Of a stretch of 47,041 nucleotides of DNA, positions 1 to 47,041 are shown piece by piece (the stretch's first letter is position 1; every line of letters starts with the position of its first letter). A model generated the notes under the pieces. It had not been told where the DNA came from. It saw nothing but the letters and a program-made list of their open reading frames with translations, and ran no database searches. A program made the position numbers and the translations under genes. This stretch comes from Dichotomicrobium sp. (lineage in GTDB: Bacteria; Pseudomonadota; Alphaproteobacteria; Rhizobiales; Rhodomicrobiaceae): the NCBI GenBank assembly GCA_046543175.1, contig JBKGZY010000001.1, forward strand, positions 1 through 47,041, in the 5' to 3' direction.

Positions 1-95
1 TCCTCAACGACGCGGCCCTTCGGAAATCCCGCTCGCTTCAGATCCAAAACCGTCAACAGCCATCCTTTCGCAGCACTTTGAAAGGGCTAAGCCAT

Positions 96-2225
96 TCAAA
101 GAAGTCCGGCCGCGCGCGCCCATCTGTATTTCGCCCCGAGCACTTCGACCGGCACTTCGGTCGTATAGGGATAAGCGACGATACCGTGGTCATAGAGCTT
201 GTCGCACGCCTCTTCGACCTCAACGTCGCCCACCAGAGACGCCACGATCGGCTTGTCAATGCCCTTGTTACGGGCCTCGGTCACGACCTCGATCATCTTG
301 TCGGCGAACACCATCGGGGGCGTCACGATCGTGTGCCAGTAGCCCAGAATGAGCGCGTGAATGCGTTCGTCTTCGAGGCCCAGCCGGACAGTATTCTGAT
401 ACGTAACCGGGGGCTCGCCGCCCGTAATGTCGACGGGGTTGCCCGCCGCGCCGAAGGGCGGGATGAATTCGCGGAAGGCCGCGTCCAGATCCTCCGGCAT
501 CTTCATCAGGTTCAGACCGTTGTCGTAGCAGGCGTCGGACAGGAGGACGCCCGAGCCGCCCGCGCCGGTGATGATGACGACATTCTCGCCCTTCGGCGTC
601 GGCAGGACCTGCAAGCCGCGCGCGTATTCCAGCATCGAGCGCAGTGACGGCGCGCGAATCACGCCGGCCTCGCGAAGCACGTCGTCATAGATCTTGTCGT
701 TGCCGGCCAACGCCCCGGTGTGGCTGGCGGCCGCTCGCGACCCGTAAGACGTGCGGCCTGCCTTGAGCATGATGACGGGCTTCTTCTTGGAGACCCGGCT
801 GGCGACCTCGGCGAAGGCGCGGCCGTCCTTGAGGTCCTCGCAATGCATGGCGATCGCCTGCGTGTTCGGATCCTGTTCGAAATAGACGAGCAGGTCGTCC
901 TCATCGAGATCGGCCTTGTTGCCCAGCCCGACGATGGCCGAGACTCCCATCTTGGTGGAGCGCGCAAACCCGATGATCGACATGCCGACGCCGCCCGATT
1001 GCGACGACAATGCCGCCTTGCCCTTGACGTCGAAGGGCGTGCAGAATGTCGCGCAGAGATTTTCCGGCGTGTAGTAGAAGCCGTAGATATTCGGCCCCAT
1101 GACTCGCACGTTATGCTTGCGCGCGGTGGCCAGAAGTTCGTCCTGAAGCTCCTGATTGTCGGTTTCGGCAAATCCGGACGGGATCATCACCGCGCCGGGG
1201 ATGCCCTTGCGGCCGACCTCCTCCATCGCCGCATTGCAAAGATGGGCCGGTACGGCGAAGACGGCGACGTCAATCTCGCCCGGATAGTCGAGCACCGAAC
1301 TGTAAGTCTGCACGCCGCAGACCGATGAAAGCTTCGGATGGACCGGCACGATGGTGCCCTGATAGCCGCCATTGATCAGGTTTCTCATGACGGAATTGCC
1401 GATCTTGCCTTCGGCCTCCGACGCGCCAATCACGGCGACCGCTTTCGGATGGAAGATCCGGTTCATCGCCGCCAGGATTTCCTCTTCCTTCGGCCGGTAG
1501 CGTTCCGCGCGAGCCTCCCAGTCGCAGACGATGCGCGCATCGACCGCCGTCGCGCCCCTGTCGGTCGCGAAGACCGGGTTGAGGTCGACCTCGACGATCT
1601 CGGGGAAGTCGGTCACCAGCTCGGACACCTTGACGATGACCTCCGCCAGCGCGCCGCGGTCAACGCCCGGCTGGCCGCGCACGCCTTTGAGTACCTCGGA
1701 CGCCTTGAGCCGGTCCAGCATGGATTCCGCGTCTTCCCTGGCGGCGGGGGCGAGCTGGAAGGTAATGTCCTTGAGAACCTCGACAAGAATGCCGCCCAGT
1801 CCGAAGGCGACGAGCTTGCCGAAGGAGGGGTCGGTGATCGAACCGACGATCACCTCGGTTGCCCCCGAGGGCATCATTTGCTGGACCTGGACACCTTCAA
1901 TGGCGGCGTCGGCCTTGTAGCGCTTGGCGTTATCGACAATGCTTTGGAACGCGGCGCGCGCCCTGTCCGCCGTTTCGACGCCGACCACGACACCGCCCGC
2001 ATCGGTTTTGTGCAGTATGTCCGGCGAAACGATCTTCATTACCACCGGAAAGCCCATTCCCGAGGCCAGTTCGGCCGCTTCGTCCGCCGTCCTGGCCAGC
2101 CCTTCGCGCGGCACCGGAATCCGGTAGGCATCGCAGACAAGCTTGGCTTCAGGCGCCGTGAGAGCGGTTCGTCCCGACGCCTTGACCTGATCAAGCACAT
2201 TCCGGACGGCCGATTTATCGCTCAT
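96..2225 (-). CDS. ADP-forming acyl-CoA synthetase (acetate--CoA ligase family), ATP-grasp domain fused N-terminal to the CoA-binding/ligase domains
   Basis: N-terminal ATP-grasp motifs (VMKIVSPDILHKTDAGGV, VEVDLNP); C-terminal half has VIGAS, GPNIYG, SQSGG and the phospho-His motif AASHTGALAG. Start moved to ATG 2225 behind a GGGAGG RBS. Directly downstream of frc. Confidence 0.9.
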   Translation of the reverse strand: MSDKSAVRNVLDQVKASGRTALTAPEAKLVCDAYRIPVPREGLARTADEAAELASGMGFPVVMKIVSPDILHKTDAGGVVVGVETADRARAAFQSIVDNAKRYKADAAIEGVQVQQMMPSGATEVIVGSITDPSFGKLVAFGLGGILVEVLKDITFQLAPAAREDAESMLDRLKASEVLKGVRGQPGVDRGALAEVIVKVSELVTDFPEIVEVDLNPVFATDRGATAVDARIVCDWEARAERYRPKEEEILAAMNRIFHPKAVAVIGASEAEGKIGNSVMRNLINGGYQGTIVPVHPKLSSVCGVQTYSSVLDYPGEIDVAVFAVPAHLCNAAMEEVGRKGIPGAVMIPSGFAETDNQELQDELLATARKHNVRVMGPNIYGFYYTPENLCATFCTPFDVKGKAALSSQSGGVGMSIIGFARSTKMGVSAIVGLGNKADLDEDDLLVYFEQDPNTQAIAMHCEDLKDGRAFAEVASRVSKKKPVIMLKAGRTSYGSRAAASHTGALAGNDKIYDDVLREAGVIRAPSLRSMLEYARGLQVLPTPKGENVVIITGAGGSGVLLSDACYDNGLNLMKMPEDLDAAFREFIPPFGAAGNPVDITGGEPPVTYQNTVRLGLEDERIHALILGYWHTIVTPPMVFADKMIEVVTEARNKGIDKPIVASLVGDVEVEEACDKLYDHGIVAYPYTTEVPVEVLGAKYRWARAAGLL

Positions 2226-2326
2226 CTGTTCCTCCCACTCCCGCCCTGCTGGCGGTTGACATTGACTTCCGACGGATTGAGTCGGCTCCAAGATGCCGAG
2301 GCACCACGCGCCAGCGCGGCGGCCCG

Positions 2327-3601
2327 TTATTCGGCCGCGCTCTGCTGCGGGGGCCGCGTTGCTCCCGTGGCATGGATCGAGGCGATCTCCTCGTTTGAAT
2401 AGCCGAGGACATCGGCGAGGATTTCATCCGTGTGCTCGCCGAGCAGCGGCGAACGCCTTACCTCGACTTCGCTACCCGACAGCTTGATGGGACAGCCGAC
2501 GCTGAGATATTTGCCGCGCTCGGGATGATCCACTTCGACAATCGTGCCGGTGCTGCGCAGCCCCTCATCCTCGGCGATCTCCTTCATCGACAGGATCGGG
2601 CCAACCGGAATGCCCAGCGGATTGCAGATCTCCATGACCTCGAACTTGGTCTTGGTCATGGTCCACTGCTCGATGGTATCGAACACTTCGTTCAGCCGCG
2701 GCAAGCGCGCCTCCGGCGTGGCATAGTCCGGGTCCGTCTTCCACTCCGGCTTGTCGATCACGTCACAGATCTTGTCCCACACCGGGGCCTGGGTAATGAA
2801 ATAGGTATAGGCGTTCGGGTCGGTCTCCCAGCCTTTGCATTTGAGAATTCGGCCCGGCTGTCCGCCGCCGGAATCGTTGCCGGCGCGTGGCACCGCGTCG
2901 CCGAAGCGAATTCCCTCGCCATACTGCGAATATTCCGTGAGCGGCCCGGCGGCGAGGCGCTGCTGGTCGCGCAGCTTGACACGGCAGAGATTGACGACGC
3001 CGTCCTGCATGGCCGCGAGCACGCGCTGGCCCTGCCCACCCTTCTCCCGCTGGAACAGCGCCGCCACGATGCCGAGCGCCAGATGAAGGCCAGTGCCGGA
3101 ATCGCCGATCTGCGCACCGGTCACCAGTGGCGGCCCGTCACGGAAGCCCGTGGTCGAGGCGGCCCCGCCGGCGCATTGCGCGACGTTCTCATAGACCTTG
3201 CAGTCCTCGTACTGACCGGGGCCGAAGCCTTTCACCGACGCCATGATCATGCCCGGATTGAGCCTCTGGATCTCTTCCCAACCGAAGCCCATGCGGTCCA
3301 GCGCGCCCGGCGCGAAATTTTCGACCAGAACATCGCAGGCCTTGATCAGACGCCTCAGCACCTCCTTGCCGGTCTCGTTCTTGGTATCGAGCGTGATGGA
3401 GCGCTTGTTGTGATTGAGCATGGTGAAATAAAGGCTGTCCACGCCGGGTTTGTCGACGAGTTGCTTGCGCGTGGCATCGCCGACGCCGGGGCGCTCCACC
3501 TTGATCACATCCGCCCCCAGCCACGCCAGGAGCTGGGTGCAAGTCGGCCCGGACTGCACATGGGTGAAGTCAAGGATTCTTACGCCTTCCAGGGCTTTCA
3601 T
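2327..3601 (-). CDS. frc: Formyl-CoA:oxalate CoA-transferase (family III)
   Basis: [37 protein letters not shown], catalytic Asp in QIGDSGTG, glycine loop [10 protein letters not shown]; GAGGA RBS; next to oxc. Confidence 0.95.
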
Positions 3602-3644
3602 CGCGTCCTCCGATCGTCAGGGAGTCGGCCCAGTTGGAACCGAG

Positions 3645-5387
3645 TTAATTCTTGGAGATCGTGCTTTGCGGATTCAGATTGCCGATGCGGCCGCTTTCTG
3701 TGCCGGCAGCTTCGTCGATGACGGCATTGATGAGCGTCGGTGTGCCGGCATCCATCGCCTCATTGACTGCACGGCTGAGTTCATCCGGCGAGGTGACATG
3801 GACGCCGACGCCGCCGAAGGCTTCCATCATTTTCTCGTAGCGGGCGTCCTTGACGAAGACCGTCGTACCGGGATCGCGCCCGGTCGGGTCGACATCGGTT
3901 CCGCGATAGATGCCATTATTGTTGAAGACGACCACGCAGACAGGCAGCTGGTAACGGCAGATCGTTTCGATCTCCATGCCGGAGAAGCCGAAGGCGCTGT
4001 CGCCGACGACCGCGAGGACCGGCTGACCTGTTTCGACAGCGGCGGCCACGGCAAACCCCATACCGATACCCATCACGCCCCAGGTACCGACATCGAGCCT
4101 CTTGCGAGGCTTGTACATGTCAATCACGGCGCGCGCGAAATCCAGCGTGTTGGCGCCTTCGTTGACGAGAATGGCGTCGGGCCGCTCCTTGATGACCGTA
4201 CGCAGGGCGCCCAGCGCACCGTGGAAATCCATCGGCACGTTATTGTTGCGCAGCCGCGGCGCCATTTTCGCGATATTGCCCTCGACCTTCTCCCGGACGG
4301 CGGTGATCCATTCGGCAGGCGGCGCCTGCCAGTTCTCGCCCATGCCATCCAGGAGGGCGGAAACGCAGGAGCCGACATCGCCGACAAGGGGGGCCGCGAT
4401 CTCGACATTCGAGTCCATTTCCTTGGGCTCGATATCGATCTGGATGAACCGCTTGGGCTCATCTCCCCATGCCTTGCCCTTGCCGTGCGACAGCAGCCAG
4501 TTGAGGCGCGCGCCGATCAGCATCACCACGTCGGACTCCTTGAGCACAAGTGAGCGCGCCGCGCCGGCGGATTGCGGGTGGTTGTCGGGCAGCAGCCCCT
4601 TGGCCATGCTCATCGGCAGGTACGGAATTCCGCATTTCTCGATCAGGGCGCGGATCTCGTCATCGGCCTGCGCGTAGGCGGCCCCCTTGCCGAGAATGAT
4701 CAGCGGGCGCTTGGCGCTCTTCAGAAGGTCGAGTGCGCGCGTCACGGCCTGCGGCGCCGGGATCTGGCGCGGCGCGGGATCGATGACCTTGACAAGCGAG
4801 GCGGCCCCGGCTTCGGCGTCCATCGTTTCTCCGAGAAGCTTCGCCGGCAGGTCGAGATAGACCCCGCCCGGCCGTCCCGAGCAGGCCGCGCGTATGGCCC
4901 GGGCCACGCCGATACCGATATCCTCGGCGTGCAGCACACGATACGCCGCCTTGCAGAACGGCTTGGCAACGGCGTACTGGTCCATCTCTTCGTAATCGCC
5001 CTGCTGCAAATCGACGATCTCGCGCTCGGAAGAGCCGCTGATGAGGATCATCGGGAAGCAGTTCGTCGTGGCATTGGCGAGTGCCGTCAGGCCGTTGAGA
5101 AAGCCGGGAGCGGATACCGTCAGGCAGATCCCCGGCTTTTGCGTCAGGAAGCCCGCGATCGCGGCTGCATTGCCGGCATTCTGCTCATGCCGGAAGGAGA
5201 GCACGCGCATGCCTTCGGCCTGGGCGAGTCGCCCGAGATCGGTGATTGGAATGCCCGGCACGCCGTAAATGGTATCGATGTCATTAAGCTTGAGCGCATC
5301 AATGACAAGATGAAAACCGTCCGTCAGCGCGCGCTCGGTGCGGGCTCCATCCCCCCCCGATTCCGTACTCTGCGCTATTGCCGACAT
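3645..5387 (-). CDS. oxc: Oxalyl-CoA decarboxylase (ThDP-dependent)
   Basis: [36 protein letters not shown], ThDP motif [11 protein letters not shown]...NNNGIY, C-terminal [12 protein letters not shown]. Confidence 0.96.
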
Positions 5388-5423
5388 TTCGCATCCTCCC
5401 GTTCAGCAGCGCTCATCGGCCAA

Positions 5424-6110
5424 TCAATCGAGATCGACATGGTGTTCGACATGGTCACGAAGCTTCAGCGTGTGCTCGCGCACCAGACGTTCCGCCCGTT
5501 CCGTGTCGCGAGCTTCGAGAGCGGCAATGATTTCCTTGTGATCCTCAATGGAGCGTTTGACCCGTTCATTCTCGAAAATCGTCCGGTGCCGGATGGCGCG
5601 CACGTGGAAGAACAGGCCGTTGGTGATCTTTGCGATCAGGGAACATCCGCCGAAGCCGATTATCGCCTGGTGAAACCGAATATTGGCGTCTGAATATTCG
5701 CCCGTCCTCTGCGCAACCTCGTCAGTGTCGAAGTCGTCAACCAAGCGATGGAGGCTGGCCAGTTCCTCATCGGAAGCCCTCATGGTGGCGAGGCGGGCAG
5801 CCATGCTCTCAAGCGCGGCCCAGACCGTAATCATGTCGAGGATTTCGGCCTTGGACTTGCGGACAATGTAGATGCCGCGGCGCGGCACGATCTTGATCCA
5901 TCCCTCCTGATCAAGACGTGCGAGCGCCTCGCGAAGCGGTGTGCGGCTGATACCGAGCTTTTCCGACAACTGGCGCTCGTCCAGCCGCAAATCCGCGCCT
6001 TCATCGTAGATATTCATGTTTTGAATCGCGCTCTTGAGCGATTCATAGATTCTGGATCTGAGACTGAACGTCTCGTCGATCGGCTTTATATCGATCTGAA
6101 GGTCGGCCAT
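5424..6110 (-). CDS. GntR/FadR-family transcriptional regulator (wHTH + FCD), probable oxalate-locus regulator
   Basis: LDERQLSEKLGISRTPLREAL HTH and FCD domain (NIRFHQAI, EDHKEII). Real start is ATG 6110; the rest of the 782-aa ORF is an off-frame shadow of tctA. Confidence 0.92.
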   Translation of the reverse strand: MADLQIDIKPIDETFSLRSRIYESLKSAIQNMNIYDEGADLRLDERQLSEKLGISRTPLREALARLDQEGWIKIVPRRGIYIVRKSKAEILDMITVWAALESMAARLATMRASDEELASLHRLVDDFDTDEVAQRTGEYSDANIRFHQAIIGFGGCSLIAKITNGLFFHVRAIRHRTIFENERVKRSIEDHKEIIAALEARDTERAERLVREHTLKLRDHVEHHVDLD

Positions 6111-6178
6111 GTTCCGCCTCGACGAATCCGAAAGCCGGCGCGCCCGGCCCTGCCGGTCGGGCGCGCCGCCTGGTTCAC

Positions 6179-6195
6179 TGGAATACCATACACCA
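6179..6195. promoter_or_regulatory. Putative GntR operator upstream of gntR-oxc-frc
   Basis: TGGAATACCATACACCA; near-identical to the reverse complement of 9830-9846 (TGGCATACCAAATACCA); contains an imperfect TGG(T)ATACCA palindrome. Confidence 0.6.
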
Positions 6196-6268
6196 CGGCT
6201 GCGATTCCATGCAACCGAAAATGGCTGAAATCCATCGGTTTCACGGTCTTGCGCATTTCTCGCTCCGT

Positions 6269-7804
6269 CTACTCGCCGGCTTCCACGGCGTCTGCCTGCC
6301 GACGCTTGCGCATCCAGTACCAGAGCAGCCGGAACACCGGCAGCAGGAACAAAGCAATGGCCACGAGAAGAAGCCCCAACGAGATGGGACGGCTGAAGAA
6401 GATCGCCATTGATCCGTCGCTCATGATGAGGCTCTGCCGCAACGCCTCCTCGGTGGGATAACCGAGCACCAGCGCCACGACGAGGGGCGCCAGCGGGTAC
6501 TGAAGTCGTCGTAGAATGAAGCCCAGGATGCCGAAGATGAGCACGTACCAGACATCGAGCAGCGAGTTCTGGATGGCGTAGGCGCCGACGAAGCAGAAGA
6601 CGATGATGACCGGCGCCATGATCGCATAGGGCGTACGCAGCATCATCGCCAGAAGCGGCGTGGCGGTGAGGCAGATGACGAGCGCCGCCACATTCGCCAG
6701 ATAAAGGCTGGCGATGAAGGCCCAGACGAACTCGGGTTCGTCGACGAACAGGCGCGGCCCCGGCACGAATCCCCACATAAAGACGCCGGCCATCAGGATC
6801 GCGGCGGTGGGCGAGCCGGGGATGCCGAGCACCAGCATGGGAAGGATCGCCGCCGTTCCGGCGGAGTTGTTGGCCGCCTCCGGGGCCACGACGCCTTCCA
6901 CGGCGCCCTTGCCGAAACGTTCCGGATGGCGCGAGAAGCGCTGGGCGAAGCCATAGGCGATAAAAGAGGCCGGTGTGGCGCCCGCGCCGGGCAGGACGCC
7001 GGTCACGAAGCCGAGCACCGCCGAGGACACCGCCAGCCAGAAATTCCTGAGCACAGCCCGCACACCGGCGGTAATGTCGTGCAGCCCCAGCTTGGCGGCG
7101 CGCGTGACCTCCTCGATCTGCACCTTGTAGCGGTCGGCCGCGTTGCTGAGCACCTCGCCGACGCCGAACAAGCCGATGGTGATGGGCACGAAATGAAATC
7201 CCTGCATCAGCGCGATGGTGTCGAAGGTCAGCCGCGGCGCCCCCGTGACCACGTCGAGGCCAACGGTGGACAGCAGAAAGCCGGCCGCGATCATGACCAC
7301 CGCCTTGGCCGGTTGGCCGCCCATGCCGACGAACGTGCCGAAAGCGATCATCAGCACCGAGAACATCTCCGGCGGGCCGAAGCGCAGCGCCATCTCGGCA
7401 AACGGGACGGCGAAGAAGGTGAACAATACGGCGGCGATAATTGCGCCCACGAAGGACACGCAGAAGCCCACCGACATGGCCAGCCCCGCCTTGCCCTGCA
7501 GGGCCAGCGGCCGCCCGTCGAACATGACGGCGACGGACCATGGATTGCCCGGTACCGCGAACAGGATCGACGTGATGAGACCGCCATACATGGCCCCCCA
7601 GTAGATGCCCGCCAGCAGCACCAGCGCGGAGACCGGCTCCAGGAAGACGCTGATCGGCAGAAGAATGGCGACGCCGGTAGTGCCGCCAACGCCTGGCAAC
7701 ACGCCCACGAGCAGCCCCAGGACGACGCCCAGCAGCACGAAGGCCAGCCGGCTCGGGTCCATCAAGGCCCACATGCCGGTCATGAGTAGGTCTATCGCTT
7801 CCAT
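6269..7804 (-). CDS. tctA: Tripartite tricarboxylate transporter large permease TctA
   Basis: GVLPGVGGTTGVAILLP, IYWGAMYGG, VAPEAANNS, LGIPGSPTAA; very hydrophobic, 511 aa. Confidence 0.93.
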   Translation of the reverse strand: MEAIDLLMTGMWALMDPSRLAFVLLGVVLGLLVGVLPGVGGTTGVAILLPISVFLEPVSALVLLAGIYWGAMYGGLITSILFAVPGNPWSVAVMFDGRPLALQGKAGLAMSVGFCVSFVGAIIAAVLFTFFAVPFAEMALRFGPPEMFSVLMIAFGTFVGMGGQPAKAVVMIAAGFLLSTVGLDVVTGAPRLTFDTIALMQGFHFVPITIGLFGVGEVLSNAADRYKVQIEEVTRAAKLGLHDITAGVRAVLRNFWLAVSSAVLGFVTGVLPGAGATPASFIAYGFAQRFSRHPERFGKGAVEGVVAPEAANNSAGTAAILPMLVLGIPGSPTAAILMAGVFMWGFVPGPRLFVDEPEFVWAFIASLYLANVAALVICLTATPLLAMMLRTPYAIMAPVIIVFCFVGAYAIQNSLLDVWYVLIFGILGFILRRLQYPLAPLVVALVLGYPTEEALRQSLIMSDGSMAIFFSRPISLGLLLVAIALFLLPVFRLLWYWMRKRRQADAVEAGE

Positions 7805-7880
7805 CGTCGATTCCCGTCGTCCTCGTTTTGTTGGTTGTTCCCGTTGGCCCGGAGGTCGCCCGTTTGCAGGCGGCCGTCGG

Positions 7881-8378
7881 TCAGAACGGCAAGATGTTCG
7901 TGCGGTAGAACACGCTCATGGGCATGGAGATGTTGAATCCTTCCCGCAGCAACATCCAGAGAATGAAGGGGAACAGAATCCCGCCCGTCAGCGCCGAGTA
8001 CCATCGGAACTGGCCGTACCAGAACATAAAGAAGGCCAGGTACAGGCCGGTGGTGAGGTAAATGCCGAGCCAGGGAATGAGAGCGGTCGCCGCAGCGATC
8101 GGCAGACCGACGCTGAGAAGGTCCTTCACTTCCTGCGCCACCTCGAAGAAGGGGCGCTCGTCGGGATTGCGATAGACATGGACAAACACGCCCAGCGTCC
8201 CGAGGATCAATAGTACAGAAAGAGAAAAGGGAAAGAAGCCGGGGGCTGGACCGCTTGCGCCCCATCCAGCCCCCAATTCGATCGACTCGGAAACGAGGAA
8301 GGCGCCCAGCACAAGTAGAAGGACAGCTATTCCTATTTCTACCCGCTTGTATTGAAGCCATGGCCAGATGGGCGCCAT
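7881..8378 (-). CDS. tctB: Tripartite tricarboxylate transporter small subunit TctB
   Basis: About 4 TM helices, GWGASGPAPGFFP motif, GGAGGA RBS, lies between tctC and tctA. Confidence 0.88.
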   Translation of the reverse strand: MAPIWPWLQYKRVEIGIAVLLLVLGAFLVSESIELGAGWGASGPAPGFFPFSLSVLLILGTLGVFVHVYRNPDERPFFEVAQEVKDLLSVGLPIAAATALIPWLGIYLTTGLYLAFFMFWYGQFRWYSALTGGILFPFILWMLLREGFNISMPMSVFYRTNILPF

Positions 8379-8435
8379 ATTTATTCCTCCCCGGTCTTGT
8401 CTGAAGCCTGATCTATCGGCTTTCTCGATTCCGGC

Positions 8436-9482
8436 CTACTCGTGCTCGACCAGGTCGTCGCGGAGCTCCCAGCTATACACGTCGCGCATCATGCGCACGT
8501 GGTTTTTCTCAAAGCCGACGAGAAACTCCTTGTAGCCGTCAGGACCGCGGAAGGTCGGCACCATGCCGTTCTTCTTCATGAAATCCTGCCAGCGATCGGA
8601 CTCGAAGACCTTTTGGAACAGATCGCGATACCACTCCTTGGCTTCCTCGGGCATGTTGGGCGGGCCAACCAGACCGCGCACCTGATGCAGCCCTGTCTCC
8701 AGATCGAGAAGCTTGGCGTATTCGTTATCGTTATCGGTTCCGACCTCGGCTTCCCAATGGGTTGGGGTGTCGGGGAATGTCGGATGACGGTCCTTGGCGA
8801 ACATTAGGATGGGATGCATCCTCTCCGGATAATGCGGCATCCCCTCAGCGGGCTGGTTAACGCTGAAGTCGGCGTGTCCGCCGGCCACCTGCGAAGCCAC
8901 GTCGCCGCCGCCCGACTGCGGCACGTACCGGAAGTCTTCGCAACCGGCCGCTTCCTCAAGAATGCCGATCTGGATCTCGTCTTCCTGACGGGCGCCGGTT
9001 CCGACTGCGGTCAGCCGTTCCTCCTGGCACTTGGCCTGGAACTCCTCCCAGCTTTCGTACCTGTCCGGATTAACCCACAGCAGGAAGGGATCGGTGGTCA
9101 TTTGCGCCACAGGCGTGAGATCCTGCGACGGATACATCACCGGAATCTTCTGCTGCAGCGGCGTTGTGATGATGCTGTTCAGCGTCGGAGTGAGATAATG
9201 AGGATCGCCGTCCTGCTGATACAGATAGGTCAGCGCAACGGCGCCCGCGCCGCCGGGCATGTTGACCGGTGTGACCGGCACCGGAGAAAGGTCAAGCTCG
9301 TCGATGATGCCGAGCCACAGACGGGTGTAGATGTCCGAGCCGCCGCCTGGCGAAGTCTGGATGACGAACTCAATGGCGCGCTCGGGCTCCCAGCCTTTTG
9401 CCTGAGGCGGGGCGGCGAGAGCGGTTACGCCGAACGCCAGCACGAGGCATAGTCCCAGCACAGTGCGTCGTGTGCTTCGCAT
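8436..9482 (-). CDS. tctC: Tripartite tricarboxylate transporter substrate-binding protein TctC (Bug family)
   Basis: Signal peptide, SPGGGSD and NMPGGAGA motifs, GGGAGG RBS. Confidence 0.9.
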   Translation of the reverse strand: MRSTRRTVLGLCLVLAFGVTALAAPPQAKGWEPERAIEFVIQTSPGGGSDIYTRLWLGIIDELDLSPVPVTPVNMPGGAGAVALTYLYQQDGDPHYLTPTLNSIITTPLQQKIPVMYPSQDLTPVAQMTTDPFLLWVNPDRYESWEEFQAKCQEERLTAVGTGARQEDEIQIGILEEAAGCEDFRYVPQSGGGDVASQVAGGHADFSVNQPAEGMPHYPERMHPILMFAKDRHPTFPDTPTHWEAEVGTDNDNEYAKLLDLETGLHQVRGLVGPPNMPEEAKEWYRDLFQKVFESDRWQDFMKKNGMVPTFRGPDGYKEFLVGFEKNHVRMMRDVYSWELRDDLVEHE

Positions 9483-9661
9483 TTGTTTCCTCCCTGTTTT
9501 TTTTATCGGAACCGCGGAATGCGCTTCCAGGAAACGAACGATCGCGACGTCATTTCGTTAGACTGAATGAGCCTATCGCTGATCGCCAAGGGATCCGGCC
9601 AGCAAGGCCGTCCTCCTTTGACGGATGGTAAATGTCACGTTTCACCTATCCGCGAGTCCAC

Positions 9662-9678
9662 CGTATACCAGGATACCA
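9662..9678. promoter_or_regulatory. Putative GntR operator upstream of tctC
   Basis: CGTATACCAGGATACCA, two ATACCA half-sites as in the other two boxes; lies just inside a minus-strand TTGTCA possible -35. Confidence 0.5.
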
Positions 9679-9821
9679 GACTTGACAATCCCTTGGGACG
9701 GACCACGGCTCCAGCCGCCCAATCCGCCCTTTTTTGATACCAAGTTCGGCGCCAGGCTTCGGGCTCACGGGATTTGCAATAGTGTTTCGACCGCGGAAAT
9801 TGCCTCGACAGGAGGTCCGCA

Positions 9822-9850
9822 TTGACCTATGGTATTTGGTATGCCAATAG
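9822..9850 (+). promoter_or_regulatory. Putative sigma70 promoter of the sucCD-like operon with an overlapping GntR operator
   Basis: TTGACC (9822-9827) followed by the box TGGTATTTGGTATGCCA (9830-9846) across the spacer; the -10 match is weak. Confidence 0.5.
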
Positions 9851-9946
9851 GCCAAGACAGTGGTTCTGAAAGCGCTATGTCCTTGTGGACCCTGTGAACT
9901 TTAGGATGGGCCTGAACGAGCGGACGATGCGGGAGGAGGACGACTC

Positions 9947-11119
9947 GTGGATGTGCATGAGTTCCGTGCGAAGGAATTGCTCGCAGAGCGTGGCGTAACG
10001 ATCGCCAATGGCCGTGTCGCCGCAAGCAGCGACGATGCTGAACAGGCGGCTCGCGAGTTGGTCTGTGAGCGTTTCGTCGTCAAGGCCCAGATTCACGCCG
10101 GTGATCGGCTCGCGGGCGGGGGTATCCGTTTCGCTGGAAGCCTGGCCGAGGTGCGGGAGGCCGCGACAGCGATGCTTGGCCGGTCGCTCGTGACGCGCCA
10201 GACTGGCCCGGGCGGCGAAATCGTCCGTCGTGTGTATATCGAGGAGGCTGTCACCGCGGCGAGAACGTTCTACGTGGCGATCGCCGTGGACCGCGCGTCG
10301 GGCGAGATCGTTGCGCTAGGCAGCAGCTCGATGGTCGATGACAGCGAGCCGACCGCCGTCCGGGATCGTGGCGAGTTGCAGCGTCTCCGGATTCGCATTG
10401 CGGATGACTGCGCCGCTGCCGACTTTGCCAGTCTCGCGGAACGGATCGCACCGTCAGGCGTCGATAATGCCGGGCTCACCAACCTGCTGCAATGTCTCGC
10501 GGACACGGCGATCGAACTTGACGCGACGCTGCTCGAGATAAATCCGCTTGCCGTTCTGCCTGACGGACGCTTGATCGCTGTCGACGTCAAGATGACGATC
10601 GACGATAACGCGTTGTTCCGACACCCGGATCTTGCGGCGCTGCGCCAGACCGATGAGAACATTGAGGGCGACACCACCGAACATAAGGCCGACCGTCGCC
10701 ATACCAATTACGTAACGCTGGATGGCGATATCGGCATTGTGGTCAATGGCGCCGGGCTCTCGCTGGCAACGATCGACAGCCTGGTCGAGGCTGGAGGCCG
10801 CCCCGCGAATTTCATGGACATCCGAACAACCGCCACGAGCCTGGATATCGCATTCGCGTTTGAACTCGTGCTGGCCAATCCGGCGGCCAAGGCGGTTTTG
10901 CTCAACGTGCATGGCGGCGGAATGCAACCGTGTGACACCGTTGCGGAGGGTATTGGCGTGGCCATGCGCCGAAGCGGGCGGACATTGCCGCTGGTCATAC
11001 GCCTGGCGGGAAATAACGCGAACTTCGCTCGCGATCGACTCAAGACTTTCGGCGTCAACTTCGTCGAGGGCAGCAGCATCGCCGATGCCGCCAGACGCGT
11101 CGTCGCAATGGCGCAATAA
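9947..11119 (+). CDS. sucC: Succinyl-CoA synthetase/malate thiokinase beta-subunit-like protein (divergent paralogue)
   Basis: MDVHEFRAKELL, VVKAQIHAG, LEINPL, DDNALFRHP, VNGAGL; GTG start with GGAGGAGG RBS. Several canonical motifs are altered, so the substrate is uncertain. Confidence 0.8.
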   Translation: MDVHEFRAKELLAERGVTIANGRVAASSDDAEQAARELVCERFVVKAQIHAGDRLAGGGIRFAGSLAEVREAATAMLGRSLVTRQTGPGGEIVRRVYIEEAVTAARTFYVAIAVDRASGEIVALGSSSMVDDSEPTAVRDRGELQRLRIRIADDCAAADFASLAERIAPSGVDNAGLTNLLQCLADTAIELDATLLEINPLAVLPDGRLIAVDVKMTIDDNALFRHPDLAALRQTDENIEGDTTEHKADRRHTNYVTLDGDIGIVVNGAGLSLATIDSLVEAGGRPANFMDIRTTATSLDIAFAFELVLANPAAKAVLLNVHGGGMQPCDTVAEGIGVAMRRSGRTLPLVIRLAGNNANFARDRLKTFGVNFVEGSSIADAARRVVAMAQ

Positions 11120-11130
11120 GGGAGTTTCCG

Positions 11131-12045
11131 ATGGCGATCTTAATCGATCCGGACACGCGCGTCATATGTCAGGGAATGACCGGCCATGCCGGGCGCTATC
11201 ACACCCAGCGCATGGTCGCCTACGGCACCAATATCGTCGCCGGCGTGACACCGGGAAAAGGCGGCACCACCGCGCTCGATCTTCCTGTGTTCAACACGGT
11301 GCGCGAAGCCAAGGCGGCAACGGGCGCGAATGCGAGCATTGTCTTTGTTCCCCCCGAGAATGCCGCGCATGCGATGATCGAAGCGATCGAGGCGGAGTTG
11401 ACTCTCGTGGTTTGTGTCACCGAACGCGTGCCGCTTCTGGATACCATCCGTGTCCGGCAGGCCCTTGAGGGCTCGCAGACACGGCTCGTCGGCCCGAACT
11501 CGCAAGGGGTTCTGGCACCCGGCATCGCGCAGATCGGCGTCATGAGCTCGGTAAGCGCACGCCGCGGGAATGTTGGCGTCGCCTCGCGTTCTGCCTCGCT
11601 GACGAGCGAGGTGGTCGCGCAGATAACAGCGGCCGGGCTCGGACAGTCGACGACGGTGGGGGTTGGCGGCGACCCGATACATGGCATCGACCTGAAGACC
11701 TGTGTCGAGTTGTTCCTGGACGACCCGGATACGGATGGAATTGTCCTGATCGGCGAGATCGGCGGAACCGAGGAAGAGGAAGTGGCGGAACTGGTGGCCA
11801 GCGTCAAGCCGGAGAAGCCGATCCTTGCTCTGATCGTGGGCCGGTACGCGCCACACAAGAAGCGCATGGGACATGCCGGCGCGTTCATGACCGGCAGTGG
11901 AGGCACCGTGGAAAGCAAGATTGCCGCGTTGAGTGCGGCGGGCATCCGGATTGCCGCGAACGCAAGCGTGGTCGGAGACAGCATCCGGCAGGCCATCACG
12001 GAGACGTCGCCCTCCATGGTGCGATCGGTAGGCGTATCGTCCTGA
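11131..12045 (+). CDS. sucD: Succinyl-CoA synthetase alpha-subunit-like protein (divergent paralogue)
   Basis: VICQGMTG, GVTPGKGG, VGVGGDP, IGEIGG, phospho-His motif RMGHAGA. Confidence 0.85.
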   Translation: MAILIDPDTRVICQGMTGHAGRYHTQRMVAYGTNIVAGVTPGKGGTTALDLPVFNTVREAKAATGANASIVFVPPENAAHAMIEAIEAELTLVVCVTERVPLLDTIRVRQALEGSQTRLVGPNSQGVLAPGIAQIGVMSSVSARRGNVGVASRSASLTSEVVAQITAAGLGQSTTVGVGGDPIHGIDLKTCVELFLDDPDTDGIVLIGEIGGTEEEEVAELVASVKPEKPILALIVGRYAPHKKRMGHAGAFMTGSGGTVESKIAALSAAGIRIAANASVVGDSIRQAITETSPSMVRSVGVSS

Positions 12046-12250
12046 GGATTGTCCCGCACGGGACCAGTGAACAGGGCAAGCCGACGTCCTTCGCAAGTGG
12101 CTCCATAGAGGCCGCGCCCGAAACGAAAAGCCGTCGGCACGCTGAAGGGCTTCAAGCGCAACGCCCGCCGCCGTCACAAGGCAAGGCGAAACGTCGCTTC
12201 CTTCCCCGCCGTCGCCACCGGCTTCCTCTCGATCGTATCCGTCCGCGCGA

Positions 12251-12279
12251 TCCGGCGTCCTCTTCAAACCGACGCCGGA
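12251..12279. terminator. GC-rich hairpin between the convergent sucD-like and doeC genes
   Basis: TCCGGCGTC-N11-GACGCCGGA, 9-bp stem; no clear U-tract. Confidence 0.3.
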
Positions 12280-12302
12280 GGCAATTCGGGTCCGCGCATT
12301 TG

Positions 12303-13787
12303 CTATGCCCAGTCGCGGCAGACGTATTTGACGTCCATGAACTCTTCCATGCCGAGCCGTGCACCTTCGCGGCCCAGACCCGACTGTTTCATGCCGCCAA
12401 ACGGGATCGGCGCGCCGGTAACCTTGGTGCGATTGACAGCGACCATTCCGTATTGCAGCGCCCGGCTTGCGCGGTAGATGCGGCGGGGATCCTGGGTATG
12501 CAGATAAGCAACGAGACCGTATTCGGTGTCGTTGGCGCGCGCGAGCACCTCGTCCTCGGTATCGAACGGGACAATCGCGGCAACCGGCCCGAATGTCTCC
12601 TCCCGCATGATCAGCGCATCGTCCGGTACATCTGACAGTACCGTAGGCTCATAGAACAGCGGTCCGGCAGCGTGGCGTCTGCCTCCGCAAAGCAGCTTGG
12701 CGCCCCTGTTCACCGCGTCGGCAACGTGTTCTTCCTGCTTGGCGACGGACTTTTCGTTCATCAGTGGACCGATGTCGGGATCATCGGTCCCGGCGCCGAC
12801 TGTCAAGGCAGCCGTGCGTTCGGCAAAACGCTTGCAGAATTCCGGGTACACGGAGCGCTCGACATAGAAGCGGTTCGCGGCAAGGCAATCCTGTCCCGAG
12901 GTCGCGAACTTGGCCTTGATGGCTTCATCGACGGCATTGTCGAAGTCCGCGTCGGCAAACAGGAGAAACGGCGCGTGACCGCCAAGTTCCATGATGATGT
13001 GTTTCACGGTCTGGGCACTTTCCCGGTAGAGAAGTTTGCCGATTTCGGTCGAGCCGGTGAAACTCACGGCGCGAACCCTGGGCTCTTCCATCCACACAGG
13101 AACGATTGTCGAGGCGCGTCCGGTCACGACGTTGAACACGCCTGCCGGTATGCCCGCCCGTTCTGCCAGTTCCGCGAGCGCCAGCGCGGAAAACGGGGTC
13201 TCATGCGAGGGGTGGGCGACAACCGTGCAGCCCGCGGCGAGCGCGGCGGCGGCCTTGCGGGTGAGCATCGCCGAGGGGAAATTCCAGGGTGTAATCAGAG
13301 CGGCGATTCCGACGGGTTCGCGCCAGACTTCGACCTCGGCATCGGGCAGGTGCGAGGTAACGCTCTCGATATTCGGCCGTTTCGTTTCCTCGGCATAAAA
13401 TTCCAGGAATGAAGCGGCATAGTCTATTTCGCCACGCGCTTCGGAAATCGGCTTGCCCTGTTCGGCCGTCATGATCTGAGCCAGGTCCTCCTTGTGTTCG
13501 ATCATGAGATCGAACCACCTGCGCAGGAGCGTCGAACGCTGCTGCGGCAGCATATCGGACCAAGCGGGGAATGCCTTGTGCGCCGCCTCCACGGCCGCCT
13601 CGCTCTCTTTCTCGGAAAGTTGGGCCACTTCACCGATCAGCGTTCCGCTGGCCGGGTCCGTGACGGCCAGCGCCGCCCCGTCCGCCGCTCCGGTCCAGCA
13701 GCCGTCGATATAGGAAAACAGCCGAAACAGACGCGCATCCGCAATCCTGCGCAGAACGCTTTCATACGAATCCGTTGCACCACTCAT
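12303..13787 (-). CDS. doeC: NAD(P)-dependent aldehyde dehydrogenase, succinate/aspartate-semialdehyde dehydrogenase of ectoine catabolism (GabD-like)
   Basis: ITPWNFP, SFTGSTEIG, catalytic MELGG and ATSGQDCL, EETFGP; follows the AsnC regulator in an ectoine cluster. Confidence 0.88.
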   Translation of the reverse strand: MSGATDSYESVLRRIADARLFRLFSYIDGCWTGAADGAALAVTDPASGTLIGEVAQLSEKESEAAVEAAHKAFPAWSDMLPQQRSTLLRRWFDLMIEHKEDLAQIMTAEQGKPISEARGEIDYAASFLEFYAEETKRPNIESVTSHLPDAEVEVWREPVGIAALITPWNFPSAMLTRKAAAALAAGCTVVAHPSHETPFSALALAELAERAGIPAGVFNVVTGRASTIVPVWMEEPRVRAVSFTGSTEIGKLLYRESAQTVKHIIMELGGHAPFLLFADADFDNAVDEAIKAKFATSGQDCLAANRFYVERSVYPEFCKRFAERTAALTVGAGTDDPDIGPLMNEKSVAKQEEHVADAVNRGAKLLCGGRRHAAGPLFYEPTVLSDVPDDALIMREETFGPVAAIVPFDTEDEVLARANDTEYGLVAYLHTQDPRRIYRASRALQYGMVAVNRTKVTGAPIPFGGMKQSGLGREGARLGMEEFMDVKYVCRDWA

Positions 13788-14028
13788 ACCGACCGCTCCT
13801 CCTGTTGATGAATGCCTGTCCTCGCACTCGATCCGGGGATGCCTTCATTGTCGCTGTTCGACGCCGGGAGCCGGCGCGAAGGCGACGTAGATGCCAGAAA
13901 ACAAGACGTTCGAGGACGTTCCCCGGTCCCGATTCAACTGCGCGCGGACTAGCGTAACGTGGCACAGGCAGACGAAGGCACCAAATTCGGGCCGTCGAGC
14001 AGATGAAACATCCATTTCCGCGATGGGG

Positions 14029-14529
14029 TCAGGAATTCGGCTCCGAAGAGGCCAGCAGCGTCTCGTAAGGATAGGCCGCGCCGGTCTTTACCGGCTTGGT
14101 CACCACATAGGTGAAGTAACGGGCAAGGCCGAGCCCGCGTTCCAGCAAGGAGTCGATCAGACGCTGATAGCTGTCTATGTCGCGGGTAACGACCTGGAGA
14201 AGATAGTCGAAGCCGCCGCCGATCGCCCAGCAGGCAACGACTTCGTCGCATCGAGAAACGGCACGTTCAAACGCCTGGAAGCTCTCGGCACGATGGTTTT
14301 CCAACTCCACCGTCACGAACACCGCCACATGCGGCGCAATATGCCTGAGCGATACATCCGCATGGTAGCCGCGGACAATACCGGCCGATTCAAGCCGCTT
14401 CAATCGCTGCCAGCAGGGCGTGGGGGTGAGATTGACCCTTTTCGCAAGGTCAGCTTTGGAAATCCGGCCCTCCCGCGACAATACCGACAGAATCTGTATG
14501 TCGCGGTCATCGAGTTTCACCCGGCTCAT
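14029..14529 (-). CDS. doeX: Lrp/AsnC-family regulator of ectoine catabolism
   Basis: KLDDRDIQIL...LAKRVNLTPTPCWQRLKRLE HTH and RAM domain (GGGFDYLL). Start uncertain (14529 ATG, 14520 GTG or further upstream). Confidence 0.88.
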   Translation of the reverse strand: MSRVKLDDRDIQILSVLSREGRISKADLAKRVNLTPTPCWQRLKRLESAGIVRGYHADVSLRHIAPHVAVFVTVELENHRAESFQAFERAVSRCDEVVACWAIGGGFDYLLQVVTRDIDSYQRLIDSLLERGLGLARYFTYVVTKPVKTGAAYPYETLLASSEPNS

Positions 14530-14564
14530 AGCGGCAACCATGCTGACCCTGAAATGCCTTGTCA

Positions 14565-14601
14565 ATTGTCATGAATAAGACAACAATTTAATCATGACAA
14601 T
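14565..14601. promoter_or_regulatory. Putative EnuR (MocR-type) operator between the divergent doeX and enuR genes
   Basis: Perfect 10-bp inverted repeat ATTGTCATGA-N17-TCATGACAAT overlapping the enuR start codon; the same core recurs at 15982-16043. Confidence 0.65.
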
Positions 14602-15982
14602 ATGGCCGCCACAACGGCAGGACCTTAAACGTCCCGTCTATCGTTCGCTGGCTGATACGGTCACCCAAGCGATCGAAGTGGGCGCACTGAAACCCGGGGA
14701 CCGCCTGCCGACGCATCGTCAACTGGCCTATGAGCTCGGGCTCAGTGTGCAAACCATAAGCCGCGCCTACGAAGAGTTGATCCGCCGTGGGGTGATTTCC
14801 GGCGAAGTGGGCCGGGGAACGTTTGTGCGCGCTGGCCAGAGCGAAGTCGGAACGCCGTTCCTGCCGCAAACGCAGTATGATGAGCTGATCGACTGCTCGA
14901 TCCTGAAACCCGTTCTCGAAACGATCCATCTGGATTGCCTCCGCAAGGTGCTCGCGGAGCTTGGCAGCGATCTATCCCCGACCAGCGCGACATCGTCCCG
15001 TCCCTCAACAATTCACAATCTCTATGGTGATACAGCCCTTGCCTGGCTTGAGAAATGCGGAGTTCGCCCGCCTCGCGAATCGATCCTGCTCACTAACGGC
15101 AACACCTCGGCCATGACAATTGCCCTGATGACGGCGGCAAATCCGGGCGATCTGATCGTTGCGGAATCATTGAGCCACCACACGCTGAGACCACTGGCGC
15201 AATATCTCGGTCTGCGGCTCATCGGGCTGGAGTTCGATGAAGAAGGCGTTGTTCCGGACGACCTTGCCCGCGTCTGCGCGAACCACTCCGTGAAGGCGGT
15301 CTATGTCATGCCGAGCGGTCTCAGCGCGACGGCGAGCATGATGGGGCTGGACCGGCGCCGGGCGCTGTGCCGGATCGCCCGTAGATACAATGTCCTGATT
15401 ATCGAGAACGACGCCTGGGGGCCCATCCAGCCTGCACGGCCGGATCCGATTGCCGCCCTTGCACCTGAGCGAACGTTCTACTTCACCAGTTTCACGAAAT
15501 GCATCATGCCGGGGTTGCGGCTCGGATATCTCGTCGTCCCGGAACCGCTCAGTTCGGCCGCCGCAACCCGGCATCTCGTGACCAACTGGATGGCGACGCC
15601 GATTCTTGCCGAGATCGCGTCACGCTGGATTGCAGATGGAACTGCGGAGCATCTGCTGGAATGGCAGATAGCGGCGCTGAGCGCCCGAAACGAAATGGCG
15701 GCGGAGATTTTCGCCAACATCCCCTTCAACGCGAGCCCGAACGGTCTGCATGTCTGGCTGCCTCTGCCGCCGGTCTGGCGCGAGGACATATTCGAGGCAC
15801 ATGCACGCCTGCACAACGTTGCCGTCGCGCGGGGATCACATTTTGCCGTGTCGGAATCCGTTATTTCCCAAGGCGTAAGGATATGTCTCGGGACAAAGTC
15901 CGCGGCCGATCTGGAACGTGGATTGCAGACGATCGCTCATCTGGTACGAAGCCAGCCCGAACCGGCCATGCTTGCGATTTAG
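14594..15982 (+). CDS. enuR: MocR/GabR-family PLP-dependent regulator EnuR/EhuR
   Basis: GntR wHTH (GDRLPTHRQLA...RAYEEL...GRGTFV) fused to an aminotransferase I domain with PLP lysine (SFTKCIMPGLRLG); precedes ectoine uptake genes. Confidence 0.88.
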   Translation: MTIWPPQRQDLKRPVYRSLADTVTQAIEVGALKPGDRLPTHRQLAYELGLSVQTISRAYEELIRRGVISGEVGRGTFVRAGQSEVGTPFLPQTQYDELIDCSILKPVLETIHLDCLRKVLAELGSDLSPTSATSSRPSTIHNLYGDTALAWLEKCGVRPPRESILLTNGNTSAMTIALMTAANPGDLIVAESLSHHTLRPLAQYLGLRLIGLEFDEEGVVPDDLARVCANHSVKAVYVMPSGLSATASMMGLDRRRALCRIARRYNVLIIENDAWGPIQPARPDPIAALAPERTFYFTSFTKCIMPGLRLGYLVVPEPLSSAAATRHLVTNWMATPILAEIASRWIADGTAEHLLEWQIAALSARNEMAAEIFANIPFNASPNGLHVWLPLPPVWREDIFEAHARLHNVAVARGSHFAVSESVISQGVRICLGTKSAADLERGLQTIAHLVRSQPEPAMLAI

Positions 15983-16053
15983 GTGACAATCCGTCTCGTG
16001 GATTGTCATGATTTAATATAGCATTTGACTCCAAATTGTCACCGTTTCAAGCT
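15982..16053 (+). promoter_or_regulatory. Putative EnuR operator and sigma70 promoter of the ueh-eut operon
   Basis: TGACAATCC-N7-GGATTGTCA (15984-16008), third ATTGTCA at 16035-16041 inside the spacer of TTGACT(16025)-N17-CAAGCT(16048). Confidence 0.65.
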
Positions 16054-16318
16054 CGATTAATGCCGCGAAGCTGCTCTGGGGCAAGGGCGATTATGACATC
16101 GTTCGGCATGGGAATTGGCGCGTCTTGATCGGTTTTGCCCTGCGGGATAGGCGACATTGACGCATGGCCCATGCGAATGTCTCCGCACATGCGTATAGGA
16201 TCATGTCTTGTCGATGTCGTGGAGCGGGTATCGTCGGATTGAAATCTTGCAGTCAGGATGTCCGTTCCGGCACCGATTTAACAGTGTGAAGGCGTCACGA
16301 AATATAGGGGATTTCAGC

Positions 16319-17338
16319 ATGAAATTGAACACAGGCACTCTGCTGAAGGGCATCGCAATTGCTGCTGCGCTCTCAGTAACGGCAACGGTTGCGCACGCCG
16401 CGAACTGGAAATACGCCTTCGAGGAGGCGATGGAGGACGTGCAGGGCAAGTACGCCCAGAAGTTCAAGGAAGAGATCGAGGCGAACACCGATCACACCAT
16501 CCAGCTCTATCCCTTTGGCACTCTCGGTGAGTCCGCCGACATCATGGAGCAGACGCAGTCGGGGATTCTCCAGTTCGTCGACCAGTCGCCCGGCTTCACC
16601 GGCTCGCTGATTCCCGAGGCGCAGGTGTTCTTCGTGCCTTACCTGCTGCCGCAGGACCACGAGACGCTCGTCGAGTTTTTCCGCAACTCGAAAGCCATCA
16701 ACGAGATGTTTCCCGAGCTTTATGCCGAACAGGGGCTCGAACTCCTCAAGCTGTTCCCGGAGGGCGAGGTCTGCATGACGACGCAGGAGCCGGTGAGCAG
16801 TCCCGCGGACCTTGACGAGGTGAAGGTCCGGGTGATGACCAATCCGCTGCTGGTCGAGAGCTACAAGGCCTTCGGCGCCACGCCGACGCCGCTGCCGTGG
16901 GGCGAGGTGTATGGCGCGCTGCAGACCGGCGTCATCCAGGGCCAGGAAAACCCGGCCTTCTGGATCGAGTCGACCAAGATGTACGAGGTCAGCCCGGTCA
17001 TCACATGCATCGGCCACAACAACTTCACGACCGGTGTCATGGCGAACAAGGAGTTCTATGACGGCCTCAGCGAGGAAGACCAGCAGGCGATCCAGGACGC
17101 CTCCGACGCGGCCTTCGACTACATCGTGGAGTACCAGAAGGGCCTGCACGAGGAGTCGATCCAGAAGATCAAGGAGGCCGACCCCGACGTCACGGTCAAC
17201 GTCCTCCCGGAAGAGGAGCGCCAGCCGTTCATGGAGGCGGCCAAGGAAGTCGAGGCCAAGTTCGTCGAGATGACCGGCGAGAGCGGCGAGGCGATCCTCG
17301 AGCAGATGAAGAAGGATCTCGAGGCTGCCAAGCAATAA
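16319..17338 (+). CDS. uehA: TRAP transporter substrate-binding protein (ectoine/hydroxyectoine, UehA/TeaA type)
   Basis: Signal peptide, WKYAFEE, PFGTLGES, RVMTNPLL, WGEVYGALQTGVIQGQENP; start 16319 after GGGGA. Confidence 0.9.
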   Translation: MKLNTGTLLKGIAIAAALSVTATVAHAANWKYAFEEAMEDVQGKYAQKFKEEIEANTDHTIQLYPFGTLGESADIMEQTQSGILQFVDQSPGFTGSLIPEAQVFFVPYLLPQDHETLVEFFRNSKAINEMFPELYAEQGLELLKLFPEGEVCMTTQEPVSSPADLDEVKVRVMTNPLLVESYKAFGATPTPLPWGEVYGALQTGVIQGQENPAFWIESTKMYEVSPVITCIGHNNFTTGVMANKEFYDGLSEEDQQAIQDASDAAFDYIVEYQKGLHEESIQKIKEADPDVTVNVLPEEERQPFMEAAKEVEAKFVEMTGESGEAILEQMKKDLEAAKQ

Positions 17339-17360
17339 GCTGCGCGAAATGATGCGATCG

Positions 17361-17387
17361 CCGGAGGTGGCCGCGCGCCGCCTCCGG
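17361..17387 (+). terminator. Intercistronic hairpin after the binding-protein gene (partial terminator or mRNA stabiliser)
   Basis: CCGGAGGTGGC-N5-GCCGCCTCCGG followed by CCCCTTTCT. Confidence 0.45.
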
Positions 17388-17415
17388 CCCCTTTCTCGGG
17401 ACGGTCAGGGGGTGC

Positions 17416-17997
17416 GTGGTGGCCAAGGCAGAAAAATACGATCCGTACGCTTCGTCGTTGCCGGGCTTTCTCGGCACAATCGACAGCATCATCGCCCGTA
17501 TCGAGGCGGTCATGCTCGCCGTCGGCGTTCTGCTGATGGCGGGGAACACCATCGCAAACGTCGTCGGTCGGTTCGTCTTCCAAAGCAGCCTCTTCTTTTC
17601 TGAGGAGCTGAACCGCATCCTCATCATCCTGATCACCTTCGCGGGCATCAGCTACGCGGCGCGCCAGGGCCGCCACATCCGGATGTCGGCGATTTTCGAC
17701 ACGCTGCCCGGCCCGGCGCGCAAGGTGCTCATGATCATTATCGCCGCCATCACCGCCGCCTTCATGTTCACACTGTGCTGGTACTCCATCGGCTATATCG
17801 ACTCCCAGGCCGGGCGCGGACGCCTGCTTCCCGCCCTGCAGATCCCGGTATGGTGGACACTGCTTTGGGTGCCAGTCGGGTTCTTCCTGACCGGGGCGCA
17901 GTACGTACTGACAGTCATCAAGAATATCGTCGAGAAAGACATTTATCTCTCCACCAACATCCTGGAGGGGTATGAAAAAGACGAGCAGGAAGTCTGA
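17416..17997 (+). CDS. uehB: TRAP transporter small permease (DctQ, UehB/TeaB)
   Basis: 4 TM helices, [20 protein letters not shown]. Confidence 0.88.
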
Positions 17998-18009
17998 GGG
18001 GGCGACGTC

Positions 18010-19296
18010 ATGGCGACGACGATATTTTCAATCATGATCGTGCTTCTCCTGCTCGGCTTCCCGATGATGATCCCGCTCATCGCGGCCTCCTTTACCGGCT
18101 TCTACATGATGATGGGCGGCTTGGGGCAGATGGAAACGATGGTCCAGCAGATGCTGGCGGGCATCCGCCCGGCGTCGCTGATCGCTGTGCCGATGTTCAT
18201 CTTCGCCGCGGATATCATGACACGTGGGCATTCGGCCGATCGGCTGATCGACCTGGTGATGCGCTTCGTGGGGCATGTGAAGGGCGGGCTCGCGGTCTCG
18301 ACGGCGACGGCCTGCACGCTGTTCGGCGCCGTTTCCGGCTCGACGCAGGCAACCGTGGTCGCCATCGGCGGACCACTGCGCCCGCGCATGCTCAAGGCCG
18401 GCTACAAGGACAACTTCGTCCTGGCGCTGATCGTGAATGCGAGCGATATCGCCTTCCTGATCCCGCCTTCGATCGGCATGATCATTTACGGCGTGGTCTC
18501 CAAGACTTCGATCGCCGAACTCTTCATCGCGGGGATCGGGCCCGGCCTACTGATCTTGGTGCTGTTCGCCGCCTACAGCGTCATATACGCGGTGCGCAAC
18601 GATGTCCCGACCGAACCGAAGGCGACCTGGGGCGAGCGCCTGAGCGCGATGTACCGGGCGATCTGGCCGCTCGGCTTTCCCGTCATCGTCATCGGCGGCA
18701 TCTATGGCGGCGTGTTCAGCCCCACCGAGGCGGCGGCCGCCTGCGTGCTATACGCGCTGATACTCGAATTTCTCGTGTTCCGCTCGCTCTCATTTGCGGA
18801 CATCTATGATACGGCCAAGTCGACAGGATTGATCACCGCGGTCGTCTTCATCCTGGTGGCTGCCGGCGCCGCATTCTCCTGGATCATCTCGTTTGCCCAG
18901 ATTCCCCAGCAACTCCTCTCGGCGGTCGGCATCGCCGATATGGGCCAGATCGGCGTGCTGTTCGTGATCTCGATCGCGTTCTTTATCGGCTGCATGTTCG
19001 TCGACCCCATCGTCGTGATCCTGGTTCTCGTGCCGATCTTCGCCCCGGTCGTGGAAGCGGTCGGGCTCGATCCGGTGCTCGTGGGCACGATCATCACGCT
19101 GCAGGTCGCGATCGGCTCGGCTACCCCGCCCTTCGGCTGCGACATCTTCACCGCGATCGCGGTGTTCAAGCGGCCCTATATCGAGGTGATCAGGGGCACG
19201 CCGCCATTCATCGTGATCCTGTTGGGAGTCGCCGTGGCGCTGATCTTTTTCCCGCAGATCGCGCTGTTCCTGCGCGACCTGGCCTTCGCGAAGTGA
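18010..19296 (+). CDS. uehC: TRAP transporter large permease (DctM, UehC/TeaC)
   Basis: LIAVPMFI, FGAVSGS, LIPPSI, SPTEAAA, TPPFG. Confidence 0.92.
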   Translation: MATTIFSIMIVLLLLGFPMMIPLIAASFTGFYMMMGGLGQMETMVQQMLAGIRPASLIAVPMFIFAADIMTRGHSADRLIDLVMRFVGHVKGGLAVSTATACTLFGAVSGSTQATVVAIGGPLRPRMLKAGYKDNFVLALIVNASDIAFLIPPSIGMIIYGVVSKTSIAELFIAGIGPGLLILVLFAAYSVIYAVRNDVPTEPKATWGERLSAMYRAIWPLGFPVIVIGGIYGGVFSPTEAAAACVLYALILEFLVFRSLSFADIYDTAKSTGLITAVVFILVAAGAAFSWIISFAQIPQQLLSAVGIADMGQIGVLFVISIAFFIGCMFVDPIVVILVLVPIFAPVVEAVGLDPVLVGTIITLQVAIGSATPPFGCDIFTAIAVFKRPYIEVIRGTPPFIVILLGVAVALIFFPQIALFLRDLAFAK

Positions 19297-19308
19297 TGGG
19301 AGGGACGG

Positions 19309-19746
19309 ATGTTCAAGCATATCCTCGTGCCGGTCGACGGATCGAAGAACGCGCTGGCGGCGCTGGAAAAGGCGGTTGAGCTTCGCGCCCTGACCGGCGC
19401 CGAGTTGAGCATCCTCACTGTCTATCGCCACCATTCGATGCTGGAAGCCTCCCTATCGATGGTGCGTCCCCAGGATGTTGGCAACATCGACGACGCCATG
19501 CGGGATCACGCGAAAGAGGTTGCCGAAGCAGCGAAAGCCCGTGCACTGGAACTCGGCGCCGACGGCGCACGCGCCTTTGTCCGCAACGGGCCCGTGGCAC
19601 GCGGCATCGTCAATTTCGCCAAAGAGCATGGTTGCGACCTGATCGTGATCGGCGGCCGCGGGCTTGGCTCGATGGAGGACTATCTGCTCGGCAGCGTGTC
19701 GCACAAGGTAACAGGCACGGCGAAGTGTCCCGTGATGGTCGTTTGA
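19309..19746 (+). CDS. usp: Universal stress protein (TeaD-like)
   Basis: ILVPVDGS, GGRGLG...LLGSVSHKV, CPVMVV; usual position after the ectoine TRAP genes. Confidence 0.92.
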   Translation: MFKHILVPVDGSKNALAALEKAVELRALTGAELSILTVYRHHSMLEASLSMVRPQDVGNIDDAMRDHAKEVAEAAKARALELGADGARAFVRNGPVARGIVNFAKEHGCDLIVIGGRGLGSMEDYLLGSVSHKVTGTAKCPVMVV

Positions 19747-19861
19747 ACCGGCCGGACTGGGCTCATCTTGCTCGGCCGCGTTGCCACCGGGGCTAAAGGC
19801 AATGCTCCGGGAATTGTTTTCCGATCTCGAAACTGGTCGAATTTCAGGAGCGCACGGTCAT

Positions 19862-20653
19862 ATGAATGTGCCGCAGGTCTTTCCTTCGCCGCAGGCCGTG
19901 GACTATTCCTCCCCTAGCGCCGTCAAGAGATTGGGGGTCATTGCGCTGGCCACCGACCTGACAAGCGAGCGGGATTTCGCCCGGATCATCCCGCTTGAAA
20001 AGGCCGGGCTCCATACCACGCGCGTCCATTATGAAAATCCCACGACACCCGAAAACTTGCGGAAAATGGCGCCGCGATTACAGGCGGCGGCCGACCTCAT
20101 TCTGCCGGGCGTAGCACTCGACGCGATCTGCTTCAGCTGCACGTCGGCGTCCGTCGTCATCGGGGACCGAGAGGTCGCCGCGGCCATTAATGCCGCGCGG
20201 CCCGGCGTTCCGGTTGTCACGCCTACATCTGCGGCAAGGCTGGCTCTGACCGCGCTCAAGGCGGAGCGGATTGCCGTGCTGACCCCCTATCTTGTCGAAA
20301 CAAGCGAGCCTATGGCGGCCTATTTTCATGCCCACGGCTTTGACATTGCGCGATTCGAGTGCTTCGGCCTCCAGGACGATCGCGATATGGCGCGTATCAC
20401 CGGGAAAACGTTGGTCGAGGCCGTGTTGCGGCTCGATGAACCGGCTACCGAAGCGTTTTTCATCTCCTGCACCGCCTTGCAGTCCGCAGAAGTCGTTGCC
20501 GAGATCGAAGCGCGAACAGGCAAAGCGGTGATCACGTCGAACCAGGCGAGCGCATGGGCGATGATGCGCCATGCCGGGCTCGATGAACCTGTCGGCGGGT
20601 ATGGCCGCCTGTTCGAACTGGCACTGCCGAAACGTCCCGTGGAGGTCGCGTGA
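19862..20653 (+). CDS. eutA: Ectoine utilisation protein EutA (Asp/Glu racemase, maleate isomerase family)
   Basis: LATDLTSERDF, NPTTPENL, FSCTSAS, LTPY, FISCTAL, TSNQA; ATG 19862 after AGGAG. Confidence 0.9.
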   Translation: MNVPQVFPSPQAVDYSSPSAVKRLGVIALATDLTSERDFARIIPLEKAGLHTTRVHYENPTTPENLRKMAPRLQAAADLILPGVALDAICFSCTSASVVIGDREVAAAINAARPGVPVVTPTSAARLALTALKAERIAVLTPYLVETSEPMAAYFHAHGFDIARFECFGLQDDRDMARITGKTLVEAVLRLDEPATEAFFISCTALQSAEVVAEIEARTGKAVITSNQASAWAMMRHAGLDEPVGGYGRLFELALPKRPVEVA

Positions 20654-21651
20654 GCGGCGTCACACCAATTCAGCTTGCAGATGTCGAGCGCGCGCGGACC
20701 CGGATTGCCGGCACCATTCGCCGAACGCCGATCGAACCTTCGTTGAGCCTGTCCGAACTGGCCGGCGTCCCCGTTCATCTCAAGCTCGAACACTTGCAGA
20801 TCACGGGGAGCTTCAAGCTGCGCGGAGCGGCAAATGCGATTTTCAGCCTGGATCAGGAGAGCCGGGAACGCGGGGTGGTCGGCGTGTCCACTGGCAATCA
20901 CGGCAGGGCCCTGGCTTACGCCGCCCGTGAGGCGGGCATCCGCTGCATCATCGCCATGTCGGAACTCGTGCCGCAGAACAAGATCAATGGCATCAAGGCG
21001 CAGGGGGCGGAAGTCCGCATCGTCGGCAAGTCGCAGGATGAAGCGCAGAAGGAAGTCGATCGCCTGGTGCGCGAGGAGGGCATGACCATGCTGCCGCCCT
21101 TCGACCATGCCGATATCATCGCCGGCCAGGGCACGCTCGGCCTCGAACTCATCGAGGACATGCCCGAGGCCGAAACGGTCCTGGTGCAGGTCTCTGGCGG
21201 AGGGCTGATTGCCGGTGTTGCCACGGCGCTGAAAGCGAAGAAGCCGGACATTCGCGTTGTCGGCGTCTCCATGAGGCGGGGAGCCGCGATGTATGAGTGC
21301 CTCAAGACCGGCAGGCCCATCGCCGTTGAGGAACTGCCGACGCTTGCGGATTCACTCGGCGGCGGGATCGGACTCGACAACCGCTACACGTTCCAGATGG
21401 TGCGCGACCTCGTCGATGAGATCGTATTGGTCGATGAGCGCGAGATCGCCGAGGGCATTCGCCATGGCTATTGGCGGGAACGCCAGATCGTCGAGGGCGC
21501 CGGCGCTGTCTGCATGGCTGCGCTGATCAGCGGGAAGGTCCGGCCGTCCGGCCCCACTCTGGCGCTTCTCAGTGGCGGCAATATCGATATGCATCTGCAC
21601 CATCGGATAATATCGGGCGAAGACGTCGATGTATCGGGGGAGAAAAACTGA
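20650..21651 (+). CDS. eutB: Hydroxyectoine utilisation dehydratase EutB (threonine dehydratase family)
   Basis: TGSFKLRGA PLP lysine, STGNHG, SGGGL, ADSLGGGIG; GTGA coupling with eutA. Confidence 0.92.
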   Translation: MSGVTPIQLADVERARTRIAGTIRRTPIEPSLSLSELAGVPVHLKLEHLQITGSFKLRGAANAIFSLDQESRERGVVGVSTGNHGRALAYAAREAGIRCIIAMSELVPQNKINGIKAQGAEVRIVGKSQDEAQKEVDRLVREEGMTMLPPFDHADIIAGQGTLGLELIEDMPEAETVLVQVSGGGLIAGVATALKAKKPDIRVVGVSMRRGAAMYECLKTGRPIAVEELPTLADSLGGGIGLDNRYTFQMVRDLVDEIVLVDEREIAEGIRHGYWRERQIVEGAGAVCMAALISGKVRPSGPTLALLSGGNIDMHLHHRIISGEDVDVSGEKN

Positions 21652-21654
21652 GTA

Positions 21655-22647
21655 ATGCCCAACATCAAGATTCTGACCGAAGCCGAATTGCGCGGACTGA
21701 TTGACCTCGATCTCGAGGCCATCGACTGCGTCGAAGGCGCATTCAAGGCCCTCGCCGGCGGCAAGGTGGTCATGCCGCCCATCCTGTCCATGGCGATCGC
21801 GGAGTATAATGGCGAGGTCGACGTCAAGACGGCCTATGTCCCGGGGATCGAAAGCTTCGCGATCAAGGTGTCGCCGGGTTTTTTCGACAACCCCAGGATC
21901 GGGTTGCCGAGCACGTCCGGTCTGATGATCCTGTTTTCGGCGAAGACCGGCATGGTCGAGGCGCTGCTTCTCGATAATGGCTATCTCACCGACATACGCA
22001 CGGCCGCGGCCGGGGCGGTCGCTGCCCGCCATCTTGCGCCGGAGGATGCCAGGACGGTCTGCATCGTCGGTGCCGGAACGCAGGCCCGGCTCCAACTCAA
22101 GGCGCTTTCGCTGGTCCGGCAGATCAGCAGGGCCGTGCTCTGGGCACGGAACATTGAGAAAGCACAAGCAACGGCGGCTGACATGGCGGCCACGCTCGGG
22201 ATCGATGTCACGGCGAACGCCGACTTGCCGGCAGCGGTCGGTTCGGCTGATGTGATCGTCACGACGACGCCTGCAACCTCGCCACTTGTCATGGCCGACT
22301 GGCTGCGCCCCGGCCAGCATGTCACAGCGATGGGCTCCGACCAGCATGACAAGAACGAGCTGGAGCCCGCCTGCCTTGCCCGGGCCGATCATTACATCGC
22401 CGACAGGCGCTCGCAGGCAGAACTGTTAGGAGAACTCCACCATGCGCTTGCCGCCGGTGTCGTCGCCCCCGATGCCATCATCCCGGAACTTGGCGACATC
22501 ATCGTTGGCCGGGCATCGGGGCGGACATCGCCCGATGCGCTGACGATCTGCGATCTTACCGGCACCGGCGTTCAGGACACCGCAATTGCCACCTTCGCCC
22601 GACAGCGCGCCGAAGCTGCCGGCGTGGGAGCCAATTTCGACAGCTAG
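21655..22647 (+). CDS. eutC: Ectoine utilisation protein EutC (ornithine cyclodeaminase family)
   Basis: GEVDVKTAY, SPGFFDNP, DNGYLTDIRTAAAG, GAGTQA, DLTGTGVQD. Confidence 0.92.
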   Translation: MPNIKILTEAELRGLIDLDLEAIDCVEGAFKALAGGKVVMPPILSMAIAEYNGEVDVKTAYVPGIESFAIKVSPGFFDNPRIGLPSTSGLMILFSAKTGMVEALLLDNGYLTDIRTAAAGAVAARHLAPEDARTVCIVGAGTQARLQLKALSLVRQISRAVLWARNIEKAQATAADMAATLGIDVTANADLPAAVGSADVIVTTTPATSPLVMADWLRPGQHVTAMGSDQHDKNELEPACLARADHYIADRRSQAELLGELHHALAAGVVAPDAIIPELGDIIVGRASGRTSPDALTICDLTGTGVQDTAIATFARQRAEAAGVGANFDS

Positions 22648-22704
22648 GTCGCGTTGCCGCCGTCACTCAACTTTGTGGGTGATGCTTCGGCATCTGGTTT
22701 CAAC

Positions 22705-22745
22705 CAGCGAAAGTGGCTCCCGCTTTTGCTGAACGTGTTCTGGTC
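22705..22745. repeat. Degenerate rhizobial RIME/BRU-RS-like palindromic element
   Basis: CAGCGAAAGTGG-CTC-CCGCTTTTGCTG hairpin; the minus strand reads AGAACACGTTCAGCAAAAGCGGGAGCCACTTT, similar to recalled AGAGCAT...AAAAGTGGGAACCGGTTTT repeats. Confidence 0.45.
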
Positions 22746-22762
22746 CGCTCGAATTGGATTTC

Positions 22763-23950
22763 ATGGTCACGCCCAGCCTCAAGTTTTCCCTGGACGAGTA
22801 TAGCCGCAGAATCGCCAAGACGCGCGAGGCGATGCAGGCCAAAGGCGTCGAGCTTGTCATCATATCCGATCCCTCGAACATGGCCTGGCTGACGGGCTAT
22901 GACGGCTGGTCATTCTATGTGCACCAGGCCGTGCTGCTCGGCCTGAATGGGGAACCGGTGTGGTTCGGACGCGCTCAGGATGCCAACGGAGCCAAGCGCA
23001 CCTGCTTCATGGATCACGCCAATATCATCGCCTATCCGGACCACTACGTTCAGTCCACGGAGCGTCATCCCATGGATTATCTCTCGGCCCGGATCGAAGA
23101 ACGGGGCTGGGCGAACCTCCGGATCGGCGTGGAAATGGACAATTACTGGTTTTCCGCCGCCGCCTTCGGCTCGCTGCAGAAACACCTGCCCAATGCGCGG
23201 TTCGCCGATGTAACCGGCCTGGTGAACTGGCAACGCGCGGTCAAGTCGGAGCAGGAACTCCGCTACATGCGAACCGCCGCCCGCTTTGTCGAGCGTATGC
23301 ACCGGCGCATTCTCGAGAAGGCCGAGCCCGGCTTGCGCAAATGCGATCTCGTCTCGGAGATTTACGATGCCGGTCTTCGTTACGATCCTGATGTGGCAGC
23401 GGGGGGCGACTATCCGGCCGTTGTGCCGCTACTGCCCTCGGGCAAGGACGCGGCCGCACCGCATCTGACCTGGACGGATGACCTGCTGAAGAAGGATGAG
23501 GGCATATTCTTCGAGATTGCCGGCGTCTACCGTCGTTATCACTGTCCGCTGTCGCGAACGCTTTTTCTAGGCAAACCCACGCAGGCATTCCTCGATGCCG
23601 AGAAAGCCATGATTGAAGGCGTGGAAGCCGGCCTGGAAATGGCGCGCGCGGGCAACCGCTGTGAAGACATCGCCAATGCCTTTTTCGCGGTCCTGAAGAA
23701 ATATGGCCTGATCAAGGATAGCCGCACCGGCTATTCAATCGGCCTGTCCTATCCGCCGGACTGGGGCGAACGCACAATGTCCCTGCGCACCGGCGACAGA
23801 ACGGTTCTGGAAGAGAACATGACCTTTCATTTCATGCCCGGCTTGTGGATGGACGATTGGGGCATCGAAATTACCGAGAGCATCGTTATCGGCGCATCCG
23901 ACCCCGAATGCCTCGCCAATGTGCCGCGGCAGTTGTTCGTCAAGGACTGA
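22763..23950 (+). CDS. doeA: Ectoine hydrolase DoeA/EutD (M24 peptidase fold)
   Basis: DPSNMAWLTGYDGWSFYVHQ, YVQSTERHPM, GGDYPA, AAPHLTW, SYPPDWGERT. Confidence 0.95.
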   Translation: MVTPSLKFSLDEYSRRIAKTREAMQAKGVELVIISDPSNMAWLTGYDGWSFYVHQAVLLGLNGEPVWFGRAQDANGAKRTCFMDHANIIAYPDHYVQSTERHPMDYLSARIEERGWANLRIGVEMDNYWFSAAAFGSLQKHLPNARFADVTGLVNWQRAVKSEQELRYMRTAARFVERMHRRILEKAEPGLRKCDLVSEIYDAGLRYDPDVAAGGDYPAVVPLLPSGKDAAAPHLTWTDDLLKKDEGIFFEIAGVYRRYHCPLSRTLFLGKPTQAFLDAEKAMIEGVEAGLEMARAGNRCEDIANAFFAVLKKYGLIKDSRTGYSIGLSYPPDWGERTMSLRTGDRTVLEENMTFHFMPGLWMDDWGIEITESIVIGASDPECLANVPRQLFVKD

Positions 23951-24151
23951 GCATCAGCGCGGCGTGATCGAAGCTTGCGGGGAAAGGCCGGGGCAGCGTT
24001 GATGTCGTAATCGCGGCCGTGAAGTTCCGATTGCTGTTGTTTTGCCGCCTCGCTCGTGGCCGCGTGCACCGGCGTGCGAATACCCGGAAAACTCTTGCAG
24101 AGCCTGCGGGAATGCCGCTAGCGTCAAGCGTTGTTGCGTCAAGGTAAACAC

Positions 24152-24979
24152 GTGTCTGATCCAGAACCAGTATTGGATCCGCAGCCTTGCGTCGGCACCG
24201 CCGGCGCTCTGGAGCAATCGTATCTGAATGTCGACCGGGTGCATAAACGGTTTGGCTCGCTTGAAGTCTTGAAGGGCGTCTCGCTTCAGGCGGCGGAGCA
24301 CCAGGTGGTTTCCCTCATCGGCGCTTCCGGATCGGGCAAGAGCACGCTGCTGCGCTGCATCAATCTCCTCGCCATTCCCGACAAGGGCGATATCTGGATA
24401 GATGGCGTCCGCCTGCCGCTGTCCTCCGGCGACCGTCCCCATCGGCGCATCACCGACAAGAAGGCCGTCCGGCTGATGCGCGCCCGGCTCGCAATGGTGT
24501 TCCAGGATTTCAACCTTTGGGCACATATGACGATCCTGGAAAACGTCATGGAAGCGCCCGTTCAGGTTCTCGGCGCGAGCCGGGCCGAGACACGGGAAAA
24601 GGCCGAGGCCCTGCTCGAGCGCGTTGGCATCGCGGACAAGCGCGACAACTACCCCTCACAGCTTTCCGGCGGTCAGCAGCAACGCGCGGCAATCGCCCGT
24701 GCACTGGCGATGGAGCCGAAAATCCTGCTTTTCGATGAGCCGACCTCCGCGCTCGATCCCGAGCTTGTCGGCGAGGTGCTCAGGGTCATGCGCGATCTCG
24801 CCGAGGAAGGACGGACCATGCTTGTCGTGAGCCACGAAATGAGCTTCGTACGCGAGGTTTCGAACAAGGTGATCTTTCTGCACCGGGGCCTGATCGAGGA
24901 AGAGGGCGCGCCTTCCGAGCTGTTTCGCGCGCCGAAAACCGAAGCCTGTCAGAAGTTTCTCTCAAGCGTCATCCGATGA
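24152..24979 (+). CDS. Polar amino acid ABC transporter ATP-binding protein (HisP/AotP type)
   Basis: Walker A GASGSGKS, LSGGQQQR, LLFDEPTSALDPE, H-loop; start approximate (GTG 24152). Confidence 0.9.
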   Translation: MSDPEPVLDPQPCVGTAGALEQSYLNVDRVHKRFGSLEVLKGVSLQAAEHQVVSLIGASGSGKSTLLRCINLLAIPDKGDIWIDGVRLPLSSGDRPHRRITDKKAVRLMRARLAMVFQDFNLWAHMTILENVMEAPVQVLGASRAETREKAEALLERVGIADKRDNYPSQLSGGQQQRAAIARALAMEPKILLFDEPTSALDPELVGEVLRVMRDLAEEGRTMLVVSHEMSFVREVSNKVIFLHRGLIEEEGAPSELFRAPKTEACQKFLSSVIR

Positions 24980-25028
24980 CCGATTTTTCTGGCAATTTTA
25001 AAGTGTCTGAAAACAGGAGGGCTAATAC

Positions 25029-25784
25029 ATGCGCATAGGAAAAGGTCTGGCTTCGACCGCCGTGATGGTGGTTGGACTGGCATTCGGATTGGCCAGCGTG
25101 AAGGCACAGGACACGATCAGGATCGCGACGGAAGGCGCTTATCCGCCGTTCAACATGAAGGACGCCAGCGGTGAGTTGATCGGCTTTGACGTCGATATCG
25201 CCAAGGCGCTTTGTGCGGAGATGCAGGCGGATTGCGAGATCGTCGCCCAGGATTGGGACGGCATCATCCCGGGGCTCGTCGCGGAGAAATACGACGCCAT
25301 CGTTGCCTCAATGTCGATCACGCCCGAGCGCGACGAAAAGGTCGATTTCACCAACCACTATTACTCGAACTATCTGCGCATCGTCGCCAAGACCGACAGC
25401 GGTATCGGCGGACAGGACGACCTGACTGGCAAGACGGTCGGGGCCCAACGCGCCACCATCGCCGCGGGCTGGGCCGAGGACAATCTCGGCCGTGCCTCCA
25501 CGGTCAACCTCTATGACACGCAGACCGCCGCATACAGCGATCTCGAAGCGGGCCGCCTCGATGCGCTGATCTCCGACGTCTACCCTGCCTACGACTGGAT
25601 GAAGGACAAGGACGGCTATGAATTTGTCGGCGAGCGGATCGATATCGACGACAAGATCGCCATCGCCGTGCGTGAGGGCGACGATGAACTGCGCGACAAG
25701 TTCAACGAGGCGCTGAAAGCGATCCGCGACAGCGGCAAGTACGCGGAGATCAACGAGAAGTATTTCCCCTTCGACATTTACTGA
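25029..25784 (+). CDS. Polar amino acid ABC transporter substrate-binding protein (Lys/Arg/Orn/His type)
   Basis: Signal peptide, ATEGAYPPFN, GFDVDIA, QDWDGIIPGL, SMSITPER; AGGAGG RBS. Confidence 0.92.
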   Translation: MRIGKGLASTAVMVVGLAFGLASVKAQDTIRIATEGAYPPFNMKDASGELIGFDVDIAKALCAEMQADCEIVAQDWDGIIPGLVAEKYDAIVASMSITPERDEKVDFTNHYYSNYLRIVAKTDSGIGGQDDLTGKTVGAQRATIAAGWAEDNLGRASTVNLYDTQTAAYSDLEAGRLDALISDVYPAYDWMKDKDGYEFVGERIDIDDKIAIAVREGDDELRDKFNEALKAIRDSGKYAEINEKYFPFDIY

Positions 25785-25815
25785 TCGCGTTGTTCAGCGA
25801 TGGGAAGATAACACC

Positions 25816-25845
25816 AATGCCGCGCGGATCTCCGCGCGGCATTTT
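25816..25845 (+). terminator. Intercistronic hairpin after the binding-protein gene
   Basis: AATGCCGCGCGGA-TC-TCCGCGCGGCATT perfect inverted repeat ending in ATTTT. Confidence 0.55.
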
Positions 25846-25871
25846 GCTATGAATTCTTGCTATTTGCGCCA

Positions 25872-26594
25872 ATGAATCTCGGCATCATTGACTTGGGCCT
25901 TCTGAGCTTCGGCGACACCGGCTGGGGCGATGAACTTTTGGCCGGCTGTCTGGTCACCCTGCAGCTCGCGCTATCGGCGCTGGCCATAGGCTTGATCCTC
26001 GGGCTTCTGCTTGCCGGGGCAAAGCTGTCGCGGTTCGCGGTTCTGCGCGCCGTAGCGGAGGGCTACACCGCCTTCATCCGGGCAACGCCGGAATTTCTGA
26101 TCCTGTTGCTGGTCTATTTCGGCAGCGAACGCGCGATCCGCTCATTGCTGGGCATGATCGGCGTATCGGGAAACTTCGAGATGCCACCCTTTCTCGCCGC
26201 CATGATCGGATTGGCGGGGATTTTCTGCGCCTATGCCGCCGAGGTGTTTCGCGGTGCCTATCTGGCGGTACCGCGTGGACAGATCGAGGCAGCCATCGCC
26301 TGCGGCATGTCCGGCTGGCAAGTCTTCAACCGCGTCCGCCTGCCGCAAATGTGGCGTTTCGCAATTCCCGGTCTCGGCAATCTCTGGATGGTTTTGCTCA
26401 AGGATACCTCGCTGGCGGCCGTCATTGCCGTGGACGACCTGTTACGCCAGGCAAAAATCGCCAGTGAAGTCACGCGCGCGCCGCTGACCTTCTATCTGGC
26501 CGCCGGAGCGCTCTACCTGGTGTTGACGGGGCTGTCCGACATCATGCGCCAGCGGCTTGAGCGGCGTTCGCAGCGCGGTATCGCGAGGGCGTGA
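25872..26594 (+). CDS. Polar amino acid ABC transporter permease (HisQ type)
   Basis: GWGDELLAG, IRATPE, EAA loop AEVFRGAYLAVPRGQIEAA, LLKDTSL. Confidence 0.9.
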   Translation: MNLGIIDLGLLSFGDTGWGDELLAGCLVTLQLALSALAIGLILGLLLAGAKLSRFAVLRAVAEGYTAFIRATPEFLILLLVYFGSERAIRSLLGMIGVSGNFEMPPFLAAMIGLAGIFCAYAAEVFRGAYLAVPRGQIEAAIACGMSGWQVFNRVRLPQMWRFAIPGLGNLWMVLLKDTSLAAVIAVDDLLRQAKIASEVTRAPLTFYLAAGALYLVLTGLSDIMRQRLERRSQRGIARA

Positions 26595-26596
26595 GG

Positions 26597-27364
26597 ATGG
26601 ACGCGTTTCTCCGTTCTTATCTCGACGGCAAGTTCTGGCTTTCCGATACGCTTTGCGCGGGTGTAAGGCCCGTATCGCCCGAGATGTTCGCCGAGTTCTG
26701 CCCGCGTTTTTTCGACGGATTTTTCGTCAGCATCGAGTTGCTGGTGCTGTCTACACTGATGGGCTTCGTCATCGCGATCGCAGTCGCGCTCGCTCGCACA
26801 TCGGGCGTCGCGATTCTCGGTTTCATTGCCGGTGCGTATATTTATGTCTTTCGCGGCACGCCGGTGCTGGTCCAGCTTTGGGTGTTTTACTATGGCCTCG
26901 GCGCGCTCGGTGCTGACGGGCTGGGGCCCCTCTGGCCGCTGTTCCGCGACGGCTATACGGTCGGGCTCATGGTGCTGACGATCAATACAGCCGCCTATTC
27001 CGCCGAAATCTTCCGCGGCGGGATCGTCAATGTCCCGCGCGGTCAGCTTGAAGCGGCCACGGCGGCGGGCATGGACTGGTGGACGGTGATGCGCCGCATC
27101 GCACTACCTCAGGCGTTGCGCATCGCGTGGCCAGCCTATTCAAATGAAGTCATCCTGCTGATGAAGTGCAGCGCGCTTGTCTCGACGATTACCGTCCTCG
27201 ATCTCATGGGGCAGACCCGAACGATCTTCGCGCGCACCTACAGCCTTGAGATTTTTCTCTACGCTATCGTGCTCTATCTGCTTCTGGCCGGGACGCTAAC
27301 AGTGATCTTGCGGCTGATCGAGTCGCGGATGCGGCTACCGGGCCAAAGCCGCTTCGCCGGATAA
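26597..27364 (+). CDS. Polar amino acid ABC transporter permease (HisM type)
   Basis: FRGTPVLVQL, AEIFRGGI...GQLEAA, NEVILLMK; start 26591 (GTG) or 26597 (ATG). Confidence 0.9.
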   Translation: MDAFLRSYLDGKFWLSDTLCAGVRPVSPEMFAEFCPRFFDGFFVSIELLVLSTLMGFVIAIAVALARTSGVAILGFIAGAYIYVFRGTPVLVQLWVFYYGLGALGADGLGPLWPLFRDGYTVGLMVLTINTAAYSAEIFRGGIVNVPRGQLEAATAAGMDWWTVMRRIALPQALRIAWPAYSNEVILLMKCSALVSTITVLDLMGQTRTIFARTYSLEIFLYAIVLYLLLAGTLTVILRLIESRMRLPGQSRFAG

Positions 27365-27629
27365 GATGGCAGTATTCTCATGGGCCCGATGCGTCACTTC
27401 GCTCGGGTTGCGCTTCAAAAGCGCAGATCTCCCGCACCGGAGAGCGTGCATCCGTTCCGAACCGTCATATCGAGATTTCGCTTGGGATCTGATCCTCGGA
27501 TATTGCGTCCATATAAGTGGATACCTTTATCTTACAAGTTATCTAAAATTGTTGCAGTTCATCTACGGAATTTTTGACTATATTGTGATACATATATGCT
27601 CATGGCGCATAAGTCTAGAGAGAAATGCC

Positions 27630-27938
27630 ATGATCAATTTGGCAGGATTGGGGGCATTATTCTTTGAACCATCAAACGAATGCCGCGAGCCGAATGCTGT
27701 TCGCATGAGGCATTTGTTCGATGCGAGCTATGAGCCCGAGTATCAGCGCCTCAAATCCGAGGGCCGGCCAATGCGTTGGGTCAGCGAAACCCGGTTGCAG
27801 CAGCATTCGCGGCAGGGCTGGCGGCCCGTCAATAAACGCGACTGCACCGGATGTCCGACCGTCTTCATGGATCATGCCGGCGAGCTGGTCTTGCTGTACC
27901 AGGCCAGCAAATGCCGCGTGGACGAGGTCACGCGGTAA
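27630..27938 (+). CDS. Hypothetical protein (about 102 aa) after an AT-rich intergenic tract
   Basis: Open frame from ATG 27630 after AGAGAGA; no recognised family. Confidence 0.4.
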   Translation: MINLAGLGALFFEPSNECREPNAVRMRHLFDASYEPEYQRLKSEGRPMRWVSETRLQQHSRQGWRPVNKRDCTGCPTVFMDHAGELVLLYQASKCRVDEVTR

Positions 27939-28350
27939 CGGCCTGTACGCGGAGGCGACAGGCTACGTCCTCGTTGACGGAAAAGGCTTCAACACCCACG
28001 GGCCCCTGAGCGCCAACCACCGTGGCTCGAGCTTGTCCGCGGGTGTCACAAGCAGATCGCAGCTTACCGGCCAATGCGATCCGGCGCTGATTGCCCTTAC
28101 CATCGGCAGCAAGCTGAGCGGCGCCACGCCGTCAGCCGAGTGAACTCGCACTGAGCGGGCTGGACAGGGTCCTGCATCGGAAACGGTCTTGTCGCCGGCA
28201 TTCGCCCTGGCCTACGCTGCAAGTCGTCCAGCCCAGATGCTGGCAAGCGAGCACCAGGGGCCGACTTGGCAAACCGGTATCGCTGTACGAGGTGGATCAA
28301 CGTTAATGTTTCGTTTAAGTGTAGCAATGCACAGGGAAAGAGAACGACCT

Positions 28351-29325
28351 ATGATCACCATTTTGAAAAAGGCTGCAACAGCAGCGGCTGCAATGGCGCT
28401 GATGGCTGCACCGGCGATGGCCGAAAGCTGGGATATGCCGACGCCTTATCCCGACGCCACCTTCCACACCCAGAACATCCAGACGTTCGCTGAAGAGGTC
28501 AAAGCGGCCACGGACGGAAAGATCGACATCACCGTCCACTCCGCCGGCTCCTTGTTCAAGCATCCCGAGATCAAGAATGCGGTGCGCAGCGGACAAGTCC
28601 AGATCGGCGAGTTTTTCCTGTCGCTTATCGCCAACGAAAACGCCGTTTACGGCATCGACTCCCAGCCCTTCCTGGCCATTAGCTACGACGACGCGAAGGA
28701 ACTCTGGGACCTGCAGAAACCAGTCGTGACCGACTTGCTCGCCCGGCAGAACCTGGTTCCGCTCTATTCCGTGCCCTGGCCGCCGCAGGGCCTGTATTCC
28801 AAGAACGAGGTCAAGACGGTGGATGATCTTCGTGGCCTGAAATTCCGCGTGTATAACCCGACGCTGGAGTTGTTCGCCAATCTGGCGGGCGCGGCCCCGG
28901 TGCAGGTCGAGGTGCCGGACATCCCGCAAGCCTTCACCACCGGCCAGGTCGAGGCAATGATCACCTCGCCGAGCACGGGCGCCAACTCCAAGGCATGGGA
29001 CTATGTTCAGTATTACTCACCGATCAATGCCTGGATCCCGAAGAATATCGTCGTGATCAACAAGGATATCTGGGACTCTCTGGACGAAGAAACCCGGGCC
29101 GCCATCCAGGATGCCGCCGAGGCCGCGGAGAAGCGCGGCTGGGAGATGAGCATGAAAGAGAGCAAGGCAAAGACCGAGGTCCTGGCTGACAATGGCATGA
29201 CGATCGTGGAACCATCCGATGAACTCATGGACGGCCTGAAAAAGATCGGCGCGGATATGCAGGCCGAGTGGAACGAAAGCGCGAGCGACGAAGCCAAAGA
29301 GGTGGTCGACGCCTTCACGAACTGA
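28351..29325 (+). CDS. dctP: TRAP transporter substrate-binding protein DctP (second system)
   Basis: Signal peptide ending AMA-E, WDMPTPY, HSAGSLF, PWPPQG, GLKFRVYN. Confidence 0.9.
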   Translation: MITILKKAATAAAAMALMAAPAMAESWDMPTPYPDATFHTQNIQTFAEEVKAATDGKIDITVHSAGSLFKHPEIKNAVRSGQVQIGEFFLSLIANENAVYGIDSQPFLAISYDDAKELWDLQKPVVTDLLARQNLVPLYSVPWPPQGLYSKNEVKTVDDLRGLKFRVYNPTLELFANLAGAAPVQVEVPDIPQAFTTGQVEAMITSPSTGANSKAWDYVQYYSPINAWIPKNIVVINKDIWDSLDEETRAAIQDAAEAAEKRGWEMSMKESKAKTEVLADNGMTIVEPSDELMDGLKKIGADMQAEWNESASDEAKEVVDAFTN

Positions 29326-29399
29326 AGCGTGTTCTGATCGTGCCGGAACCGCGTCACCCGCGAAAAGCCCGGAGGGCATCGCAATAACAGTCGGGAATC

Positions 29400-29527
29400 C
29401 GTCATCCCGGGCGCGGCGCAGCGCGTCAGCGGTGCGACGTTGATCCGGGATCAGGGAAATGCCCCGTCCGAAGTCGATCCCGTGTCTGCGAAGCGGCACA
29501 GATGCGCCGCATCGCGCACGGGATGAC
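29400..29527. repeat. Inverted pair of CGTC-tagged REP-like palindromes
   Basis: CGTCATCCCGGGCGCGGCGCAGCGC...GATCCGGGATC (29400-29452) and an inverted copy GATCCCGTG...GCGCACGGGATGAC (29476-29527); the outer arms match at 20 of 24 positions. Confidence 0.65.
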
Positions 29528-29641
29528 AGCAACCTTGCTGGTGATGCGGTTTTCGGCTCGATCCGATGCCGCTTCGCAATCAAATTCGCAGGACGTGGCG
29601 GCGTTCCGCGTCCTGCCCTTGCCGGGGGGCGGGGACCATCA

Positions 29642-30166
29642 ATGCGCGCCGTCCTTGACAGACTTTACACGATCAGCGGCGCGCTTTCGGCGCTGCTGAT
29701 CCTCGCCATTTGCGGGGTGATCGGCCTGCAAATCCTTTTCAACATCATCACCCGGCTGCGGATCATCGAGACCAGCCTGACGATCCCGTCCTATGCGGAT
29801 ATCTCCGGCTATCTGCTGGCGGCGGCGTCCTTTCTGGCGCTGGCCTATGCACTGCAAAGAGGCGGGCATATCCGGGTCACGCTCGTCCTCACCATGGCCG
29901 GGCCCGGCTTTCGCTATGTTGCCGATGCGGTTTCGCTGGCAGTCTGTGGCGTGATCAGTGCGCTTGCGACCTATTATGTCGCCCTGATGACGTATCAAAG
30001 CTACGTCTTCAACGATCTGTCGCCGGGCATTCTGGCGATCCCGGTATGGATCGCGCAAGTTCCCGTCACCCTTGGCCTCGCCATCCTGACGGTCGCCTTC
30101 GCCGATCTGCTGATCCAGACCCTGCGCAATGGCGTGCCGCTGCCCGAAACGCGAACGCTGGAATAG
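29642..30166 (+). CDS. dctQ: TRAP transporter small permease DctQ
   Basis: 4 TM helices, FLALAYALQRGGHIRV. Confidence 0.88.
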   Translation: MRAVLDRLYTISGALSALLILAICGVIGLQILFNIITRLRIIETSLTIPSYADISGYLLAAASFLALAYALQRGGHIRVTLVLTMAGPGFRYVADAVSLAVCGVISALATYYVALMTYQSYVFNDLSPGILAIPVWIAQVPVTLGLAILTVAFADLLIQTLRNGVPLPETRTLE

Positions 30167-30174
30167 GTCACGCC

Positions 30175-31476
30175 ATGCCTGAGCCTGTTCTGGCGGCCGG
30201 GCTGGTCGTCCTGCTCTTCCTTCTTCTTGCAGCCGGCATCTGGGTCGCCTTCGCGCTCATCATCGTCGGCGCGCTCGCGATGGCGGCCTTTTCTTCCGCC
30301 CCCGTCGGCCCGGTCTTCGCCACCACCATCTGGAGCGCCAGCCATAGCTGGTCGCTCGCCGCGCTGCCGCTCTTCGTCCTGATGGGCGAAATCATGCTGC
30401 GCACCAATCTCTCGCGCGACCTGTTCTCCGGCCTCGCGCCATGGCTCGCGCGCTGGCCGGGACGGCTCCTGCATGTCAATATCATGAGCTGCGCCATATT
30501 CGCCGCCGTCAGCGGATCGTCAGCCGCAACCGCCGCAACCATCGGCAAGATGAGCATCCCGGCCCTGAGCGACCGCGGCTATCCCAAATCGCTGATCCTG
30601 GGGACGCTGGCCGGATCGGCCACACTCGGCCTCCTGATTCCGCCCTCCATCATCCTGATCGTCTATGGCGTGGCCACGGAACAATCCATTGCCCGGCTGT
30701 TCATCGCCGCCATCCTGCCGGGTCTGATGCTGGTCGCCATTTTCGCGCTCTACATCATGATCCGGGCCTGGCGCGAACCGGACCTGATTCCGCAGGAGCC
30801 GATGAATATGCGCTTCTTCGAGAAGTTGCGCGCCTCGGGTCGTCTACTGCCCGTGCTCGGCATCATAGTGGGCGTCATCGCCAGCATTTACACCGGCGTC
30901 GCCTCGCCGACCGACGCGGCCGCCGTGGGCGTTCTGCTCTCCCTGCTGCTGGCGCTAGCGACGGGCAGCCTGAGCCGCGCGACCTTTACCGAAAGCGTGA
31001 TGAGCGCGACCGTCACCTCCTGCATGATCGCGCTGATCCTGGCGGGCGCGGCCTTCCTGACGGTGGCGATGGGCTTTACCGGCATCCCGCGCGATCTGGC
31101 CGCCTGGATCGGCAGCCTCGGCCTGTCGCCTTATGCGCTGATCGCTGCGCTGACCGTGTTCTTCATCATTCTGGGCTGCTTCCTCGACGGAATTTCCATC
31201 ATTGTGCTGACGACCTCGATCATCATGCCCATGGTGCAGGCCGCAGGGATCGATCCGATCTGGTTCGGCATCTATCTCGTCATCGTCGTGGAGATGTCGC
31301 AGATCACACCGCCGGTCGGCTTCAATCTGTTCGTCATTCAGGGCCTTACGGGAGAGAATATTCTGCGCATTGCGGTGTCGGCCCTGCCGTTCTTCTTCCT
31401 GCTGCTGCTGGCGGTAGTCATCATCACCGCCGTGCCGGAGACAGCGACCTTCCTGCCGAGCTTGATGGACCGTTGA
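30175..31476 (+). CDS. dctM: TRAP transporter large permease DctM
   Basis: LAALPLFVLMG, FAAVSGSS, LGLLIPPSI, QITPPVGFNL; real start ATG 30175. Confidence 0.92.
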   Translation: MPEPVLAAGLVVLLFLLLAAGIWVAFALIIVGALAMAAFSSAPVGPVFATTIWSASHSWSLAALPLFVLMGEIMLRTNLSRDLFSGLAPWLARWPGRLLHVNIMSCAIFAAVSGSSAATAATIGKMSIPALSDRGYPKSLILGTLAGSATLGLLIPPSIILIVYGVATEQSIARLFIAAILPGLMLVAIFALYIMIRAWREPDLIPQEPMNMRFFEKLRASGRLLPVLGIIVGVIASIYTGVASPTDAAAVGVLLSLLLALATGSLSRATFTESVMSATVTSCMIALILAGAAFLTVAMGFTGIPRDLAAWIGSLGLSPYALIAALTVFFIILGCFLDGISIIVLTTSIIMPMVQAAGIDPIWFGIYLVIVVEMSQITPPVGFNLFVIQGLTGENILRIAVSALPFFFLLLLAVVIITAVPETATFLPSLMDR

Positions 31477-31525
31477 TACAACGGTTTCGGACTTGATCCT
31501 GGCAGGAACCTGAACAGCCTTGCCA

Positions 31526-31730
31526 GGCTTCGGCGGAGCGACGGCGCCATCGACACCCAGCCCCCTCGATGATGAGTCTCGCCATGATCGGCGCGCTCAA
31601 CAACGGCGTCAGCGCCGAGAAAATCCGCGCGACAATCATTCACATCGTTGCCATCTATTGCGGCGTGCCGCAGGCGCTGGAATACTTCCGCGCAGTGCAC
31701 GGGGTGCTGGAGGACGCTGGTAAATTCTGG
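31526..31730 (+). pseudogene. Carboxymuconolactone decarboxylase (CMD/AhpD-like) family remnant
   Basis: SMMSLAMIGALNNGVSAEKIR...IVAIYCGVPQALEYFR matches the CMD C-terminal half; N-terminus absent, segment between IGAL and NNG missing, no stop at the expected position. Confidence 0.65.
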
Positions 31731-31779
31731 CGCTCATCGTCTACTGGCGGCCCGGCCGCCCGAAACGTGGGAGGACGAC

Positions 31780-32415
31780 ATGACGGACAAGCCGACGCTG
31801 TATGGCTTCGACGGATCGACCTATGTCCGCACGGTCAGGATGGTGCTTGCCGACAAGGGGATCGAATACGACCAGGTGCCGGTGAACGTGCTCGCGGGCG
31901 AACCGCGCCAGCCGGAACATCTCGCCCGGCATCCTTTCGGCAAGGTGCCGGTCCTCGACATCGACGGCATACGCATCCGCGAGACCGAGGCGATCTGCCG
32001 CTATTTGGACGAGACGCGCCCCGAACCGCCGCTCCGGCCCGACAACGCGAAGGACCGCGCGCGCATGTCCGAGATCATCGGGCTGATCGACAGCTACGGC
32101 TACCCTGCCCTCCTCGGCGTGGCGGGCTATCACCTGTTTCCCGATTTCCTCGGCGGGCCCGACGACACCTTCCGCGCGAACTGTCTTCAGGAATCGGGCA
32201 AGCTGCTCGACCTGCTGATGGAGATCAAGGGCGATGATCCATGGCTGGCCGGGCAAAGGCCGAGCCTTGCGGACTATCTCCTCGCCCCCATCCTGTTTTA
32301 TATTTCCTTAACGCCGGATGCAGAGCGTGTCATGGGGCGGCCCGATGTTCAGAACTGGTGGCAGGCGATCAACAAGCTGGAGACCTTCAAGGCGACCGAG
32401 CCGAACCTCGGCTGA
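31780..32415 (+). CDS. Glutathione S-transferase family protein
   Basis: LYGFDGSTYVRTV, HPFGKVPVL, ETEAICRYLD, SLADYLL; GGGAGGA RBS. Confidence 0.92.
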   Translation: MTDKPTLYGFDGSTYVRTVRMVLADKGIEYDQVPVNVLAGEPRQPEHLARHPFGKVPVLDIDGIRIRETEAICRYLDETRPEPPLRPDNAKDRARMSEIIGLIDSYGYPALLGVAGYHLFPDFLGGPDDTFRANCLQESGKLLDLLMEIKGDDPWLAGQRPSLADYLLAPILFYISLTPDAERVMGRPDVQNWWQAINKLETFKATEPNLG

Positions 32416-32425
32416 CGGCCGCCCG

Positions 32426-34198
32426 ATGGCACCGCGACGGCCGGCCGCGCGGTTCCGAACGCCCGTGCGTCTCGCGCTGACGTTCGCTGTTGCGGTTCTC
32501 ACCACGCACCTAGCCGCCCCGGCTCTCGCGCAGGATCAGCGTGCCGAGCCGGAAGCCGCGTCCGGCCAAGCGGAGAAGGCGCTCGTTGGCGGCGACACGC
32601 AGATGGTCGTGGCGGCGCATCCGCTGGCTGCCGAAGCCGGGCGAGAGGTGCTGCGTGCGGGCGGCGGCGCCATGGATGCGGCCATCGCCGCGCAGATGGT
32701 GCTCAATCTCGTCGAGCCGCAGTCCTCGGGCATCGGCGGCGGCGCGTTCCTGCTCTACTGGGATGCCGACTCGGAGACGCTGACGGCTTACGATGGGCGC
32801 GAGGTCGCGCCGCGCGCGGCGACGCCGGAACGTTTTCTCGATGAAGACAGCGCGCGGCTGCCCTTCGGCGCGGCGAGCACGGGCGGGCTGGCCGTCGGCG
32901 TGCCGGGGCTGTTGCGCATGCTGGAGATGGCGCACCGCGCGCACGGCCGGCTGGACTGGGCCGGGCTGCTCGACCCGGCGATCGATGCCGCGGAGAGCGG
33001 CTTTGACGTGACGGCGCGGCTGAACGGCCTGCTGAAGCGCGGCGCGGAGCGGCTCGGCCCCCAGGCGCGGCGCTATTTCCTCGATGATGCGGGCGAACCG
33101 CATCCCCCCGGCCACCGCCTGCGCAACCCCACACTGGCCGAAACCTTCCGCCGGATCGCCGAAAGCGGGGCCGATGCCTTTTACACCGGCGCGCTGGCGC
33201 GGGATATCGTCAAGACGGTGCGCTCGGCTCACCGCAATCCCGGCGATATGACGCTTGCGGATCTGTCCGGCTACCGCGCCAAGGCGCGCAGGCCGGTCTG
33301 CGGGCCTTATCGGGCGTATCGCGTCTGCGGCATGGGGCCGCCCAGTTCCGGCGGGCTCACCACCCTGCAGGTACTGATGATGCTGGAGCGCTTCGATCTC
33401 GGCGAAAAACCGCTCAACGCGCGGGCGCTCCACCTGATCGCCGAGGCCGAAAAGCTCGCCTATGCCGACCGCGGGAATTACATGGCCGATTCCGATTTCG
33501 TTCATGTGCCGAAGGGGCTGATCGACCGCGACTATCTGCGCGCGCGCAGCCAACTAATTTCGCCGCACCAGACGATGGACCGGGCCGAGCCGGGCGACCC
33601 GCCGGGCCGCGAAGGCATTTATGGCGTGTCACACCAGCCGGAGCAGCCCGGCACCAGCCATATCTCGGCCATCGATGCCGAGGGCAATGTCGTCTCGATG
33701 ACCTCGTCCATCGAGCGCGCCTTCGGCTCGGGCCTGATGGTGCGCGGCTTCCTGCTCAACAACCAGCTCACCGATTTCTCGTTCCGCCCGGCCGACGGCG
33801 ATGGCCGCCCCGTCGCCAACCGTGTCGAAGCCGGCAAGCGCCCACGCAGCTCCATGGCACCGACGATCGCCTTCGACGACGGCGAACCCGTCATCATCAC
33901 CGGATCGCCCGGCGGAAGCCGCATCATCCCCTATGTCCTGAAGTCGCTGATCGGCGTCATCGACTGGGGCCTTGACGCGCAGGAAGCCGCCGCCCTGCCG
34001 AATTTCGCCAACCTAGGCGGCCCGCTGGAACTGGAGCGCGGGCAGGACTGGTCGGCACAGGCGGAGCGGCTGCGCGGCATGGGGCATAACCTGCGAAAAG
34101 CACCGATGACTTCCGGCCTGCACGTCATCGTGCGGCGCGACGAACACATGGAAGGCGGCGCCGATCCGCGCCGCGACGGGGTCGCGCTGGCCGACTGA
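32426..34198 (+). CDS. ggt: Gamma-glutamyltransferase (exported)
   Basis: Signal peptide ending ALA-Q, LVEPQSSGIGGG, DGRE, nucleophile Thr in GTSHIS, LNNQLTDF, KRPRSSM, GSPGGSRI, ADPRRDG. Start 32426 or GTG 32465. Confidence 0.93.
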   Translation: MAPRRPAARFRTPVRLALTFAVAVLTTHLAAPALAQDQRAEPEAASGQAEKALVGGDTQMVVAAHPLAAEAGREVLRAGGGAMDAAIAAQMVLNLVEPQSSGIGGGAFLLYWDADSETLTAYDGREVAPRAATPERFLDEDSARLPFGAASTGGLAVGVPGLLRMLEMAHRAHGRLDWAGLLDPAIDAAESGFDVTARLNGLLKRGAERLGPQARRYFLDDAGEPHPPGHRLRNPTLAETFRRIAESGADAFYTGALARDIVKTVRSAHRNPGDMTLADLSGYRAKARRPVCGPYRAYRVCGMGPPSSGGLTTLQVLMMLERFDLGEKPLNARALHLIAEAEKLAYADRGNYMADSDFVHVPKGLIDRDYLRARSQLISPHQTMDRAEPGDPPGREGIYGVSHQPEQPGTSHISAIDAEGNVVSMTSSIERAFGSGLMVRGFLLNNQLTDFSFRPADGDGRPVANRVEAGKRPRSSMAPTIAFDDGEPVIITGSPGGSRIIPYVLKSLIGVIDWGLDAQEAAALPNFANLGGPLELERGQDWSAQAERLRGMGHNLRKAPMTSGLHVIVRRDEHMEGGADPRRDGVALAD

Positions 34199-34287
34199 CC
34201 GAATGCGTAACCAATTCCCTACGTCCACGGCATCAAGGCATGACGCCGGTCGGCCGGCGAATGTAAGCTCTTCCGCGGAGGCCACGC

Positions 34288-35331
34288 ATGAGCGAACTGG
34301 CGGAAAAGGTCGCGTTCCTGAGCGAGCCCGAGGCTTACGGCCCGGATGTGCGGCATGTCGAGGTGCGCGAGACCCATATGTCGTGGGTGTTCCTGACCGA
34401 AGTGGAGGTCTACAAGCTCAAGAAGCCGGTTACCTACCCGTATCTCGATTTCGGCACGGTGGAGAAACGGCGGCGCAACTGCGAGGTGGAAGTGCGCCTG
34501 AACAGACGGCTGGCCGCCGATGTCTATCTCGGGATCGTCCCGCTACACCGCAAGGCGCGCGGCAAGCTGAGCCTGAACGGTGCGGGCGAGGTCATCGACT
34601 GGCTCGTACACATGAAGCGGCTGCCCGAGGCGGACATGCTGGACCGGCGCATCCTGGACGGCCGCTGTTCGCAAGCGGACATCGAGCCGCTCGGCGGCCT
34701 GCTGGCGAGCTTCTACGCCTCGCTTCCTCCGGAGACGGAATGCGGCCAGGCCTACCTGGACCATCTCCGCCGCGAACAGCCGATCAACCGGTCCGTGCTG
34801 GAAGTGCCGGAACTCGGTCTTGTCGAAAGCGCACAACCGCTGCTCGATGCGCTGGACCGGGCCATCGACCTTTTCCGGCCGAAGCTGGAAGCGCGCATCG
34901 CAAGCGGGTGTATGCGCGAGGGCCACGGCGATCTCCGCCCGGAACATGTCTGCCTCAACCACGACCCGAAGATCATCGACTGCCTCGAATTCAACCGGGA
35001 CATGCGCATCGTCGATCCGTTCGACGAGGTGAACTATCTCGGGATTGAATGCGAGATGCTCGGCGCTGCGTGGATCCGCCCTGCCCTTCTGGAGATCGTC
35101 GATCGTGGTATCGGCCACCGGCCCGAGCCTGATGTGATGGCGCTTTACGGCACGTTCCGCGCCCTTCTCCGCGCCCGGCTGTGTGCCGCGCACCTGCTGG
35201 AAGACGACGTCCGCAGGCGGGACGAATGGAAGCCGCAGGCCTTGGGGTATCTCGCGCTGGCCGAGCGCGAGGCCGTCAATCTTCCATCCCGAGAAGATAG
35301 GAAATCGCGCCCGTCCCACGCAGACACCTGA
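34288..35331 (+). CDS. Aminoglycoside phosphotransferase/kinase-fold protein (COG2187-like, no C-terminal AAA domain)
   Basis: ETHMSWVFL, VYKLKKPV, EVRLNRRLA, catalytic EGHGDLRPEHV, IIDCLEFN; GGAGG RBS. Confidence 0.85.
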   Translation: MSELAEKVAFLSEPEAYGPDVRHVEVRETHMSWVFLTEVEVYKLKKPVTYPYLDFGTVEKRRRNCEVEVRLNRRLAADVYLGIVPLHRKARGKLSLNGAGEVIDWLVHMKRLPEADMLDRRILDGRCSQADIEPLGGLLASFYASLPPETECGQAYLDHLRREQPINRSVLEVPELGLVESAQPLLDALDRAIDLFRPKLEARIASGCMREGHGDLRPEHVCLNHDPKIIDCLEFNRDMRIVDPFDEVNYLGIECEMLGAAWIRPALLEIVDRGIGHRPEPDVMALYGTFRALLRARLCAAHLLEDDVRRRDEWKPQALGYLALAEREAVNLPSREDRKSRPSHADT

Positions 35332-36250
35332 TCGCCTTGGCGATCAGCGGCGCGACCGAAACCACCCGCAGTTTGGGTGCGCTGGCCTGAACCTGAAGGG
35401 CGGAGTCGATGCTGTCGGTGACGACGATCCCGTCGATGGCCGTGCTGTCGAGGAATTCGGCGCTGCCCGCGCCAAACAGTCCGTGCGCCGCAAGTGCATG
35501 GACCCGTATCGCGCCGCGCTCGCGGCAGGCTTCGGCGGCACGCATCATGGTGCCGCCCGAGCCGATCATGTCGTCGACGATGAACACGGACGCATCGGCG
35601 ACATCGCCGGCGAAGAGCGTGCCGGACACGACGCCGCGGCTGCGCCGTTTCTCCATGAAGCCGAAGCCGGCGCTCGCCCCGGTCTCGGCCTCGTAGATGT
35701 CCTTGAGCAGTTGCGCACGCTTCACGCCGCCGCCATCCGGCGAGACGATGGCGACGGGCTGGCCGCGCGTCATTTCGGCGATTATCGAGGAAAACAGGCG
35801 GCGCGTGTCGAGATGAATGGTCTGGCAGCGAAAGGCATTCTGGAACGCCTGCAGATTGTGCACGTCGAGCACCACCACGCGATCCACGCCCACCGCCTCG
35901 AAAAGCTGCGCGACATAGCGGCTGGTGACGGGATCGCGGGCTTTCGTCTGCCGGTCCTTGCGCGCATAGGCGAGGTAAGGCGTTATCGCGGTGACGCGCG
36001 CCGCTCCGTTCTCCTTGCAGGCGGCGATGAAGAACAGGAGCTTGCAGAGCTTGTCATTGGCCGAGGCGTGCGACGTGCCGTTGAGGCTGTGAATGACGTA
36101 GACGTCCTCGTCGCGGACGCTGACAAGCGGTCGCGCCTTGTGTTCGCCGTCCTCGAAATCCCGTTCCTCGTGCGGCTCGATGGTATGCTCGAGCGCGCCG
36201 GCGACCGCACCGCCCAGGACCTGGGAACCTTCCAGTGCAAAGATACGCAT
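35276..36250 (-). CDS. prs: Ribose-phosphate pyrophosphokinase (accessory paralogue)
   Basis: FEDGE, PYLAYARKDR, LDVHN, VSPDGGGVKRA, IVDDMIGSGGT, AHGLF, VTDSI. Confidence 0.9.
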   Translation of the reverse strand: MRIFALEGSQVLGGAVAGALEHTIEPHEERDFEDGEHKARPLVSVRDEDVYVIHSLNGTSHASANDKLCKLLFFIAACKENGAARVTAITPYLAYARKDRQTKARDPVTSRYVAQLFEAVGVDRVVVLDVHNLQAFQNAFRCQTIHLDTRRLFSSIIAEMTRGQPVAIVSPDGGGVKRAQLLKDIYEAETGASAGFGFMEKRRSRGVVSGTLFAGDVADASVFIVDDMIGSGGTMMRAAEACRERGAIRVHALAAHGLFGAGSAEFLDSTAIDGIVVTDSIDSALQVQASAPKLRVVSVAPLIAKAIRCLRGTGAISYLLGMED

Positions 36251-36283
36251 GCGATGAGCTTACGCCACACAGGCCGCAGGTCT

Positions 36284-36297
36284 TTGATAACCATCAA
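36284..36297. promoter_or_regulatory. FNR/FixK binding site (anaerobox) 1
   Basis: TTGAT-AACC-ATCAA, a perfect TTGAT-N4-ATCAA match in a divergent intergenic region. Confidence 0.85.
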
Positions 36298-36330
36298 TCC
36301 GACGGCCTGTAACGGCCGGATCGTACGCAA

Positions 36331-36344
36331 TTGATGACGATCAA
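36331..36344. promoter_or_regulatory. FNR/FixK binding site (anaerobox) 2
   Basis: TTGAT-GACG-ATCAA, a perfect match, 47 bp from box 1. Confidence 0.85.
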
Positions 36345-36397
36345 CGACAAGCCTATCTCCGGGAATACACAATCTTTCAACAGCAGGGAGAAGGCGA

Positions 36398-37099
36398 ATG
36401 ATAACGAATACCGAAGCCCCTTCCCGATTACGCCGGCTGAGCGAGGAGAGCGTCGTCATTGAGCCGCCTGGCCTGCCCGGCGACCTGCGCATCCCCGCAC
36501 AGGCGCATGGGTTGGTGATATTCGCGCATGGCAGCGGATCGAGCCGCAAGAGCCCCCGCAACACCTACGTCGCCGAGGCGCTCGGCGAAACCGGCTTCGC
36601 GACACTTCTGTTCGACCTGCTCACGCGGGAAGAAGAAGCCGACAGGTCCAACGTGTTCGACATCGCACTCTTATCCGACCGGCTGGTCAGCGCGATCAAG
36701 TGGGCGAACGCCGACCCGCGCACCCGCGGTCTTCCCATTGGGTTGTTCGGAGCGAGCACGGGCGCGGCGGCGGCCCTCGTCGCCTCGGCGGCCGCGCAGA
36801 ACCACCACGTCGGTGCCATCGTCTCGCGCGGCGGGCGGCCGGATATGGCCGCCTGCGCCTTCGACTGGGTGAAGGCGCCGACGCTGCTGATCGTCGGCGG
36901 CGACGACACGCAGGTGCTCCGGCTTAACCGCGAGGCCTATGACCGGCTGCATTGCGAGAAGGAAATGATGATCGTGCCGGGCGCCACGCACCTGTTCGAG
37001 GAACCGGGCGCGCTGGACCGGGTCGTCGAGGGCGTCCGGGACTGGTTCGCCCGGCATCTCGCCGCGCCCGCTGGAGCGCAGCAGGGGCGGAGCCGATGA
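36398..37099 (+). CDS. Alpha/beta hydrolase (dienelactone hydrolase-like, PRTase-associated type)
   Basis: FAHGSGSSR, nucleophile elbow GASTG, SRGGRPD, GGDD, GATHLFEEPG. Confidence 0.9.
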   Translation: MITNTEAPSRLRRLSEESVVIEPPGLPGDLRIPAQAHGLVIFAHGSGSSRKSPRNTYVAEALGETGFATLLFDLLTREEEADRSNVFDIALLSDRLVSAIKWANADPRTRGLPIGLFGASTGAAAALVASAAAQNHHVGAIVSRGGRPDMAACAFDWVKAPTLLIVGGDDTQVLRLNREAYDRLHCEKEMMIVPGATHLFEEPGALDRVVEGVRDWFARHLAAPAGAQQGRSR

Positions 37100-37749
37100 C
37101 GTTTCGGGACCGGCGCGAGGCGGGTCGCAAGCTGGGCGATGCCTTGGGCGACTATCGGGGCAAGAACGTGATCGTGCTCGCATTGCCACGCGGGGGCGTG
37201 CCCGTCGGCGCGGAAGTCGCCTCGGCGCTGGACGCGCCGCTCGACGTCTTGCTGGTGCGCAAGATCGGCGTTCCCTGGCAGCCCGAATTGGCAATGGGGG
37301 CGGTCATCGACGGCGCGGAGCCGGTCATCGTGCGCAACGAGGACATCATCGAGCTTTCAGGCGTGTCGGAGGAAGATTTCGCGGCGGCCAGCCGCGCGCA
37401 GCTCAGGGAGATCGAGCACCGGCGCCAGCGTTTTACGGGCAATCGCGCCCGCGCCGACGTCGCGGACCGTACCGCAATCATCGTCGATGACGGCATCGCG
37501 ACCGGCGCGACCGTGCGCGCGGCCATCCGCGGGCTGAGACGCGACAAGCCGGAGAGGATTGTGCTGGCCGTCCCCGTCGCACCGCCGAGCACGGTCGAGG
37601 AACTGAGCGACGAGGTCGATGATGTCGTCTGCCTCGAGACGCCGGCGGCGTTCCGGGCGATCAGCCTGTATTATCGCGAATTCAACCAGGTGAGCGACGA
37701 TGAAGTCGCGCGCGTGCTGGCCGGTTCGGGTGTGGGACAAGCCGGCTGA
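37096..37749 (+). CDS. Phosphoribosyltransferase (COG1926-like)
   Basis: FRDRREAG, LALPRGGVPV, PRPP loop IVDDGIATGAT, LAVPVAP; ATGA coupling to the hydrolase. Confidence 0.92.
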   Translation: MTFRDRREAGRKLGDALGDYRGKNVIVLALPRGGVPVGAEVASALDAPLDVLLVRKIGVPWQPELAMGAVIDGAEPVIVRNEDIIELSGVSEEDFAAASRAQLREIEHRRQRFTGNRARADVADRTAIIVDDGIATGATVRAAIRGLRRDKPERIVLAVPVAPPSTVEELSDEVDDVVCLETPAAFRAISLYYREFNQVSDDEVARVLAGSGVGQAG

Positions 37750-37762
37750 GAATGGCGCGCCG

Positions 37763-38857
37763 TTACAGCACGAGTTCCAGCTTTCCCTCGCCGGACCGCC
37801 TGACCCCGCTGCCGAATTTCCGGCATTCCCGGTCCATCCGGTCTCCCAGCCAGCTCGTCTCCTCGGCCGAAGCGCGCTGGAGCCGGAATTTGCGCAGGCG
37901 AAACGGCAGCATTTCGAGGCGCACAAGGGTTTTTCGTCGTGCGTCGATATCGAGCAGGTAGCCGAGCACGAGGTCCGGCCTGTAGTCCTCGTGCCCGCCA
38001 ATACCTTCATAATCGTTCAGGAAGTCGCCGCAGCCATAAAAGATGGACCTGCCCTTGTGGACCTCCACGGCTTTCGGGTGGTGCGACGAGTGGCCAAAGA
38101 CGATATCCACGCCCGCCCGATCGATCAGCGCATGGGCGAAGGCGCGGTGGGCATCCGCGATCTGGTAGCCCCAGTTCCCGCCCCAATGGACAGACAGCAT
38201 CACGAGGTCGTCAGGCGCGCTGCGTGCGGCGATATCGCCGGCGATCCTGTCGAATGACGCCTCGCTCGTATCTGGCAGGAAATTGATACCCGGCCTATCT
38301 GTCGTGGCCGCCCAATGCGCGGGCGTGCCGCTCGATGGGCAGGCGACCGCGAACAGGTGCACACGCTGGCCTGTTTTCGCTGCCAGCGTGGCGGGCGAGG
38401 CCGCCCGGTCGGCGTCGCGCCCGCCGCCGGCGATTGCAATGCCGGCCACCGAAAGCGCGTCCAGCGTGTCGATCAGGCTTTGTGCGCCCCAGTCGGCGGC
38501 GTGGTTGTTCGCCAGAACGCAGCAATCGGCCCCGAAAGCGGTCAGGCATGGTACATTCCGCGGGTTCATGCGGTAGTTGATGCCCTTCGGCTCGGGCACG
38601 CCATCCCCCGTGATGCTCGTCTCGAGATTGATAATGCGCAGGTCGGGCGCGCGCGCCCGCAGCACTGCCAACGTATCGCCCCATATGTAATCGAATGACA
38701 CCGGACGGCGTATCTCGCCGGATCGGGACTCGGCCAGCCGCACATACTCGAGGGCCGAGCCGACATAGGGTTCGTATAGTTTCGAATCGCAGGGATGCGG
38801 CAGGATCTGGTCGATCCCGCGCCCGGTCATGACGTCGCCGCACAGGAAGATTCTCAT
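37763..38857 (-). CDS. CapA/PGA_cap family metallophosphoesterase
   Basis: GDVMTGRG, NLETSIT, LANNHAADWG, SVHWG, GHSSHH, YGCGDF; no signal peptide. Confidence 0.9.
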   Translation of the reverse strand: MRIFLCGDVMTGRGIDQILPHPCDSKLYEPYVGSALEYVRLAESRSGEIRRPVSFDYIWGDTLAVLRARAPDLRIINLETSITGDGVPEPKGINYRMNPRNVPCLTAFGADCCVLANNHAADWGAQSLIDTLDALSVAGIAIAGGGRDADRAASPATLAAKTGQRVHLFAVACPSSGTPAHWAATTDRPGINFLPDTSEASFDRIAGDIAARSAPDDLVMLSVHWGGNWGYQIADAHRAFAHALIDRAGVDIVFGHSSHHPKAVEVHKGRSIFYGCGDFLNDYEGIGGHEDYRPDLVLGYLLDIDARRKTLVRLEMLPFRLRKFRLQRASAEETSWLGDRMDRECRKFGSGVRRSGEGKLELVL

Positions 38858-39075
38858 GGGTGTCAAGACATTTAGGTTGACCTACCGCCCTCGCAGTGCA
38901 CGATGCGCCCGGCACACTGCAGCGCTTGCCGGCAGCCGCCGACGTTTGCCCTCAAGGCCCCGGCGGCTAGCCGCGCATACCTGTCGAGACAGGGTCGCGG
39001 TGCCGACAGCGTTTGCCGGCTCAGGGCTATGTGTTACATTCCCGAATTGATTAAGGTTTCATGTAAGATCGAGTC

Positions 39076-40128
39076 ATGCCATCAGAATTCATCAGCCGTC
39101 TGCGGGTTCCAGCGCTGACGGCAGCGCTTATCGTCTGTGCCGCGCTCGGGACCGCGTCGGGGATTCGTGCGCAAAACGCCGTGCCGGTCGAGGTCGAGAC
39201 GGCGAAAAGCGATTCCGTACGCGACGAGATAGAGGTCGTCGGCGACATAAAGGCGGACGAAAGCGTCGTCATTCGCCCGGAAATCGCCGGTCAGATCAAG
39301 GAGATCCATTTCGAGGAAGGCCAGGGAGTCGATGAAGGCGCCCTGCTGTTCTCGATGGACGATGAAATTCTCTCCGCCGAACTGGACGACGCCTCCGCCG
39401 CGCTCGAACTGGCCAAGCGCAACTTCGACAGGTCGAAGCAGCTTTACAGTCGGCAGGTCGGCACGGAGCGCACGCGGGACGAAGCTCTCGCCTCCATGCA
39501 GAGCGGCGAGGCGAAGGCCGCACTGGCGCGCGCCCGGCTCAGCAAAACGAAGATCCATGCCCCGTTCAGCGGGATCGTTGGTTTCCGCGAGGTCAGCGTC
39601 GGCGCTTACGTCTCCGCGGGCACCGATCTCGTCCGGCTGGTCAAGATCGATCCCGTAGAAATCGACTTCCGCGTGCCCGAGCGGTTCCTGCCCGTCCTCG
39701 CCGAAGGCCAGCAGATCACCGCACGCGTCGATGCCCTTCCCGACCGGGAATTTGACGGGGAGGTCTTCGCGCTCGACAACGTCGTCGACATCAACGGCCG
39801 CAGCATCCGCGTGCGCGCCCGCGTTCCGAATCCCGACGGCGTATTGCGCCCGGGCATGTTCGCGCGCGTCAACCTGACGACCGAGTTGCGCAGGAATGCC
39901 GTCATCGTGCCCGAGGGCGCGATCGTGCCCACGCTTGAGGGCGAATATGTCTATCGCGTCGTGGACGGCAAGGCCGAGAGAACCGACGTCACGATCGGCC
40001 GGCGAATGACCGGCGAGGTCGAGATTGTCGAGGGGCTGTCGGAGGGCGACACGGTGATAGTCGCGGGACAGCAGAAGGTTCAGGAAGGCGCGGCGGTCCA
40101 GCCGCTGGATGCGCAGGGCGGCGCCTGA
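39076..40128 (+). CDS. RND efflux periplasmic adaptor (MFP)
   Basis: N-terminal hydrophobic segment, lipoyl halves (IRPEIAGQI, IHAPFSGIVG), LRPGMF, GLSEGDTVI. Confidence 0.92.
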   Translation: MPSEFISRLRVPALTAALIVCAALGTASGIRAQNAVPVEVETAKSDSVRDEIEVVGDIKADESVVIRPEIAGQIKEIHFEEGQGVDEGALLFSMDDEILSAELDDASAALELAKRNFDRSKQLYSRQVGTERTRDEALASMQSGEAKAALARARLSKTKIHAPFSGIVGFREVSVGAYVSAGTDLVRLVKIDPVEIDFRVPERFLPVLAEGQQITARVDALPDREFDGEVFALDNVVDINGRSIRVRARVPNPDGVLRPGMFARVNLTTELRRNAVIVPEGAIVPTLEGEYVYRVVDGKAERTDVTIGRRMTGEVEIVEGLSEGDTVIVAGQQKVQEGAAVQPLDAQGGA

Positions 40129-40146
40129 TCGAGGGATCCCCGCAAA

Positions 40147-43100
40147 ATGGGACTAACCGAACTATGCGTTCGTCGCCCCGTCTTCGCGACGGTGCTCAGC
40201 CTGATCGTGTTTCTGCTCGGGCTGGTGGCCTATGAGCGGCTGAACATACGCGAATACCCCAACATCGACCCGCCGGTCGTGAACGTCAACACGACCTATC
40301 AGGGCGCCAGCGCGGCGATCATCGAAACGCAGGTCACACAGGTTCTGGAGGAGTCGCTGGCCGGCATCGAGGGCGTGGACTACATCACCTCGATCAGCCG
40401 CGAGGAAGAAAGCCAGATCACCGTCAACTTCCGGCTGGCCCGTGACCCGGACAGCGCCGCAGCCGACGTGCGCGACCGCGTGAGCCGCGTCCGCGGGCGT
40501 CTGCCCGAGGAAATCGAGGAGCCGGTGATCCAGAAAGTGGAGGCCGACGCGCAGCCGGTCATCTACCTGGCCTTCTCGAGCGAAAAGCATTCCTCGCTGG
40601 AAATCACCGATTACGCGGACCGCTACGTCAAGGACCAGTTGCAGACGCTGCCCGGTGTCGCGGAGGTCCGCATTTTCGGCGAGCGTGTTTACTCGATGCG
40701 GCTGTGGCTCGATCCGCTGCGCATGGCGGCTTACGACCTGGCGCCGCAGGACATCGAAAATGCGCTGCGCCGGCAGAACGTGGAGGTGCCGGCCGGGCGC
40801 ATCGAAAGCCGGATGCGCGAATTCACGGTGCTTTCGGAAACCGACCTGCGCACCCCGGAGCAGTTCAACGATCTCGTCATCAAGCGCGAAGACGGCTACC
40901 TCGTCCGGCTTCAGGACATCGGCCAGGCGAAACTCGGCCCGCTCGACGAACGCCGCGTCGTGCGCTTCAACGGCGAGCCAGCAATCGCGCTCGGGGTCAT
41001 CAAGCAGGCGACGGCGAACCCGCTCGACGTGTCCGATGCGGTGCGCGAAGTGCTGCCGCGCGTCCTCGACACCCTGCCCGACGGGATGAAGGTGGAGGTT
41101 GCGCACGACAAGTCCGTGTTCATCCAGGAATCGCTCGACAACGTGTATATCACGATCGGCGAGGCGGTGATCCTGGTGCTGGGCATCATCTTCTTCTTCC
41201 TGCATTCGGTGCGGGCGACCTTCATTCCACTCGTGACGATCCCGGTCTCGCTGGTTGGCGCATTTGCGCTGATGTTCATGTTCGGCTTCTCCATCAACAC
41301 GCTGACCCTGCTGGCCTTCGTGCTGGCGATCGGGCTCGTGGTGGACGACTCCATCGTCATGCTGGAGAACATCCACCGTCACGTCGAAGAAGGCGAGCAT
41401 CCGTTTACCGCGGCGATCCGGGGATCGAAGGAGATCGCCTTTGCCATCGTGGCGATGACATTGACGCTGGCGGCGGTATATATCCCCATCGGCTTCCTGA
41501 CCGGCAAGACCGGGCGGCTGTTCACCGAGTTCGCCTGGACGCTGGCCGGCGCGGTGCTGGTCTCCGGCTTCGTCGCGCTGACACTGTCGCCGATGATGTG
41601 CTCCAAGCTCTTGAAGCACGAGACCCACCAGAACGTCGTGATCCGCGCCATCGAATGGTTCATCCGCCGCCTGATTCGCGGATACCGGGCCCTGCTGGGG
41701 CTGTGCCTGCGCGCGCGCCCCCTGATCCTGGCAATCGGCCTCGCCGTGGCGGGTGGCGGCGCATACCTGTTCACCCAGCTCAACTCCGAACTGGCACCCT
41801 ACGAGGACCAGGGCACGATCGTCAGCGTGTTCACCGCGCCGCAGGGCGCGACCATCGACTACACCGACAAATACGCCAAGCAGCTCGAGGGGATCTTCGC
41901 CGAGACCGACGACGTGGCGCGTTATTTTGTGGTTTCGGGCTTTCCGACCGTGACGCAGGGCATCGGCTTCGTGAAGATGGCGCCGTGGGACGAGCGCGAC
42001 CGCACGCAGCAGGAGATCGCCCAGGAACTCCGCCCGAAGATGTTCGGCGTTCCCGGCGTAATGGCGTTCCCGGTCAATCCGCCGCCGCTGGGCCAGAGCG
42101 TGCGCGACCAGCCGATCCAGCTTGTGGTGCTCACCTCCGAGCCGTATGCCAAGCTGAACGGCTATGTCGAGCAGATCCTGCAAGAGGCGCAGGACAGCGA
42201 CATGCTGCAGAATCTCGATAGCGACCTGCGCCTGAACAAGCCGCAGCTCAAGGTCGATGTCGACCGGGACAAGGTGGCGGCGCTGGACGTGGATATCGAG
42301 ACGCTCGGGCGCACCCTGGAGACGTTGCTGGGTGGTCGGCAGGTCACGCGCTTCAAGCGCGAGGGCCAGCAATACGACGTCGTCGTGCAGGTCGAGGCCG
42401 AGGATCGCGTCACCCCCGGCGACCTTGAGAAGATTTATGTACGCTCGAACACCGGCGCGATGATCCAGCTTTCCAATCTCGTTACGCTGCGCGAGACGGT
42501 CGCGCCGAAGGAGTTGAACCACTTCAATCAGCTCCGCTCCGCGACCTTCACCGCGACTCTGGCCGACGGCGCGACGCTCGGTGAGGCGTTGACCGAATTC
42601 GAAGAGGTGGTGCGCAGCGTCATCCCACCGAGCGCGCAGATCGACTACGGTGGCCAGTCGCGCGAGTTCAAGGAATCCAGCGCGGAAATCTACGTCACCT
42701 TCATCCTGGCGCTGGCCTTCATCTATCTTGTGCTGGCGGCCCAGTTCGAGAGCTTCATCGACCCGCTGACCATCATGCTGACGGTGCCGCTGTCGATCAC
42801 TGGCGGGCTGCTCGGCCTGTATCTTACCGGCGGGACGCTGAACATCTACAGCCAGGTGGGCCTCGTGACCCTGATCGGGCTGATCACCAAGCACGGCATC
42901 CTGCTTGTCGAGTTCTCCAACCAGATGCGCCAGCGCGGCAAGGACATCCACGATGCCGTTCTGGAAGCCGCGACGCTGCGTCTGCGCCCGATCCTGATGA
43001 CCACCGGCGCGATGACCTTCGGCTCGGTTCCGCTGGCGCTCGCAAGCGGGGCGGGAGCGGAAAGCCGGCAGTCGATCGGCGTCGTGATCGTCGGCGGGCT

Positions 43101-43233
43101 GCTGGTGGGCACGCTGTTCACGCTGTTTGTCATCCCGGTGGTGTACACCTATTTCGCGCGCAGCAAGCGTCCCGGGCCGATCACCGAGTCCGAGGAAGCC
43201 CCGGCGGGCTCGGCGCCAAGCCCGGCCGAATAG
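40147..43233 (+). CDS. RND efflux permease (AcrB/AcrD/AcrF family)
   Basis: RRPVFA, REYPNID, AIGLVVDDSIV, LIGLITKHGIL, RLRPILMT; 1028 aa. Confidence 0.95.
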   Translation: MGLTELCVRRPVFATVLSLIVFLLGLVAYERLNIREYPNIDPPVVNVNTTYQGASAAIIETQVTQVLEESLAGIEGVDYITSISREEESQITVNFRLARDPDSAAADVRDRVSRVRGRLPEEIEEPVIQKVEADAQPVIYLAFSSEKHSSLEITDYADRYVKDQLQTLPGVAEVRIFGERVYSMRLWLDPLRMAAYDLAPQDIENALRRQNVEVPAGRIESRMREFTVLSETDLRTPEQFNDLVIKREDGYLVRLQDIGQAKLGPLDERRVVRFNGEPAIALGVIKQATANPLDVSDAVREVLPRVLDTLPDGMKVEVAHDKSVFIQESLDNVYITIGEAVILVLGIIFFFLHSVRATFIPLVTIPVSLVGAFALMFMFGFSINTLTLLAFVLAIGLVVDDSIVMLENIHRHVEEGEHPFTAAIRGSKEIAFAIVAMTLTLAAVYIPIGFLTGKTGRLFTEFAWTLAGAVLVSGFVALTLSPMMCSKLLKHETHQNVVIRAIEWFIRRLIRGYRALLGLCLRARPLILAIGLAVAGGGAYLFTQLNSELAPYEDQGTIVSVFTAPQGATIDYTDKYAKQLEGIFAETDDVARYFVVSGFPTVTQGIGFVKMAPWDERDRTQQEIAQELRPKMFGVPGVMAFPVNPPPLGQSVRDQPIQLVVLTSEPYAKLNGYVEQILQEAQDSDMLQNLDSDLRLNKPQLKVDVDRDKVAALDVDIETLGRTLETLLGGRQVTRFKREGQQYDVVVQVEAEDRVTPGDLEKIYVRSNTGAMIQLSNLVTLRETVAPKELNHFNQLRSATFTATLADGATLGEALTEFEEVVRSVIPPSAQIDYGGQSREFKESSAEIYVTFILALAFIYLVLAAQFESFIDPLTIMLTVPLSITGGLLGLYLTGGTLNIYSQVGLVTLIGLITKHGILLVEFSNQMRQRGKDIHDAVLEAATLRLRPILMTTGAMTFGSVPLALASGAGAESRQSIGVVIVGGLLVGTLFTLFVIPVVYTYFARSKRPGPITESEEAPAGSAPSPAE

Positions 43234-43694
43234 CGGGCTGCCGCGACGCCGAAATCCGCACGCTGATCGAAGAGCAGGGCCGCAAGCCGACATACTTCGC
43301 CATGCTGTGCGGGTTCGCTTGAAGGAGGCTCGGCGATGAAAGAGTTCGATCCGGCCGTGCTGCTCGCCATGCCCGGGAGGCGTTGGGCATATGGCTGTGG
43401 ATCGGTGTCGCGGCGAGTGCGCCGATCCTGACTGATGCAATCTATGCGGACCTGACCGTACCGGCCGATTGGACAGCCCTGATCACTGCAGCCATCGGGG
43501 GGCGGTCTCGGTGTGTTTCTCTGCCCGCTGCCCATTCTGGCGCTCCTTGCAGAGCGCAAGCGTTCCGCGAAGCGGAGCATGCCGACAGGCGCCTGACGCG
43601 CCGGCGGACGACCGCATTCCACAGGATCAGAGCTGGTAGGCGGGTCGGCTCAGTCTGTGCTATACTCCGTGAGCGCTTAATCATGGAGCAGCGC

Positions 43695-44537
43695 ATGAGT
43701 ATTCGTATTTGCGTTCTCAGTCTTGTCTTCGCTGTCTTTTCCGCCGCCTTCGCCACAGCCTTTGCCCAGGAGCCGCCTCAAGCCGGCAGTCGTTGCATTG
43801 CGCTCGCCGATGCTGGAACGCCGGGCATTGAATATGTCGCGCTGAACGACGCGGCGCTCTCGCCTTACGAAGTCCGGATTACCTTCGTCGGCCACGCGAC
43901 GTTCCGCATCCGCAGCGCGGGCGGCACGATCATCGCCACCGACTACACCGGAAATGCCGGCCCCGGCCCGACGCCCAACGTCGTGACCATGAACCATGCG
44001 CATACCACGCATTACACCAACTATCCCGATCCGGCGATCGAGCATGTCCTGCGCGGCTGGGGATCGGAAGGCGAGCCGGCGGAGCACCGCCTGAGGGTCG
44101 GCGACGTATTTATCCGCAACGTCCCCACCGACATCCGCGGCTGGAACGGCATCCGTGAAAAGGACGGCAACTCGATCTTCATCTTCGAGGTCGCCGATAT
44201 GTGCATCGGGCATCTCGGTCATCTGCATCACAAGCTCGGCCCGGAATATCTCGGGGTCATCGGGCAGCTCGATATCGTGATGGTGCCGGTGGACGGTTCC
44301 TACACGATGGCGCAGCCGGCGATGATGGAAGTGCTCAAGCTGCTGAAAGCGCGGCTCGTCCTGCCGATGCACTATTTCACACGGAGCCGTCTCGAAACCT
44401 TCCTGTCGCAAGTCGGCGAGGGCTTCGATGCGGAGGTGAACCGTTCGCCCTCGATCACCGTGTCGGCCGCCACCCTTCCGGACAAGCCGAAGGTGTTGGC
44501 GTTGCCTGGGCCGGAACTCGGCGGCGCGATCGAATAG
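43695..44537 (+). CDS. Exported MBL-fold metallo-hydrolase
   Basis: Signal peptide ending AFA-Q, VGHATF, MNHAHTTHY, GHLGHLHH, LPMHY; ATG 43695 after GGAG. Confidence 0.85.
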   Translation: MSIRICVLSLVFAVFSAAFATAFAQEPPQAGSRCIALADAGTPGIEYVALNDAALSPYEVRITFVGHATFRIRSAGGTIIATDYTGNAGPGPTPNVVTMNHAHTTHYTNYPDPAIEHVLRGWGSEGEPAEHRLRVGDVFIRNVPTDIRGWNGIREKDGNSIFIFEVADMCIGHLGHLHHKLGPEYLGVIGQLDIVMVPVDGSYTMAQPAMMEVLKLLKARLVLPMHYFTRSRLETFLSQVGEGFDAEVNRSPSITVSAATLPDKPKVLALPGPELGGAIE

Positions 44538-44552
44538 GGCTAAACCGGCCGC

Positions 44553-45392
44553 ATGGATGTCTATGGGGCCGATTTCACGAGCCGTCCGACACGCGGCAAA
44601 CCGATTACCTGCCTGCATTGCCGGCTGGAAGGCGGTGTGCTGCGCGCGCAAACGCTGGAGACGTTCCCCGATTTCGACGCCTTCGAGGCGATGCTACAGC
44701 GTCCAGGCCCCTGGATCGCCGGGCTGGATTTCCCTTTCGGACAGGCGCGCAAATTCATCGAGACGATCGGATGGCCGGCAAGGTGGGCGGAATATGTCCG
44801 GCACGCCAAAGGTCTGGGCCGCCAACGCTTCCGCGATGCGCTCGAAGCCTACCGGCGCGACCGCGCGGATGGCGACAAGGAGCACCGCCGCGCGACCGAT
44901 ATCGCCGCGGGCTCAACCAGTCCGCAGAAGCTGTATGGCACGCCGGTCGCGCTGATGTTTTTCGAGGGCGCGCCGCGGCTGATCCGTGCGGGCGTGACGA
45001 TCCCGCACATGCTGGCGGGCGCCTCGGACCGGATTGTTGTCGAGACCTATCCGGGGGTGCTCGCGCGCCAGATCGTTGGGAGACGCGCCTACAAGAACGA
45101 CGCAAGCGTCAGGCAAACGCCGGCGCTGCTCGAAGCGCGCCGCGACATCCTTGAGGGGTTATGTGCCGGGGCGCGGCGCGAGCAAATAGGCTTCGAAGTC
45201 GCGGCGGAGCGGCACCTGTGCGACGACGCGGGCGGCGATCAGCTCGATGCGCTGCTCTGCGCCGTTCAGGCCGCCTGGGCCTGGCGGAATCGGGCAAACC
45301 GTTACGGCGCGCCCGATCCCGTCGATCCACGCGAAGGCTGGATCGCCGATCCCGTCGTCACTCGCCGAGCGTCTCACCCAGAAACGTCTTGA
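44553..45392 (+). CDS. DUF429-like protein (predicted RNase H-fold nuclease)
   Basis: Acidic motif series YGADFTS, GLDFPFG, VETYPG, DQLDALLCA. Confidence 0.75.
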   Translation: MDVYGADFTSRPTRGKPITCLHCRLEGGVLRAQTLETFPDFDAFEAMLQRPGPWIAGLDFPFGQARKFIETIGWPARWAEYVRHAKGLGRQRFRDALEAYRRDRADGDKEHRRATDIAAGSTSPQKLYGTPVALMFFEGAPRLIRAGVTIPHMLAGASDRIVVETYPGVLARQIVGRRAYKNDASVRQTPALLEARRDILEGLCAGARREQIGFEVAAERHLCDDAGGDQLDALLCAVQAAWAWRNRANRYGAPDPVDPREGWIADPVVTRRASHPETS

Positions 45393-46101
45393 ACGCCGCC
45401 CAGGACTTCTCGTCGGCCCGCTCCTGGTACCGGTCCGAGCCGAACACCGTGAAGGCGTGCGGCGCACCGGAATATACTTGGATCTCGTATGCGACATTCG
45501 CCGCTTCCAGTTCGCGCGAAAGCTGGGCCACGTCGTCCATGCTGATCGAGCTGTCCGCGCCGCCATGCGCGATGAGCAGCGGCGGCGTCGATTCGGAATA
45601 GCTCTGGCCCTCCGGCGTCGCAAGACCGCCGTGGAAGGTCGCGTAGCCGGCGACATCCTCGGCCATGCCGGAGCGCGCGAGTTCCAGCGTCGCCGCGCCA
45701 CCGAAGCAATAACCCATGACCACGGCCGTACCGCCTCCCCGCCGACGAGCTTCGGCGAGGCCAGCGAGGATCAGCGTGCGCATTTTCTCGCGGTCATTGT
45801 AGAGCTTGGCCGTCTCGGCCTTCTTCGCGCCGGTCTCGACCGGCCGGTTGCCCTTGCCGTAGAGATCGGCGGCAAAGGCGTCGTAGCCCATCTCGGCCAG
45901 CATGTCGGCGCGCTTGACCTCGTAGTCGGTCAGGCCGTCCCAATCATGGATAATGAGCACCAGCCCCTTGGCGTCGTCGCCGGCATCGGCGTGGTAGCCT
46001 TCATAGGCCGTGCCGTCCACTTCATAGGTGACGGTCTCGCCGGCCCAGGCGGCGGTGGCAAAACCAGCGGCGGTCAGAATGGTTAGAATAGCTCGGATCA
46101 T
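45358..46101 (-). CDS. Exported dienelactone hydrolase family protein
   Basis: Signal peptide, HDWDG, GYCFGG nucleophile, HGGAD, GAPHAFT; ATG 46101 after GAGGA. Confidence 0.9.
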   Translation of the reverse strand: MIRAILTILTAAGFATAAWAGETVTYEVDGTAYEGYHADAGDDAKGLVLIIHDWDGLTDYEVKRADMLAEMGYDAFAADLYGKGNRPVETGAKKAETAKLYNDREKMRTLILAGLAEARRRGGGTAVVMGYCFGGAATLELARSGMAEDVAGYATFHGGLATPEGQSYSESTPPLLIAHGGADSSISMDDVAQLSRELEAANVAYEIQVYSGAPHAFTVFGSDRYQERADEKSWAAFKTFLGETLGE

Positions 46102-46311
46102 CGTGCATCCTCGGAGGTTGCCGGACAAACAGATTATTTCAAGCTCCGAACCGCGGCGCGGGTGTCCGCCGGGGACATGACGCGCCACAGCCCGGATGCA
46201 GTATGGGAAAGCAAGTTAACGGGGTGGGTGCTGGCGTGCCAATCAAATTCGCGCGCAGCGCGGCGCCGGGGCAAGGGCCGATGGCCGAGCTAGGCTTGTC
46301 GAGCACGACGG

Positions 46312-46731
46312 TTATCCGGCCTCGCCGTCTGTACGGCGCCAGGAGTAGAGCGTTTCGCTGCCGTCCGGCGTCTCATATACCAACACCTCGAATACACCGC
46401 CCGCACCGCCGGCAAAAAGGTGCCTGACGCGGCGGTCACCGCTGTCTTCACGTTTCCTGAGAGGGCCTTTGAAGATCATGTGCGTGCGTTCATACCACTC
46501 GCAACGCGGTGTTTCCCTGGAGCGATTGAAGCGCCAGAGCATTGCGGCGCGCGGCATTCTGGGATTGGCCGCCGCCGCATGCTGAAAGGCCTTGGCATGG
46601 CGCGGATCGCCGCACAGGTAGCCCTGCACCTTGACATCGATACTGGTTTGCGCGGCGGCAATGTTAACAGCGAGCACCATAGGCATAACCAATGTCAAGC
46701 ATGGCCAGTTTACTCGGAACCATTTACACAT
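46312..46731 (-). CDS. Hypothetical exported protein (139 aa)
   Basis: ATG 46731 after AAGGA; hydrophobic leader ending AAA-Q; two Cys in the mature part. Confidence 0.5.
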   Translation of the reverse strand: MCKWFRVNWPCLTLVMPMVLAVNIAAAQTSIDVKVQGYLCGDPRHAKAFQHAAAANPRMPRAAMLWRFNRSRETPRCEWYERTHMIFKGPLRKREDSGDRRVRHLFAGGAGGVFEVLVYETPDGSETLYSWRRTDGEAG

Positions 46732-46990
46732 TCTAAGTTCCTTTCGACGCTTTTCAGGACGCTTCGCCGGCTTGCTCCAGGAAACATTATGCCTGTTTAC
46801 ATATAATGGTACGACTCTTTTCGTTTGTCTGCGGCGCGCACGCTTGCGTATCCGGCCTGCCTGCATCTCTCCGACATGGTGGCGCGGTGGTGTCGGAGCG
46901 CCGCGCCTTTTCGCCCATGTCTCACGACCGGCGAATATTCTATGATTGTCGCAGATCGGTGGAATTGCGAAACTGTAAGAGGACAAACGC

Positions 46991-47041
46991 ATGTCATCAT
47001 CGCCGGAGCATCGCTACGAGGTCCGGGTGTCGTGGAGCGGT
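46991..47041 (+). CDS. Probable OsmC-family protein, 5' end only (runs off the window)
   Basis: GAGGA RBS then MSSSPEHRYEVRVSWSG, resembling the H-x-Y...W-T-G N-terminus of OsmC-like proteins; only 17 codons visible. Confidence 0.5.
   Translation, partial: MSSSPEHRYEVRVSWSG

Follow-up and report, generated by a model that had tools for sequence, protein, structure and literature searches.

Low-oxygen gene islands have been described at the Burkholderia cenocepacia lxa locus and among the FixK2/FnrN islands of rhizobia. These islands carry FNR-family boxes, like the locus described here, and share the neighbours USP, HspX, CBS, BON, PfkB, PpsA, P-type ATPase, beta-CASP and FtsH. In the accessible parts of this literature, a ribose/PRPP link is proposed for lxa, whose deletion impairs ribose use (PMC3721108), and the Bradyrhizobium prs gene bll3116 is induced in microoxia (PMC6515984). 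The neighbours of bll3116 are thymidine phosphorylase and an MBL RNase, unlike those of the prs gene studied here, and the same parts describe no prs-kinase pair.

Families that accompany the prs-kinase pair of our locus are also present among the DosR genes of Mycobacterium tuberculosis (block Rv0569-Rv0574c and Rv2004c). Rv2004c is an APH + AAA kinase and Rv0571c is a fusion of a phosphoribosyltransferase (PRTase) and a dienelactone hydrolase. As far as the available text of three papers goes, the DosR genes include the putative PRTase Rv0571c, pncB2 (Rv0573c) and the CapA-like Rv0574c, with Rv0574c-Rv0573c forming one operon (PMC5309233, PMC3177182, PMC7873932). The cross-phylum parallel between island content and DosR is itself already in print in the portions seen of PMC3721108, PMC12071387 and PMC5309233.

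A second prs used for NAD salvage beside the housekeeping copy, as predicted here, is known from the NrtR-regulated prs-nadV operons of Shewanella and Acinetobacter (accessible text of PMC2330246). Our locus differs in that the partner is PncA/PncB, the prs comes with a kinase, and the signal is predicted to be O2 via FNR, where the operons respond to ADP-ribose via NrtR. NARP1 (Adps + Namat) likewise dedicates a Prs homologue to NAD rebuilding, and phage Adps pyrophosphorylates ADP-ribose, according to the part of PMC12774641 available.

Results

The window, the whole 47,041-nucleotide stretch of Dichotomicrobium sp. DNA analysed, carries the features listed in Table 1. A sequence-only reading had joined five ORFs and two perfect anaeroboxes into a single FNR/FixK-boxed module. 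The five ORFs and both boxes were confirmed in the sequence, as was an ATGA overlap at the hydrolase/PRTase junction, in agreement with the translational coupling it proposed. ORF positions show that the kinase and prs genes are convergent, with 3' ends overlapping by 56 nt. Both boxes are confined to the divergent gap between prs and the hydrolase gene; prs and the hydrolase-PRTase pair face the boxes, while the kinase and CapA genes converge on that unit, pointing inward. None of the five proteins contains a 19-mer that exceeds 1.6 on the Kyte-Doolittle hydrophobicity scale, so all are compatible with a cytoplasmic location, as had been suggested for the CapA-like protein.

Table 1. Genes and regulatory elements of the locus, numbered by position in the window
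Feature	Position	Strand	Description
APH/choline-kinase-fold kinase gene	34288..35331	+	347 aa; AAA-less 'H-type' subfamily (HGDLRPEH)
prs, second PRPP synthetase, Class X	35276..36250	-	324 aa; Pribosyltran_N/TIGR01251
Alpha/beta hydrolase, Ser nucleophile (GASTG)	36398..37099	+	Hydrolase_4/DLH profiles
Orphan type I PRTase, TT1426 family	37096..37749	+	Pribosyltran; intact PRPP loop DDGIATGAT
CapA-like metallophosphoesterase-fold protein	37763..38857	-	PGA_cap; ATG at 38857; accessory member
Perfect FNR/FixK box	36284..36297		TTGAT-N4-ATCAA; centre 40.5 nt before prs ATG
Perfect FNR/FixK box	36331..36344		TTGAT-N4-ATCAA; centre 60.5 nt before hydrolase ATG
Predicted -10 element TAAGCT	36257..36262	-	ends 7 nt before prs ATG; spacing kept in relatives
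Promoter-like motif pair CATGAC ... TGTAAG	34239..34269	+	upstream of kinase; not an FNR box

The conserved core of the locus, which the sequence-only reading overlooked, is the pair of a Class X prs gene and an AAA-less APH-fold kinase gene, and it spans several bacterial phyla. In a set of loci that are non-independent, many being from Mesorhizobium, 82 of the 87 anchored on prs had the kinase within the locus DNA, and in 80 it lay within 700 nt; three of the five loci lacking it lie at contig ends. These 82 pairs comprise 59 convergent, 14 tandem downstream, 8 divergent and 1 tandem upstream arrangements. In the reverse direction, 61 of 80 metagenome loci anchored on the kinase contained prs; among those flanked by 1.2 kb or more on each side, 33 of 36 did. 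Among 301 Alphaproteobacteria genomes, the prs class occurred in 18 and the H-type kinase in 17, of which 16 matched at E<1e-100 and one had a split copy; every kinase carrier was among the 18 prs carriers, and the kinase occurred alone in none. A sample of 301 Pseudomonadota genomes, with two genomes in common with the first, gave 12 prs and 10 kinase carriers, all 10 among the 12. The genomes with prs and no kinase are G326, G555 and G583. Additionally, four Azospirillum brasilense plasmids with prs are absent from the 50 kinase matches listed, and the kinase copy of a Variovorax plasmid has no prs within 9 kb. Conserved clustering thus holds for the tightly kept prs-kinase pair and not for the five genes, the complete set being found within the locus DNA of 6/87 prs-anchored and 4/80 kinase-anchored loci. 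With the set complete in so few loci, and with the kinase and CapA genes unboxed here, a fixed five-gene FNR module is not supported.

The window Prs scored 246 bits against TIGR01251 (cut-off 113), as expected of a PRPP synthetase. Its score against PRK01259, 226 bits, is below the cut-off of 297 for the ADP-regulated class I, and that against PRK07199 was 124 bits (cut-off 322). PRPS Class X, a class defined by sequence only, comes from the tree of a 2026 preprint by Karki, Meller and Cunningham (PMC13252144, seen in part). Two members of our set labelled BacClassX in that tree, WP_093410443.1 and MGC1239985.1, group with the window Prs at 99/97 in a tree with only two outgroups, both long branches. 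The main text of the preprint, as far as available, has no mention of 'Class X', a kinase, neighbourhood, salvage or hypoxia, and in this differs from the kinase-paired locus here. In the viral contigs searched no Class X prs copy was found, phage matches being at most 39% identical, and the neighbours are PncB-type and include no Namat or Nampt; in both respects the locus differs from NARP1.

We mapped E. coli Prs positions, taken from the accessible part of PMC6332680, onto 55 aligned Prs sequences. Equivalents of the catalytic and ribose-5-phosphate-binding residues F35, E39, R96, H131, D170, K194, R196, D220, D221 and T228 are invariant (55/55), and the ribose-5-phosphate loop is ordinary-looking (DD-x-x-S/T-GGT). 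At the class I ADP site, D144 is replaced in all of the top five residue classes listed, the S81 equivalent is Gly in 49/55, that of F313 is Leu in 35/55, and that of S103 is also changed. Five of the ten allosteric positions listed are kept or conservatively changed, namely Q136, R49, R105, R102 (to Lys) and S308 (42/55). With the Asp144, Ser81 and Phe313 equivalents lost from a partly changed ADP allosteric site, Class X Prs may escape ADP inhibition and would then keep working at high ADP, although the five positions kept or conservatively changed speak against this. Class-specific substitutions also mark the active-site loops, with Q97 changed to Lys in 55/55 and A132 to Asn in 54/55, and the class-specific conserved residues K98, N132 and H146 lie near the nucleotide and regulatory loops.

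The kinase had no Pfam or NCBIfam match. Its predicted fold (pLDDT 93.6) is the APH/choline-kinase fold (VIA match, Z 18.0, rmsd 4.4, 276 aligned), with the bilobal architecture, Lys-Glu pair, HxD and second Asp of that group; K43, E68, D215, H220 and D231 are invariant in the 70 sequences aligned. The HxDxxxxN motif ends in His in all 70 (HGDLRPEH) in place of the usual Asn, which the AAA-fused proteobacterial forms retain. The C-lobe carries conserved arginines at R203, R240, R291, R295 and R297. The top matches of the fold search (Z 18.0-16.4) are tied between maltokinase, APH and kinases of choline, glucosamine and homoserine, with CcrZ lower at only Z 12.9, so that the search favours no substrate family.

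Membership in the Rv2004c family, as proposed earlier, is not supported. The kinase stops after 347 aa with no C-terminal AAA_33, and the AAA-fused clade, including the Streptomyces island copy, excludes it at 100/97. A separate APH+AAA gene lies on contig C237, the one place in the genome that the AAA part matches. The window kinase is, judged from this tree, a paralogue of the APH+AAA type. The two types also occur joined, since 84 of the 120 long kinase homologues listed combine an N-type APH-AAA with an H-type domain in one protein; other H-type fusions in that list involve RtcA (2), HhH (3) and NUDIX+AAA (1). Two kinase-Prs fusions (P0206, P0209) and one kinase-CapA fusion (P0208) were also found.

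Perfect boxes number five in the 2.8-Mb genome, two of them at the locus, with about one expected; other spacer lengths gave 0-2 perfect matches each. Across 132 loci, a box centre lay -43 to -39 from the prs ATG in 41, against 0.155 expected from shuffles. The window's -40.5 thus fits the conserved spacing of a class II FNR/FixK site (about -41.5), counted here from the prs ATG and not from a mapped transcription start. Because the predicted -10 element ends so close to the ATG, a leaderless start is likely, and prs likely has a leaderless low-oxygen promoter. No box was detected in the 300-nt regions upstream of the kinase and CapA genes in the window, even with up to 2 mismatches allowed. 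Upstream of the kinase, the CATGAC ... TGTAAG pair is present in the window and in 7/7 close relatives displayed, and seems to be the kinase's own promoter. The genome also encodes a candidate regulator (C21:17730-18473) with an N-terminal four-Cys cluster and an ESVSR helix, which we take to be the marks of the FnrN/FnrL type. The conserved box position and the candidate regulator support the FNR regulation predicted earlier for prs and the hydrolase-PRTase pair; the kinase and CapA genes have no box here.

The closest solved relative of the hydrolase is PDB 2O2G. Relatives of this hydrolase are fused to the PRTase in 108 of the 120 longer PRTase homologues listed, which also include one fusion to NAPRTase and two to an isochorismatase/PncA domain. 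The Rv0571c-like combination is therefore present, split and coupled here and fused in Rhodococcus. The CapA-like protein scored 248 bits against PF09587 (cut-off 27), carries the conserved metal motifs GDVM, NLET, ANNH, SVHWG and GHSSH, and did not reach the MslH epimerase cut-off (62 vs 700).

Recurring variable partners of the prs-kinase pair are the PRTase, hydrolase, CapA, pncA, pncB and nadE, in support of the proposal that these families recur together across phyla. The prs-anchored loci contain pncB in 10/87 and pncA in 8/87, and the 36 well-flanked kinase-anchored loci contain them in 11 and 7, respectively; these neighbours span Hyphomicrobiales, Bacteroidota and Verrucomicrobia. Gene orders include pncB-kinase-split prs-nadE in Burkholderia JP2-270, nadE-prs-kinase-hydrolase in Methylocella and a pncB-prs adjacency in Azospirillum; the three annotated cassettes viewed in these organisms contain pncA, pncB and nadE and no annotated nadD. 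Together with the fusions, these neighbours lend support to the NAD-salvage idea. The sequence-only reading had overlooked the pncA/pncB link. In this genome, pncA and pncB are on C86, unlinked to the locus, with no box detected. Generic island genes also lie near prs (USP 24, HhH 19 and FtsH 15 of 87 loci), and because all low-oxygen island genes are enriched nearby, part of the NAD-gene enrichment may be an island effect.

Actinobacterial plasmid islands carry relatives of the PRTase-hydrolase (49-56% identical), CapA (50%) and pncB (51%). The kinase of these islands has an AAA fusion and another motif, unlike the window kinase, and neither Class X prs nor the H-type kinase was found on the three plasmids searched. 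On a Rhodococcus plasmid the PRTase-hydrolase fusion (49%/56% identical) is coupled to a prs from another class, an arrangement that appears to be an independent recruitment of PRPP supply. The proposed mirror of the DosR regulon accordingly stands as a likeness of families and is not supported for the kinase.

Discussion

We give about an even chance to the explanation that the locus is a low-oxygen PRPP-supply cassette, with Class X Prs and its co-inherited kinase as the core, feeding NAD salvage and the orphan PRTase-hydrolase. As O2 falls, an FnrN/FnrL-type regulator would bind the two boxes and switch on a leaderless prs transcript and a hydrolase-PRTase transcript. Class X Prs would make PRPP at high ADP, while the housekeeping enzyme would be throttled, and this PRPP would enter nicotinate salvage (PncA/PncB, then NadD/NadE) and the PRTase-hydrolase pair. 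Somewhat short of an even chance, within this cassette, goes to the kinase phosphorylating a small molecule of the ribose type, either free ribose itself or some riboside, as opposed to directly regulating Prs; its product would supply Class X Prs or the salvage branch. Ribose is a substrate in vitro of CcrZ, which has the same fold, and its authors doubt that ribose is the true substrate (accessible text of PMC9135335). In the least supported step, ribose phosphate would be released from pyrophosphates of the ADP-ribose/NAD type by the CapA-like protein. Points against the cassette are that pncB is missing in 77/87 prs loci, that pncA and pncB are unlinked and unboxed in this genome, that the kinase is unboxed and that it also occurs without Class X prs.

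That the kinase instead regulates, binding or phosphorylating Class X Prs (elsewhere an N-type APH-AAA) and switching it at entry to or exit from hypoxia, is in our judgement unlikely. Its near one-to-one inheritance with a mostly convergent and separately promoted prs would fit such a role, as would the invariant Asn-to-His change in its metal-binding motif, its fusions to Prs and to the N-type paralogue, and the K98, N132 and H146 set in Prs. However, the APH small-molecule catalytic residues (K43, E68, D215, D231) are all kept, the solved structures closest in fold belong to small-molecule kinases, and a direct pncB-kinase operon link exists in Burkholderia JP2-270. Shared regulation with no one pathway, the five genes having met by shuffling within a mobile low-oxygen stress island (USP, HspX, CBS, BON, HPF, PfkB, PpsA), we consider distinctly unlikely. 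The rarity of the complete set speaks for it, as do generic island genes as frequent beside prs as the PRTase, CapA genes in unrelated contexts such as beside glycosyltransferases, and the published DosR overlap of island content (PMC3721108 and PMC12071387, in part). Yet prs and kinase stay together in four orientations and in fusions, a much closer association than any island gene shows, and members are linked pairwise by fusions of the PRTase with the hydrolase, NAPRTase or PncA and of the kinase with CapA. Island shuffling accounts more readily for the accessory genes than for the core.

The sequence-only reading had also imagined a reversible modification for dormancy, set on some (macro)molecular acceptor when the PRTase phosphoribosylates it and edited by the kinase, phosphoesterase and hydrolase; nothing favours this beyond its possibility, and together with a variant of RNA-end healing on hibernating ribosomes we hold it very unlikely. 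The enzyme set is writer/eraser-like, the kinase has two fusions with RtcA and is also found joined to AAA_33, and HPF, baeRF12 and beta-CASP are neighbours. However, no acceptor gene co-occurs, the PRTase is absent from 56/87 prs-kinase loci, its fusions point to pyridine salvage enzymes, and RtcA is found in 1/87 prs loci. Highly improbable, finally, is a new acceptor for Class X Prs, either ADP-ribose or ribose 1,5-bisphosphate from the kinase, with PncB and NadE rebuilding NAD without NadD. The class-specific active-site substitutions, the lack of annotated nadD in the cassettes viewed, a C-lobe Arg set that fits an anionic acceptor and the Adps precedent (PMC12774641, in part) agree with it, but the ribose-5-phosphate loop is ordinary, the partner is PncB-type and not Nampt or Namat, Class X was not found among the viral contigs searched, and a housekeeping NadD would make the missing nadD unremarkable.

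A bolder form of the cassette explanation we think rather unlikely. Here Prs and kinase would depend on each other as a unit of two enzymes, and either its chemistry or its control would be new: the kinase would activate or feed a Prs that is insensitive to ADP or accepts ADP-ribose or ribose 1,5-bisphosphate. Joined by PncA, PncB, NadE, the PRTase of TT1426 type, the hydrolase and the CapA-like esterase, the unit would make up a so far undescribed pathway that rebuilds NAD in hypoxia, and the orphan DosR block of mycobacteria would be the downstream half of it.

Class X Prs, so far a branch in a 2026 tree, gains its first genomic context, predicted regulator and partner, and an unannotated kinase family is split into diagnosable subtypes. 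Four orphan families that also belong to the mycobacterial dormancy regulon are brought under a single testable question, that of how PRPP supply and NAD salvage work when oxygen is low, and harmless cultured rhizobia are suited to its study.

Conservation of the prs-kinase pair

The sequence of the window bears out the five ORFs and strands of the sequence-only reading (see table), and a gap of 147 nt separates the divergent prs and hydrolase-PRTase genes. That reading also took the five genes for one module, and a fixed five-gene set did not hold: all five occur in only 6 of 87 prs-anchored loci (5 duplicates having been removed from 92), with 4 of the 6 from the same genus. The conserved core is the prs-kinase pair. 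The kinase is found in 82 of the 87 loci, which are not independent because many are Mesorhizobium, and lies within 700 nt of prs in 80, in four orientations; in 59 of the 82 the two ends are convergent and nearly abut. Other neighbours in the 87 loci are the PRTase (31), hydrolase (14), CapA (13), pncB (10) and pncA (8). In metagenome loci anchored on the kinase, prs is present in 61 of 80 and in 33 of the 36 that are well flanked; partners in these 36 are the PRTase (20), hydrolase (17), pncB (11), pncA (7), CapA (7) and HPF (7).

Features of the window
Feature	Position	Strand	Remarks
Oxalate catabolism (presumed)	96-12045		CoA ligase, formyl-CoA transferase, oxalyl-CoA decarboxylase, GntR, tripartite transporter, succinyl-CoA ligase-like pair
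Ectoine/hydroxyectoine uptake and catabolism (presumed)	12303-27364		PLP-GntR regulator, TRAP transporter, racemase, dehydratase, cyclodeaminase, hydrolase; presumably also amino-acid ABC transporter
Carboxymuconolactone-decarboxylase-like remnant	31424-31730		short; runs into glutathione S-transferase ORF
Gamma-glutamyltransferase	32318-34198		upstream of kinase; kept in genus
CATGAC...TGTAAG	34239-34269	+	before kinase
Kinase	34288-35331	+	points inward
Kinase/prs overlap	35276-35331		convergent 3' ends, 56 nt
prs	35276-36250	-	divergent from hydrolase-PRTase
Hydrolase-PRTase	36398-37749	+	ATGA overlap between both genes
CapA-like gene	37763-38857		points inward
RND efflux pair	39076-43233		upstream of CapA

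Profiles for the prs class and the kinase separated cleanly from paralogues in whole genomes. Among 301 Alphaproteobacteria genomes, the prs class occurs in 18, of which 17 also have the kinase (one split), 14 genomes having the two less than 2 kb apart; none of the 301 has the kinase without the prs class. The Pseudomonadota sample (n = 301) gave 12 genomes with the prs class and 10 with the kinase, a partial hit in genome G525 (E 7e-78) being left unclassified. The pair occurs in 1 of 251 Bacteroidota genomes, the centre genome only, and is therefore rare in that sample. On plasmids, prs lies at most 5 kb from the kinase in 15 of the best 17 kinase records, and four A. brasilense plasmids carrying prs were absent among the 50 kinase matches listed. 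No Class X relative was confirmed in viral contigs. Class X prs copies that are split or interrupted by an internal stop, together with a single split kinase, were seen in two loci (L105:8001-8984 and L203:10025-10956) and three genomes (G138, G439 and G271, contig C18:207806-208805). Rfam returned 0 matches for window positions 26000-47041, and PADLOC matched 0 of the five proteins.

FNR boxes and promoters

The five genes had been described as arranged around two perfect anaeroboxes. Both TTGAT-N4-ATCAA boxes are real and lie inside the prs/hydrolase gap; the kinase and CapA are unboxed, with no site of up to 2 mismatches in the 300 nt upstream of either. An FNR half-site ahead of the kinase was considered and discarded, as no match within 2 mismatches lies there. 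The host genome (96% complete, genus of Dichotomicrobium thermohalophilum) encodes a four-Cys FnrN/FnrL-type regulator and contains 5 perfect boxes versus about 1 expected, other spacer lengths giving 0-2. One of the other three boxes precedes an ORF that we take to be cbb3 oxidase subunit I.

The centre of box 1 lies 40.5 nt upstream of the prs ATG and TAAGCT ends 7 nt before the same ATG, which by established FNR spacing would correspond to a class II promoter starting at the ATG. We scored loci with enough upstream DNA for a box matching at 8 or more of 10 positions, with its centre at -43 to -39 from the ATG. Such a box precedes prs in 41 of 132 loci, versus 0.155 in shuffles. The same test gave 8/135 for the kinase, 4/34 for the hydrolase (plus 8 near -65), 0/57 for the PRTase and 0/16 for CapA; a degenerate box at -55.5 precedes CapA in 2 of 4 genus relatives. 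Upstream of the kinase, CATGAC...TGTAAG is kept in 7/7 relatives shown and is a candidate kinase promoter of unassigned sigma class. A scan for sigma-70 promoters and terminators gave 0 and 3, respectively, which is chance level.

The Class X Prs and the kinase

The window's Prs scores above the TIGR01251 cut-off and below those for class I (PRK01259) and PRK07199. The tree of Karki et al. 2026 (PMC13252144) assigns two members of our Prs set to Class X, and the window's Prs groups with them. The housekeeping prs, on host contig C136, is 34% identical to it. Across 55 aligned members, the residues for catalysis and ribose-5-phosphate do not vary, and Q97 is Lys in every one. Alignment A2 omits the prs of L105 because of its internal stop. 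Using the E. coli ADP-site residues from PMC6332680, the equivalents of D144, S81 and F313 are changed while Q136, R49 and R105 are kept.

The kinase is predicted to adopt an APH/choline-kinase fold, with no close solved relative. It keeps K43, E68, D215 and D231, and the motif Asn is replaced by His in 70/70 sequences. A 41-domain tree places the AAA-fused forms of proteobacteria and actinobacteria in one clade (100/97) with the window's kinase outside; adjacent to this clade is a single H-motif protein that carries NUDIX and AAA as fusion partners. The host genome has a separate full-length APH+AAA_33 gene (contig C237:4566-6128, 520 aa), a layout that we take to be the Rv2004c architecture.

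In 84 of 120 longer kinase homologues, an N-type APH-AAA is joined to the H-type domain. Proteins P0121-P0202 form a large unannotated family of 860-950 aa (N-type APH + AAA_33 + H-type APH), its named members mostly Betaproteobacteria. Other H-type fusions among the 120 involve Prs (2), CapA (1), RtcA (2) and HhH (3), of which singletons may be run-together neighbours. The RtcA fusions, P0204 and P0207, carry an RNA 3'-phosphate cyclase. An HhH_8/HhH_5 protein resembling the PolX N-terminus (L047:2440-3351) recurs in about 19-22 of the 87 loci, is fused to the kinase three times, and in locus L016 sits between prs and the hydrolase.

PRTase, hydrolase and NAD-salvage neighbours

The PRTase belongs to the TT1426 family. 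Of 120 longer homologues, 108 carry a relative of the window's hydrolase in the same polypeptide; fusion to NAPRTase was seen once and to an isochorismatase domain twice. In Bacteroidota, Verrucomicrobia and Hyphomicrobiaceae loci, pncA-pncB is divergent from prs-kinase(-CapA). Annotated records read nadE-prs-kinase-hydrolase in Methylocella, pncB-kinase-split prs-nadE plus PRTase in Burkholderia, and pncB-prs in Azospirillum. A Rhodococcus plasmid island couples a PRTase-hydrolase fusion to a prs of another class, and a Streptomyces plasmid island has pncB beside an AAA-fused kinase. The host genome itself has convergent pncA and cassette-type pncB (60% to a cassette copy) on contig C86:904-2932, unlinked to the window and with no box found.

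Discussion

The locus had been likened to M. tuberculosis DosR genes. Actinobacterial plasmid copies were our stand-ins for Rv2004c, Rv0571c, Rv0574c and Rv2030c, and PDB matches of the kinase, PRTase, hydrolase and CapA included no chain of these four. According to PMC3177182, PMC5309233 and PMC7873932, the DosR regulon includes Rv0571c (putative PRTase), Rv0573c (pncB2) and Rv0574c, whose induction comes late and reaches only 3.5-4-fold; PMC5309233 also notes conservation in environmental bacteria. That proteobacterial low-oxygen islands and DosR have families in common is already published (PMC3721108 and PMC12071387). A prs dedicated to NAD salvage (PMC2330246) and a prs induced in microoxia (PMC6515984) have also been described, the latter not the same as the window's. 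A mostly open-access search found nothing on the Class X prs-APH kinase pair, nor on the promoter or NAD context of that pair, although supplementary tables of regulon papers may already list a Class X gene.

Four other explanations, in falling order of probability, were weighed. The kinase could regulate Prs, which we consider unlikely; it is also improbable that the genes share island co-regulation only. We think it quite improbable that they serve reversible modification or RNA-end repair, and we give least credence to a Prs with a new, Adps-like acceptor.

Our preferred reading, with an even chance of being right, is that the locus is a low-oxygen PRPP supply for salvage. FNR-type activation at low oxygen would induce prs as a leaderless transcript, and its Class X product, likely less sensitive to ADP, would make PRPP. 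PncB and the orphan PRTase would be the consumers, and the kinase would most likely act on a ribose-type molecule.
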